Origin: Anthoceros angustus | Taxonomy: Eukaryota > Plantae > Anthocerotophyta | Direction of reading: 5' to 3' | NCBI GenBank assembly: GCA_010909165.1 | Contig: VJWM01000331.1 | Location: 1 to 58,286 of the forward strand | DNA: 58,286 bases | Notes under the pieces: generated by a model | Database searches by the model: none | Seen by the model: only the letters and a program-made list of their open reading frames with translations | What the model was told of the DNA's origin: nothing | Shown: piece after piece, positions 1-58,286 of the stretch | How positions within the stretch are numbered: the stretch's first letter is position 1 | How the letters are laid out: each line of letters starts with the position of its first letter | Made by a program: the position numbers and the translations under genes

Positions 1-299
1 TTTCGGTCCTTCTCCGTCGCTCGGATCTAGTGGTGACCTTGGCCACCAGCAACCCTTCTTCCTCACTCATTTCTCCCTCATATCCTTCTTCCACAATCCC
101 AGTACACATTGTCTCCATCCGGAAGATCAATGCCCACCTTCAAAGCTTGAAGTCACGGTGATAGCGTTTGGGGTTGGAAGGTGCTCCATTGTAGGCTCGT
201 GAACCTCACTCTGGACGTGTCGGCACTACTCGTGGCACCCCCGAACACCTCGGATCTCAGCCTTGTGTCCCAATTCTTTGCACACTTGAGAAAGGTACA

Positions 300-2130
300 T
301 ACCCCATTTGTCTCTTTGGTTACGGGCAATCATTGGAATAGTGACAGTGCTCCACAATTGTAACAACATCCGGTGGAATCGCTGTTGGTCGTGAGATGGT
401 TACGGTCTCCATGGACTGGCGAGGTAGGCGAGACCCGTACCTCATGATTGGCGGTCTGCGGTTGGTAGGTTGCCCTCATCGGGGGTCGACCTGTTGATTC
501 GCACTGTAAGCCTCATCCACATACCAATAATCACCGGGCATGGCCGGCTCCACATGATTCACGCATGGCGTGGGGCTCGTATACATTCCGGTTGGTGTGC
601 AGTTCAGGTGACAAATCGAGCAATACACCAAGTCTTGCGGGGAGGCGATCTACGTGTGGCACGATTCTTCACAGCCTTGACTTCCAACTCGTTAATCGCT
701 TGGTCAAGGCTTCAACGACCCAATTCCTCCTCCTGCGGGCGTTTCTCCCTTCTCCATCCCGCTTTCCCTTTTCTTTCCTTCTCGGCGCGCTCCTCCTCTT
801 GCCTCTTCTTAACCTTCTCTAGATCTTTCCTCATCCGTCGTTCGTAGGCTTTCTCGATTCTTCATCGGATGACGAGTTTTCACCACCCTCTCCTCACTCT
901 CGGAAGATGAAGATGAAGATGAAGAGGGGAGGAAGAAGAAGAAGACAAACTAGATCTCTGGACCCCTTCCTCTTCTTATGACTCCTTCTCTTTTCCTCCT
1001 CTGCCCAACTCGCCGACTCCACTCTTACGCCAAGCGGATTGCTCCACCAAAGTTTTAGTCCCTCGTCGACAATGTACCTCCATTTTCCTTGATAGGCGCT
1101 CACAAACCAATCCAGGCTTGCTTGCTCTGCGAGTAACCCGATGTGGGAGGATTGCCCGGAGTCACAGGTGCACACTTGGGGACTCGATCCAAATATCCAT
1201 AGAACCGTTCAACGTAATCAAACAATGACTCCCGTTTCTTCCTGCGAAGGGTTCTCAACTTTGCCAAGGTGTGGTGGGCATAGCTGAGCCCTCGAAAGCG
1301 ATTCAGAAAGGCAGTCTTCAAAGAATCCCAATCTACGGGCGCACTTGCCCCGTAAGTTCGACTGTACCACTGCTGGGCATGCCCCCTCAGCAGCCCGGGG
1401 AAAATTCGCAATCGGTCAGCCACGGTGTCCTCCAGATTAGCATGAGACACATGCTCAAAAGTGCGCACAAATGCCTCCGCGTCGTCGCCCTTCTTCTTCT
1501 CCCCAAACTTGACATATTGTTGCCGACTGTGAGGTTGAGGCAAACCTCCTCCCCCTCCTGCAGTTCCACTCATGTTACTTGACCTGATTGCACCTGACGA
1601 ATTCAAGTTACCTCCTCCTGTGGCAGGTGCGCCGATCAACCAGCGTTCCCTACGGGATGTCTGGCACAAAGTCTCGAACACGGCCTAGGTGAGGTGTCCC
1701 CTCCGGACGCGTCCACCAAGGTAGTAAGTCGGGCGGTAATCCGGTCAAGACTAGCTGCAAGATCTTCTGACCACACTTGGAATTCTGCACTACTCACATC
1801 GTCCTCCCCTCCCTCTTCTTCCTCTGAAGATGAGCTAGATCCACCACGGCTACGGGGTTCCCAATGTTGAGAAGGCCCAGCTTCCACAAATGAAGCTCTT
1901 AAATTCAACCCGTATCCTCGTTCATGCACCTCTTCTTTTGCGGCACCAATTCTTCCTCGACAACCTCCTTTCTTCGCCATCCGTGACCTCGTCCTCTTCT
2001 TCACTAGCAGCAACCTCCTCCTCTTCTTCGCTCACCACGCCCTTGCAAGCAAGCGCAAAGCGGCTTCTTCCTCAATTGCCCGTGCCTCTTCTTCTCTTGA
2101 ATTGGCTGCGGTTGCAGACTTTCTTCATGT
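300..2130 (-). pseudogene. gag: Gypsy gag remnant (Retrotrans_gag-like core plus CCHC zinc knuckle), frameshifted
   Basis: ORF 1100-1681 (AFVRTFEHVSHAN...AQQWY...DWDSLKTAFLNRF...LRTLRRKKRESLFDYVERF) has a typical gag core. At 326-365 the sequence reads CYNCGAL-HYSNDCP across a 2-nt gap. Confidence 0.85.
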
Positions 2131-2348
2131 AATTCCCTCCTTGCAGCTCGTAGATCTCTAGCGAGGTGGAGCGATCTCCTCAACTCTTATCCCCTTCCTC
2201 CCCGCTTAGACATACGCAACCATCCTCATGACCCTTCAACACACATGTCAATATGGGAAACCCCCGACGTGCCTCCATGGGAGAGTTCACCAACAACAAT
2301 CAACTACGGAGAGATGGGTTTCCCCACCGCGTCATCAAGGCACAAGAT

Positions 2349-2364
2349 CCCGACAGCGGCGCCA
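2349..2364 (-). promoter_or_regulatory. Primer-binding site TGGCGCCGCTGTCGGG (tRNA-Asp-like, Athila-type)
   Basis: Lies just after the LTR terminal CA and 4 T. It resembles the Athila PBS TGGCGCCGTTGCCGGGGA. Confidence 0.8.
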
Positions 2365-2368
2365 AAAA

Positions 2369-5300
2369 TGTGGGAGGAAAACCCCGGGGCTTCCGAGATT
2401 CACCCTCTAGTGGCCACACTTATCCCACTATCGCTAAGTACAATAGGTTTCGTCCCATGAGACTCTTGTTTGTCGGTCACCAGCATCCAAGGCACAAACC
2501 ACACGCCTCTTCACACCCCAAGCTCCCTCACACGAGCAACTTCAACTCACTCCATGCATGCAGCCCACGCCTCACCATGCCACAATCACCGCTTCTAGAC
2601 CTACAACGACACCCTACGACTATAGGTCCACACCCCAGGCGAGGTCGGCCACGCACGTAGGGACCCCCTACGTTGCAACGACTTCACCACCCGTGATCGT
2701 CCACTATTCCTTTCCCATCGCCTTCCCACAATTGGCACACCTCAACCACCAAGAGCGGCCACTCCCGCACGCCCGCTGGGATCACCACTCGGACCTAACG
2801 ACATCCTACGTCAGAGGTCCCACCTGGCGGTAGGTCCACGCTCACGCACGTAGGGACCCCCTACGGGCAGCGACTTCTCCACCCGTGATTTTGAGACCTT
2901 AGCCCAGCTTCCGTCTCGGTTTGGTGCATTTGGGACCCTCCCTTAGGCTCGACTTGGGCCTTCTTCTTACTCCTAATCTCTACCTACTCCTCTACTCAAC
3001 ATTCAGCTCCACATTCTCCTCAACACTCACCTCAACTCAACTCCTCATCCTCCTAATCTAACCTTACTTCAAGCTCAGCCCTAGCTCGCCCTTCAGCTGG
3101 CGCACAGGGTGCGCCTACAAGCCAACAAGTTCTTCCTTGGGCGGTTGCTATGAGTTTGCACAGACGGCGAGAACCTCCGAGTCTTTCCTGTAGTCTACCC
3201 TCAAGCCGAGTTCCTTGGGCATCGCCACACCCAAAGCAAAGCAATTTCGGCAACCATTCACAAGGGAGCAACTGAGGCGCCCGCAGGAGCGAGCTCTCCG
3301 CCAAGCACTCCCCACCGCAAACTCCCTCTCTACGGCCTTTAGCTTTGCGGCACGAACTTCCTTCACAAGGAGCAAAGGACTCGCGAGTTTGGGAGGCGCG
3401 ACCGATAATTTTACTTCACAAGCTCCCTCCTTTTAGGGAGGTCCTCACATACTGACCTCCACAGCCCTCCACAGCCTCCTCACTCCTTATTTTAGTGTAT
3501 CCTATTGTCGACTTTAAGTTCGACATCCAAGCATCTTGGGTAAAATTCTATTCTAGCAAATTCACCTATGTGAGCCTTAATGGCTCTGTCAACATTCCTA
3601 TCAGCTAGTCAACACACCCTCTTGGGTTGACAAGCATTCTGTCCTCCCCTAAAGAAAAGTCTTCCCCCAAGCAATGAGCCCAGCCAGCTACCACCACCTC
3701 TTCAATTACCTCTAGATGCACGCCGGTGATCCTACGGATGTAGGGCCACCCTCTACACCTCCTACGGACGTGGGGTCACTTCTTATGGCCCCTCGCCTCC
3801 ACGCTCTCCCTGCAAGAAGGTCTCCGTGGCGGATCTTGCTCCATGCCTTCCTCTTCCTCCGAGTCATCCTCTACGGCCTTCCATATACCCGGATGTGTTG
3901 GGCTGTCTATGAATGCTGCCTAGCCTGCCTCCTCGCCTCTTCGGCTCCCTAGCAACCAACTTGCCCTTCTTAGGTGCGGCCACCATCTTGTACCTTCAAA
4001 ATAAGCGCACAAACAAGACAAGCTTGGGCGCCCACATCGTTTCCACCTAGTTGTCACCTCGGTGTCTACACACAATTGCGAGATTTCTTCACTCGCCACA
4101 TAAAATCCACCAAAGAGCAACTTCAGCCCTTTTCCACTTACTTCCTCTTCACTCCACAGTCCCACCTAGCTCAAACTTGATGTCCTCACGCCACTCCTTG
4201 TCTTCAAATCCCTCACTTGCAAGGTCCTAGGCACAAAAATTCAGCCTTGCCCTCTTCACGGTTGTGCTTCAAATCCCTTCACACACAACTCCTTATCGCA
4301 CACCTCCTTCTCCTTGCACACACACTGCTCACCAAGTCCTTGCTCTAGCTTTCCTGCATGCACAAGCTCTTCCTTCCTCAGCTCCTAGGTGCACTCCCAC
4401 ATGCAGCACCAAGTCCTTGCTAGCTTTCCGCATGCAGCTCTTCCATTCGAGCTTCCTAGGTGCCACTCCTACACCCCGCTTGCATGGCCACACTACACTA
4501 CCCACCCCATATTTATGGATTATTCCTAATATATCCTATTTATCCACAACCTTGCCTATGCATTCTCTTTAGCAACTTCCTAGGTTTGTACTGCTTGGAA
4601 GCTTGCTTCCCAAGTATCAAGTAAGCTTTCCAAGTATCCAAGTAGTGTCGCACCCACTGCTTGGGAGACCTCACCACTCCTACGGTGGGAGACACTCTCA
4701 TCCTACCTATCTACCTACCTAACTAATGCCCGTAGAGCCCAACCCTACATCCTACCCATGTGGGGCCACCACAGTCACCCTACATACTACCCATCTCTAT
4801 CCCTACTTGTTCCCTACGCCGGTGGGCGGTCGTGAGACACACCGCCCTACCCACATACATACATGTGGGGACCCTGCCCTACCTATGTAGGGTCCCCCTT
4901 GTTACCCTATGTACTACCTTAACTTTGTAGTACTCCTTCTGGAGTGCCATGCCCTCACTACCACCTACACCTTCTCCATTCGTAGGGCCGGCTATACCCT
5001 ACACCTTCTCGCGTCGTGGGTGCACCACCTCCCCTCGTGGGGAGTGCCATGCCTCGTCCTTTGCCACCTACACCTACTCCGTGGGTGCACCACTGACACT
5101 CTCCCAATTAGCTCTCATGCGACTTACGCAAATATAATATAACACCTCACAAAAGGCACCCCATCTCGTCTTGATCCACCCCTAGGACGCTTAACTCGAG
5201 TTCTTACTTCATTGTCCAACACACCAAATTGGCTTGTGCACAACAATCAACAGAATAAAAGCGACTTATTCCCGGTGAACTCCTCACACCTCAACAACAT

Positions 5301-6348
5301 CTCGTATCAACCCTCCTTGCTACCCATTTCTCCTCGCGGCCACCACGGCCTCCCTTCACTTTGACTTGCATTGCCCGCCGTCATGATGCACCCGTTGTGA
5401 TCCCTTCACCATGTTGCGGCCACACCGCAACCCTTCCTATGGTTTGGCCACACCTCCATCTTGCAGCCCATCTACAAATTCAGCCGTGAGTGCTCTACCA
5501 CGGCCTTTCCTAGTTCAACACACACATGCCATCCTCACATCGTGACTCCATTGAGAGCACTTCCATGTGCCTCGGCACCGCCATGGCCTCCTCTTGCAAC
5601 CCTTGTGGCTGCTCACCCTCAACATGAGCTCCTCGCTCCCATCCTTGCGATTCTGCTCCTCTCTCGCATCTTGAGCTCCCAACCTAGAGCCCAGCGGATC
5701 CCACAATTCCACCATTACGGGCACTTGGCCCATCTTCCCGCAGCAACCCTTGCCACACATCTCTACCTAGCAGTCCTCCTTCTTGCAAAATCTCAATATG
5801 AGCACGCCCATGTCTCACTTCTTCCACACATGTGGCAAATTACTTTGCCTTCCTCAAACTTGGTGGTGGTCCCCAATAATCAGGCCTTTGCCTGCAAGCC
5901 TATCAACGGCTATGCGGCAGCAACCTCAAGCTACTTCCTTGGCTTAATTGCCTTCACCCTTTTCCTGGTGGTAGGAGCTACTCCCGGTGGGTCATCAAAA
6001 GCTAGCTGGGCCGCTTACCTACGGTGGTGGGACATTCTCCTACCCATACCTATGGGGTAGGAGTTCTCTCCACTTAGCCTACCGTGGTAGGAGTTTCTCC
6101 TCGGTAGGATACCTCCTACGGTAGGACATCTCCCTCGTTCACATATGTCTCCTACCCTCCTCACTAGAAGGTCATTTGATCCGTTTCTTTTCCCTAAGTA
6201 TCCTCTCGCCTTCGGCATCCTCGACTCCGGCTTCAATCGAACAAAAACATTTCTCGCATGTTTCCACCAAACCATTTCTATCAAAAGAATTCGGACCTGT
6301 TCAAAAACAACTCACTTAAACCAGTTGCCCAAACTTTTGCATTCCACA
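2369..6348 (-). repeat. 5' LTR, variant A (~3980 bp)
   Basis: TG...CA termini. About 450 bp at the 5' end (~5900-6348) and ~1.3 kb at the 3' end (2369-~3675) align to the 5.2-kb LTRs at 35096 and 44334. The middle is unrelated. Confidence 0.85.
5141..5204 (-). other. Degenerate 5S rRNA-derived fragment (box A to box C region) inside LTR variant A
   Basis: Minus strand AGAACTCGAGTTAAGCGTCCTAGGGGTGGATCAAGACGAGATGGGGTGCC versus recalled plant 5S AGAACTCCGCAGTTAAGCGTGCTTGGGCGAGAGTAGTACTAGGATGGGTGACC. By-eye alignment; the box A region is well matched and the rest is weaker. Confidence 0.5.
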
Positions 6349-8311
6349 AGCGGGGAAGGGGAGCCCAGGGAGGAGCAGGACATGGCGGACGCCACTGGAA
6401 CTGAGGTAAGTCTTCCGCACCCCGCTTCGGAAGGAAGGGAGGGGGGCCCCGAGAGGGCCATAGAAGGAGAAGTCCTGGAGGACTTGGGACGACGTGGAGG
6501 TCCGGTGGGAGCGGATGGACCCCCGAGGAGTCCGCAGGGAGAAGAAGCCCAGGACCGAGTGGGACTCCGAAATAAGGCCGGACCACGAGGTCGGACCCCA
6601 GTCCGGACCCCAGTGAGACCGGACCCCGAGTGGACTCGAAAATAAGGCGGACCACGAGGTCGGACTCCGGAAATAAGTCCGACCCACGAGAGGCGCGGAA
6701 TCAGGCCCGGACCCCAGGGTCCCAGTCGAGAGCAAGGGAAAGTCCTCACCGACCTGCTCAGGAGGGGCAACCTCCTAGGGGGCCCGCAGAACGGGGGCCC
6801 ACCAGCGAGGAAGGTGAGGAGGATTTGGTGGTGACCGCCGTGAACATGCTATTCAGTGAAGGGGGTGAATATTCGAACCCCCTTCTGGTTGAACGAAACC
6901 TCCTTCACTAATAACACATGGTTCCAAAAACCGTGTTTTTTCGGATTTCCAGGTGTCCCATACCATGGACAATGATTCCTATTGAATCGCGGTTGTGAAA
7001 CAACAAAACCGGAAGGAAGGGTCAAGGCGGCGGCGCGGCGTTTGTCAAAGTAGTTTGTTTTTGTCGATGATCCATTTCCACCTTGACAAAAGGCCTAAGT
7101 AATAACACAAACTAGGTATGGTGCGTGACTCCAAGCGGTTGGAGACCATCCTGGAGGTTCCAAAATTGACCACTACTTACGGACAATAGTTCACAACTAC
7201 AAAGCGTCTACGTCACGGGCTAACTTGTGACTCAACGGTGCTTGTGACACGAATCATAAACTACCAAGTTCCGTATCCGCTCAAGTTCTTCCTCATCGAA
7301 AGTGTCGACTTCAACCAAAGCCCTCGAGTCCTCGTTCCCATCATGTCTTCATCATTACCATCGGTGCCAAACGTTCTCGAGTGTTTGTTGGCCAGCCTCA
7401 ACAAATCGCCGATCTGCTCTTATTCGGGCACTCAAAACCACTTGTGCTTTCAAGGAGTCCTTCTCGTAATGCAAACCTCCTTTGCCCAGCGTGCAAGTCC
7501 TCTCCGGTGGGCTTCAAAATTCAACTCTTCAAGCTGCATCGGAGCACCTCAATCCATGAATTCTTTGTGAATATAACTGCACATCTCAAGTCACCTCGAT
7601 GGCGATACAACTCCTTCACGCAAAGTAACGCGCCAATAAGTTGTGCGCTCCCGGGCATGCATCCAACCCAATCTCCCTCTTTGGAGAAGGTTGTAATAAG
7701 TCTCATCATCAACCCTAGTGGTCTCGGTAAGAGACCACCAACTTGTCATGTGACATGTAAACTTATTTTTGACAAGCATGTCGTGAGCAATATGCGGACC
7801 TTCCATTGTTGAAAGTTCCACATAGCATTTGGTAGCATTGCAATTACTCCTTTGTGCTCCCATCCTTGAGACCCCAATAGTTATGTATTCCACAGTCTCA
7901 AATCCACCTGTCATTGTTCATGTTTGTCTTGTCCCATCTGAGCGACACCAAGCCCCTTTCACGCTCCACTTTCTCATTGATTCTCTAGCTGTGCCTCCTC
8001 CACTCCATGCATCACAATCATCCTCGGTTCATCGCTAGTGGTCTTCTCGGCCAAAGCTTTCCAATTGTTTATCTCGAAAATAAAATCGAAGTCACCTGAG
8101 TTTTGTCGACTTGATGTCTTTCAATTCTGCATCGATCGTTAGTCATTGTGAGAGGCGCCGGCCGGCGGCGCCTCTTTTTCTTCGCGTTGGATTGAAGGCG
8201 CCCTGGCGGCCTGGCTCCTAAATGAGTGAGGCCTGACCAGCGAGCACTTTCATCAAACACATGACCGGGGACAAAGGTGCGGCGCCACCGGCAGGCGCCA
8301 GCATCGATCCG
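6349..8311. repeat. Second copy of the left part of element X (matches ~20485-22412)
   Basis: Colinear similarity throughout, e.g. GGACATGGCGG...GAGGTAAGTCTTCCGCACC, CTTCACTAATAACACATGGTTCCAAAAACCGTG and AGCATCGATCC. Similarity is lost after ~8311. Confidence 0.9.
7300..8150 (-). pseudogene. Beta-class amino (N4C/N6A) DNA methyltransferase-like domain remnant, copy 1
   Basis: Reconstruction across frameshifts gives ...WDKTNMNNDR.GFETVEYITI...RPLGLMMRLITTFSKEGDWV-DACPGAH..LL...EG-CIAIE (7590-7730), resembling the PF01555 QKP...LI...S.EGD.VLD.F.GSGTT..AA...GR..IG.E segment. Confidence 0.7.
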
Positions 8312-8438
8312 GTGGAATTAACCATTTGCACAAGCACAAGCTCAATGCGGCACCACGTAGTAGATAAGCATTGTAAATTTTGTGCGTGAATTTTGTGTTG
8401 AGCCACAAGCTGCCAGCCTACAAGGCCGCACTATTGGA

Positions 8439-8615
8439 GAAATGTGTGATCATACCTTTATGTGTGAAGTGGGTTGATGTGTGTGAAAACAAGATCCTTG
8501 TGATTTAGGCTTTAGGCTCTAGGGTTTAACGTTTGGATTAGGGTTTGGGGTTTAGGGTTTCTTGTTTTTGCACACATCAATCCACTTCATCAATAGAGGT
8601 CTGATCACACATTTC
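8439..8615. repeat. ~59-bp imperfect inverted repeat flanking a degenerate TTTAGGG-rich spacer (MITE-like or hairpin)
   Basis: Left arm GAAATGTGTGATCATACCTTTATGTGTGAAGTGGGTTGATGTGTGTGAAAACAAGATCC; reverse complement of the right arm GAAATGTGTGATCAGACCTCTATTGATGAAGTGGATTGATGTGTGCAAAAACAAGAAACC; spacer TTTAGGCTTTAGGCTCTAGGGTTT...TTAGGGTTTGGGGTTTAGGG. Confidence 0.85.
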
Positions 8616-9343
8616 GTGGACGGGTCTCTTTGGAGTGACAAATCCGAAGCGGTTTCTTCGTTCCTTTTCGTTCCAAGTTGGATAGAAACTTGCACACAAG
8701 GTGAATGCCAAAGGTGCTTTACGTAAAAGTGATGACAAAGAACTAACTCAACTTTATACTTTGTTTAATCATGCCTCACATCAAATTGAACATAACGTAT
8801 CATTCGCCTAGCTAATTGCGTCCACTACGGTTAGCTTTCCTTATTTTTATTTTTTGTTCACCAGTCAAAAGGTTTGTTTGCCTTGATTGATGCAATCATG
8901 ACGAAAATTATCTTTAAAAACTTTAGCAACAAAAATAAATTTCAGATTATTTGCTCAAAAATGTATATAATCTTGTCAGTTGCATTCACTAAAGGTCGAG
9001 GAAAAATAATAGTCCTTGGGCCATGTGGTGCATATATATAAAAAAATGTGATATTGTTACATCCACTCTAATTTCATCTTCTCTACCCTTCATCAAAGGC
9101 CAAGGACAAGTAGTTCTTGGCCTTTGGGCGACATGACTGCAAATAAATTATATATAAGCATGTATCGAGATCAATTGTATACCAAGACATGAGATCGAGA
9201 AAGACTATTGAACATAGGGTATATATGTGTGAGCATCACTCTCATTCATAGTATTGTCCCGAACTAAATTTGCTCCTTGCTAGCAGTTAGTCTCCAATTG
9301 CCTTCTACCGCGAGACATTCTAGTGAAGAGTGGTAAAAACACC

Positions 9344-11347
9344 ATGGCCAACAAAGGATTGATATTATTACTGGCATGCTTGTTCTTTTTTTCTCATGCA
9401 AGTGAAGCATTGGATGGAGCATATAGGAAAGGTTCTACTTTACAAGATGAGACATTGCAATCTGTTCAAACACACAACGTATGTATTTCCTGTAATTTCC
9501 TCAAATTTGTGAATATTTTCAGTTCATTATCCATTTTAGTGCTTATTGCTTGTGTTTTCGTTTTCATTGGTCAACCAAAAACTTTAACGGCTAGATTTAG
9601 TTTCATTAAACGACTCACCTATTTTTATGTTTTGATTAATTCCACTTACGGATGGTTCGACAATCGATTGTGTTAAGATTGAGGACCAACTAACACTACG
9701 AGATCCGCGGTTTAAAGATCATGTGATTCAAGTAAGTGTGCTTCTATATAAATTCGTTCTCATGTCAAATTATGATATATCATGTCTTAAATTTTAAGAT
9801 ATTTTTAATTATAAAATAAGAATAAGTTATCAATTCTTCATGCTAAAGTATTGAATTCTTCACTTACCATGTAGAAACCACCAACATTGACTTACATATC
9901 CAATGAGACACTTCTTAAAGATTTGGATCTGCCAAGACAACTTTATCACCATGAAGTTGGTTCCTGTCCAGAAGGTACTATTCCTGTTCTACGTTCTAAC
10001 AAGGGCCATAACCATAAAAGAAATACAAAGGTACACAAACGAGGAATAGACAATGAAATAAATTACTCTCCACCAGCCAACCATCATGTAAGTACTTGAA
10101 AGTCACCATCTACATGATGGTGAAAGCTAGATGTAGCAATTAATATGCTTTGAAAATAACCAAACACATGTATACATAAGCATGCATGATCGACTAACAA
10201 GTATGAATATAAAATGCAGTACGTCACCGGTGAACTCCCTGGACAGTGGAATGGTGGTGGAGCACGTATTAGCCTTTGGAATCCTGAGCCTAATATGAAT
10301 GTAAGCACAGGTGCTACGTTCTCGCAGATGTGGATTCTTGGATCAAACAAGGATAACCTTAATACAGCTGAAGTAGGATGGATGGTAAGTATCTTCAAGA
10401 GCCTTGTGTATTGATATGAAGCTACCAAGTCTCAAAATAGATTTTTAAACTCAAAATCTATAATACTTTTTTGGTGAAGATTTAAGAGCTAATATGTAAA
10501 ACTTGTTTGTTTATACACAAATAGGTGTCCCCGGTCTCATTTTCGGATGCAGAGCCACATTTATTTATCTATTGGACGGTTAGTGATTTGTATAGAAAAC
10601 ATATTTCATTCACTATCCTTGCACATGTTAATTCAACTTCATGATTAACTTGACTTGTCGGGTGTTGATGCAGTCGGATGGTTATCAAACAACAGGATGT
10701 TACAATCTAGATTGTCCTGGATTTATTCAAACTAGTGCAGCCTATGTTCTTGGTGGTACTTTTGCTGGCAATTATGTCGGCACAAGCTTGTTGTTCGGTA
10801 TCAACAAGGTATAATTGTATCATTTGTATGTTATTTTTGTATTTCATAAAATTTTGAAGAATATTTCTTATATAAATATGTGATAACCGTGAGTTCCAAT
10901 TTTTTTCACGTTGAGTTGATTTGTGATATACAGGTCAATGCTAATGCGGATTTGTGGTTGTACATTGAGTCCATACCTATAGGCTATTGGCCAAACAACA
11001 TTTATACAGAAGGCCTTCTACGTGATGGGCTTGTTACCGAAATACAATGGGGAGGTGAAACAGCAATGACAACTCCACAATCACATGTAGCAATGGGGAA
11101 TGGGCGATTAGGTTCCACAGGCCCAGGACCGGTACCGTGTGGAGTTATAGATGTACCAGCCCATATGGCGGCATTGCACTCTATGGAGTTCGATAAACAT
11201 AATAATCCCCTTCCACGCGATGCCAAAGATTTGATCATGATACAAACAGATCTTGCACAATATGATTCAAAAATCTTCTATGATGTCAAAGGTGGTGATT
11301 GTTTAGCCGGAGGTACTTGGATGTTTTTTGGTGGCCCTGGATATTGA
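9344..11347 (+). CDS. Neprosin-like glutamic peptidase (signal peptide + activation propeptide + neprosin/DUF239 domain), 7 exons, ~400 aa
   Basis: Exons 9344-9478, 9645-9731, 9875-10087, 10220-10384, 10525-10578, 10674-10808 and 10934-11347, all phase 0. Motifs: [71 protein letters not shown]. Both catalytic Glu positions are retained. The intron 1 acceptor reads TTCCA|CTT (G missing). Confidence 0.93.
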
Positions 11348-11398
11348 ACTTGAGAAGGGCCAGCACGTCATCGGCCTTACAAAATTTCATGTCTTTTG

Positions 11399-11601
11399 AT
11401 GTTTTTAACGTTATGAATCTGGTTCAATATTATGAAATAAGTACCACGTAATGTGGTCATACAAGTTCTTTTCTTGAAACTATTTATCGTCAAAAACCTT
11501 CATGTTTTTAACGTTATGATTCTTGTTCAATATTATGAAATAAGTACCACGTAATGTGGTCATACAAGTTCTTTTCTTGAAACTATTTATCGTCAAAAAC
11601 C
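11399..11601. repeat. Tandem duplication, 2 x 103 bp, just downstream of the neprosin stop
   Basis: GTTTTTAACGTTATGA...TATTTATCGTCAAAAACC occurs at 11401 and 11504 with only two visible substitutions. Confidence 0.95.
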
Positions 11602-12170
11602 GATGCTTGGACCCACATTTTCTTTCTACATTAAATATTCCTCATTATTTTATTGTGTCGTCAAAACAAGTTAACGTCATTTTCCTTTGAAATGAATGTG
11701 TTGTGTATTGGCTGATATGCATGTGTGTATGTCATAGACACTTATAAATGGGGTGCGTAACATACTGTAAGAGATGGTAGAACGTGCATAACATTATAGG
11801 CTATTTTATTCGCATATATCGATTTCACATATGTAAACTTTAAACAATGGCTCTGCATGATAAGGTTGCAACTGTGTGAGGCCTGCCGGCAGTATTGCTT
11901 GATCAGAGTGCATGTAGGGATCCATGATAGTACAGCACCTGGTTGCAACCTTGTTGTAGGTGCAGGCTGTAAGCATTGTGTGCGCAGTCAAGGCCGCCGG
12001 TAGCCCGATTCCAAGGTGTCACCTTCCCGCAGTTGTTTGCTAGAGAGCACGAAATTATAATTTATTGTTGCAACACTAGGCCCGGATCCTCCTCCCATAA
12101 GTGGTACTTGTGGTGGTACTTTCACTGACGGCCAACCGAGCGCACACCAATCCCGCGTCGTTGCAATATG

Positions 12171-12379
12171 TATGAAAAACCAGAGGCGCTGGATTTAAGT
12201 CAAGAAAGCTTGACATGATGTGGTATCACGAAGAACAAGTGCAAGCAAGCAGCCAGAATGCTTAGATAAAATAAAATAAGTGAGCATACACATAAAACGT
12301 AAATTGTAGTTTAAATAGTGTAAACCTAATGAACCCCATACGCCTAGGTTACACATATACTTAATGTATATTTTTCATA
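12171..12379 (-). repeat. Copia 3' LTR (209 bp)
   Basis: Direct repeat of 18348-18554. Differs by one substitution plus one short cluster (GCAAGCAAGCAGCCAG vs GCAAAAAGCGGCAG). Preceded on the minus strand by a short PPT, GTGGGAG. Confidence 0.96.
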
Positions 12380-13210
12380 CTCCCACATAACCTAGGCAGT
12401 ATGCATTTGCGAAAACGGGAAGTATAGTCCACGACAGAACGGGTTCATCAGTCTTCGTTTCACGAGCAGGGCACAGAAGCACAGCGGCGGCGGCAAACGC
12501 GTCTCAGCTACTTGCCATAGTCTTTATTACGATCGGCGTATGCTGCGCCATAATCCAGCGGCAAGGGTCGATGACGACGCGCAGTGGGGCACGCTACCAG
12601 CCCATAACAGACGATGATGGAGGCACTAGGATTGCAGTCTCTAGGAGGGAGAGAACAGCTAGGGCACATACAAACAGCACAGCGCCGCACAAAGCAAGGG
12701 AATGGAAGCCCTTCAATCTGCAGCACTTCATGAGAAGCTGCGGCTGGGAGGTAGAGATAGCGGCGGTGTGGTATGCAGTGCAAGCGAATCGGGCGGCCGA
12801 AGTGAAGGAGGAGGAGATTGTGTGGGCGCTGAACAAAGCCTATTGCAGACCCTCTCGAGGCATGAGTAAGGTGGCATGAGGCTATCGGGACTCACTACCC
12901 GGTGAAGGCGTGATAAAGGAAGAAGCGGAAGCGAAGAAGCGCAACTCCACATAAGGACAAAGGAAAGAGAGGCGCAAGATTAGGTGAGAAACACATGCTT
13001 CATCCATGCTCCCTCTTACTGAAAGCATGTCACAGTCATGTGACCGGTATCTTGTTTGTGATGTGTGCCACAGGGCTCACAGATGGGAAAAGTGGGAGAG
13101 ATGTACAGCAAAGGCTGAGATCTGGAAACCTAAATTATACTAGGCTTGAAGATCAGGAGACTTAGGTCCCCACCCCCTCCCCCCACATAGGTCAGAGAAG
13201 CTTAATACCT

Positions 13211-13486
13211 TCAGAGTAGATAGCTGAAGTCTCTGAGTCCCAAGGACTCCATATGTAATGAATGCTTCAGCTTTGGCAGTGCCTTTGTCAATATGTCTGT
13301 TATGAACATGTAGAATCTTAATAATTCCTCTTGATCAGTGTCTCTTATGTAGTGATGTTTAATCTCGAAGTGCTTCGTTCTTGCATGGAAAGCAGGATTA
13401 GCGACCAACGCGATGCATTTGTTGTCACATATACGACGGTGGGTTCCTTCGCAACATGGAGGTCTCTCAAGTAACCACGCTCCCAC
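13211..13486 (-). pseudogene. Copia RNase H remnant
   Basis: CDNKCIALVANPAFHARTKHFEIKHHYIRD...DILTKAL. Confidence 0.92.
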
Positions 13487-13899
13487 TCGGCCTCTTTTGC
13501 GAGAATCGATCAGCGATATGTACTCACCTCGATTGGCGAAAGGGCTATTGACATCTGTTTTTGCATGACCAATTCACGGCACCACGGCCGGAGGAAGCGG
13601 TATGTCGATGCTCTTCAGTGAGTTAGGGTCGGAAGCCCGATCGGCATCCGTATAAGCGAGATAGTGTGAGGCCGGAAGGCAAACCCGACTTGATAGAAGA
13701 GGCCAGCGTTGATGTCCCTTTGAGTAACGATTCGTTTTGAGCCCAATGCACTCGTCCGGGCTTCTCAAGAAATTGGGACACGAGCTATGAAAGCAATCTC
13801 TGGTCTTGTCCAATTGGAGATGTAAATGAGGCAGACGGCATGCACATGAGGATCTTCTCCATGTCGGCAAGTTCCTCGGCGGTGGTTGCACATTGGTCA

Positions 13900-14600
13900 G
13901 CGATTAACTTTACTCCCACAGGCACAGGTGGATCTTGGGCGCTTGATCAAGCTGAAATCTCCTCGATTATCTCGGTAAGGTATTTCTTCGGTGAATTACA
14001 ATCAGGCCTGTGTCCCTGTGACGTAGCACCTGGACACCTAGACAGAATTTTAAATCTCCCACATCCTTCATCTCAAATTCAGTTCTAAGCAAATTTTTAA
14101 CCTTTTCTAACATGTCAAAATTTGTGCAGGCAAAGATACAGTCATCTACATATATGGCTAGGATGCAAAAAGCTAAACCATCAACAAGGTAGTACACAGA
14201 AGAATCAGCAGCACTCTGGACGAAACCAAGACTCTTAAGGTGAGTGTCTAATCTCTTGTTCCACAGCATGGCACTTTGTTTGAGGCCATACAGGGCCCTA
14301 AGAAGCTTGAGTACCTTCCTTGGAAATTGTTTGTTGATGTAGCCTTGAATTCCATATATATCTCCTCTTCAATTTACATGTAAGAAGCGGTACATACATC
14401 CATTTGATGCGATTTGAGATTGAGCTCGTGACTATAGCGGATGATTCTAATCGGCTATCGACTACGGAGAAAAGGTCTCACAGTAGTCGAGGCCAGAACT
14501 TGACTAAAGCCCGTGCAGTCGAGCCTTATACAGCAATCTCACCTTTAGCATTTAGCTTAGTCTTGAAAACCCATTTATTCTGACTTGACCGGCAAGTCTG
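13900..14600 (-). pseudogene. Copia reverse transcriptase remnant (frameshifted)
   Basis: HQMDV, EEIYM, WNKRLDTHLKSLGF, LAIYVDD, EFEMKDVGDLKFCLG. Confidence 0.93.
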
Positions 14601-15235
14601 TGAGTACCCATGTTTTGTTTTTGAGTATGGGTGATATTCCTCCTCTCACTGACTTGATGGATGGGCGTCGGAGAGGCTTCATCCATGGAGCAGGTCCGGA
14701 TCTGAGAGGGCACTCCGGGGAGCAATGCCGGGGACAACCATGTGTCTTTGAAGAGCGATAGTCAATGGAAGAATAAGGTGGGTCTTTCCATTGGGAAGGA
14801 GGAGCCCATCTTAAAGGATACTGGTGAGGAACACACTGTGAGCAAAGCCTCCTCCTCCGAGATAGCGGGGATCTTCAAGGGGCTCAAGATGCAAGTCATA
14901 ATCAAGATCCGGTGGAGCAGGTATGGGTCGCGAGGCTCAATGATGGGTATGGAATCCGGAAGGATCGGCATCGGGAGGCGGGATCGGGGGATCTGGATTT
15001 GCAGGGCGGTCTTGGCATCTGGGTGAAGATTAGCGGGACCTTGAGGCCACCCAGGAAAGATAGATGGAGGAGTCTCAATGGAATCGGGGAAAGACTCATC
15101 ATCGGAGGAATCCAGATCGGTGCACTTGACGAGGAGGCGAGGCAGTTCTTTGAAAACAATCGTGCAAGAAAAGGGGTAAGAGTGGTGGGTCTATCGGCTT
15201 GTAGGCTTTAGCCTCATCTCCATATCCTACAAAGA

Positions 15236-15990
15236 TTAATGCCCTTGATCATCATCTAACCCGGCGTTTTTACGGTGGGATATAGGCGTGGCGGTGGGGC
15301 CAAAAACTTTGAGGTCTTTGTATGCTAGGTTTCCGTCCCAAAATTGCTCAAAAGGAGTCTTACCTTGAAGTGAAGTAGTGAGAAGACGGTTTAGAATGTA
15401 GGTAGCTATTAGGGCTTCTGCCCAGTACTCAGGGGGCAATGATGCCCATCTCAACATGCTGCGGGTCATACCCATGAGAGTCTGGTTCTTCCTCTCGGCA
15501 ACCCCGTTTTGCTGTGGGGTATAAGCAACGGTGAGTTGACGAAGGATACCATTTTCCTGGAGGAAATCATCAAAGGTACGGTTGCAGAATTCAGTTCCAT
15601 TGTCAGTTCGCAAACATTTGAGTAAACAGCCTGACTGTCTCTGGGCCATGAGGATCCATTCCTTGAAACATGTGAAGGTATCACTCTTACGGGACATGGT
15701 ATAGGTCCAAGTAAAACGACTGAAGTCATCGGTTATTGTAAGATAGTACCATGCTCCTCCTAAAGATTGTGTTTGCAATTTACCAGATATGTCAGCGTGA
15801 ACCAAGTCAAGGAGGCCTGAAGTTCTGAAGGCATGGTGTGGAAAAGGCTTCTCTTTTTGCTTCGCCAAAAGGCAGGCCTCGCAGATGGGCAAGTCTTTGA
15901 AACATAAAATGGTAATTCCATATATGATCCTGGGAACATTTTATTAGTGAATTCTTGTTGACATGCCCAAAGCGAGCATGCCATAACCCT
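15236..15990 (-). pseudogene. Copia GAG-pre-integrase + integrase core
   Basis: LWHARFGH; CEACLLAKQ; LDLVHADI; TDDFSRFTW; LRTDNGTEF; TPQQNGVAERKNQTL; YWAEA. Confidence 0.95.
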
Positions 15991-16199
15991 TTGTTCACTT
16001 GCAGGCAAATGTCTTTGGAGAAGTTGATGCGATGACATGACTCGATGGGAACTTCACAAGTCACATCCGATCGGTAAAGCTCGTCGGGGACTCCGGCCAA
16101 TGCACCCCATTCCTTTGGAGGAGAAGACTTCACAAGTTGTCCCATAGAAGCGGAACTCTAGGTTGTGTTGGATTGCCAGGAGTCGGACGGACGGCAGAT

Positions 16200-17365
16200 T
16201 CTTCGCCATTCGGTACATAAAGAATGCACACATGCGACCTTGAATTATCAGCCATAAGAAAGCAGCGGTGCAGATCCACTGGATGGGTAAGCTCGTTGAA
16301 CGTCGTTCGTCACCCGGCGGACAGCTGAGTCGAAACTTCCTTGAGCTGGAAATTGTTTGTCTTTAAATATTAATGCGATTGCGCTGAATCTAGGTACCGG
16401 TGCCGGGGCGCTCGATGATGAGGAGAGACAGATGGTGAGAATCTTGACCACTGCTTTTCCATTCTCATTTTGAGATCTTTCTTTCGCAACTGTGTTAACC
16501 TCTGGCTTGGGACGACGGGGCTCGCCTGCCTTCTTTTTGCGGCAATCCCTCTCCCAGTGCCCTGGCACGTTGCACCAATTGCAGCTACCAGGTTTCTTGG
16601 TTGAGGAAGAAGATGAACCAGCAGTGGTCGGACGACCTGAGAATGCTGGTCGTCCTCCTCTTCCTCGCCCTCTCCAAGAACCTCCACGCTGGCGTGAGGT
16701 GTAGAGGACTCTGTCTGTCCGAACCTTTCCAGAGCCACCTGGATTGTGTCGAAGTCGACTCTGCTCTTCTTGATACAACGCAGATATCACATTCTCAAAG
16801 GTTCCACAGTTCCAGTGCCACGTTACGGCTATGTAGCCCCATTTTGTAGTGACACAAAGTTTGGTATGATGCGGGAAGACTAAGCGGTGAGCAATAGCAT
16901 CCTCTTGATCATTTTGGTGTTCAAGAGCAAGGCGGGAGGCGAAGATGTGAAATTTGCTTGTGGGCAGCCACACTTCACCCTCCCGCATCTTCAAAGTGTA
17001 GAACTCCTGTGTCTTTGCACACTTGGTAAGCATCGTCTTGGACATATGTATTGATTCCAAACTTCATGGGCTTTGGTCAAAGATTCCATATCTGGAATGA
17101 GAACTTCATCAAGTCCGTGGATCAAGAGAGCAAGAGCAACACTGTTGACTGAGTTCCATTTGTCAACATCAGCTTGTGTTATAGTGGTTCCAGTTGCAGT
17201 CACTCCAGCAGAAGGAAAAACTGGTTCCGCGTAAGATCCATCCACGACTCCCCATACTCCTCTTGCACGCAGAGTGGTCATCATACGTACACGCCATATG
17301 TCAAATTTCGTTCCATTGAATCTGTCTTGTGTTTTCAATTCTGCTGTAAAGGTTGGAGCGACCAT
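16200..17365 (-). pseudogene. gag: Copia gag + degenerate aspartic protease
   Basis: FNGTKFDIWRVRM...GVWGVVDG (DUF4219-like); CNWCNVPGHWERDC knuckle; protease traces FDSA..., ADNS, LYVPN..KNL. Confidence 0.88.
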
Positions 17366-18336
17366 CTTGTGAGATGGAACTGGTTGTATAAGCGGAGTTG
17401 AAAGGGAAAAAGAAGGTGGATTGGGAGGCGGTGGTGGATTGGATGGAGATAGACTCTAGGTGGAGCGTGGTGGGCTTGGAGGTGTCCTAAAAGCCCAAAA
17501 CCGTCTCTGAAATATGTATGGAGATAAAGGAAGCTAAAGAGGTAGTCTCTAGCGAGACATACATAAATACAAAACCACCATAGGCAGGCGTTATCTAAAG
17601 AAAACTCTTTTAGGGTTTCATTTGGCTTTTAGCGAACTAGAAAAGACCAACTAACTCTTGACTTCTTTTCTAGGGCATGGATGGCTTGAAAAGCGGTTAC
17701 TAGCGGTCTTGAGCCGGTGAGCGAGAAAAGGGGTAAGCGCGGGAAACCCCGAACCATCACCATGCTAGAAAAAGCAGGTTAGATCAATCGACCGCTCCTC
17801 CTCGGAGGGCGTAATGTGATATTCGAGATCTGCTTGTCGGTCCTTCAATTTGAAAATCTAACAAATAGTTTATGAATTTTAAAATCTGTTGAGTCCAGCC
17901 TCATAGAAAAAGATTGTTGTCTACGGACAGCAGCGTTTAAAATTCCTTCCAAATTACGTACCTCGGTGAATATCACGCAATGTGTTTTAGATGTCTTGGT
18001 ATCTCCGTCTGAGGCTGCGAGAGAGATCGCCTAACAGGCGGTTTTGCTGAACAGTGATCTTGTTTGAACAATCGTCCACAACTGGTACAAGTGGATGTTG
18101 TAGCGATTCGTGTAGATTTTGATGTGAAGTATTGCGGCCTTGACACGCCAATAATTCTCGAGGATCAATTGATCACGTTCGACCTTTGTCTCAACCCATC
18201 CGAGGATCTTTGGTTGGAATACGAGGAGGTCTTTAGAAAACTGGCCTTGAGAAGGTCTTTGCAAATCCTCCTCTTCCACGAATCCACAATTCGATTTATT
18301 CCTCGGCATTGCAACTTTCACATGTTCGACGCATGT

Positions 18337-18347
18337 GCTCGATACCA
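18337..18347 (-). promoter_or_regulatory. Copia PBS (tRNA-iMet-like) TGGTATCGAGC
   Basis: Directly follows the 5' LTR end; the canonical form is TGGTATCAGAGC. Confidence 0.9.
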
Positions 18348-18554
18348 TATGAAAAACCAGAGGCGCTGGATTTAAGTCAAGAAAGCTTGACATGATGTGG
18401 TGTCACGAAGAACAAGTGCAAAAAGCGGCAGAATGCTTAGATAAAATAAAATAAGTGAGCATACACATAAAACGTAAATTGTAGTTTAAATAGTGTAAAC
18501 CTAATGAACCCCATACGCCTAGGTTACACATATACTTAATGTATATTTTTCATA
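18348..18554 (-). repeat. Copia 5' LTR (207 bp)
   Basis: Direct repeat of 12171-12379; PBS on one side and TSD on the other. Confidence 0.96.
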
Positions 18555-18869
18555 ATATGAGGCAAGAAGGAAGGCCGAAGCTCTCGGCCGGATTGAGGAA
18601 GGGAAACGCCGGGAGGCTGAGAGGAGTCCGTTCCCAAGGGAATGACTTGTTCCGTTTATACACGTCCGTTACTCAACACGCTCAGCGGTGTTAAGGAAGA
18701 TGGCCTACCTAAGGCCGCTTATCGCAACGCGTTTGTTTTCCATCCTCTAACCGCTCTACTCGTTCACCGTACAGGCCCGGGATGGCCAAACGTTTAAGGA
18801 CCCATTTGCGTCCAGCGTCTTTGCTTTTCTCCTCATTTGCCCTTGTGCTTGCCCGTCAGCGGCATACGA

Positions 18870-19146
18870 TGAGAATCATAGCTGCTCTAGGTAGCAAAAC
18901 ATAGCAAGCAGATAGTAGAAAGCTTTGCACAAAAAGAGTTGTATGCATTGATAATAATAGAAAGTACAAAGCCTTTATATAGGCTAAGTGGTTACAACCA
19001 TAAGGTGGTTGTAACCATAAGTAGTTCTAACCTCTAAGTGGTTGTAACAACTAACTACTCAATAAACTACCTAAAGCCCTAAGAACTAAATTAATTAATA
19101 GTCTTAGGTTCCCTAGTGAAGAGTGCCCTAAATAGGTCATATTTCA
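18870..19146 (-). repeat. Probable 3' LTR of another, truncated LTR element (~277 bp)
   Basis: Minus-strand termini TGAAATA...ATTCTCA, upstream purine tract AGTGAGTGGGAGTGA, and internal TATA GCCTATATAAAGGC (18971-18984). No partner LTR in the window. Confidence 0.55.
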
Positions 19147-21349
19147 TCACTCCCACTCACTATGAACTAGGTGTGAAGAAATGGCTTCAAAATAAGCCTA
19201 ATAAGGCTAGTTAGCTCCCACTAACTTGAAAGCTATCCACTAAGGAAAACAATTAAAAACTGGCTTAAGTTACATTTAAGCAGAATTTAATGTAATCAAA
19301 ATTAATTACCAAAAACTTAATTAGGAAATGGTAAATTCCTAAACAAGGTAAAAAGATAAAAGTAAAACTTAAACTAGGTTAATCTTAAACCTGAAAGAGG
19401 TAAAAGGTGAAAAACCCATTAAATGGGCAACGGCCCGGGCCATATGATGGCCGTCCGTATGCCCATGGGGGGGGGCCATACCGTTATGTACCCTCCCCCC
19501 CTCATACGGTTTTATTCCGTCGTCGTCATCACGCTCCTTCGCGCTCCTCGCTCCTGTCGCGCTCTCCTGCTCAAAGAAAGGTCCTTGGCCATGGCCCATG
19601 TAAAATCAGTGCGGGGAAGGCGCGCGTCCGTCGGAGGACGCCGTCCCCGGCGCCCCGCGCCGCCATCTGTTGGAACCCCGTGCACGCAGGGTTGGAGAAG
19701 AATGGACACCGGCCTACCTGCAGCAGGAAGAAGGAATTGGGAGGCGGCCTGGGAGGGATCGCGCCCCTCTGAGAGCGCCCCCTCACGGCGTGCCACAGTG
19801 ATCTCTGCACCTCCCCTGGATTCCCACATTTGTTGAGAGTCCACCACAATTTCCTGGTGGTAGGAAGTGGTCTGGCACTCACGTTGATGTTGAAGTCACC
19901 CTTGGAGAGATGGAGGTCGTCCCTGGTCTTTGGAGGGCCTTGATTGATGTGTCTTTGCCAATGCGGGAGTACCTCACTCAGGCCGGGAAATTGGAGAAAG
20001 ATACTGCCCCCATGTCTTGTCTTAATTTGTTGAAAGTGCCTGCTGCCAATCCCAAGCCTAGGCCTGCTCCAAATGCGCAAGTCACCACGGTGTTGAGGAA
20101 GATTCCAGAAAGTTCTTGTGGAGAAGAAATCGCCTGAAATTGCTCTCTCTGACTCAACTGCCTTGGAAGAGTGTTCATGGAAGAGCTTCCCTGCTTCTGC
20201 TGATGGAGACGAGGCTGAAATTTCAAGTAAGGCACCCCCTGATTGTGTGTAATAAGGTGTCAACCCCTGTCATGAAGGGGAGGCACCTTAGAGCAGGATG
20301 AAGAATGCCTCCCCCCACCCCCCCTTTTTGTAAGGAAGAGACACCAAGTTGTAAGCCCGTTTGTGGGCATCTTCAAATGACCATTTTCCGGTTCAAAATA
20401 TCAAGGAGGTCTGCGTCACGGCTAGCGGATCTCGCAGGATCCAGGGAGGAGGATGAAGGCCCGGTGATAGCACAGGCGGCGCGGCGGCAGGAAGAAAGGA
20501 GCCCGAGAGGAGGGACATGGCGGGCGCCACTGGGAGGTAAGTCTTCCGCACCCTTCTGGAAGGAAGGAGGGGCCCAGAGGGCCATAGAAGGAGAAGTCAC
20601 AGGAGGACTTGGGACGACGTGGAGGTCCGGTGGGAGGATGGACCCCAGAGTCATGAGAGAAGAAGCCCAAGGACCGAGTCCGGGACTCGAAAAAAGGCGG
20701 ACCGAGGTCCGGACCCAGTCGAGACCGGACCGAGGTCCGGACTCGAAAATAAGGCGGACCACGAGGTCCGGACTCCAGAAGTCCGGACCGAGGTGCAGGG
20801 CGATCAGGCGGACCCCAGGTCCGGACTCGGGAGGCAGGGAAAGTCCTCACCGACACCTCGGGAGGGGCAACCTCCTAGGGGCCCGAGGCAGGGGCCCACC
20901 AGCGAGGAAGGTGAGGAGGATTTGGTGGTGACCTTAGTGAACATGCTATTGATGAAGGGGTGAATAGAACCCCTTACGGTTGAACGAAACCTCCTTCACT
21001 AATAACACATGGTTCCAAAAACCGTGTTTTTTCTGATTTCGGTGTCCCATACCATGGACAATGATTCCTCTTGAATCGCGGTTTGTGAAACAACAAAACG
21101 GAAGGAAGGGTCGAGGCGGCTGGCGGCGCCAGTAGTCAAAGTAGTGCGTTTGTGCGATGATCCATTTCCACAACGACAAGAGGCCTAGTAATAACACAAC
21201 AAAACTAGGTATGGAGTGCGTTGACTCAAGCGGTTGGAGACCATCCACATTTTAAGGTTCCGCCAAAATTGACCACTAGACGGACAATAGTTCACACAAA
21301 GCGTCTACACGTGGGCTAACGTGACTCAACCGGTGCTTGCGACGAATCA

Positions 21350-24300
21350 TAAACTACAGTTCCGTATCCTCAAGTTCTTCCTCGCCGAAAGTGTCGACTT
21401 CAACCAAAGCCCTCGAGTCCTCGTTCCCATACATGTCTTCATCATTACCATCGCCCCATGCGCGTTCGAGTGTTTGTTGGCCAGCAACTCGCCGATCTTG
21501 CTCTTATTCCGGCACTCAAAGAAACCACTTGTGCTTTCAAGGAGTCCTTCTCGCTAATACAAACCTCCTTTGCCCAGGCGCAAGTCCTCTCCGGTGGGAG
21601 CTTCAAAATTCAACTCCTCAAGCTGCATGGGAGCACCTCAAATCCATGAATTCTTTGTGAAATATAACGCATCTCAAGTCGGCCTCGATGGCGATACAAC
21701 TCCTTCACGCAAGTAACGCTGCCAATAAAGTTGTATGCGCTCCCGAGCATGCATCCACAACCCAATCTCCCTCTTTGGAAGGTTGTAATAAGTCTCATCA
21801 TCAACCCTAGTGGTCTCTGGTAGGCGGACCACCAACTTGTCATGTGACATGTAAACTTATTTTTGACAAGCGTATGTGAGCAATGACGGACCTTCCATTG
21901 TTGAAAGTTCTGCATAGCATTTGGTAGCATTGCAATTACATCCTTTGCTCCCATCCTTGAGACCCCAAGATAGTTATGTATTCCACAGTCTCAAATCCAC
22001 CCCTGTCATTGTTCATGTTTGTCTTGTCCCATACGAACGACACCAAGCCCCCTTTCCTGCTCCACTTTCTCATTGATTCTCTAATTGTATGTGCCTTCTC
22101 CACTCCATGCATCACAATCATCCTCAGTTCATCGCTAGTGGTCTTCTCAGCAAAGCTTTCCAATTGTTTATCTCGAAAATAAAATGCTGGAAGTCAGCTG
22201 GGAGTTTTGTCAGCACTTCGATGTCTTTCAGTACTGCGAATCGATCGTTAGTCATTGTCAGAGGCGCCCGGCGGCCCTCTTCCGTGTTGGATTGAAGGCG
22301 GCTGCGCCCTACAAACCCTATGAAGCGGTGAGGGCACCCGGCAGTGCACTTTCATCAAACATAGACGGGGGCGGTGCGGGCGCCGGCGGCCGGCGCCACA
22401 GCATCGATCCCGGTCCTGTCAAGCGAAAAAAAACTTGATGCGGACATACCTTTCCGGAGAAGGTGTTTGGAATCGTGCTAGCATATTGTAGTAGAATGTG
22501 AAGGATACTCCTCGCGCACCTCTTCAAATGACGAGCAGCCCAGATGCTTCACCATTGCTACTTGTATGATATGAAATTTTTTTCGAAGTGTGATCTCTTC
22601 CTCCATCCCTTGGATCTATCGGTCAGTTAACACCTTCTCAGTGGCGCTTATCAGTATTTGTTGGCCACACTCTCCAAGTGGTATTCCCTGAAAAGATTTC
22701 CATGGCTTGGCCAACATGTCTCTAGGCTTGACGTACACACTATCAACACTGCTTGGTCATCCATGTTGCCTTTCCCTTTCTTGCTTGTCCCCAGAGCGTG
22801 TTTCTTACGTGCAGAAGCTCTCCTGCTTCCCATTTGGAAAAATCTTGTCCACATTCTCCACACCTTCCCATCACCTTAGCAATACAGAATGTGGGTCCGA
22901 TTGTCCACTTTGTTACCTTGTACACGTCGTCCTCCCCCTTCATCGTCTTCAATCAAACCTAGGACTTTATGCAGTTGTATTTCCGGGACATGGTCATTTG
23001 CACTTCTTCCCTCTTTGCGATGATCAACTCGTCCCTTAAATACGACTTGCTCTATAAAGTTCATCTTCTTTCTCGGACATCATATTGTGATCTTGCAAGC
23101 ACCGCATCTCATGCAGTAAGCCCACAATACACATGTGCTTCAACATATTGGAACCGCTTCTTTCGGGTGAGATATCCGATAAGTGCTTCATAGCTGCGTG
23201 GGTGTGGTTACCACCAAGAACTCCCATGACATACTTCTTTGCACGCCATTGCTTCCGATCCGGCTTGCTCGGATCGGCACACTCGCTCGGATCAATCATA
23301 CACAAAAGAGGCGAACTCCCTCCTCTATCAGCCCTTCGCTATAACACGGGCAAGATAGTTTGCCAAGCCTCATCAACCCTCCGGATCTGCGGCGTGCGGG
23401 TAATGCTTCGGTCTCAAGTTCTCCAACTTCACTAACCTTTCTGCACCACCTTCTTGGTGTCGAGAATCCCTTGCGAGTCAATGGATCTGCATCCCTCATA
23501 GCCTCTTCCAACCTTTCCTCGTCGGTTTGAATATGAACTGTGGTTATGTCCCCTCCAATGGCATCTTCTCTTCCACCCTTCTTTGCCTTTTTGGTTTTCC
23601 TTCCAAATTCTCCGTCCCCGCTGTGTGTGCGGCTGCTTCCTGCACTTCCCTTGCCCTTGCGCCTGCCACTCGAGGCTGCTACAGTCGTTTCGGGGCATGA
23701 AGGTTGAGGAGGGGCGCCGGCCGGCCGGCGCTCCTCCTCTTCTGCCTCCATACCCACATCCCCTGCATCCGCCATGTCCTCTTCTCCAGGACGAACTGCC
23801 TTACGACCGGTGCCATCTTGCTCTCTTCCCTGTGTGGTGGGAGGATTCGAGGCGCCCGGCCGGCCGCCCACCTTCCTTGAATCTTATAAACCGGTCCGGA
23901 TCGCGTTGGCGGCTCTTGGGGAACACGAAGATGACTAGGCGGCCAGGCGCCCGCGCATCCGGGTCATATTGCATGGTGGGAACCATAGCGGAAGTCGGAG
24001 TTTAGATTGGGAAGGTCCTCGGCATCTCTCCGATTCCTGTGCCCCGGATCCTTGTCAATGCTTGACCAGGTAAAGCCCCATCTTCCTCTCGATGGGCCAA
24101 GCTCACTCTCCTCATGATCTTCTTCCATACCTTCCACCACATCACCAGTTCTACGTATGGGCTTGGGCTCGGCGCATAGACATTTCCTCTTGTGGGCCCT
24201 CATAGTTTGTGTAATCTTTTGCAGATAGCTCGTATGAGTGCCCTCGCAACTAGTGGTGCACGGAAGATGGTAGGAAAAACATATCCACAATGTCGTTGAC

Positions 24301-25034
24301 TCTCACATGTGAAGCTGCGAAGGAATGCTTGGGCAATACTCTTACTCTGTCGCATGGAATCGCGGAAATCTTCAACAAGGCCAAGAGGTGCACACTTCTT
24401 CCGTGAAACCCTTTCGGGCTAAGAACAAGAGACTTGTATAAGCGGATCGGAAACTTCCTCATCTTGGTATGCCTTTGTGGTGCACAAAAGTGAACTCGCT
24501 CGCCTTCATTGAAGTCCAAAGTAGCCCAAACAACCCGACCCGCTCTTGCTCTCGATTTGGCGAGCCCCCTATATCCCATGATCCACAACTTCAACAAAGG
24601 GTCCATGGCGCATTGCGGTCGATGGTATGGATCCCACACAAGCATCCAGTCCTTCTCCACAACCACAACATTGTCTGCCCGGATACACTGATATGGATGA
24701 TCTCCTCATATGGTAGTGAATCGATGGAATAGGTTGTTTCGCTCTTACCAACCTTCTTAGTCCCTTGCTCTCCAACAACCTTTGTGGGGATTTTGGCGGA
24801 GGATGCCCGATTTTGCTTGCCCCAGAAGAATGCGCCTTGTTGGAGCATGGCTTCGGATGGCAAGATGTCTCCAACCGGCGACCTGGATGGAGGTGCCTCC
24901 GCGATGTCCGCCGTGGGCGCGGGTGCTGCTCTCGCCTTTGAGCTTCCTCTGGCCTTCTTGGGCTTCTGCCGCATGGCGGGCAGGTCATATTCCTCCAAAG
25001 GCTGGTCCTTCTTGCTCCTCCTGCCGCTTGCCAT
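21350..25034 (-). pseudogene. Multi-domain gene remnant: unknown N-terminal domain, acidic/low-complexity linker, ParB/Sulfiredoxin-like domain, helical region, amino-MTase-like domain
   Basis: Starts MASGRRSKK (ATG 25034). VRLFCVMIDP...YVMGVLGGNHTHAAMKHL (GGNHT 23201-23215)...VEAHVYCGLT...HN; possible intron donor GTATGT near 22450; then the MTase motifs. Many frameshifts; fusion into one protein is inferred. Confidence 0.6.
21660..22250 (-). pseudogene. Beta-class amino (N4C/N6A) DNA methyltransferase-like domain remnant, copy 2
   Basis: RMIVMHG...SFVWDKTNMNNDRGGFETVEYITI...AYQRPLGLMMRLITTF / KEGDWVVDACSGAHTTLLAALL (uninterrupted frame) / CIAIEADL at 21678-21825. No DPPY/SPPY motif recognisable. 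Confidence 0.72.
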
Positions 25035-25700
25035 CTTCAGTCTCTGCAATTGAAGGCAACCCCACTCCGTAATCACAAAAGAGATGCACAAACAGCCCTG
25101 GTGACCGCTAACTCACACTCCGAAGATCGCGCCTCTCAAGAGCTTGGCCTTTATCCGCTTGCGAGCTTGCTGTCCGCAGCAAAGTTGCGCTCAACGAGCT
25201 TGCGGTCTAGGCGGCGGGCGGCGGTGTGGCGCCTCACTCCCGGCATGCGGCGATCCGGCGGTGGTGGTGCGCTCGGCAGCGACAAGCGGCGGTCCACGGT
25301 GGTGTTTCGAAATCACAGGCGTGAACTCGTCGGTGCCTTACAAGCGGTAGCCCTTAAGTTCAAAGAGGAGGCCTTAACGAGGCGAAGTTAAGCGGCGTGT
25401 AAAAGTAGGGTTTTCTTCCATAACCCCAAATGGTTTTCATAACCGTGTTTCTCTAAAATAACCCGCTACCTTAAACTCAATTTTGAGCTTACTATTTTAG
25501 CACCCGCCGCCATCAACTTTTCGCCGCGGTGGCTGCGCAATTATGCTTGGATTTTCCGTTACAATCACATGCCTGACCGTCAACCACTTCATTGTCCGCA
25601 CTTATTTGAGGCAATCCCATCAACCTCTTAGGCGGTGGCACTCGGGGATGCGAGGGCCGGCGCCATATAAAGCCAGGAGGGAGGCTTGATGTCAGCTAGC
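25035..25700. promoter_or_regulatory. Putative bidirectional promoter region between the divergent genes of element X
   Basis: Non-coding spacer conserved in copy 2 (~50000-50560), e.g. GTAGGGTTTTCTTCCATAACCCCAAATGGTTTTCATAACCGTG. Function inferred from gene layout only. Confidence 0.3.
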
Positions 25701-26399
25701 CACTACGGTGCTCTGCAAAGTCTTGTGCTTTCCTTCCTTGCGCATTCGATAAGTGCGTGCGATGTTGCATTTGGCCTTTACGCTGCGGAGATGAGGTTGG
25801 TCTTGTTTCGCCATTGTCTTTTCCACGCATACCATTCATGATAGATGCAACTTGTGCAACGACCATGCACGTGGCGCGAGGAGGTTCAAGTGGAGGACCG
25901 GGCCCTCGCAATTCAAAGAAATGGAGACATGGTCCGAGGAAGAGGCTCGCTATCTTGAACGCTCCTCCAAGTTCACATATTCGGTGCAATACCCACGAGT
26001 CCTCCACATGAAGGTTTGTTGTGGTTACCACTTTTCCCACTTTTGGAAGGCGGTCGTAGCTTGTTAAGTGTATTCGCACCGCCCATGTAGGCTCTACGCA
26101 GGCGTCGACACTTGGCGTCACCAAACATGCAGCGGTGTGCCTCACCCGCGGAATTTGCATCTATCTGTGACCATTGAGGAGCCCATCTACACGCCTCCCG
26201 GATCCGGTCGAGTCCTCATCCCTCAAGCTGCGTGAGAATGGACCACTGTTGCCGCAGGATTGTTTGATGGTGGTCACGGTAGAAGACCTCCCAGGCGGGG
26301 AGCACGAACCCTCCGAGGATGAAGATGAAGGCGACCCACACTGCACCGCGTCGGTCGTTCCATCCCAAGCGGGGTGAGGGCGGCGTCAAGCGAGCAAAG

Positions 26400-27855
26400 C
26401 ATTGCACCTCAAGCGGAGACCAGCTGGTGTCACATTGAAGAAAAGTGAAGGAGAGGTAGTGACGGCGGTTCGAAACCATGTTGCAATCAAATGTGCTTGC
26501 GGTGACAAAGAAAAGTTTCGGGGAGCGGTACCGATTCCTAAGGATGGGCGGGCGAGCAAGAGACATTTCTAGAGTCCTTGGTTCAGAGAGGGGATGTGAA
26601 AGGGGTAAAGTATGCACACACATTTTGGGGTCCATTAGGTCTGTTCTTGCTTGAAGGCATTTAGAAGAGTATATTGCATAGGGCACAGATATGAGGAACA
26701 AGAGCGAGAATCATTTGAATGCCCGTGGGATGGTTTCGTGCCTAACCCCAAACCCAGCCTTCTTATGCTGGGGGGCGATATCCGGATGGATAAGACATTT
26801 CTAATGATGGCCGCGGTGCCGAACGTGGAGGTCTTCAACCTTCCGGACACATACACAAGGTTGGAAATATGGAGTATGGTTCTGGTGCGCTCCTGATTTC
26901 ACGTGCTCACTCTGCCGTCACACTGGAGTGGGAACCTGGATCCTGATCCGATCAAGGTAATTGTTACCACTTTCGGAGGCTGGTTGACATGCATGGGAAC
27001 TTATGACAATGGTTTTCTTGAGTGGGGAATGGTTGTTTTGAACTCGAGGCTTTATGGGCAAGATCCCTATAACCGGGTCTTGAGATCTTTGTATGATGGG
27101 ATGGGGTGCGGCCGATGGGCGTAGTCCATACAAAACCCTTGGGATGAAACCACGAGAGGCCATGTACATGTGGTGGGGCCGGCGGCCCGGTGGAGGCCAA
27201 GAACCCTATGGTGCCGTTAGAAGAGATGGCGGGCGGCGGCCCACCTCAGTGCTCTTTAGCACCATAAAATTCCGTCGAGGATACCAATGCCAACGCCCAC
27301 ATGGCGGAAGGACCGGGTCACCCTACAATTTTATACATGTGGTGGGGCCGGCGCGCCCTCAAAAGCGAAGGCATGGATTGTGGTTGCTCGTGAAATGCGA
27401 CAATTGTTTGCAAATGCGCTAGGACGGAACATGAAGGTTCTTCCTCCGTTGATTTGGCGGGGCGTCGCCCGGTGTCTTGTCGACATAGGAGGGTCCTTCA
27501 TATCTAATCGGATGTCTCTTCAAATGTACGGCGAGTGTGTATGTTTTCAAAAGAAAATATCAAGCGGCTTTAGATGCCCATCGTTTGCGGTTACATCGAG
27601 CGGTGAAGATGGCGAAAACAAGCAAGAGTTATGTAGAACCACATATGTACCTTCTACTTTCAATCGATGGAATGGACCAAAAGAAGACGGAGATTCCCCA
27701 TCTACTTCGATGGCCAAAGAACTTGGATGAGGAGTGCCGTATTCAGGTTCATGTGGTTGGGTGCATGATCCAAAATTACACGTTTAAGGCAAGAGCTTAC
27801 TTGCATTATGCGAACTTGCGGAATGATGCCAATCTCACGATTACCATCATCCAGG
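26400..27855 (+). pseudogene. Sola-like (DUF7869-type) DDD transposase, copy 1, cut by a CACTA insertion
   Basis: KPCCNQ..., KAFRRVYCIG, KCDNC (27391-27410), LLLSIDGMDQKKTEIPH (27663-27680), VHVVGC, NDANLTITII, then an abrupt switch to CACTACAAGAAA. Confidence 0.75.
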
Positions 27856-30800
27856 CACTACAAGAAACATGGTGTCCATGTTATGGTGTTTTATAACAGG
27901 ATTCGGGGTTTTTGTAACGTTTATGCCGGTTTTGTAACATGGATTAGGCCGTGTCCCGGGCCTCGGATCATTACAAAACACATATGAAGGTCGTGACAAC
28001 AAAATTTGTTACACACTTTGGGCCCGGTTTGGTGGAGTCGAGTCGGTTCCGCCTTGTCGAGTTTGTGGCCTTTCCGGTCCACGCATTAATTACCCATCGG
28101 GTTTGTTTTCAAACTTACGCTCGACATCCCCTCCGCTCCCGAATCATTCCGGCCGCGTACCGGTCCTTTCGGCGGTGTCTGTCCTGTCCCGACATTGCCG
28201 CCCGCCCGGACATGTGGCATGTACATCCCACGGGCCCCATGTCGTCTCGAACCGCCGACATACGTCCGATCGTATGTCGGTATGCCGTCATGTCCGCTCA
28301 TTTGATACATACGTCGTGCATCGGTGATGCTATCTGAAGTCGCGTTATTTGGTCAAAATCACAATACACCGGGTTTACCCACCTAAGCACATGTCTATGT
28401 CATTTCATGGGTTTTGTAGTTTCGCGGCCTCGACATCTAATTATACTCGCGGGCGTGTTGGCTATTCGCTCATGACACTTTTGCGCCTTTGGCTCTTTTT
28501 CGCATTCCGTACAGTGCTCCTTTCCGCTTTGTGCCTTTCCATCGTTGGTTCTCTTGATGGATGGTTGCAGGCCCTCCACATTGCCGTCCATGACCGTCGC
28601 ATGAGAAGAAACATTAGTGCAGAACTAACGGGCAAACCTCATGAGTCCATCAAGACGTCTCGATTTCGCGCCTCTCTCTTCGACGGAGGCCTTTGTCTTC
28701 ACCGCCTCGTCGGCGCCTTATGCCAAGGCGTGGCCACCTATCGCCCGCTTCTGTCCGCTCGAGCAGTATACACTTCCTCGAAATCGTCGTTGTCGATGCC
28801 CCTCCACCTAGTGACTCCGATGTGCATATGTGTGAGATGCGCTTTTTCCATTCCGCCGTTGTCTTCATCCCCATGCGCCCCCCCTTCTGCATACTCTTCT
28901 CCGTCCCTCTCGTCCTCCAGCACCCGTCCTCGGAATTTGTGTCCTCGTATGTGTCATCCCCATCCGGCTCTTCCCCACCGTCTTCATCCTCATCAGCACC
29001 AACATCCGAATCGAATTAATTCCGCACCTTACAGATTGCGTTTGGCCTCAAGGGTTTTGGCATCGCGTTGAGCCCTTATTATGACCCGCAGATCTTTGTA
29101 AAGTCGCCGTGGTTCTCCCGCTTCATCACATCCAGTTCATGCATTTTCGCTAGTGGTAGTGCACCAAATTCGCATTCTTTCGGTTGGGGCTCTCCCATAC
29201 TTTTCTTGGAACTTGAACTCCCCCAGTAGCGTCCACTGGCCCCATGGGTTTGGCCCTTGTCCATTGGATTTCTCCAATCTCGCCTTTCAAGCGATGCCTT
29301 GACGGCAAAAGTTCCGTGTTATCGAGTTCAACTCGTGCCCATGTGACAATATCCCTCCACACCTTTTCATCCGATGGAGGTTTCAAAGCTGCTTTTTTTC
29401 CCTACTCTTCTCCGCTAAGGCGTATGCCTTTCTTGCCTCCACATATCTGTTGTTCCGCGTTGGTGTCTAAACTCCGACCTAATCATGGACTTCACCAGAG
29501 ATCGGGGAAGCCACACCAGTTCCTTCCTCCTTACTGCGACAAGTCGCTCCATTTGCCCGGAATCTCGCTTTGCGCTTTGCTGCGGATGACTTCCATGAAC
29601 TTCTTGTGCGTGGCGACACAGGCCACCAAATGTCAATGGTGGCGGCCGGCGTCGCCACATTCCCTTCCTCTTGCCCGCCACTTGTTAGCTCCAACGGTTG
29701 GTCCGGACCCACCGCAATCCCCTTTTAGTAGTATTGCTCCGACCAGCTCCTTGTTGTCCATGTCGTCCGCACTGGCCCATGTTTGACAACATGGTGCCTC
29801 CGTGACCGCTGCTGCAAAATTCCCGCCCGCCGTGGAGTGCCAAAGCGAGCTCTGCGGGCACTACGGCGTGCCATTACACTCGGCATCTTCTTTGTGAACT
29901 GGAACCTCGTCGGGACATTTTCCTCCGGCGAGGTCCTCCCAACATCCATGTCCTCCTCGCATCGCATCCGGATCCCATATGGCATTTCCATGTGCTCCCA
30001 ATGTCCACCCTTAGAAATTCTGCGCCACATCAGCACGACATCGCGGCTCGGTTTTGCCGAAGGCGTCGTATGCTTCCTTCGACAGCAAATTCATGTCACC
30101 GTGACCAAAATGCAGGCGGCGCGCAGCTTTAGTATCAAGCGGACATCATGAACATGTTCAAACTAGTGTATAAAGGTATAGGCGCCGAAACCATGTCTTG
30201 TCTGGAGTTCTCCTGGAACCAGAGGTGCGGACTCACGAATCTTGGGTCCCGATGTGCAAGGCATTTCGTGCCGTTAGGATAAAGCGCCAAGATGGGAAGG
30301 CGGCGTAAGCGAGATGGCAAACCGGCGGAATGGCGCAGATTGTAGCCTCTTTCAAACCCGTCGATTCCGCCCCCTCACGCATGCCGCGCCGGACAAAAGA
30401 CCACCCGTTTGCACTTGACTCCTGCCCGCGCCATGTGACCGAAATCACCAGCAAAGGGAAACTTGTTCCGACTCCATCTCGACATGGCGGGCGAAACCGC
30501 CAGACCCTCCCTCCGCCTTGCCCGGCGGCGGTCCGATGTTTTCAATTGATGGAATTCGGAATAGTTTTTGACACGGCAATTTATTGCACATCCTTACATG
30601 CGCGAGAGCGATGGACTCGCCCGATCGGCTACACGACTGACCGTTTTCCATTCCTGTTATCCCGCATGCCACCCGTTCTCATTCCAATTGCATGGGCGAC
30701 GCATAGGGTGACAAGTGTTACACGCGTTCCTTTACTCCTCTTCGTTACAACCGGCTTTGCAGCGTGCCGGAAGGCAAGTTTCATACATGAATCTCGCCGT

Positions 30801-33800
30801 TCACAATGCAATCGCAACAAGCCGCACGCCAAACACGCCGTTGCGCCTTTCCATCTAAGAAAGGGTGTGATATTCATTCCATTTCCTACTTCTTCCTCAC
30901 ATGAGGGCTGGTTACCAAGTCTGGTCTCTATTCCAAAGAGAGGCGGGTGCATACCGAGCTCCCAATCGGATTACTCCCCAATGACGCGTCATCCTCCCCA
31001 TATGTGCACACATTACGCAAGAATCGAATCACGAACCGCTTCACCGCAAGTTCCTCCGTGTTATCCGGCATCTCTTTGTATTTTCGGGATGGCGTGTTGT
31101 CCGTGTATGGCGCGTGGGCGATCGATGCCTTCTCCTTCAAATTCACCTCCGATCGTGCACCCGGACCTTCATCCGCTCGCCTCCACAGACAATGTCCTAG
31201 GGTATGGATGTGTGCGGGTTCGCACACATCCTCCGGCGCCCTCCTTGAACGCGCGCCACTTTTGGTGTCCGTTCGGTCATACCGCGTCGCAGAAAAGAGA
31301 TGACTCGTTCGCATCTCCATCCATAGGCCCTCACCATTTATAGGCGGTCGTGGGTGTCGGGCATAATGTGTCCACGTTTAATTGGATATTAATATATACC
31401 ATTCTCCAAATTTATGCGGCATCGTTGGTTTGCCAAGGATCATGTCGGTTCCGTGCCTACATATGTCACATGTCGGTTCCGTGCCTACATATGTCACATG
31501 ACCACATGTCGTATGTGGAAAATGTCCATATTTTCCGCATACATGCGCGCATTTATAGGCGGTCGTCCTTGGGTGTCGGAATAATTAAGTACCATTAGTC
31601 GATTAATACATTATTGAATGTATTAATACACTATTCGATATGTCATCCATTATCCAAGGATAATTCATCCGTCCTCCCAACCTCTTGTCTATATATGTCA
31701 CATTAGCTTCATGTGTATGTGGTGTCCATACATCCATATGCCTCGTCCTTGGGTGGCGGGAATCAATAAGTACCGATGTCGGTTTTCGATGTTTTGCTAC
31801 ACACCATTATCGAAGGGTATATCCTCGGCATCCCATCTTTACGCCTATACATGGCACATGACCTTCATTGCGATGTGGTACATGTCCATGTGTTCCGTAC
31901 ATCACCCTCACCATTCACTTGTTTTCGCAGACACACCTACATGCTTGTCGGGCAATGGGTCTTGCGGGCGTGCATCATGAACAAAATCTTCTTGCGCTAA
32001 CTTGATTCCCGTGCGCTTGTGCGGGCGCGTGCCCGGCTTCTGTCGTGCGTAATGCGCCGTGATGCGGCGCATTTCTATAATTCATCGATGGTTAGCCATT
32101 CCTCGGGCCATTGTTCCAAAGCTGCGTTCTGCGCTCCGCAAGCTTGTCTTTTGTGGCGACTCTTCACTTTCATGCGTTTAGTCCTTCCGCGCCCGACCTT
32201 CCCGCTCACCCCGTTTTGTGCACTTGCAGCATCGGTGGAAAGTGTCTCGGCAATGGCGCGCATACGCCGCAATAGGGATCCTTTTCGGCGGAGATGGAGA
32301 GCATCATCCGCGGACACAGGGTCGGCACAGGCGTCTCGCCATTGCCCTCGCGCCCGCAATCGAAGAAGGAGCTCCCTGGGTTCTGCTGAGTCCCGCAGAT
32401 GCCTTGGATGCTTTCGCAGCGCGTGCGAGGAGGTAGGTGTTTACTTGAAATCACACGGTGGATGGACTTGGTCGGCTCGATGTTTGGGCTTGGTTCGTGG
32501 ATGAGCGCCAAACTTGGTGGGTCCTTCTTAAAGGTGGAGAGGCAGCTGCGGACAAAGCCCGCCATAAATGACCAGGTCGCCACCTTCCATATGGTGGATA
32601 GTTTTTGGAAAAGAAGACGATGGCATAGAGCGGAATTGTTGTTGACTTCGAACATCCGACATCTCGGGAATAGTGCGGTATTATGCATCTCTTGTTATTA
32701 GCCTAAAGGCGAATTGAGCTTGTAAGCGTCCATACATGCGGGGTAGTAGAGGTTTCGTTAGTTAGGGTTTCAATGGATCGTTTCACTTCCTATCGAAGCC
32801 GTCACGTTGTCCATCACGCTTCCCTCCTTCGTCCTCCCTCCACCCCGTGCGGGAGTGGGCACGGCTAATGCCCACCCCTCTCTTCGTCATCAGCATGTAG
32901 AATACATGGGTCACTTGATTTGGCCATATGAATGGGGTATCGACATCATCGCGTCGTGCAATAGCGCCTAGTGAACACGCGGTGGAAACCGTGATCGTTT
33001 CTATCAACGAAGGAGATCTGCCGTGCTTGCACTCGAACCACTTCACCTTCGTGGATGAGTGGTTCGTACCCCAGCAGACGCAGGATTTCTTGGACATGGC
33101 CATAGTAAGTCCGCTCCCTCGCCCCCCATGACGTGCGGGTGAACACACATCACTGTGTCTTTCGACTCTTAAATGCGATCGGTGGCTTCCTTACATGCCA
33201 TGTGCTGTATGCGTGGCCCAAAGGGACGGCCGTCCATAGCTTCACCACATCGTCGGTGAGATGGGTGAATCTTCCGAATCTCTGCCGGCATGGATCCATG
33301 CGAAAAGATGGCTCTCGTTACTCCTTGTTCCACTTCCTCCTTGTCTGCAAGAATGGGTCTAAGATTTGGATGTGGACCAAGATGAAAGTGTGGACTGGTG
33401 CAACTCGCGTCGTAAACTTGTATGGGCGTCCCATGCCTAATGCCTTTCTGTCGCATTCTTCATGAACTTATCGCTCCAAATATGGGAGGGAGGATAGTGT
33501 TCACTAAGGACGACTTAGCATCTGACAAAGATTCCTCCCTCACATATCCCTCCGCCATCGCCCTCGGGTTTTCTGACTGTCTAATAGTGTCCTTCCGCTC
33601 CCCAAATACCTCTCCACAGGATACATCCAGCGACACTTACGGGCCCAATGCCGCAACATCATCCACCAAGTGAATAATGAGATGCGTCGAAAATATCAAA
33701 CAAGTTGGGTGGAAATTCTCTTTCCGGTGACACATGACCGATGCACTCTTGTTGCATTCTCCCAACCTCATGCCCCGGAATCCGGCGTTGGCATATCCAG

Positions 33801-34305
33801 ATATAGTTCTTGGCGTTCACGCTTTGTATCGAGGGCTTGATTCGTCCCGTAAGACAATAGGAAATAAAATCTCCATGACAACATGCCAATCATGAGCTTT
33901 GAGGTTTCCCAGTTGCGGGCCTTGATTTTGCAGCGATGTTTGATGCGTATCCGATTGGTAGTAACATCTCCACAAAAACCATATCCAAGTCCGGCATGGA
34001 CAAGACATAAGGAGCAGGCAAGAAGGTCTCCCTATTCCCTGGCAATGGCCATAGCTCTTGCTTGCCCCCGCATTCCTCCATGTCTAAATGGGATCGTAGA
34101 TCATCTTTCTCTGCTATGAAGGTCTGCCACAAAGCCTCTGCATTGTTCTTCTCAATGTGCATCACATCCTTTTGTGTCCACCTCAGCATGTGTCTCCAAT
34201 ACGGTAGGTAATCAAACCATATGCTTTTGCGGCATGTGCCAAACTTGCCTCTCTCCCTCAACTCCGTTGTTGCATTATCTCTCTTTTCCATATACGCCAT
34301 CCCAG
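27856..34305 (-). mobile_element. CACTA (En/Spm) DNA transposon, 3' part; 5' end lost
   Basis: Terminus CACTACAAGAAA at 27856, preceded by AGG (candidate 3-bp TSD half); TGTAAC/GTTACA-type subterminal motifs; Tnp2-family transposase at the other end. Confidence 0.92.
32800..34300 (-). pseudogene. CACTA transposase C-terminal half (Transposase_21 end, DUF4218-like, DUF4216-like)
   Basis: KSIWFDYLPYW...DVMHIEKN; LPAPYVL; PIGYASNI; LKAHDWHV; FPPNLFDIF; YYGHVQEIL; KVKWF. Confidence 0.9.
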
Positions 34306-35095
34306 CGTGGTGCTTCCTTCACTTCCCGTGCCCTTGCACTCGAGGTCCTGATCCTTTGGGGCATGAAGGTTGAGTAGGCGCCGGCGCCCTCTCGCCTCCA
34401 TACCCACATCCCCCGCATCCGCCATGTCCTCTTTCTCGAGGACGAACCTGCTGCCCCGGTGCCATCTTGCTCTCACTTTGTGTGGTGGAGGGTTGAGGCC
34501 CAGCGCGGCCGGCCCCTGCACCTTCCTTGAATCTTATAAACCGGTCCGGAAGCTCTGGCGGCTCTTGGTACACATGACACAGGGCGGCCGGCTGCGCCCG
34601 GCCACATCCGGGTCATATTGCATGGTGAACCCTCACGGAAGGTCGAGTTAGAACATTGGGAAGGTCTCGGCATCTCTGATTCCTGCGCCCCGGATCTTTT
34701 TGCAGCTTGACCAAGCTGGTAAAGCCCCATCGTCCTCGTCGATGGGCCAAGCTCACTCTCCTCATGATCTTCTTCCATACCTTCCACCACATCACCAGTT
34801 TTGTATGAGGCTTGGGCTCGACGCATAGACATTTCCTCTTGTGGGCCCTCATAGTTGTGTAATCTTTTCGCACGCATGAGTGCCCCAACTAGTGGTGCCT
34901 CGGAAGATGGTAGTACAACATATCCACGTCTGACTCTCACATGTGAAGAAATGAGAAGGAATGTGGGCAATAGACTCACTGTCGCATGGAATCGCGGAAA
35001 TCTTCAACAAGGCCAGGACACTTCTTCCAATGAAACCCTTTCGTAAGAACAAGACTTGTACAAACGCGGATCTGAGAAACTTCCTCATCTTGGTA
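34305..35095. repeat. Element X copy 2, left fragment (matches ~23625-24469)
   Basis: Colinear with copy 1 (e.g. CCTTCCTTGAATCTTATAAACCGGTCCGGA) up to the Gypsy insertion point CTTCCTCATCTTGGTA. Confidence 0.9.
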
Positions 35096-38000
35096 TGTGG
35101 AACGCATAAAGTTTGGGCAACTAGCAATGAGTTGAACGCTTTGCTTGCTCTTTGCTAGAAATGGTTTGGTGAAGACATGCAAGGAAATTTTTGCTCCTTT
35201 TGAGCGGAGTTGTAGGACCATGTCGGAAGGCAAGAGGATATGCAGGAAAAGAAACGGGTCAAAACGACCGGGTGAGGAGAAAAGGTAACCTACATGAGTG
35301 GTAGGAGGTGTCCTACCACTGGGAGAAACTCCTACCATGGTAGACGAGGGTAGGAGAGATCCTACCGTGGGAGAATGACCACCAGTGTTTTGATCACCTA
35401 CCGGTGTAGGAATAGCTCCTACCATGGTAGGAGAGGGTAGGAAGGTATCCTACACGTGGGAGTAACTCCTACCGTGGTAGGAGAAAGGGAAACCTACCAT
35501 GGTAGGAGGATGTCCTACCACGGTGGGAGAGGTTTCTAAGGAAAGTAGCTTATGTTTTAGGCAGGATAGGCTTGCTATATATAGAGTCTTTTAGTGGACT
35601 AGATAAATAGGCCAAAATAGGTAATTAAGAAATTAGAGGCTAATTTTCAGTAATTAGAAAATAGGGAAATGGTATTTTAGTATAAGGAAATTAGGAAACT
35701 AACATCAACGGTGAGAAAGGGGCCACGTGGCACACATCCAAGGGCAGGATAGAATGGTAGTTACTTTTCTAACCCTTGGGTGACTTATAAAAGTGGTGCA
35801 GGTGCAGGAGGCCACAACTCGAAACTTGAAGGAGGCGGCCTCACAGAAGCGCGCCACCTCAAGCTTCCCAAGGCCCCCATACAGCGCGCACACACCCATG
35901 CTGCTGAGAGGAGGCAAGAGGGCGGAGGAGAAAAAAGCGGAGGGCCAAGAGGAGGGAGGAAGAAAAGAGAAGGGGAAGAAGGAGGTGCGGAAACACCTCC
36001 CAACTGCAGGAGGATAGGAGGGTGGGGCGTGGCAAGATTGCTAGGAAATTATGAAGGGCTCCCAAATTCGGGCAAGTGTAAGGTCCGTGAGGAACTTTGG
36101 AGGAGAATTGTTTCAAATCATCGAGTTGGTGCTTGGGAAGGCTAGGTGCAAGGCCAGGTGGCTTGGGCAAGGTGAAGAAGAAGGGCGTGAGCTCGAGGAG
36201 GTGGAAGTCGAGCAGGAGGAAATTGAGGAAGGAGAAGGAGAAGAAGGTTGGGGCGCAACCCAAAAGCTCGTGAGTGCCTAGGAGGTGGAGCGTGGCAGAT
36301 TGCTAGGAAACAGGGCTCCTAAATTCTGTGGCAGTAAGACCTGCAAGGGGACCAAGGTGTAAGGACTGCAGGAGGAGAGCAAGGGGCAAGGACCTTAGCT
36401 GTGAGCAAGAGCAAAGGAGGAGAAAGTGCAAGGATAGGAAGTGGCGCGCAGGAAGGAGGCATCACTCTTCAATTTCGCAAGTACTAACCAAGGAGGATGA
36501 GCCTACCATGACCAAGGGGCAAGGAGGGTAGCCAAGGAGCGTCCACCAAGGAGGTGGCGCGAGGCAAGAGGTCTAAGGCGGAGGATCAGACTGAGGTGGA
36601 AATTTTGACATGCCCTTATTACGTGCTATGCAGCCAGCTATCCTCTAGAGACCTTTGACTTTCGACCTTGGGCAGCAGAGGAGAATATTCAGCTAGAGTG
36701 GGTGTATGGGCATTGGTCTTACACCAACCTTGAATTGATAGAGAGTGTTTTGCTAATCTGCAGACGGAAGAGAGGCCCGGATCGCGCGGACGGATCCACG
36801 GTGTTGGATTGTAAGGAGCATACGCTGGTATATGGCGTGCCGGATAGCGGAATCACGTTGATGGAAGGTGGAGGCAAGCGTGCATCAACGGGATCTTCCC
36901 AAGGGAGCCCTTACACTTATGCAAGGGGCATGAAGGCTAAGTCCAAGAACGGTTGGCAGACGGACCAAATCTTGGAGCCCAAGTGGAGATTGTTCACAAG
37001 AATTGTTTTGGGCTTGGTGAGCAATCCAAGGGTGTCATATTTCACTACCTTCCTCCATTTTCTATGGAAGATCACTCAAGGAGCGGATTGGGGCTCATCA
37101 TGTATGAAGCATACACCTACCACCGAGAAAGTTCGAAACCAGTCGGATGAAGAGATCAAGGCCTATCTTAGCACTTATCTAGTGCATTTGTGGGAAGTAG
37201 AGGGCTACTCACAAGTAAGGAGTTGGATGATTCCAAGCATCCCTTTAACATTGTGTACTTACCGAGAGGGACAGGAGTGCTTGGTGCTTTGCTAAAGGAG
37301 GTGCCAGCACCACCGACATTATTGCGGAAGGAATCCTCCGAAAGATAGGCCGGAGGATGTGCGGAGGACTTGCAAGGAGAAGTTGTAGGGGATTTGAAGT
37401 TTGGACCGCTGGAGGATGCGGAGATGGAAGGTAGGATAGATCCTACCATGGCGTGAATCCCGCTGCGAGGGTGGGAGGTGTTCCCCCAGTTTGGGACCCC
37501 TTCGTCCTCTCATGACAAGACCTACAGTGGCAGAATTAGTCCTACCACGGTAGGAAGTAGTCCTACTGGGAGCACCTCCTACCACGGTAGGAGGAAAGGA
37601 AGTCACGGTTTGGAAGCTCCCAAGAGGAGATAAGAAGGCAACCGGCTGCTAGGTGGGCGGCGGATGGAGTCACGGTGGGAGGAGTTGCCCCACCAAGTGA
37701 TGAGCGGGAGCTCATCATAGGGAAGCAAGGGATGTAAGATCCCATGAGCAAGGCAAAGGCCTTGAGTCTCCCGGAGGTAAGAAAGGAGACTTGGACATGT
37801 TGGAGGAGATGCTGCGCATAGGGGAGATGTTCAAGGTAGATGTGGAGCCGCCAAGAGGAGAGTTGAATTCTTGAAGACGGAGGCGGAAGACAAGGACCTA
37901 CCAAGCAAGGGAAATTGCGGTAGGCGAGCGGAAACCCAGTGGCGGAGGATGTTATGAGGATGGAAGCTCAAGTGGAGCACTTGGAAAAGAGTCTTGAAAC

Positions 38001-40337
38001 AAGGCACAGGCAAACAATCATATTCGGAGAACAAGGCTCTTACCAAGCAATTGGCAGCTCGAGAGGAGAAGGTGGAGCAACTTGCTCACATGGTGCGCAC
38101 ATGGGAAAAGAAGGCGGAAGACAAGCAAGTCTGCTAATGGAGGAAAGGTCAAGAGAGCAATCTGCACAAATGAGGGCAGACAAAGGCAAGTAGGCGCACA
38201 TGAGCGGTCATAGCCACACAGTGTGAAGATTAGTGACATGGAAAAGGAGCTGGGAGAAATCACGGAGAATTGAAGGAAGAAGAGCTGGAAGAACGGACAC
38301 ATTTTGTCCAAAGATTGGAAATGGAACGAGAAGTCCAAAGAACGGAGAATGCACAACTCCCTAGGAGGATAGGGGAGTTGGAGGAAGAAATGGCAAAGGA
38401 GAAAGGCCGTCATGAGGTGGTGCAGCATATGTTGGCGGTGAGGGGAGAGATTTCGGTGATTATGCCCTGAGATTGATCCGCCAACGCAGAATGAGAGGAC
38501 GGAGAATGTGGCTCTCCATGTCAAGACCGGTGAGCTGGCCTTGAGCGAGATGCTTACAAAAGCAAGTGTGAGCATGGAGTATGGCTTGAGGATTACGAAG
38601 AATTGGAGATGGCACAACAACAACGATTTGCGCCCATCTTCACAACAAGGTGCTCAAGGCCACTAACGAGTTGTTGCGACTTGCTGAGAGGAGGATGTTG
38701 GGACCTCATGACGATGATAGGGAGGCCCTCATGCAAGTCCAACCGGAAGCCTTAGACTTGGAGAGTGTCCCAAGCAACAAGGGTGAAGAAACTTCGCACC
38801 AGGGAGAAGCAAGTGAAGCGGGAGAAGCTTCACAGGGGGAGAGAATCATCCCAGGAAGGGGTGAGGGAGAAGAAACGACCCCGGTAGGAACTCCTACCGT
38901 GGTAGGAGGAGTTCCTACCGTGGTAGGAGGGACTCCTACCGTGGTAGGAGAAGGTCCTACCATGGTAGGTCCGGAAGAAGCAGCGGATTCAAAGGCTGCT
39001 AGCATGGATTTGACAAGGGAGGCGAGTGGCCCTTGCAGGAAGAAGGAAGAGGGGTTGATCTTGAATGGAGCAAGAATCACAAGGAGAAGACCAACCTCCT
39101 AACATGGGTGCAGGGGAGCACTTGCTCACAAGTGAGAGGAAGAGGAGAAGGCGAGGATGAGCCAGGCTAAGAGAGCCCGGCTATTTTATTGGAGGAAGGA
39201 ACTCAAGATAGGCATCAAGATAAGGAAGGGATTCATAAGAAGTCCTTAAATTAGCTTGAAGACATGGGGCAAGATGCCACTTGGGAAGACTTTTCTTTAG
39301 AGGAGGACAGCATTAATGCTTGTCGAGAGTGTGTTGACTAGCTAGATAGGAATGTTGGAGCCATTAAGGCTCACATAGGTGGAATTTGCTAGAATAGAAT
39401 TTTACCCAAGATGCTTGGATGTCGAACTTAAAGTCCGTGAGGATACACTAAAATAAGGAGTAAGGCGTGCCAGGAGGGCGCCTGTGGGAGGCTGTGAGGA
39501 CCTCCCTATAAAAGGAGGGAGCTTGTGAAGTAAAATTATCGTCTTGCGCTCCCATCCTCCCGAGTCCTTCACTTTGTGCAGTGAATTTCGTGCAAGCCAA
39601 CGGTCTAGAGAGGAGAACGCGAGGCCGGTGTCTTTGCGGAGGGCTCGCAGTGCTTTGTGAATGGTTCTTTGAATTGTTTTGCTTTGAGTGTGTGGCGATG
39701 CTCAAGGAACTCTCGGCTTGAGGGTAGACTGGAAAGACTCCTGGAGGTTCTCGCGTGCAAACCACATAGCAACCGCCCAAGGAAGAACTCTAACTTTGAC
39801 GGACCCAGGCTGTGCCGTAAGGGCGAGTTGGAATTAATGAGCCAGAATTGGTGTTAGAGTAGGAGATTGTGGAGGAAGGAAGGGTAGATGAGTAGAGAAG
39901 AAGAGGGCGTTGTTGATTGAGAGAGTTGTGAGGAGGATTAGAGTGTAGGAAAACTAAGGCCGTGAGCCTAAGGGACGAATCCCAACTGCAAGTAAGAGGG
40001 CTCCCTGTGGAGAAGAGTGTCTTAGGAGTAGGGACGGTTGCGGTGTGGGTCAGGGGTCCCGGCGCCCGTGATAGACACCTGTCATAAGACGAACTGCAAT
40101 TGTGTGGTGTCGTTGTAGGTTGAGGTTTGGTGAGTTTACGGCAGACGGCGTAGCTGCTGTAGAGGAGCGTGAGAGGGCGCCTTGCTTGTTTAGAATGAGG
40201 TAGTGTGTAGCTGCAGTAGTGACGGATTTCTCAAGATTCACCTCCCAAGTCTCATGGGACGAAACCCAACGTCGAAAACAGGGATAAGTGTGGCCGCTAG
40301 AGGGGAATCTCGGAGTGCCCCGGGTTTTCCTCCCACA
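35096..40337 (+). repeat. 5' LTR, variant B (~5240 bp)
   Basis: TGTGGAACGC...CCTCCCACA; TATA boxes at 35786 and 39507; repeated at 44334-49515 and partly at 54536-56322. Confidence 0.92.
35800..39100 (+). pseudogene. Long frameshifted ORF inside LTR-B (Athila env-like / 'putative plant transposon protein'-like core, coiled coil, PTVVG repeats)
   Basis: Consensus of three copies: WSYTNLELIEECFANLQ...AKSKNGWQTDQILEPKWRLF...FLWKITQGADW...YLSTYLVHLWEVE, then EDVMRMEAQVEHLEKSLE...KALTKQLAAREEKVEQL. Family assignment is from motif recall only. Confidence 0.55.
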
Positions 40338-40341
40338 TTTT

Positions 40342-40356
40342 TGGCGCCGTTCGGGA
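40342..40356 (+). promoter_or_regulatory. PBS TGGCGCCGTTCGGGA (tRNA-Asp-like)
   Basis: Follows the LTR end CCCACA + TTTT; same type as 2349-2364. Confidence 0.8.
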
Positions 40357-40599
40357 CTTGTGGTGACAATTGAAATTTTGAGATTTTCGTTGCTAGCTTG
40401 CGATGAGCTGAGAAGATCTTGTAAGGAGGTGGAGCGGGGTCTAGGAAGAGGCCTACACGTCCTGGAACCTGCGTTGTGAAGGAGGAGCTCCACGCCTCCC
40501 GAATGGTGTGATTTTGTGTTCCAGCAAGAATGGCGCATGGCGGTTGGCTGATTTTTCTTTAACAACCGTGTTTTGGAGGCTATGAGGATGCTTGCAGAT

Positions 40600-42250
40600 G
40601 TCTAGCAGAGGGAGAGGAGAAAACCATAGGAGGTCACCCCACTTCGCAAGAGATCTAAGAGCTGCAAGAAGAAATCAATGGAGGGAGGAAAACGCAGGTG
40701 GTTGCACGCTCCGGGAGGAGGAAGAGCTAAGGGCGCTTGAGGAGGAGGCCGTTTTGCCCTTGCCTACAAGGGGAGCCAAGTGATCCAGAAAACGCTCGAG
40801 AAGGGGACGCCGAAATCACCCAAAGGAGGTGGTTGAAGGAGTTGGTATGTGAAGAGGAAAGCGAGGAAGCACCTTCGAGCACGATTCAAGTTCAGCTACC
40901 AGCACGGGCCTTCTCAACGCTGGACCTTCGAGTGGTGGATCTAGCTCAACTCCAAACAAAAGTGAAGAAGGTGGGGTGAGCGGTGGGGAATTTCAGGCGT
41001 GGTCTGAAGATCTTGCGGAGCGCCTTGATAGAATCACCAGCTCACAATCTTGGGACGCACACCTAGGGAGACACCATCCCACAACCGTCCCCAATCTTTT
41101 GTGCAGACACCCTTCTGCGAGAACTTTGGTTGGAGAATTTACTGCAGGAGAGGAAGGGAGTGAGTTCGCCTAGCTCATCCGGACCAAGCAACATGAGTGG
41201 AACAGGAGTAGGAGGGGATTTGCTGTTTGGATAGTTGTGTGTTGAGGGGTGTAGCTTGCGTCTAGTCGGGAGGAGGAAGTAATTTCGTAGGAGTTGAGAG
41301 GAGATCACCCCGCCTTTGTCTGCAAGGGATTTGTGAATGGAGAAATCATGTGTGTGAAGAAAGCTTAGTTGCTGCTGCAAAGGAAGAAGGAGGAGAGAGC
41401 TCTTGGAGGAAGCTACATGTGCTAACATCTTCAAGGGTTCCGTTGAGGAAGAAGAGGTAGTTGTCTAAGAGCAAGAGGAGGTTGTGCTCACGGACAGCGA
41501 GGAAGGAGGTTGTTGCCGAGGAGTTGCGATCAAGGGTGAGGGTCAAGAATCCGAGCGTTAATAATTTCAAGGTACATCTTCCGCTTCTTGCAAGAGGAGG
41601 ACTTTTTTGGCGTGGATTGTTGAGCTCTTCTAGCTCGAGTTGGTCGTCGTAAGAGGAGGAAGGCAAGAGGGTGAGATTTGGCAAGGAGAAGTTGGGGTAC
41701 GAGATCTAATGGGTGAGCTTTGCAAGGTCTTGATTACGCCCATCTTGCTGCCCTTTCAACCTTGCTTGTTAAGAGGAGAGGCGCTTGTGTGCCCAAGTCT
41801 GTATAGTACATCCCGCAGGCAGCATTTGTTCGCCGTGTGGAATTCTTGGGAGGTGTGCCCACGCTTTTGACGCCTCAACCATGAGTGGAGGAAGTGGAGG
41901 TGGTGGAAGTCGGTCACACCCCACCAGCAATATGTGAGATTTGGGAGAAGAAACGAGGTGAAGATGAGGCTTTTGTGCAAACTTTTGAACATGTGACTCA
42001 TGCGAATTTGGAAGTCTCAGTGGATTGTCTCCAAATTTTCCTAGAGTACTTCGAGGTCATGCCCGGTATAGTCACACGTGGGGCTGCATCACCATTGGAT
42101 TGGGATGATTTGAGAGCTGTATCTTTGAACCGGTTTTGTGGCTTAAGCTATGCACATCACACGTTGGTCCGGTTGAGGACTCTCAAGGAAGAGGAGGGAG
42201 TCTTTGTATGATTACATAGAGGAGAGAGTACCACGGCCACCAAGGATGTA
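40600..42250 (+). pseudogene. gag: Gypsy gag remnant
   Basis: EFQAWSEDLAERLDRIT; EAFVQTFEHVTHANLE...DWDDLRAVSLNRFCGLSYAHHTLVRLRTL, homologous to 1100-2013. Confidence 0.85.
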
Positions 42251-43229
42251 GCCTTCTGCAAAAGCAAGGCCTATGGTATGACCTTTCTTGATAAAAGTTG
42301 GGAAAAGGTAGGAAGGAGTTAGAGGAACACATGTAGATCCATGTGCCATAGAAAAATTAGAGCTAGAATGTGGTAAGGTGGTGAAGATTTCTAAGTGTAG
42401 AGGAGATGGTAGAGTTTAAGAAGGTGCAGGAAGAGCATGAGAATGCAGTTTCATTTTTCGATCGGAGAGCGACTTGAGGCCACGGATGACCGATTTTCCG
42501 ACGAGGAGTTGGTTGCCACGGCCTGGGTTGAAGGGGAGGACGTGAGCATGTTGTAGACGGCCTAAGGATTGATCAGCAAGCCTTGCTGCCAGAGAGGTCA
42601 AATGAGCAAGAAGGGAGCGCGTTGTGAAAGGCGCAGGACAACTGGAAACCGAGGGGATAAAAGGGCGCCAGTATGGGCGCGAGGAGGAGGCTGGAATGCT
42701 CCTCAAGGGTGAGCAGCAAGGAGGGCTGCAAGTGGAGGCCAGCCGTTGGCAAAGAAAGAAGCGGATATGGGAGCGTCGGTCAAGCAAAGAAAAGGCGCCC
42801 CCACTTGGCGGTCAAGCCAGGCGCCATGGGGCCGGAGGAGAGGCCCTAGGGAGGTAGGTGCGCCAGAGGGCGAGGAAGGAGATGCATCCCATGAGAAGCT
42901 TGAGCAAAAACGGCAGGAGAAGAAAATGGCAGATTCATGGGAAATCACTCATGAGGTGGCCATGGGGGTGCAAACAGGCGAGGAGGTCGCCATGGGAGCA
43001 CGAGCTGGACCTGGACACGAGGCTAGACCAGCAGGAATGGAAGAAATCCGAACGTTGTTGGAGGAGGAGCATGCAAACGGGCTGCAGGCTCAAAAACTTG
43101 CAGCATGGACAAAGCGGGGAGAAACTGGATTTGTGGATGGAACAACGCCGTCAGGGCTGCTGGTGGGCAAGCAGGAGGCGACGTGGTATGCGTGGAAGGA
43201 GGAGATTAGAACGTGAAGGACTCCCATGT

Positions 43230-44295
43230 CCATGTTATTGAATGGTGAGGTATGAAATTTCTTGGAGCACGGAATCATGTTGGATAGTTTGTCTAGGGAA
43301 GGGCGTGCTGTCTTTCTCCCGAGCTGTGCCTTGTCTAAGAGATGGGGTCTTGTACAAGCTTGGTGGATGAGAAGATTGACGTTGTTTGGAAATTAGAAGC
43401 TTCTTTGGTCACGCTTTGCATGCGTAAGAGGTTGGAGGCCATTATTCGACGCAAATCACGGTGAAGAAGGTCTTGGATGCGCCATGGGCTACAATGCAGA
43501 GATGTGTGGGAATTTATTAGGAGGTGTGATGCGTGTCGAGGGTTGAGGCCCACTTTGTCAACAGTGGCCTCACCTACATACTACCTTTGGCACCATTTGA
43601 AGTGGGATAGATTTTGTAGGTCCAATCAAGCCACCCACACAATGGACAAGGAAGCAATATATCCTGGCTACCAGAAAGATGGTGGAGGTCAAGCAACAAG
43701 AAGGACGACGAGCGAAGTCTCTTTGAGAACATTATAAGAGGTATGGATGTCCTTTTGAGTTGGTCAGATGAGAACTCATTTCCTCAACTCGGTGGGAGAC
43801 TCTTACTTCAACATTCGGATCGAAGACAACCTTACAATCCCAAAGCGAATGGTTTGACGGAAACGAATGGGTGTACAATCTTGACCAAGGTAAGACTACA
43901 TGTATTGGGACACTAAGCTACATTCAGGCTATGGCTTTGAGAGGCAGAAGGTGACAAGAAGACCCTTATTATTATGGCATGTCTCCGTGATGGAGAATTT
44001 GAAGTACCATAGAATCATGGAGGATGGATGGGAAGATAGCCTAGCTAGACTAGAGTCTTCATAGAGCATGAGGAGCAGGAAGATGCTTTGAAACTCTTTG
44101 GAGCTTAGAAAGGATAGGCATGATGGGAAGTTGAGGAAAGAAGCTATCATGGGATTTGTTCTTCTATATGAGATATGGACTTGAAGCTTATTGAGATGGA
44201 TGGGACCTACGAGGTGGTGGCGTTTGAGAATGGATCCACACCGTGAGGGGATGGGATGCCAACTAGAGTGAATGGGTGGAAGGTTAAGTACCTTC
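43230..44295 (+). pseudogene. Gypsy integrase remnant (HHCC + core), no chromodomain
   Basis: GVLYKL, GGHYS.QITVKKVL, RDVWEFIRRCDAC, W-IDFVGPIKP, YNPKANG, WD.KL, GPYEV, NG, reconstructed across frameshifts. Confidence 0.85.
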
Positions 44296-44333
44296 ACAGA
44301 AGCTCAGTTTGCGAGGGCAACGTGAGAGGAGTA

Positions 44334-47300
44334 TGTGGGAAAAGTTTGGGCAACAAGCTTAAATGAGTTGTTTTGAGCCCACTCTTTTACTAGAAATGGT
44401 TTGGTGAAGACATGCAAGGAAATTTTGCTCCTTTGAGCGGAGTTGTAGGACCATGTCGGGAAGGCAAGAGGATATCAGGAAAAGAAACGGGTCAAAACGA
44501 CCTTGGTGAGGAGAAAAGGTAACCTACATGAGTGGTAGGGTGTCCTGTAGGAGAAACTCCTACCATGGTGACGAGGGTAGGAGATCCTACCACCGTGGGA
44601 GAATGACCACAGTGTTTTGATCACCTACCAGGTAGGGTGCCTACCATGGTAGGAGGTAGGAAGGTATCCTACCGGAGTAACTCCCGTGGTAGGAGAAAAG
44701 GAAAAGCTACCATGGTAGGAGGATGTCCTACCACGTGGGAGGTAGGTTCTAAGGAAGTAGCTTATGTTTTAGGATAGGCTTGCTATATATAGGGTCTTTT
44801 AGTGGACTAGATAAATAGGCCAAAATAGGTAATTAAGAAATTAGAGGCTAATTTTCATTAGAAATTAGAAAATAGGGGTGGTATTTTAGTATAAGGAATT
44901 AGGAAACTAACATCAATGGTGAGAAAAGGGGCCACGTGGCACACATCCAAGGCAGGATAGAATGGTAGTTACTTTTCTAACCCTTGGGTGACTTATAAAA
45001 GTGGTCGGTGCCCAGGAGGCCATCAAACTTGAAGGAGGCGGCCTCCACGGCAGGGGCGCCGCCACACCTCAAGCTGCCCAAGGCCCCCAGCCCGCACACA
45101 CGCCCTGCTGCTGAGGAGGAAGGTTGGGCAAGGAGGAGAAAAGGCGCGCGCCAAGAGGAGGTGAGGAAGAAGAGAAGGGGAAGAAGAGGTTGGGGCAAAA
45201 ACACTTCCAAGCTCGGAGGTAGGAGGGTGGAGCGTGGCAAGATTGCTAGGAAATTTGAAGGAAGGGCTCCCAAATTGAGCAAGTGTAAGGTCCGTGAGGA
45301 ATTTTGGAGAATTTCTTTTCAAATCATAGAGGGGTTGGTGTGGGAGGCTAGGTGCAAGGCCAGGTGGCTTGGAGGAGAAGCGTGACCAGGAGGGTGAGCG
45401 CAAGAGAAAGAGAGGAAATTGAGGAAGAGAAGGGAGAAGGTTGGGGCGCAACACTTGCAAGCTCGTGAGGTGCCTAGGAGGTGGAGCATGGCAAGATTGC
45501 TGCTGGAAGGGCTCCAAGTGGCTAAGTCCAAGTGAGCCTGCAGGAAAAGCCAAGGTGTAAGGGCTGCAGGAGAGCAGGGCAAGGACCTTTGAGCTGTGAG
45601 CAAGAGCAAATCAGAGGAGGAGAAAAGGATAGGAAGGTATTGACATGCATCACTTTTCTTCAAAAGTACTGCAAGGAGACCAAGCTACCATGACCAAGGG
45701 CAAGAGGTAGCAGACTCACCAAGGGAGGTGGCGAGGAGAGAGGTCTAAGGCAGATCGACTGAGGTGGAAATTTGACATGCCCTTATTACGTGCTATGCAC
45801 ATCCTCTAGAGACCTTGAATTCGACCTTGGGCAGCAGAGGAGAATATTGCTAGAGTGGGTGTATGGGCGACATCTTACACCAACCTTGAATTGATAGAGA
45901 GTGTTTTGCTAATTTGCAGCAGACGGAAGAGGAATTGGGCCTTCGGATAGGAGCATACGGACGGATCCATGGTGTTGTAGGAGCATACGCTGTATATGGC
46001 GGGCGGATAGATAGGAATCACGTTGATGGAAGGAACGAGGAGGCAAGCGTGCATCAACGGCGGATCTTCCCAAGGGAGCCCTTACACTTATGCAAGGGGC
46101 ATGAAGGCTAAGTCCAAGAACGGTTGGGACGGACCAAATCTTGGAGCCCAAGTGGAGATTGTTCACAAGAATTGTTTTGGGCTTGGTGAGCAATCCAAGG
46201 GTGTCATATTTCAGCTACCTTCCTCCATTTTCTATGGAAGATCACTCAAGGAGCGAAGCCGGATTGGGGCTCATCATGTATGAAGCATACACCTACCACC
46301 GGAGAAGTTCAAACCCAACGCAGCGTCGGATGAAGACAGGTCATGCTATCTTAGCACTTATCTAGTGCATTTGTGGGAAGTAGAGGGCTACTCACAAGTA
46401 AGGAGTTGGATGATTCCAAGCATCCCTTTAACATTGTGTACTTACCGTGAGAGGGACAGGGGGTGGTGCTTTGCAAGGAGGTGCCGGCACCACCGACATT
46501 ATTCGGAAGGAATCCTCCGAAAGATAGGGCGGAGGATGTGCGGGAGGACTTGCAAGGAGAAGTTGTAGGGGATTTGAAGTTTGGACCGCGGAGGATGCGG
46601 AGATGGAAGGTAGGATAGATCCTACCATGGCGGGAATCCTGAGGGTGGGAGGTGTTCCCACAGTGGTTTGGGACCCCTTCGTCCTCTCATGACAAGGCCT
46701 ACTGGCGATTAGTCCTACCACGGTAGGAAGCAGTCCTACGCTGGTAGGAGCACCTCCTACCACGGTAGGAGGGAAAGGAAGTCACGGTTTGGAAGCTCCC
46801 AAGAGGGAGATAAGAAGGCAACCGGCCCCGTTAGGTGGGCGAGCGGATGGAGTCACGGTGGGAGGAGTTGCCCCACCAAGTGATGAGCGGGGAGCTCATC
46901 ATAGGGAAGCAAGGGATGTAAGATCCCATGAGCAAGGCAAAGGCCTTGAGTCTCCCGGAGGTAAGAAAGGAGACTTAGACATGTTGGAGGAGATGCTACG
47001 CATAGGGGAGATGTTCAAGGTAGATGTGAGCCGCCAAGAGGAGAGTTGAATTCTTGAAGACGGAGGAGAAGACAAGGACCTACCAAGCAAGGGAAATTGC
47101 GGTAGGCGGCGGAAACCCAATGGAGGATGTTATGAGGATGGAAGCTCAAGTGGAGCACTTGGAAAAGAGTCTTGAAACAAGGCACAGGAGGCAAACAATC
47201 ATATTCGAGAACAAGGCTCTTACCAAGCAATTGGCAGCTCGAGAGGAGAAGGTGGAGCAACTTGCTCACATGGTGCACATGGAAAAGAAGGAAGACAAGC

Positions 47301-49515
47301 AAGTCTGCTAATGGAGGAAAGGTCAAGGCAGAGCAATCTCTGCGCAAATGAGGAGACAAAGGCAAGTAGGCGCACATGAGCGGGTCATAGCCACACTGTG
47401 AAGATTAGTGACATGGAAAAGGAGCTGGGAGAAATCCGCCGGAGGCTGGAATTGAAGGAAGAAGAGCTGGAAGAACGGACACATTTTGTCCAAAGATTGG
47501 AAATGGAACGAGAAGTCCAAAGACGGAGAATGCACAACTCCCTAGGAGGATAGGGGAGTTGGAGGAAGAAATGGCAAAGGAGAAAGGTCATGAGGCGGTG
47601 GTGCAGCATATGTTGGCGGTGAGGGAGAGATTTGGTGATTATGCCTACAAGAGAGATTGATCCGCTGCAATGAGAGGACGGAGAATGTGGCTCTCCATGT
47701 CAAGACCGGAGCTGGCCTTGGGCGAGATGCTTACAAAAGCAAGTGTGAGCATGGAGTATGGCTTGAGGATTGAAGAATTGGAGATGGCACAACAACGATT
47801 TGCAGCCCATCTTCACAACAAGGTGCTCAAGGCCACTAACGAGTTGTTGCGACTTCGAAAGGAGGATGTTGGGACCTCATGATGATGATAGGGAGGCCCT
47901 CATGCAAGTCCAACCGAAGCCTTAGACTTGGAGAGTGTCCCAAGCAACAGGGTGAAGAAACTTCGCACTGTGGAGAAGCAAGTGAAGCGGAGAAGCTTCA
48001 GGGAGAGAGAATCACCTGTGAAGGGGTAAGGAAGAAAAGACCCGGTAGGAACTCCTACCGTGGTAGGAGGAGTTCCTACCGTGGAGGGACTCCTACCGTG
48101 GTAGGAGAAGGTCCTACCATGGTAGGAGGGCCGGAAGAAGCGGATTCAAAGGGCTAGCATGGATTTGACAAGGCGAGTACCTTGGCCCTTGCGGAAAGAA
48201 GGAAGAGGGGTTGATCTTGCAGAATGGAGCAAGAATCACAAGGAGAAGACCAACCTCCTAACATGGGTGCAGGAGCAAGGAGCTCACTTGCTCCACAAGT
48301 GAGAGGAAGAGGAGAAGCGAGGATGAGCCTGGCTAAGAGAGCCCGGCTATTTTATTGGAGGAAGGAACTCAAGATAGGCATCAAGATAAGGAAGGGATTC
48401 ATAAGAAGTCCTTAAATTAGCTTGAAGACATGGGGCAAGATGCCACTTGGGAAGACTTTTCTTTAGAGGAGGAGCATTAATGCTTGTCACCAGAGTGTGT
48501 TGACTAGCTAGATAGGAATGTTGGAGCCATTAAGGCTCACATAGGTGAATTTGCTAGAATAGAATTTTACCCAAGATGCTTGGATGTCGAACTTAAAGTC
48601 CTAGGATACACTAAAATAAGGAGTAAGGCGGTGCCGGAGGGCGCTGTGGGAGGCTGTATGTGAGGACCTCCCTATAAAAGGAGGGAGCTTGTGAAGTAAA
48701 ATTATCGTGTCTTGCGCTCCCATCCTCCCGAGTCCTTCACTTTGTGCAGAATTTCGTGCGCAAGCCAACGCATGTCGTAGAGAGGAGCGGGGTCGGGCGG
48801 AGGGCTTGCTCTTTGCAGCGCCCCTAGCGCTCCCTTGTGAATGGTTGTTGTGAATTGTTTTGCTTTGAGTGTGTGGCGATGCTCAAGGAACTCTCGGCTT
48901 GAGGGTAGACTCAGGAAAGACTCCGGAGGTTCTCGTCTGCAAACCACATAGCAACCGCCCAAGGAAGAACTCGTTAATTTCCTGACGGACCCCAGGTGTG
49001 CCGTAAGGGCGAGTTGGAATTAATGAGCCAGCAATTGGTGTTAGAGTAGGAGATTGTGGAGGAAGGAAGGGTAGATGAGTAGAGAAGGCGTTGTTGATTG
49101 AGAGAGTTGTGAGGAGGATTAGAGTGTAGGAAAAGCGGAGGCCACAGGCGAGCCTAAGGGCCAGATCCCAAATGCAAGAGGCGCTCACATGTGGAGAAGA
49201 GTGTCTTAGGAGTAGGGAGTTGCGGTGTGGGTCGGGGGTCACAGGCGCCGTGATGAACCTGCTTCTTTGGAGCGTAACACCTGCAATTGTGTGGTGTCGT
49301 TGTAGGTTGAGGTTTGGTGAGTTCTGAAGGCGGCTGGTGCTGTAGAGGGCGTGAGAGGGCGCCTTGTTTAGAATTTTGAGGTAGTGTGTAGCCGGTAGTG
49401 GTGATTTCTCAAGATCCGTAGTCCAAGTCTCATGGGACGACCCAACATCTGAACGACAGTGGGATAAGTGTGGCCGCTAGAGGGGAATCTCGGAGTGCCC
49501 CGGGTTTTCCTCCCA
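44334..49515 (+). repeat. 3' LTR, variant B (~5180 bp)
   Basis: Colinear with 35096-40337 over its full length; differences are largely small indels. Confidence 0.92.
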
Positions 49516-52500
49516 TGCCTTTGTGGTGCAAAAGTGAACTGCTCCCTTCATTGAAGTCCAGTAGCCCAAACAACCCACGCTCTTGCTCGATTTGGCAGAG
49601 CCCCTATATCCCATGATCCACAACTTCAACAAAGGTCCATGGCGATTATGTCAAGAGGGATCCACAAGCATCCGCCCTTCTCCACAACATTGTCGAGTCC
49701 CAGACACACTGATATGGACCTCTCATGTGGTGATCAACGGATCGAATAGGTTGTTTCGCCTACTAACCTTCGCCCCTTGCTCTCCAAAGAACCTTTGTGG
49801 AACAGAGGATGCGCATTTGCTTTGCCCCTCAAGAATGCCGCCTCACTGCTGGAGCATGGCGGATGGCAAGATGTCTCCACTGATGGAGGTGCCTGCGATG
49901 TCCGCTGTGCTGGGTGCCTGCCTCCTGCCTTGGGCTTCTCGCTGCATGGCGGGTGTGTCATTCCTCCAAAGGCTGGTCCTTCTTGCCTCCCGCCGCTTGC
50001 CATCTTCACCAAGGCAACCCACTCCGAATCACAAAAGAGATGCACAACAGCCTGTGACCGCGAACTCACCGCTAAGATCGCCGCCTCAAGAGCTTACCGC
50101 TACAAATTGCGGCGCGCAACGAAAGTTGCGCCCAACCCGAGAGGCTTTGGGGCAGAGCGTGAGCTCCTCACTCAGATGCGCACAGCGTGGTGTGCGCTCA
50201 AAGAAGCGCACACAGGTGTTGCGCCGAAATCCGACATGAACGCTACTGCTCACCTTGCAAAGTAGTTTAAGTTCAAAAGAGGAGGCCTTAACGAGATCGG
50301 TTAAGCGAAAGTAGGGTTTTCTTCCATAACCCCAAATGGTTTTCATAACCGTGTTTCAAAATAACCCGCTACCTTAAACTCAATTTTGACCAGAGCTTAC
50401 TATTTTAGACGTCTGCCGCCATCAACTTTTCGCCAGTGGCCGAATTATGCTTGATTTTCCATAATCCTGCGTGCTCACCGCCAACCACTTCATTGTCCGC
50501 ACTTATTTTGAGGCAATCCCATCAACCTCTAGGCGGTGGCACCTGTGGCGAGGGCCGCCCGACGCCATACATAGCAAAGCCGGAGGGAGGCTTCGATATC
50601 CGCTAGCCAGACCGCCTGCAAAGTCTTGTGCTTTCCTGATTATTGCGATAAGTGCGATGTTGCATTTGACGACACGTCAAGGAGATGAGGTTGGTCTTGT
50701 TTCGCCATTGTCTTTTCCCCGCATACCATTCATGATACAAGATGCAACTTGTAAAGACCATGCCTGTGGGCGCAGGAGGTTCAAGTGGAGGACCCGCCTC
50801 GCAATTCCAAAGAATGGAGACATGGTCCGCTGAGGAAGAGGCTCGCTATCTTGAACGCCTCCACAATATGCCGTGGGTGTGCCTCACATGAGGAATTTGT
50901 CTACTGCCCATTGAGGGGGAGCCCATCTACATGCCTCCGATAATTGAGAGTCCTCATCCTCAATCAAGTGTGGAGAATGGACCACCTGCTGTGCACGGGG
51001 ATTGTTTGATGGTGGTCACGGAGAAGACCTCCCACCGGGCGTGGAGCACGAACCCTCCGAGGATGAAGATGAAGTGACCACTTCCACACTGCACCGCTAC
51101 TGCTCCATCCCAAGTCGCTGAGTGAGACGCCAAGAGAGCAAAGCATTGCACTCAACGGAGACGCGAAATGTGTCACATTGAAGAAAAGTGAAGGAGAGGT
51201 AGTGACGGATTCAAAACCATGTTGCAATCAAACAAAGCTTGCCGATAAAAGAAAAGTTTCGAGCAGGTACCGATTCCTAAGGATGGGCTGGCAAGAGACA
51301 TTTCTAGAGTCCTTGGTTCAAGCGAGAGGGGATGTGAAAGGGGTAAAGTATGCACACACATTTTGGGGTCCATTCGCGCGCTTGAAGGCATTTAGAAGAG
51401 TATATTAGCATCACAGATGAGGAATCAAGAGCAAATCATTTTAATGCCCTGCGGATGGTTTCGTGCCTAACCCCAAACCAGCCTCTTCTTATGCGCTTGG
51501 AGCGATATCCTCGATGGATAAGACATTGATGGTCGAGGCCGAACGTGGAGGTCTTCAACCTTCCGCATACACAAGGTTGGAAATATGGAGTATGTACAGC
51601 GCAATGCTAAACCTCCGGGATCCTCTATGTGAAATATCCATGGTTCTTGAAGTTATGGAAAAGCAACTTCCCAAGAGTGAAAATACCAAAATCGTTTTCC
51701 ACGTGCTCACTCACAGTCTCAAGAGCACTAATTAGGAACACCCACAACCGATCAAGGTAATTGTTACCACTGACGGGCTGGTTGACATGCATGGAACTTA
51801 TGGAAATGGTTTTCTTGAGTGGGGAATGGTTGTTTTGAACTCGAGGCTTTATGGGCAAGATCCCTATAACCGGTCTCTGATCTTTGTATGATGGGATGGT
51901 GACGCCACCACCGTCAGCCCCACATATGCAAAACCCTTGGGATGAAACCCCGAGGCCACCAGACATGTGGTGGGACGCCGCCGGCCGCCCTGAGGCCAAG
52001 AATATGGCACTTAAGACTCGAGATGGGCGCCGCCGGGCGCCCACCTCCAGTGCTGAACGGGCACCATAGGGTTCCGAGGGATACCGCCAACGCCCCACAT
52101 GGCGGGGACCATGGGTCACCTTCAATTTATATAGGCCGCCGCGCCCATAACCAAAAGTCAAGGGCATGGATTGTGCTCGTAGTACGTAACGACAATTGAT
52201 GCAAATGCGCTTAGACGGAACATGAAGGTTCTTCCTCCGCTGATTTGGGGCGGACCGCCAAAAGTGTGTCCCAAAGAGGAGGGTCCTTCATATCTAATCG
52301 ATGTCTCTTCAAATGTACCGACGAGTGTATGTTTTCAAAACATGTAAAAATATCAAGCGGCTTTAGATGCCCATCGCTTATGGTTACATCGAGCGTCAAG
52401 ATGGCAAAAACGAGCAAGAGTTATGTAGAACCACATATGTACCTTCTACTTTCAATCGATGGAATGGACCAAAAGAAGAGAGATTCCCATCTACTGATGG

Positions 52501-53950
52501 CCAAAGAACTTGGATGAGGAGTGCCGATTCGTGTTCATGTGGTTGGGTGCATGATCCACAATTACACGCTTAAGGCAAGAGCTTACTTGCATTATGATCT
52601 CATGGAATGATGCTCACGATTACCATCATCCGTGATGTTATTCATAACTACGAAGGAGTATTGCCGAAAGTGTTATATTTGCAATTGGACAACACCCGCA
52701 GAGAACAAGAATCAACCGCTTTTTGCATATCTCAACATGCTCGTGGACATGGGGACGCTTGAAAAGGTGAAAGTGGGGTTTTGTTGGTGGGGCATCGCAT
52801 GATCAAATCGACCAAATGTTTTCATGCTTTTCAAAAGCTTAAAACACAAGGAAGCTCACACTCTTCCGCACCGCCGAGATTTTGATTAGTGCACACTCCA
52901 CAACCGGAGGTGAAGATATTGATCAAGTTCGACTTCCTCATATGTTTGGCCCATAAGGCAAGGGAAGGTGGACACGCACAAGGCGCACAAAAAATTAAAC
53001 AACCTCTTTCCAAAGACCAATTCAAAATTACGAGAGAAGCCAAAGGTGACCGTGGGTTTGTAATCGCCATGGAGCAAGCAAGATTCCACATCGCCTATTG
53101 GGAGACAGAGGTCGTTGAGTTTTGACATTCGTGCTGGACACAATACGGCAGCTCCTTTAACCGCCCCCAAGGGATAGAAAAGGAAAGTTGGCGACTTATC
53201 ACCCACGATGGTGTGGCTCATTTGAAGGAAGGTCTTTCGCCCTTAGGCCTTATGTGACATCGGAGGAATACAAATGGTGGGAAGCTCTGGACCAACAAGA
53301 GATTGTTATTGTTCAAAACAACATTGGGCCTGGCCCTCCAAAGATCCTTGGAAGTGGTATTCGAGGTCCAGAAGTAATGTACCCCAACCTCCGCGACTTG
53401 ATGATGAAGCTTTATTACAGAGGCGTTGTTGAGGGACCTTCCACAACGAGATATGTATTTGGGACGATACCAAAACTTGGAAAGACAAGGAGGGAATGAC
53501 ACGTTTGAATGGTGATGTGTTGAAATAAATAAGGGCATGTTCATTGCGCCCAAAATGTGACACGCAATGCACCATTTTGGATTGGGAAGGTGATTGAGCT
53601 TTGTTTGATGACCCACACCCTCACTTACTTGTTCACTGCATGTAATCGATACACAGATGCTTTGAGGGTAGGTACGCTTGAAGAATACATAATTGGGATG
53701 CCACCAAGCAACAAACCGGGAAAAGGGGGTCAAGGGGTTGAACCTAAAAATATTCGAAGTATATATACGTAAAACCGCTATCTTGTATTATGGTTTCACC
53801 TTGAATTCTGGAAACATCTATATGTGGTAGACAAGAAGGCAATCAAGGACAAGTCAATGAATTATGGGCTTTCATACAACCAGCAAGTCAAAGTGGCACA
53901 GAGGATGTGAAGATGACGTGATGATGCCAACCTAACGAAGATGACGAAAG
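49516..53950. mobile_element. Element X copy 2, right part (resumes exactly after the Gypsy insertion)
   Basis: TGCCTTTGTGGTGCA continues the sequence seen at 24470. Colinear with 24470-27852, then extends through the transposase part missing from copy 1. Confidence 0.88.
51150..53900 (+). pseudogene. Sola-like (DUF7869-type) DDD transposase, copy 2, with full catalytic core
   Basis: IDGMDQ (52455-52472); LPKVLYLQLDN..RENKN..LFAYLNMLV (LQLDN 52679-52693); KVGF.LVGH.HDQIDQMFS (52798-52824); C-terminal FWIGKV...ILYYGFTLNSG segment. Frameshifted. Confidence 0.8.
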
Positions 53951-54535
53951 GAGAGTAGATTGCACTCAATGTTGTGCGCGCAGGTCAGAGCCTCATTTTC
54001 TGCTTTGAGAAGGGAAACCTGCAAGACACATTCGACACGCTCATTGTAGCCCTCCTTGGGGAAAGTTTGAAACGACCAGATATTCTACAAGATGTTAGCC
54101 GATGGAAACTAATCGCCCAAGACCGAATCTTTTAGCTAAAGCACTAGCGCAGCCTGTGGGACACCTTCTGCACTTTGCACATTTAGAGCATGTGCACATT
54201 TAGGGCTTGCACGATGCCATACTAATAATGCATCCATACCCAAAGACTTATGCTTTTTGATCACGCTAGTCACATGACTATACATAGCATCCGCCGATGG
54301 TTGGTGACACACATACAGCCCTCTTGTCTCAAAATCGATTCCTCCAACCTACCAAGGGATAGGAGATGACATATCACTGATGGGGTGTGGCGCCGGCTGG
54401 CGCTCGCACCCACGAATTTCCGGAATTCCATGTCGCATGGGATTTATGACCCATACCACCACCACCCGCATGCGTTCCTGGGGAAACTTGAAATATGAGA
54501 GTTCGACATTGGTTGACCATGTGATGAGGGGAGTA

Positions 54536-56322
54536 TGGAACGCAAAAGTTTGGGCAACAAGCTTAAATGAGTTTGCTTTTGGAACAGCCCACACTCTTTG
54601 CTAGAATGGTTTGGTGAAGACATGCAAGGAAATTTTTGCCCTTTTGAGCGGGAGTTGTAGGACCATGTCGGAAGGCAGAGAGGATATGCAGAAAAGAAAC
54701 GGGTCAAAACGACCTACCGGTGAGGAGAAAAGGTAACCCACATGAGTGGTAGGTGTCCTACCACCGTAGGAGAAAACTCCCACCATGGTAGACGAGGGTA
54801 GGAGAGATCCTACCACCGTAGGAGGATGACCCCTAGTGTTGATCACCTACTTGTAGGAATAGCTCCTACCATGGTAGGAGAGGGTAGGAAGGTATCTACC
54901 AGGAGAAACTCCACCGTGGTAGGAGAAAGGAAACGCCTACCATGGTAGGAGGATGTCCACCACGGTAGGAGATAGGTTTCTAAGGAAAGTAGATTATGTT
55001 TTAGTGTGATAGGCTTGCTATATATAGAGTCTTTTAGTGGACTAGATAAACAGGCCAAAATAGGTAATTAAGAAATTAGAGGCTAATTTTCAAGAATTAG
55101 AAATTAGAAAAATAGGGAAAATGGTATTTTAGTATAAGGAATTAGGAAACTAACATCACGGTGAGAAAGGGGCCACGTGGCACACATCCAAGGGCAGGAT
55201 AGAATGGTAGTTACTTTTCTAACCCTTGGGTGACTTATAAAAGTGGTCGCAGTGCCCGCAGGAGGCCACAACTCGTAAACTTGAAGAGACTCACCAGAAG
55301 GCGCCACACCTCAAGCTTCCCAAGGCCCCCATACAGACCGCCTGACACGCGCCTGCCGAGGAGAGGAGGGCGCAAGCTCAAAGAAGGAGGCGGAAACCGC
55401 CAGCCCCAAGAGAGGAAGAAGGAGGAAAAGAGGAAGAAGAGAAGGAGAAGAAGGTTGGGCGCAACCCAACACTTGCCAAGCTCGTGAGGGTGCCTAGGAG
55501 GGTGGAGCGTGGCAAGATTGCTAGGAAACCGTGCAGAAGGGCTCCTAAATTGCCGTGTGTGTAAGAGTCCGTGGGGAATTTTGGTGAGCTTTCTTGTGAG
55601 AAATCGGGGTTTTGAGGACGCCAAGGTGTAAGGACCCAGGAGGAGAGCAAGGGCAAGGACCTTTGAGCGGAGTGTGAGCAAATAACCGAGGAGGAGAAAC
55701 GCTTTGCAAGGATAGAAGTCGGGCAGTGCCGCAGGAATTGCAGGAGAGGCATCACTTTTCTTCAATTTCGCAAGTACTAACCAAGGAGGCCATGACCAAG
55801 CCCACCATGACCAAGGGCAAGGAGGTAGTAGCTAAGGAAGGAGCGCCCACCAAGGGAGGTGGCGCAGGAGCTGCAAGAGGTCTAAGGCAGAGGATGGACC
55901 CCTGAGGGTGGAAATTTGACATGCCCTTATTTACGTATGCGTGCCAGCTATCCTCTAGAGACCTTCTCACTTTTGGGCAGCAGAGAGAATATTCCAGAGT
56001 GGGTGTATGGGCGCATTGGTCTTACACCAACCTTGAATTGATAGAAGAGTGTTTTGCTAATTTGCAGCAGACGGAAGAGGAATTGGCCGCCACCTGGATA
56101 GAAACGCACGGACGGATCCACGGTGTTGACCGTAAGGAGCATACGCTGTATATGTCGGGATAGCGAGGATAGCGGAATCACGCTGATGGAAGGAACGAGT
56201 GAGGCAAGCGTGCATCAACGGGTGATCTTCCCAAGGGAGCCCTTACACTTATGCAAGGGGGCATGAAGGCTAAGTCCAAGAACGGTTGGCTGACGGACCA
56301 AATCTTGGAGCCCAAGTGAGAT
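54536..56322 (+). repeat. Third copy of LTR-B (first ~1.8 kb), with PPT, truncated by another insertion
   Basis: GTGATGAGGGGAGTA|TGGAACGCAAAAGTTTGGGCAAC, colinear with 35096-~36990; breaks at CCCAAGTGAGAT. Confidence 0.9.
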
Positions 56323-58286
56323 TGTTGTGGCGCGACTTTTGCCGAGCCGGCCCGGGCGAGCATAACCTGCAAGGTCGCTGTAGGAAGGAGTTCGCTCCCA
56401 AGGGAATGACATCTGCTTGCGCTGCTTCGTGCGACTCGCTCACTTTGCGTCCGCTCACCCCAACACACACTCCTTAGTTCACGCTCAACTACTCGCGACA
56501 ACACCGCAGCCGGTATGGCTAAACGCTTAAGGACCTGCTCACGTCTGCTTGCTCACGCCTGCCTCTCACACCTCGCCCGCCTCTCCACTCACACTACACT
56601 TATCCGCCTTAAGAAAGACGCTGGGTTACATGCCCGACCTCCTCCGCTGCTCACTGGCCTCTCCGTCCGGCTCTGACGACGCCCCAAGTCCCTCCGGCCA
56701 CACGCCCGGCCCGTGCTGGCCGCGCTCGACGAGCACGGTCCCCGCCACCTTCCCCGCACACACCACAACACGTTAGGTCCGGCTACCAGACTCGATCAAT
56801 CCTCCGAGCCGCGGCTCGCCAGTGACTCAGACTCACGTTAGCAAGAAGACACACAAGGTCCGCAAGAACGCGATCAACACCAAGAGAAAGATGATTTATC
56901 TGTGGCAGCCCCAGCCTCTTATACTACGCCTGTGTCGGCGCCTTTATTACACCCCTATTCCGGCCGACGGCCACCAAGATGCCCCGCCTACCATCCTATT
57001 CCTTCCCTATCTCCTTCACGGGGGCTGGAAGGTCCCGGGTTCCGCCTTGGGATTGGTGGTCCAATCTCCGCCCCGACAACAGGCGGCGCACCCAATCGGA
57101 TGATCCGCGAGGCGGACCCTCCTCTCCCGAATCCGCCAGTTACACGGCGGCCTGACGACCGCCGCTACCACGACGTCATCCTCCCTCGCCTCCCATGGGT
57201 CCCTCCTGGGCCACCGCCATCCGCCCCCAGCGTAAGTCGGGGGGCCTCCTCATCAAGTCCGACCTCGAGGTCCGGCTCGACCGAGCTCGAACCCAAGGGT
57301 CCGCTTATTTCGAGTCCGCCGGCCGGGTCCGCCTGCCGGGTTCGGACCTCGTGGTCCGACTTATTACCGGGTCCGGCCCCCAAGCTCCGACTCTTCCCGT
57401 GGACCTCGATCGCTAGGTCCTCCTCCTACCCCGACCCTTGTCTTGGTCTGGCTCCCTCTTGCACCCCTCAGCCCCACCCCCTTCTCCCGGACGGTGGTGG
57501 TGAACTTACCTTGGGGTCCGCCCTCCTCTTGGGCTCCTCACGCTGCTCCTCAGGCTAGGGTCCCCTGTGGCCGTCCCTGCCCCTTCTTCCCTCCGAGCCT
57601 GTGGGTCCGCCTATTTGCAGGGCGCCGAGAGGCCTCACCGCTCAGGAGCTCGGGGTAATAGGCAAAGTCCGAATCCACTTGCCGGATTGCTCTTCCACGT
57701 GCGCCGAGCACCGATACTCCTTCGCCATAGGTGCTCCGGAGCCGAGCCTGTCTCGCTTGTTGCTCCACCTCCCCGCCAAGTTTGATAGCCGAGCCGGGCC
57801 GCCGCGAGGCGCTGTCGCCTTGGCCACCTCCCGCAGCCGCATGTTCCACCCGCTCCAACTCCTCCGCCTGCTCACGCGCCTGCCCGCCATAGCGCAGCTC
57901 CCTTCCGATTTCACCGACCAGCCTTCTTGTCCGCCTTTTGTCCATTCCGCCGTTAACCCGCCATCTCCCGCCTCCATGGCCGGGCAACATCGCTGGATCG
58001 GGGCTTCGCCTGTGCCTTCTCCATCTCGACGCCCCGCCTCCCTGCTCCATCGCCATCGACCCGCCAACAGAGAGCCGGAGCCGCTTTATTTCCTGCTGCT
58101 CGCGACCATGTCCCGCAGACTACCATTCCTCTCAGATAGTTTGAGTCAGAGCCCAAAGTCTCCTTGCGGTCCTCCATCTCCCGCTGCCGCTCCACCTCCC
58201 GAGCCGAGTCCGAGGTCCTCCATCTCCTCGCGAACTTTGGCCCCGGCCGTCTGCTCCGCCCGCCACCTCGCCCATCTTCGTGCAGC
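56323..58286 (-). mobile_element. Another LTR retrotransposon: probable 3' LTR (56323-57081) plus 3' internal region, running off the right edge
   Basis: TGTTG...CAACA termini; TATAAGAGG about 170 bp into the minus-strand LTR; related to 18560-18860 (GGAGT.CG.TCCCAAGGGAATGAC, ATGGC.AAACG.TTAAGGACC); coiled-coil-like ORF 57550-58056. Confidence 0.6.

Follow-up and report, generated by a model that had tools for sequence, protein, structure and literature searches.

Remains of a probable Sola1-superfamily transposon with a methylase-like accessory gene in the hornwort Anthoceros angustus

The window, i.e., the whole stretch of DNA analysed, comprises 58,286 nt from Anthoceros angustus (GCA_010909165.1; VJWM01000331.1, positions 1–58,286 of the forward strand). 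Three Sola1-family fragments are present in it, namely copy 1 (6355–8313), the focal copy, and copy beta (34247–35097 together with 49515–~54525). They are 78–85% alike, rich in frameshifts and stops, and disrupted by inserted LTR retrotransposons, and none of them holds a complete accessory gene together with a complete transposase. The region 20490–27860 very probably derives from a Sola1-superfamily DNA transposon with a methylase-like accessory gene and represents a dead copy of it, reduced to the left three-quarters. From left to right, the layout of the family would be an inverted end of ~300 bp, the accessory gene (minus strand), a 3.6-kb spacer, the DDD transposase (plus strand), and the right inverted end. 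The accessory protein would start with a disordered N-terminus, followed by a region of ParB-like motifs, and a linker would connect this region to a beta-class amino-methyltransferase fold. A preliminary description of this DNA had parts of the unit recurring three times, which is loosely correct: the left end with the 3' part of the methylase gene occurs twice, as does the spacer with the start of the transposase, and there are three termini (two left, one right), which have diverged from one another.

On sequence grounds, the transposase is assigned to the cut-and-paste DDD enzymes of the Sola1 type. In the focal copy, the plus-strand fragment at 27489–27860 contains the first catalytic Asp only, within the motif IDGMDQ (27663–27680), and is truncated at ~27852–27860. 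It matches Pfam DUF7869 (E value 9.4e-4; profile positions 1–45) and shares 48–58% identity (E value 1e-20 to 6e-25) with the intact DUF7869 ORFs of two loci, L019, from a metagenome, and L020. The ORF of L019 matches DUF7869 with an E value of 2.7e-43, as well as the published core of Ectocarpus Sola1-1 (E value 7e-14). All three catalytic motifs are found in the right part of copy beta (49515–54525, plus strand), which consists of spacer and a broken Sola1 transposase with IDGMDQ at 52455–52472, LQLDN at 52679–52693, and HDQIDQ at 52798–52815. This copy matches DUF7869 (E value 1.1e-6; 28.8 bits against a cut-off of 26 bits) at profile positions colinear with those of the focal fragment, and the Ectocarpus Sola1-1 core fragment matches it at 52771–52839 (E value 7e-5) and at 52611–52799. 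The DUF7869 matches, the identity to intact ORFs, and the match to the Ectocarpus core agree with the earlier recognition of a Sola-like DDD transposon. Of the three motifs then placed within 20485–27855, IDGMDQ is indeed there, while LQLDN and HDQIDQ occur only in the separate copy, at 52.7–52.8 kb.

The left terminal inverted repeat of the focal copy spans 20490–20830, and similarity to copy 1 is seen from ~20498/6360 onwards. It includes 28/56-bp subterminal tandem repeats (20671–20792) with palindromes of the form GGACC-N2-4-GGTCC. The right terminal inverted repeat (57240–57540) is an inverted match to the left end and has a palindrome at 57344–57357. These imperfect ends of ~300 bp, which come from different family fragments, are 61% identical over 320 bp (20497–20816 versus 57538–57240). 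They share the 23-mer AAGGCGGACCACGAGGTCCGGAC, located at 20751–20773 on the plus strand and 57340–57362 on the minus strand, for which no chance occurrence is expected. The palindrome is found six times in the window versus 0.18 expected, always in element ends and with four of the six in the focal left end. Presumably, the right end is that of copy beta; we infer this only, because a distance of 2.7 kb separates it from the last recognisable piece of the transposase, and this interval contains an LTR fragment (about 54537–56326) and 0.9 kb of GC-rich DNA.

The two divergent genes are separated by a spacer (23884–27488) that is 78–83% conserved with copy beta. The left part of copy beta (34247–35097) contains the 5' stub of the accessory gene and the start of the spacer, with 79% identity to 23561–24471, and retains the first ~107 codons of the accessory gene. 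The head-to-head junction of accessory 5' end, spacer, and transposase is shared by the focal copy and copy beta. The latter is split by a nested LTR retrotransposon (35098–49514, plus strand) with 5.2-kb LTRs that have TG...CA ends and are 88% identical (35148–40335 matches 44382–49515 in the self-comparison), and the focal spacer holds the corresponding empty site at ~24470. No inverted end or other terminus was found between the accessory gene and the transposase of the focal copy. The inverted-end match, the lack of a terminus between the genes, and the junction in copy beta all argue that both genes lie inside one pair of inverted ends, in agreement with the earlier proposal of a single, divergently transcribed unit.

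The minus-strand accessory gene is a pseudogene. A six-frame reading crosses at least six frame changes and at least three in-frame stops; the gene described earlier is recovered in its motifs, but not as an open frame. Every motif quoted for it was located by position on the minus strand: GGNHT (23201–23215), YCGLT (23115–23129), FVWDK (22023–22037), ETVEYI (21975–21992), AYQRP (21811–21825), SGAHTT (21729–21746), and CIAIE (21684–21698, with a second occurrence at 7595–7609). Reading from the 5' side of this strand, the gene begins with an N-terminal low-complexity open stretch rich in E, K, R, and G (23299–23883, from the ORF list), which is followed by the ParB/Srx-like motif region (23039–23413), with the order VLGGNHTHAAMKHL ... 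YVEAHVYCGLTA ... LQDHN and with two frameshifts and two stops. The linker (22352–23038) has many stops and shows no domain that could be recognised, with no matches in Pfam or PHROGs, and the beta-class amino-methyltransferase-like domain (21621–22351) contains three frameshifts and one in-frame stop.

Copy 1 (6355–8313, minus strand) consists of the left end and the methylase-like pseudogene without its 5' third, with 85% identity to 20498–22414. The self-comparison (6360–8313 matching 20498–22414 at 85%) bears out the statement that the methylase segment occurs twice. Copy 1 has decayed further than the focal copy and ends at 8313 against AT-rich DNA. Three of the stitched junctions of the focal reading run in one frame in it, and indels at the frame-change points are present in other genomic copies, as seen in DNA contigs. 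In simulations, a +C variant behind 23163 found in other genomic copies joins both frames of the ParB region, and a +TG variant behind 21945 merely recreates the reading 'GWEHKG' of copy 1; loss of one base at 23176 was of no help. The family is multi-copy in its host, with a word depth of DNA contigs of up to 294, and in one RNA run no RNA contigs were seen on the accessory gene or the locus.

The methylase assignment was made with a profile built from 13 phage and plasmid homologues of PF01555, the query being an X-stitched reading across the frame changes. This reading scored 43.0 bits (E value 2e-15) over profile positions 59–206 of 214, whereas the best of 2000 shuffled controls reached 6.4 bits. 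When all six frames of the window were scanned without bias (2273 segments), the top three segments were the colinear methylase pieces of both copies. A narrow profile from close enterobacterial relatives of the F-plasmid methylase gave just 8 bits, and the diverse phage set was used instead. The stitched alignment runs from the helix after motif IV through motif X to motif I, i.e., with motif X before motif I, as in the beta-class order. Together, the profile score and the six-frame scan argue for a predicted beta-class N6A/N4C amino-methyltransferase fold in the accessory gene, as had been suggested. Searches with single pieces (Pfam, PHROGs, and PDB sequences) gave nothing or sub-threshold matches. 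PF01555 was the sole Pfam match of the 29-aa motif-I piece, at an E value of only 0.08 because the gene is in pieces, and the same piece matches PHROG 67 'DNA methyltransferase' (E value 0.03). A phmmer search with a 75-aa methylase piece against 1.84 billion representative proteins yielded low-complexity repeat proteins and no true relative, and an atlas search with the methylase piece returned UvrD_C-type noise.

The canonical catalytic motif IV, (D/N/S)PP(Y/F/W), is missing from both methylase copies. The pattern [DNST]PP[YFWH], sought in all minus-strand frames of 21600–23900 and 7450–8350, was found in neither interval. Positional candidates for motif IV in the focal copy are TNDRF (22241–22255) and EINNW (22160–22174), both on the minus strand. 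EINNW could not be adopted as the certain equivalent, since the spacing fits TNDRF equally well or better, and both motifs are non-canonical. TNDR, EINNW, and PGAH are common to copy 1 and the focal copy. Motif I reads DACSGAHTT in the focal copy and DACPGAH in copy 1, and departs from FxGxG in that the last Gly is replaced by His in both (GAH, not GxG). The profile alignment (positions 59–206) stops short of the motif-IV region. Because the (D/N/S)PP(Y/F/W) loop is absent and GAH stands for GxG, a binding-only role or an altered chemistry may, judged from these motifs, be about as likely in this lineage as true methylation.

The ParB/Srx call made earlier stands as far as the motif letters are concerned, and lacks statistical confirmation from Pfam, PHROGs, our own profile, or a homologue search. 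The region had no match in Pfam at E≤1 or in PHROGs at E≤10, our ParB profile (six sequences) gave -3.3 bits, which is under the shuffles, and a search for homologues of the ParB piece found none. In place of the arginine-rich GxxRxxA box, the aligned stretch reads GGNHTHAA and has no arginine. In a language-model atlas search, ParB_N was carried by 34 of the 100 named clusters nearest to the region, and others carried DUF6551 or DUF3723. This match is the one result that points to a ParB-like identity, which we treat as a lead only.

In the living family, the transposase would act on the ends of the element to cut and paste it. The accessory protein would bind the DNA of its own element, most plausibly at the tandem GGACC-N2-4-GGTCC palindromes of both subterminal regions, where the arrays resemble those of parS. 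Once bound, it might either methylate nearby A or C residues or only organise and shield the ends. Nothing of this kind operates at the locus today: any present-day function is excluded, and the locus is a fossil. An active marking module, as envisaged in the preliminary description, is not supported here, as all copies are dead, (D/N/S)PP(Y/F/W) is missing in both methylase copies, and the one RNA run is silent there.

Two unrelated elements, one bearing the methylase and the other of the Sola1 type, might have come to lie side by side through nesting in a transposon graveyard. The window is indeed a mosaic of nested repeats from which complete copies are absent. Furthermore, L019, the sole long contig from other genomes with a related (and intact) transposase, the rest being short, shows neither a methylase nor a ParB gene that could be detected, and in particular no methylase within 6 kb upstream. 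We consider such a juxtaposition improbable. The end on the methylase side, seen in two copies with different flanks, is an inverted copy of the end beyond the transposase, the shared 23-mer and palindrome occur nowhere else in the window, no terminus separates the genes, copy beta repeats the junction from accessory 5' end through spacer to transposase, and the published Ectocarpus element is laid out likewise. It is less probable still, and in our view very unlikely, that the accessory gene belongs to the host as a domesticated 4mC/6mA writer in the manner of MpDN4MT1, and has transposons only as neighbours. Plants and rotifers do have domesticated bacterial-type N4C methylases, but here two decayed copies in 58 kb each abut the same inverted end, the genomic depth is multi-copy, frameshifts and stops interrupt the gene, no RNA contigs cover it in the one RNA run, and the TSPPY-type motif of MpDN4MT1 is lacking. 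That bacterial or phage DNA contaminated the assembly, as the phage and plasmid origin of the nearest recognisable methylase relatives might suggest, can be practically dismissed. The gene is pseudogenised and multi-copy, its neighbours, LTR retrotransposons (gag, integrase) and a Sola1 transposase, are eukaryotic, and its likeness to phage enzymes is remote and found at the profile level only.

A more serious competitor to an active methylase within a single Sola1 element is a pseudo-enzyme, i.e., an accessory protein that kept the methylase fold, lost catalysis, and served only in DNA binding or organisation of the ends, unlike the non-5mC marking module of the preliminary description. The lack of any [DNST]PP[YFWH] in the minus-strand frames of either copy, GAH in place of GxG in both, an alignment (59–206) that does not reach the motif-IV region, and palindromic repeat arrays at both ends as candidate binding sites all favour it. 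On the other hand, only two copies are available, these pseudogenes are 85% alike and may owe their shared changes to a non-autonomous, already dead master copy, and activity as an N4C/N6A enzyme is predicted for the Ectocarpus protein (PMC12477816). We regard loss of catalysis as a real possibility that falls somewhat short of an even chance. Going further, we speculate, as a rather unlikely outcome, that the Sola1 accessory protein here gave up methylation and became a ParB/parS-like end-binding factor on the palindromes, assembling or shielding the transposition complex. If so, a prokaryotic partition-type DNA-clamping module would have been reused by a eukaryotic transposon. Intact copies, if they exist elsewhere in the genome, would permit a direct test of whether accessory proteins mark their own element or only bind it.

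The pairing of Sola1 with a methylase-like gene was published in 2025 for the brown alga Ectocarpus, and the present locus is therefore a new host record and not a new kind of system. In Sola1-1_Ec32 (Dinatale et al., Genome Biol 2025, PMC12477816), a Sola1 element carries an N4C/N6A-methylase gene with a ParB-like fusion on the opposite strand; it measures 21.5 kb, encodes a protein of 1104 aa, and has 282-bp imperfect TIRs, AACCG...CGGTT termini, and a 4-bp target-site duplication. The candidate new system of the preliminary description has this same architecture, including the imperfect TIRs of ~280 bp. Catalytic blocks 2 and 3 of the window align with the Ectocarpus transposase (GHTH.QIDQ.FSCF.KA, 12 of 17 identical), the accessory gene lies opposite to the transposase strand inside the same ends in both, the Ectocarpus accessory protein being compared by description only, and the long imperfect TIRs are of similar length (282 bp versus ~300 bp in A. 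angustus). The two differ in host (brown alga versus land plant), in termini, and in the accessory gene, which encodes 1104 aa in Ectocarpus whereas the window has a dead gene of about 750 codons without a DPPY-type motif.

Other known systems are more distant. In the red alga Bostrychia, a Plavaka DNA transposon with the accessory genes PAG2 and PAG3 carries an N6-adenine-methylase-like and a ParB-like gene (Petroll et al. 2025, bioRxiv 10.1101/2025.02.11.637652), and inverted-repeat arrays beside the ParB gene were proposed as self-binding sites. The GGACC-N2-4-GGTCC arrays adjoin the accessory gene here in the same manner, but Plavaka belongs to the CACTA/Plavaka superfamily, with the domains on separate proteins and with other partners (SET, 2OG oxygenase). 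The ParB-methylase fusions and PF01555 enzymes of phages and plasmids (Wolbachia phage WO, Streptococcus and Ruminococcus phages, the F-plasmid 'DNA methylase') have the same fold and beta-class motif order. Unlike the window gene, they have canonical DPPY and FxGxG motifs and recognisable ParB domains, a profile of which fails on the window, and they are prokaryotic, lack introns, and function in packaging or anti-restriction. MpDN4MT1a/b of Marchantia and N4CMT of bdelloid rotifers likewise give eukaryotic genomes an amino-methylase fold of bacterial type, but these host genes are intact and expressed, have a catalytic motif of the TSPPY type, and demonstrably yield 4mC; no transposon-borne or ParB-fused state was found in the published descriptions of both.

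With A. angustus, the oddity of a eukaryotic cut-and-paste transposon carrying a bacterial-type DNA amino-methylase-like gene now extends to a hornwort, and hence to a land plant. Two testable details are added: both copies seen lack the catalytic and SAM-binding motifs in their canonical form, and parS-like palindrome arrays are present at both ends. Sola1 transposons as such were already on record for a bryophyte, as the Ectocarpus transposase has its best match by BLASTP in Repbase Sola1-1_PPa from the moss Physcomitrella, known here by name only (PMC12477816).

Self-comparison of the window revealed three fragments of one transposon family. Copy 1 (6355–8313) retains the left end and the 3' part of a methylase-like gene; the focal copy (20490–27860) retains the left end, this accessory gene, a spacer and the beginning of a transposase gene; and copy beta is divided into a left half (34247–35097), holding a short 5' remnant of the accessory gene, and a right half (49515 to ~54525) with the remaining spacer and a broken transposase. 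No complete copy of the family is present in the window, and the fragments are old, as their pairwise identity is just 78–85%. The halves of copy beta are separated by 14.4 kb, an LTR retrotransposon with 5.2-kb LTRs, whose TG...CA ends adjoin sequence that is uninterrupted at ~24470 in the focal copy. The filled site in copy beta and the empty site in the focal copy thus confirm that the giant repeats are LTRs. Contigs of a DNA run on this stretch have a summed word depth of up to 294 with numerous variant letters and indels, and the family is therefore multi-copy in the genome. One RNA run, from the same sample, had nothing on the stretch, which is not proof of silence.

The preliminary description had placed a Sola-like transposase with three DDD motifs in a single unit and suggested a comparison with DUF7869. 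The focal piece matches this Pfam family (E value 9.4e-4; profile positions 1–45), as does the LQLDN piece of copy beta (E value 1.1e-6; positions 35–74), the latter above the curated cut-off. Only IDGMDQ lies in the focal unit, whose transposase is unrecognisable past ~27852–27860, directly after this first catalytic block, whereas LQLDN and HDQIDQ occur solely at 52679–52815, i.e., in copy beta. A homologue search with the transposase returned seven short proteins, one of them encoded on an 11.8-kb metagenome contig (L019), where an intact ORF matches DUF7869 (E value 2.7e-43) and has 48% identity (E value 1e-20) with the transposase piece of the window. A 58-residue core fragment of the transposase of Sola1-1_Ec32 from Ectocarpus, taken from the supplement of the corresponding paper, shares 44% identity (E value 7e-14) with L019, and its two best matches in the window are adjacent, 52771–52839 (12/17 identical; E value 7e-5) and 52611–52799. 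The Ectocarpus element was classed as Sola1 by its authors via the best BLASTP match to Repbase Sola1-1_PPa (PMC12477816), and because of the matches to it the window transposase is also of the Sola1 type. The L019 ORF (L019:6221–6811; JGI metagenome contig Ga0643154_103302, GC 33%) is an intact Sola1/DUF7869 core from an AT-rich eukaryote. Six small minus-strand ORFs are located upstream of it in the same divergent layout, none of which resembles a methylase, ParB or the accessory gene of the window.

The accessory gene, read on the minus strand from 23883 to 21621, is not open: the frame has to be changed six times or more, and no fewer than three in-frame stops are encountered; copy 1 is more damaged than the focal copy and ends abruptly at 8313. 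All peptide strings previously reported were recovered at their positions, and the methylase segment does occur twice (6360–8313 against 20498–22414, 85% identity). With public profiles, a 29-residue motif-I piece had PF01555 as its sole Pfam match (E value 0.08), and PHROGs returned family 67, 'DNA methyltransferase' (E value 0.03). A phmmer search with a 75-residue methylase piece against 1.84 billion representatives yielded repeat junk only. Since single pieces are too short for public profiles, a profile of 214 positions was built from 13 aligned, diverse PF01555-type enzymes of phages and the F plasmid, and the focal reading was stitched with X at every break before scoring. It reached 43.0 bits (E value 2e-15, for one target), while the best of 2000 shuffles scored 6.4 bits and the negative controls, a pair of unrelated contigs, did not exceed 7.6 bits. 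The alignment begins at the helix that follows motif IV, continues over the (V/I)W.K and hE blocks and motif X (QRPLGLMMRLI), and ends at motif I (VVDACSGAHTT). As a guard against frames picked to fit, all 2273 segments from the six reading frames of the window were scanned, and the top three, 21708–21794, 21939–22193 and 7524–7745, all on the minus strand, are colinear with the profile. Moreover, copy 1 carries three of the stitched junctions in one frame (NNWKAL-AEKTTS, GWEHKGVIAMLP and LITTFSKEGDWV), and the break points coincide with indel differences between family copies in DNA contigs of a public run from the same organism. Together, these results make a beta-class amino-methylase fold well supported for the predicted product.

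The motif [DNST]PP[YFWH] was found in no minus-strand frame of the focal copy or copy 1. By position, motif IV would be TNDRF (22241–22255) or EINNW (22160–22174), and motif I is G-A-H, not G-x-G. Both deviations are common to the two copies, but both copies are pseudogenes, and the changes may be younger than the active ancestor. The accessory protein is unlikely to have been an ordinary enzyme. In view of the absent catalytic motifs, DNA binding alone or an altered chemistry in this lineage is a tentative reading, to which we give somewhat less than an even chance.

A ParB/Srx domain had also been proposed. The strings VLGGNHTHAAMKHL, YVEAHVYCGLTA and LQDHN do resemble the ParB N-terminal pattern, and a +C variant behind 23163, present in part of the genomic copies, puts VLGGNHTHAAMKHL and YVEAHVYCGLTA in one frame. 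The sole positive sign came from a protein-language-model search: among the 100 named clusters ranked nearest, 34 have ParB_N and others DUF6551 or DUF3723, which is a lead and not a test. However, the region matched nothing in Pfam or PHROGs, scored –3.3 bits with our six-sequence ParB profile, below shuffles, and returned no homologues, while the GxxRxxA box is missing its arginine. The ParB assignment at this locus is thus unconfirmed.

Several features argue that both genes belong to a single element. The inner 320 bp of the left end (20497–20816) match 57538–57240 in inverted orientation with 61% identity; a 23-mer occurs once per end on opposite strands (chance expectation, none); and the palindrome GGACC-N2-4-GGTCC, located inside 28/56-bp tandem repeats, was observed six times against 0.18 expected, each time in family ends. 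In the focal copy, the stretch from one gene to the other contains no inverted end. The head-to-head junction recurs in copy beta, where ~107 accessory-gene codons are preserved with it. Two caveats apply: none of the copies is complete, and the right end, which presumably belongs to copy beta, is separated from its transposase by a piece of LTR and 0.9 kb of GC-rich sequence of unexplained nature. Neither exact termini nor target-site duplications could be recognised. The subterminal repeats (20671–20822, 6586–6722 and 57240–57362) contain short palindromes, GGACCGAGGTCC and GGACCACGAGGTCC, each followed by CGGACTCGAAAATAAGGC. Their tandem inverted-repeat units resemble parS arrays, as well as the arrays described next to ParB-like genes in Plavaka elements of red algae.

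The transposase would excise and reinsert the element at its ends, and the accessory protein, most plausibly, would bind the palindromic subterminal arrays and either methylate or merely occupy them. In IS10, Dam sites couple transposition to replication; by analogy only, the bound protein could provide such a link, or could protect the ends from host silencing.

The preliminary description is confirmed in part. A transposon with a methylase-fold gene is supported, the ParB part is unconfirmed, and there is no support for a new kind of system. The 21.5-kb Sola1-1_Ec32 (Dinatale et al. 2025, PMC12477816) already has this layout, encoding opposite the transposase strand a 1104-aa protein with ParB-like and N4C/N6A methylase domains; its imperfect TIRs measure 282 bp and its target duplication 4 bp. 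The present locus is a new but decayed member of this known Sola1 and methylase type, in a new host group. Accessory genes of Bostrychia Plavaka elements likewise encode N6-adenine methylase-like and ParB-like domains, and inverted-repeat arrays adjoining the ParB gene were proposed as self-binding sites (bioRxiv 10.1101/2025.02.11.637652). Iyer et al. listed adenine methylases linked to ParB in chlorophytes and chytrids. Marchantia MpDN4MT1 carries a TSPPY motif; the text searched does not mention ParB.

Among the surrounding sequences, copy 1 is terminated by an AT-rich block (8314–12170; GC 38–39% against ~51% in the surroundings) containing a 103-bp tandem duplication (11396–11601, 97% identical). 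Copy 1 and the focal copy are separated by a minus-strand LTR retrotransposon (12171–18554) with an integrase core (15239–15892) and a gag zinc knuckle (16251–17060); it is young, its 209-bp LTRs (12171–12379 and 18348–18554) being 97.6% identical. The 6.4 kb that separate copy beta from the cut-off end of the focal transposase (27853–34246) are strongly strand-skewed (GC skew ~–0.2, AT skew ~–0.26), with long Ser/Pro-rich ORFs (28349–29071 and 30330–31343) that have no Pfam match. The 5.2-kb LTR has additional partial copies at 54537–56326 and 2341–3666. The former, in direct orientation, follows the transposase of copy beta and precedes the right end; it begins with TGGAACGC like the other LTR copies. 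Inverted fragments near the window start adjoin a retrotransposon gag ORF (1103–1681).
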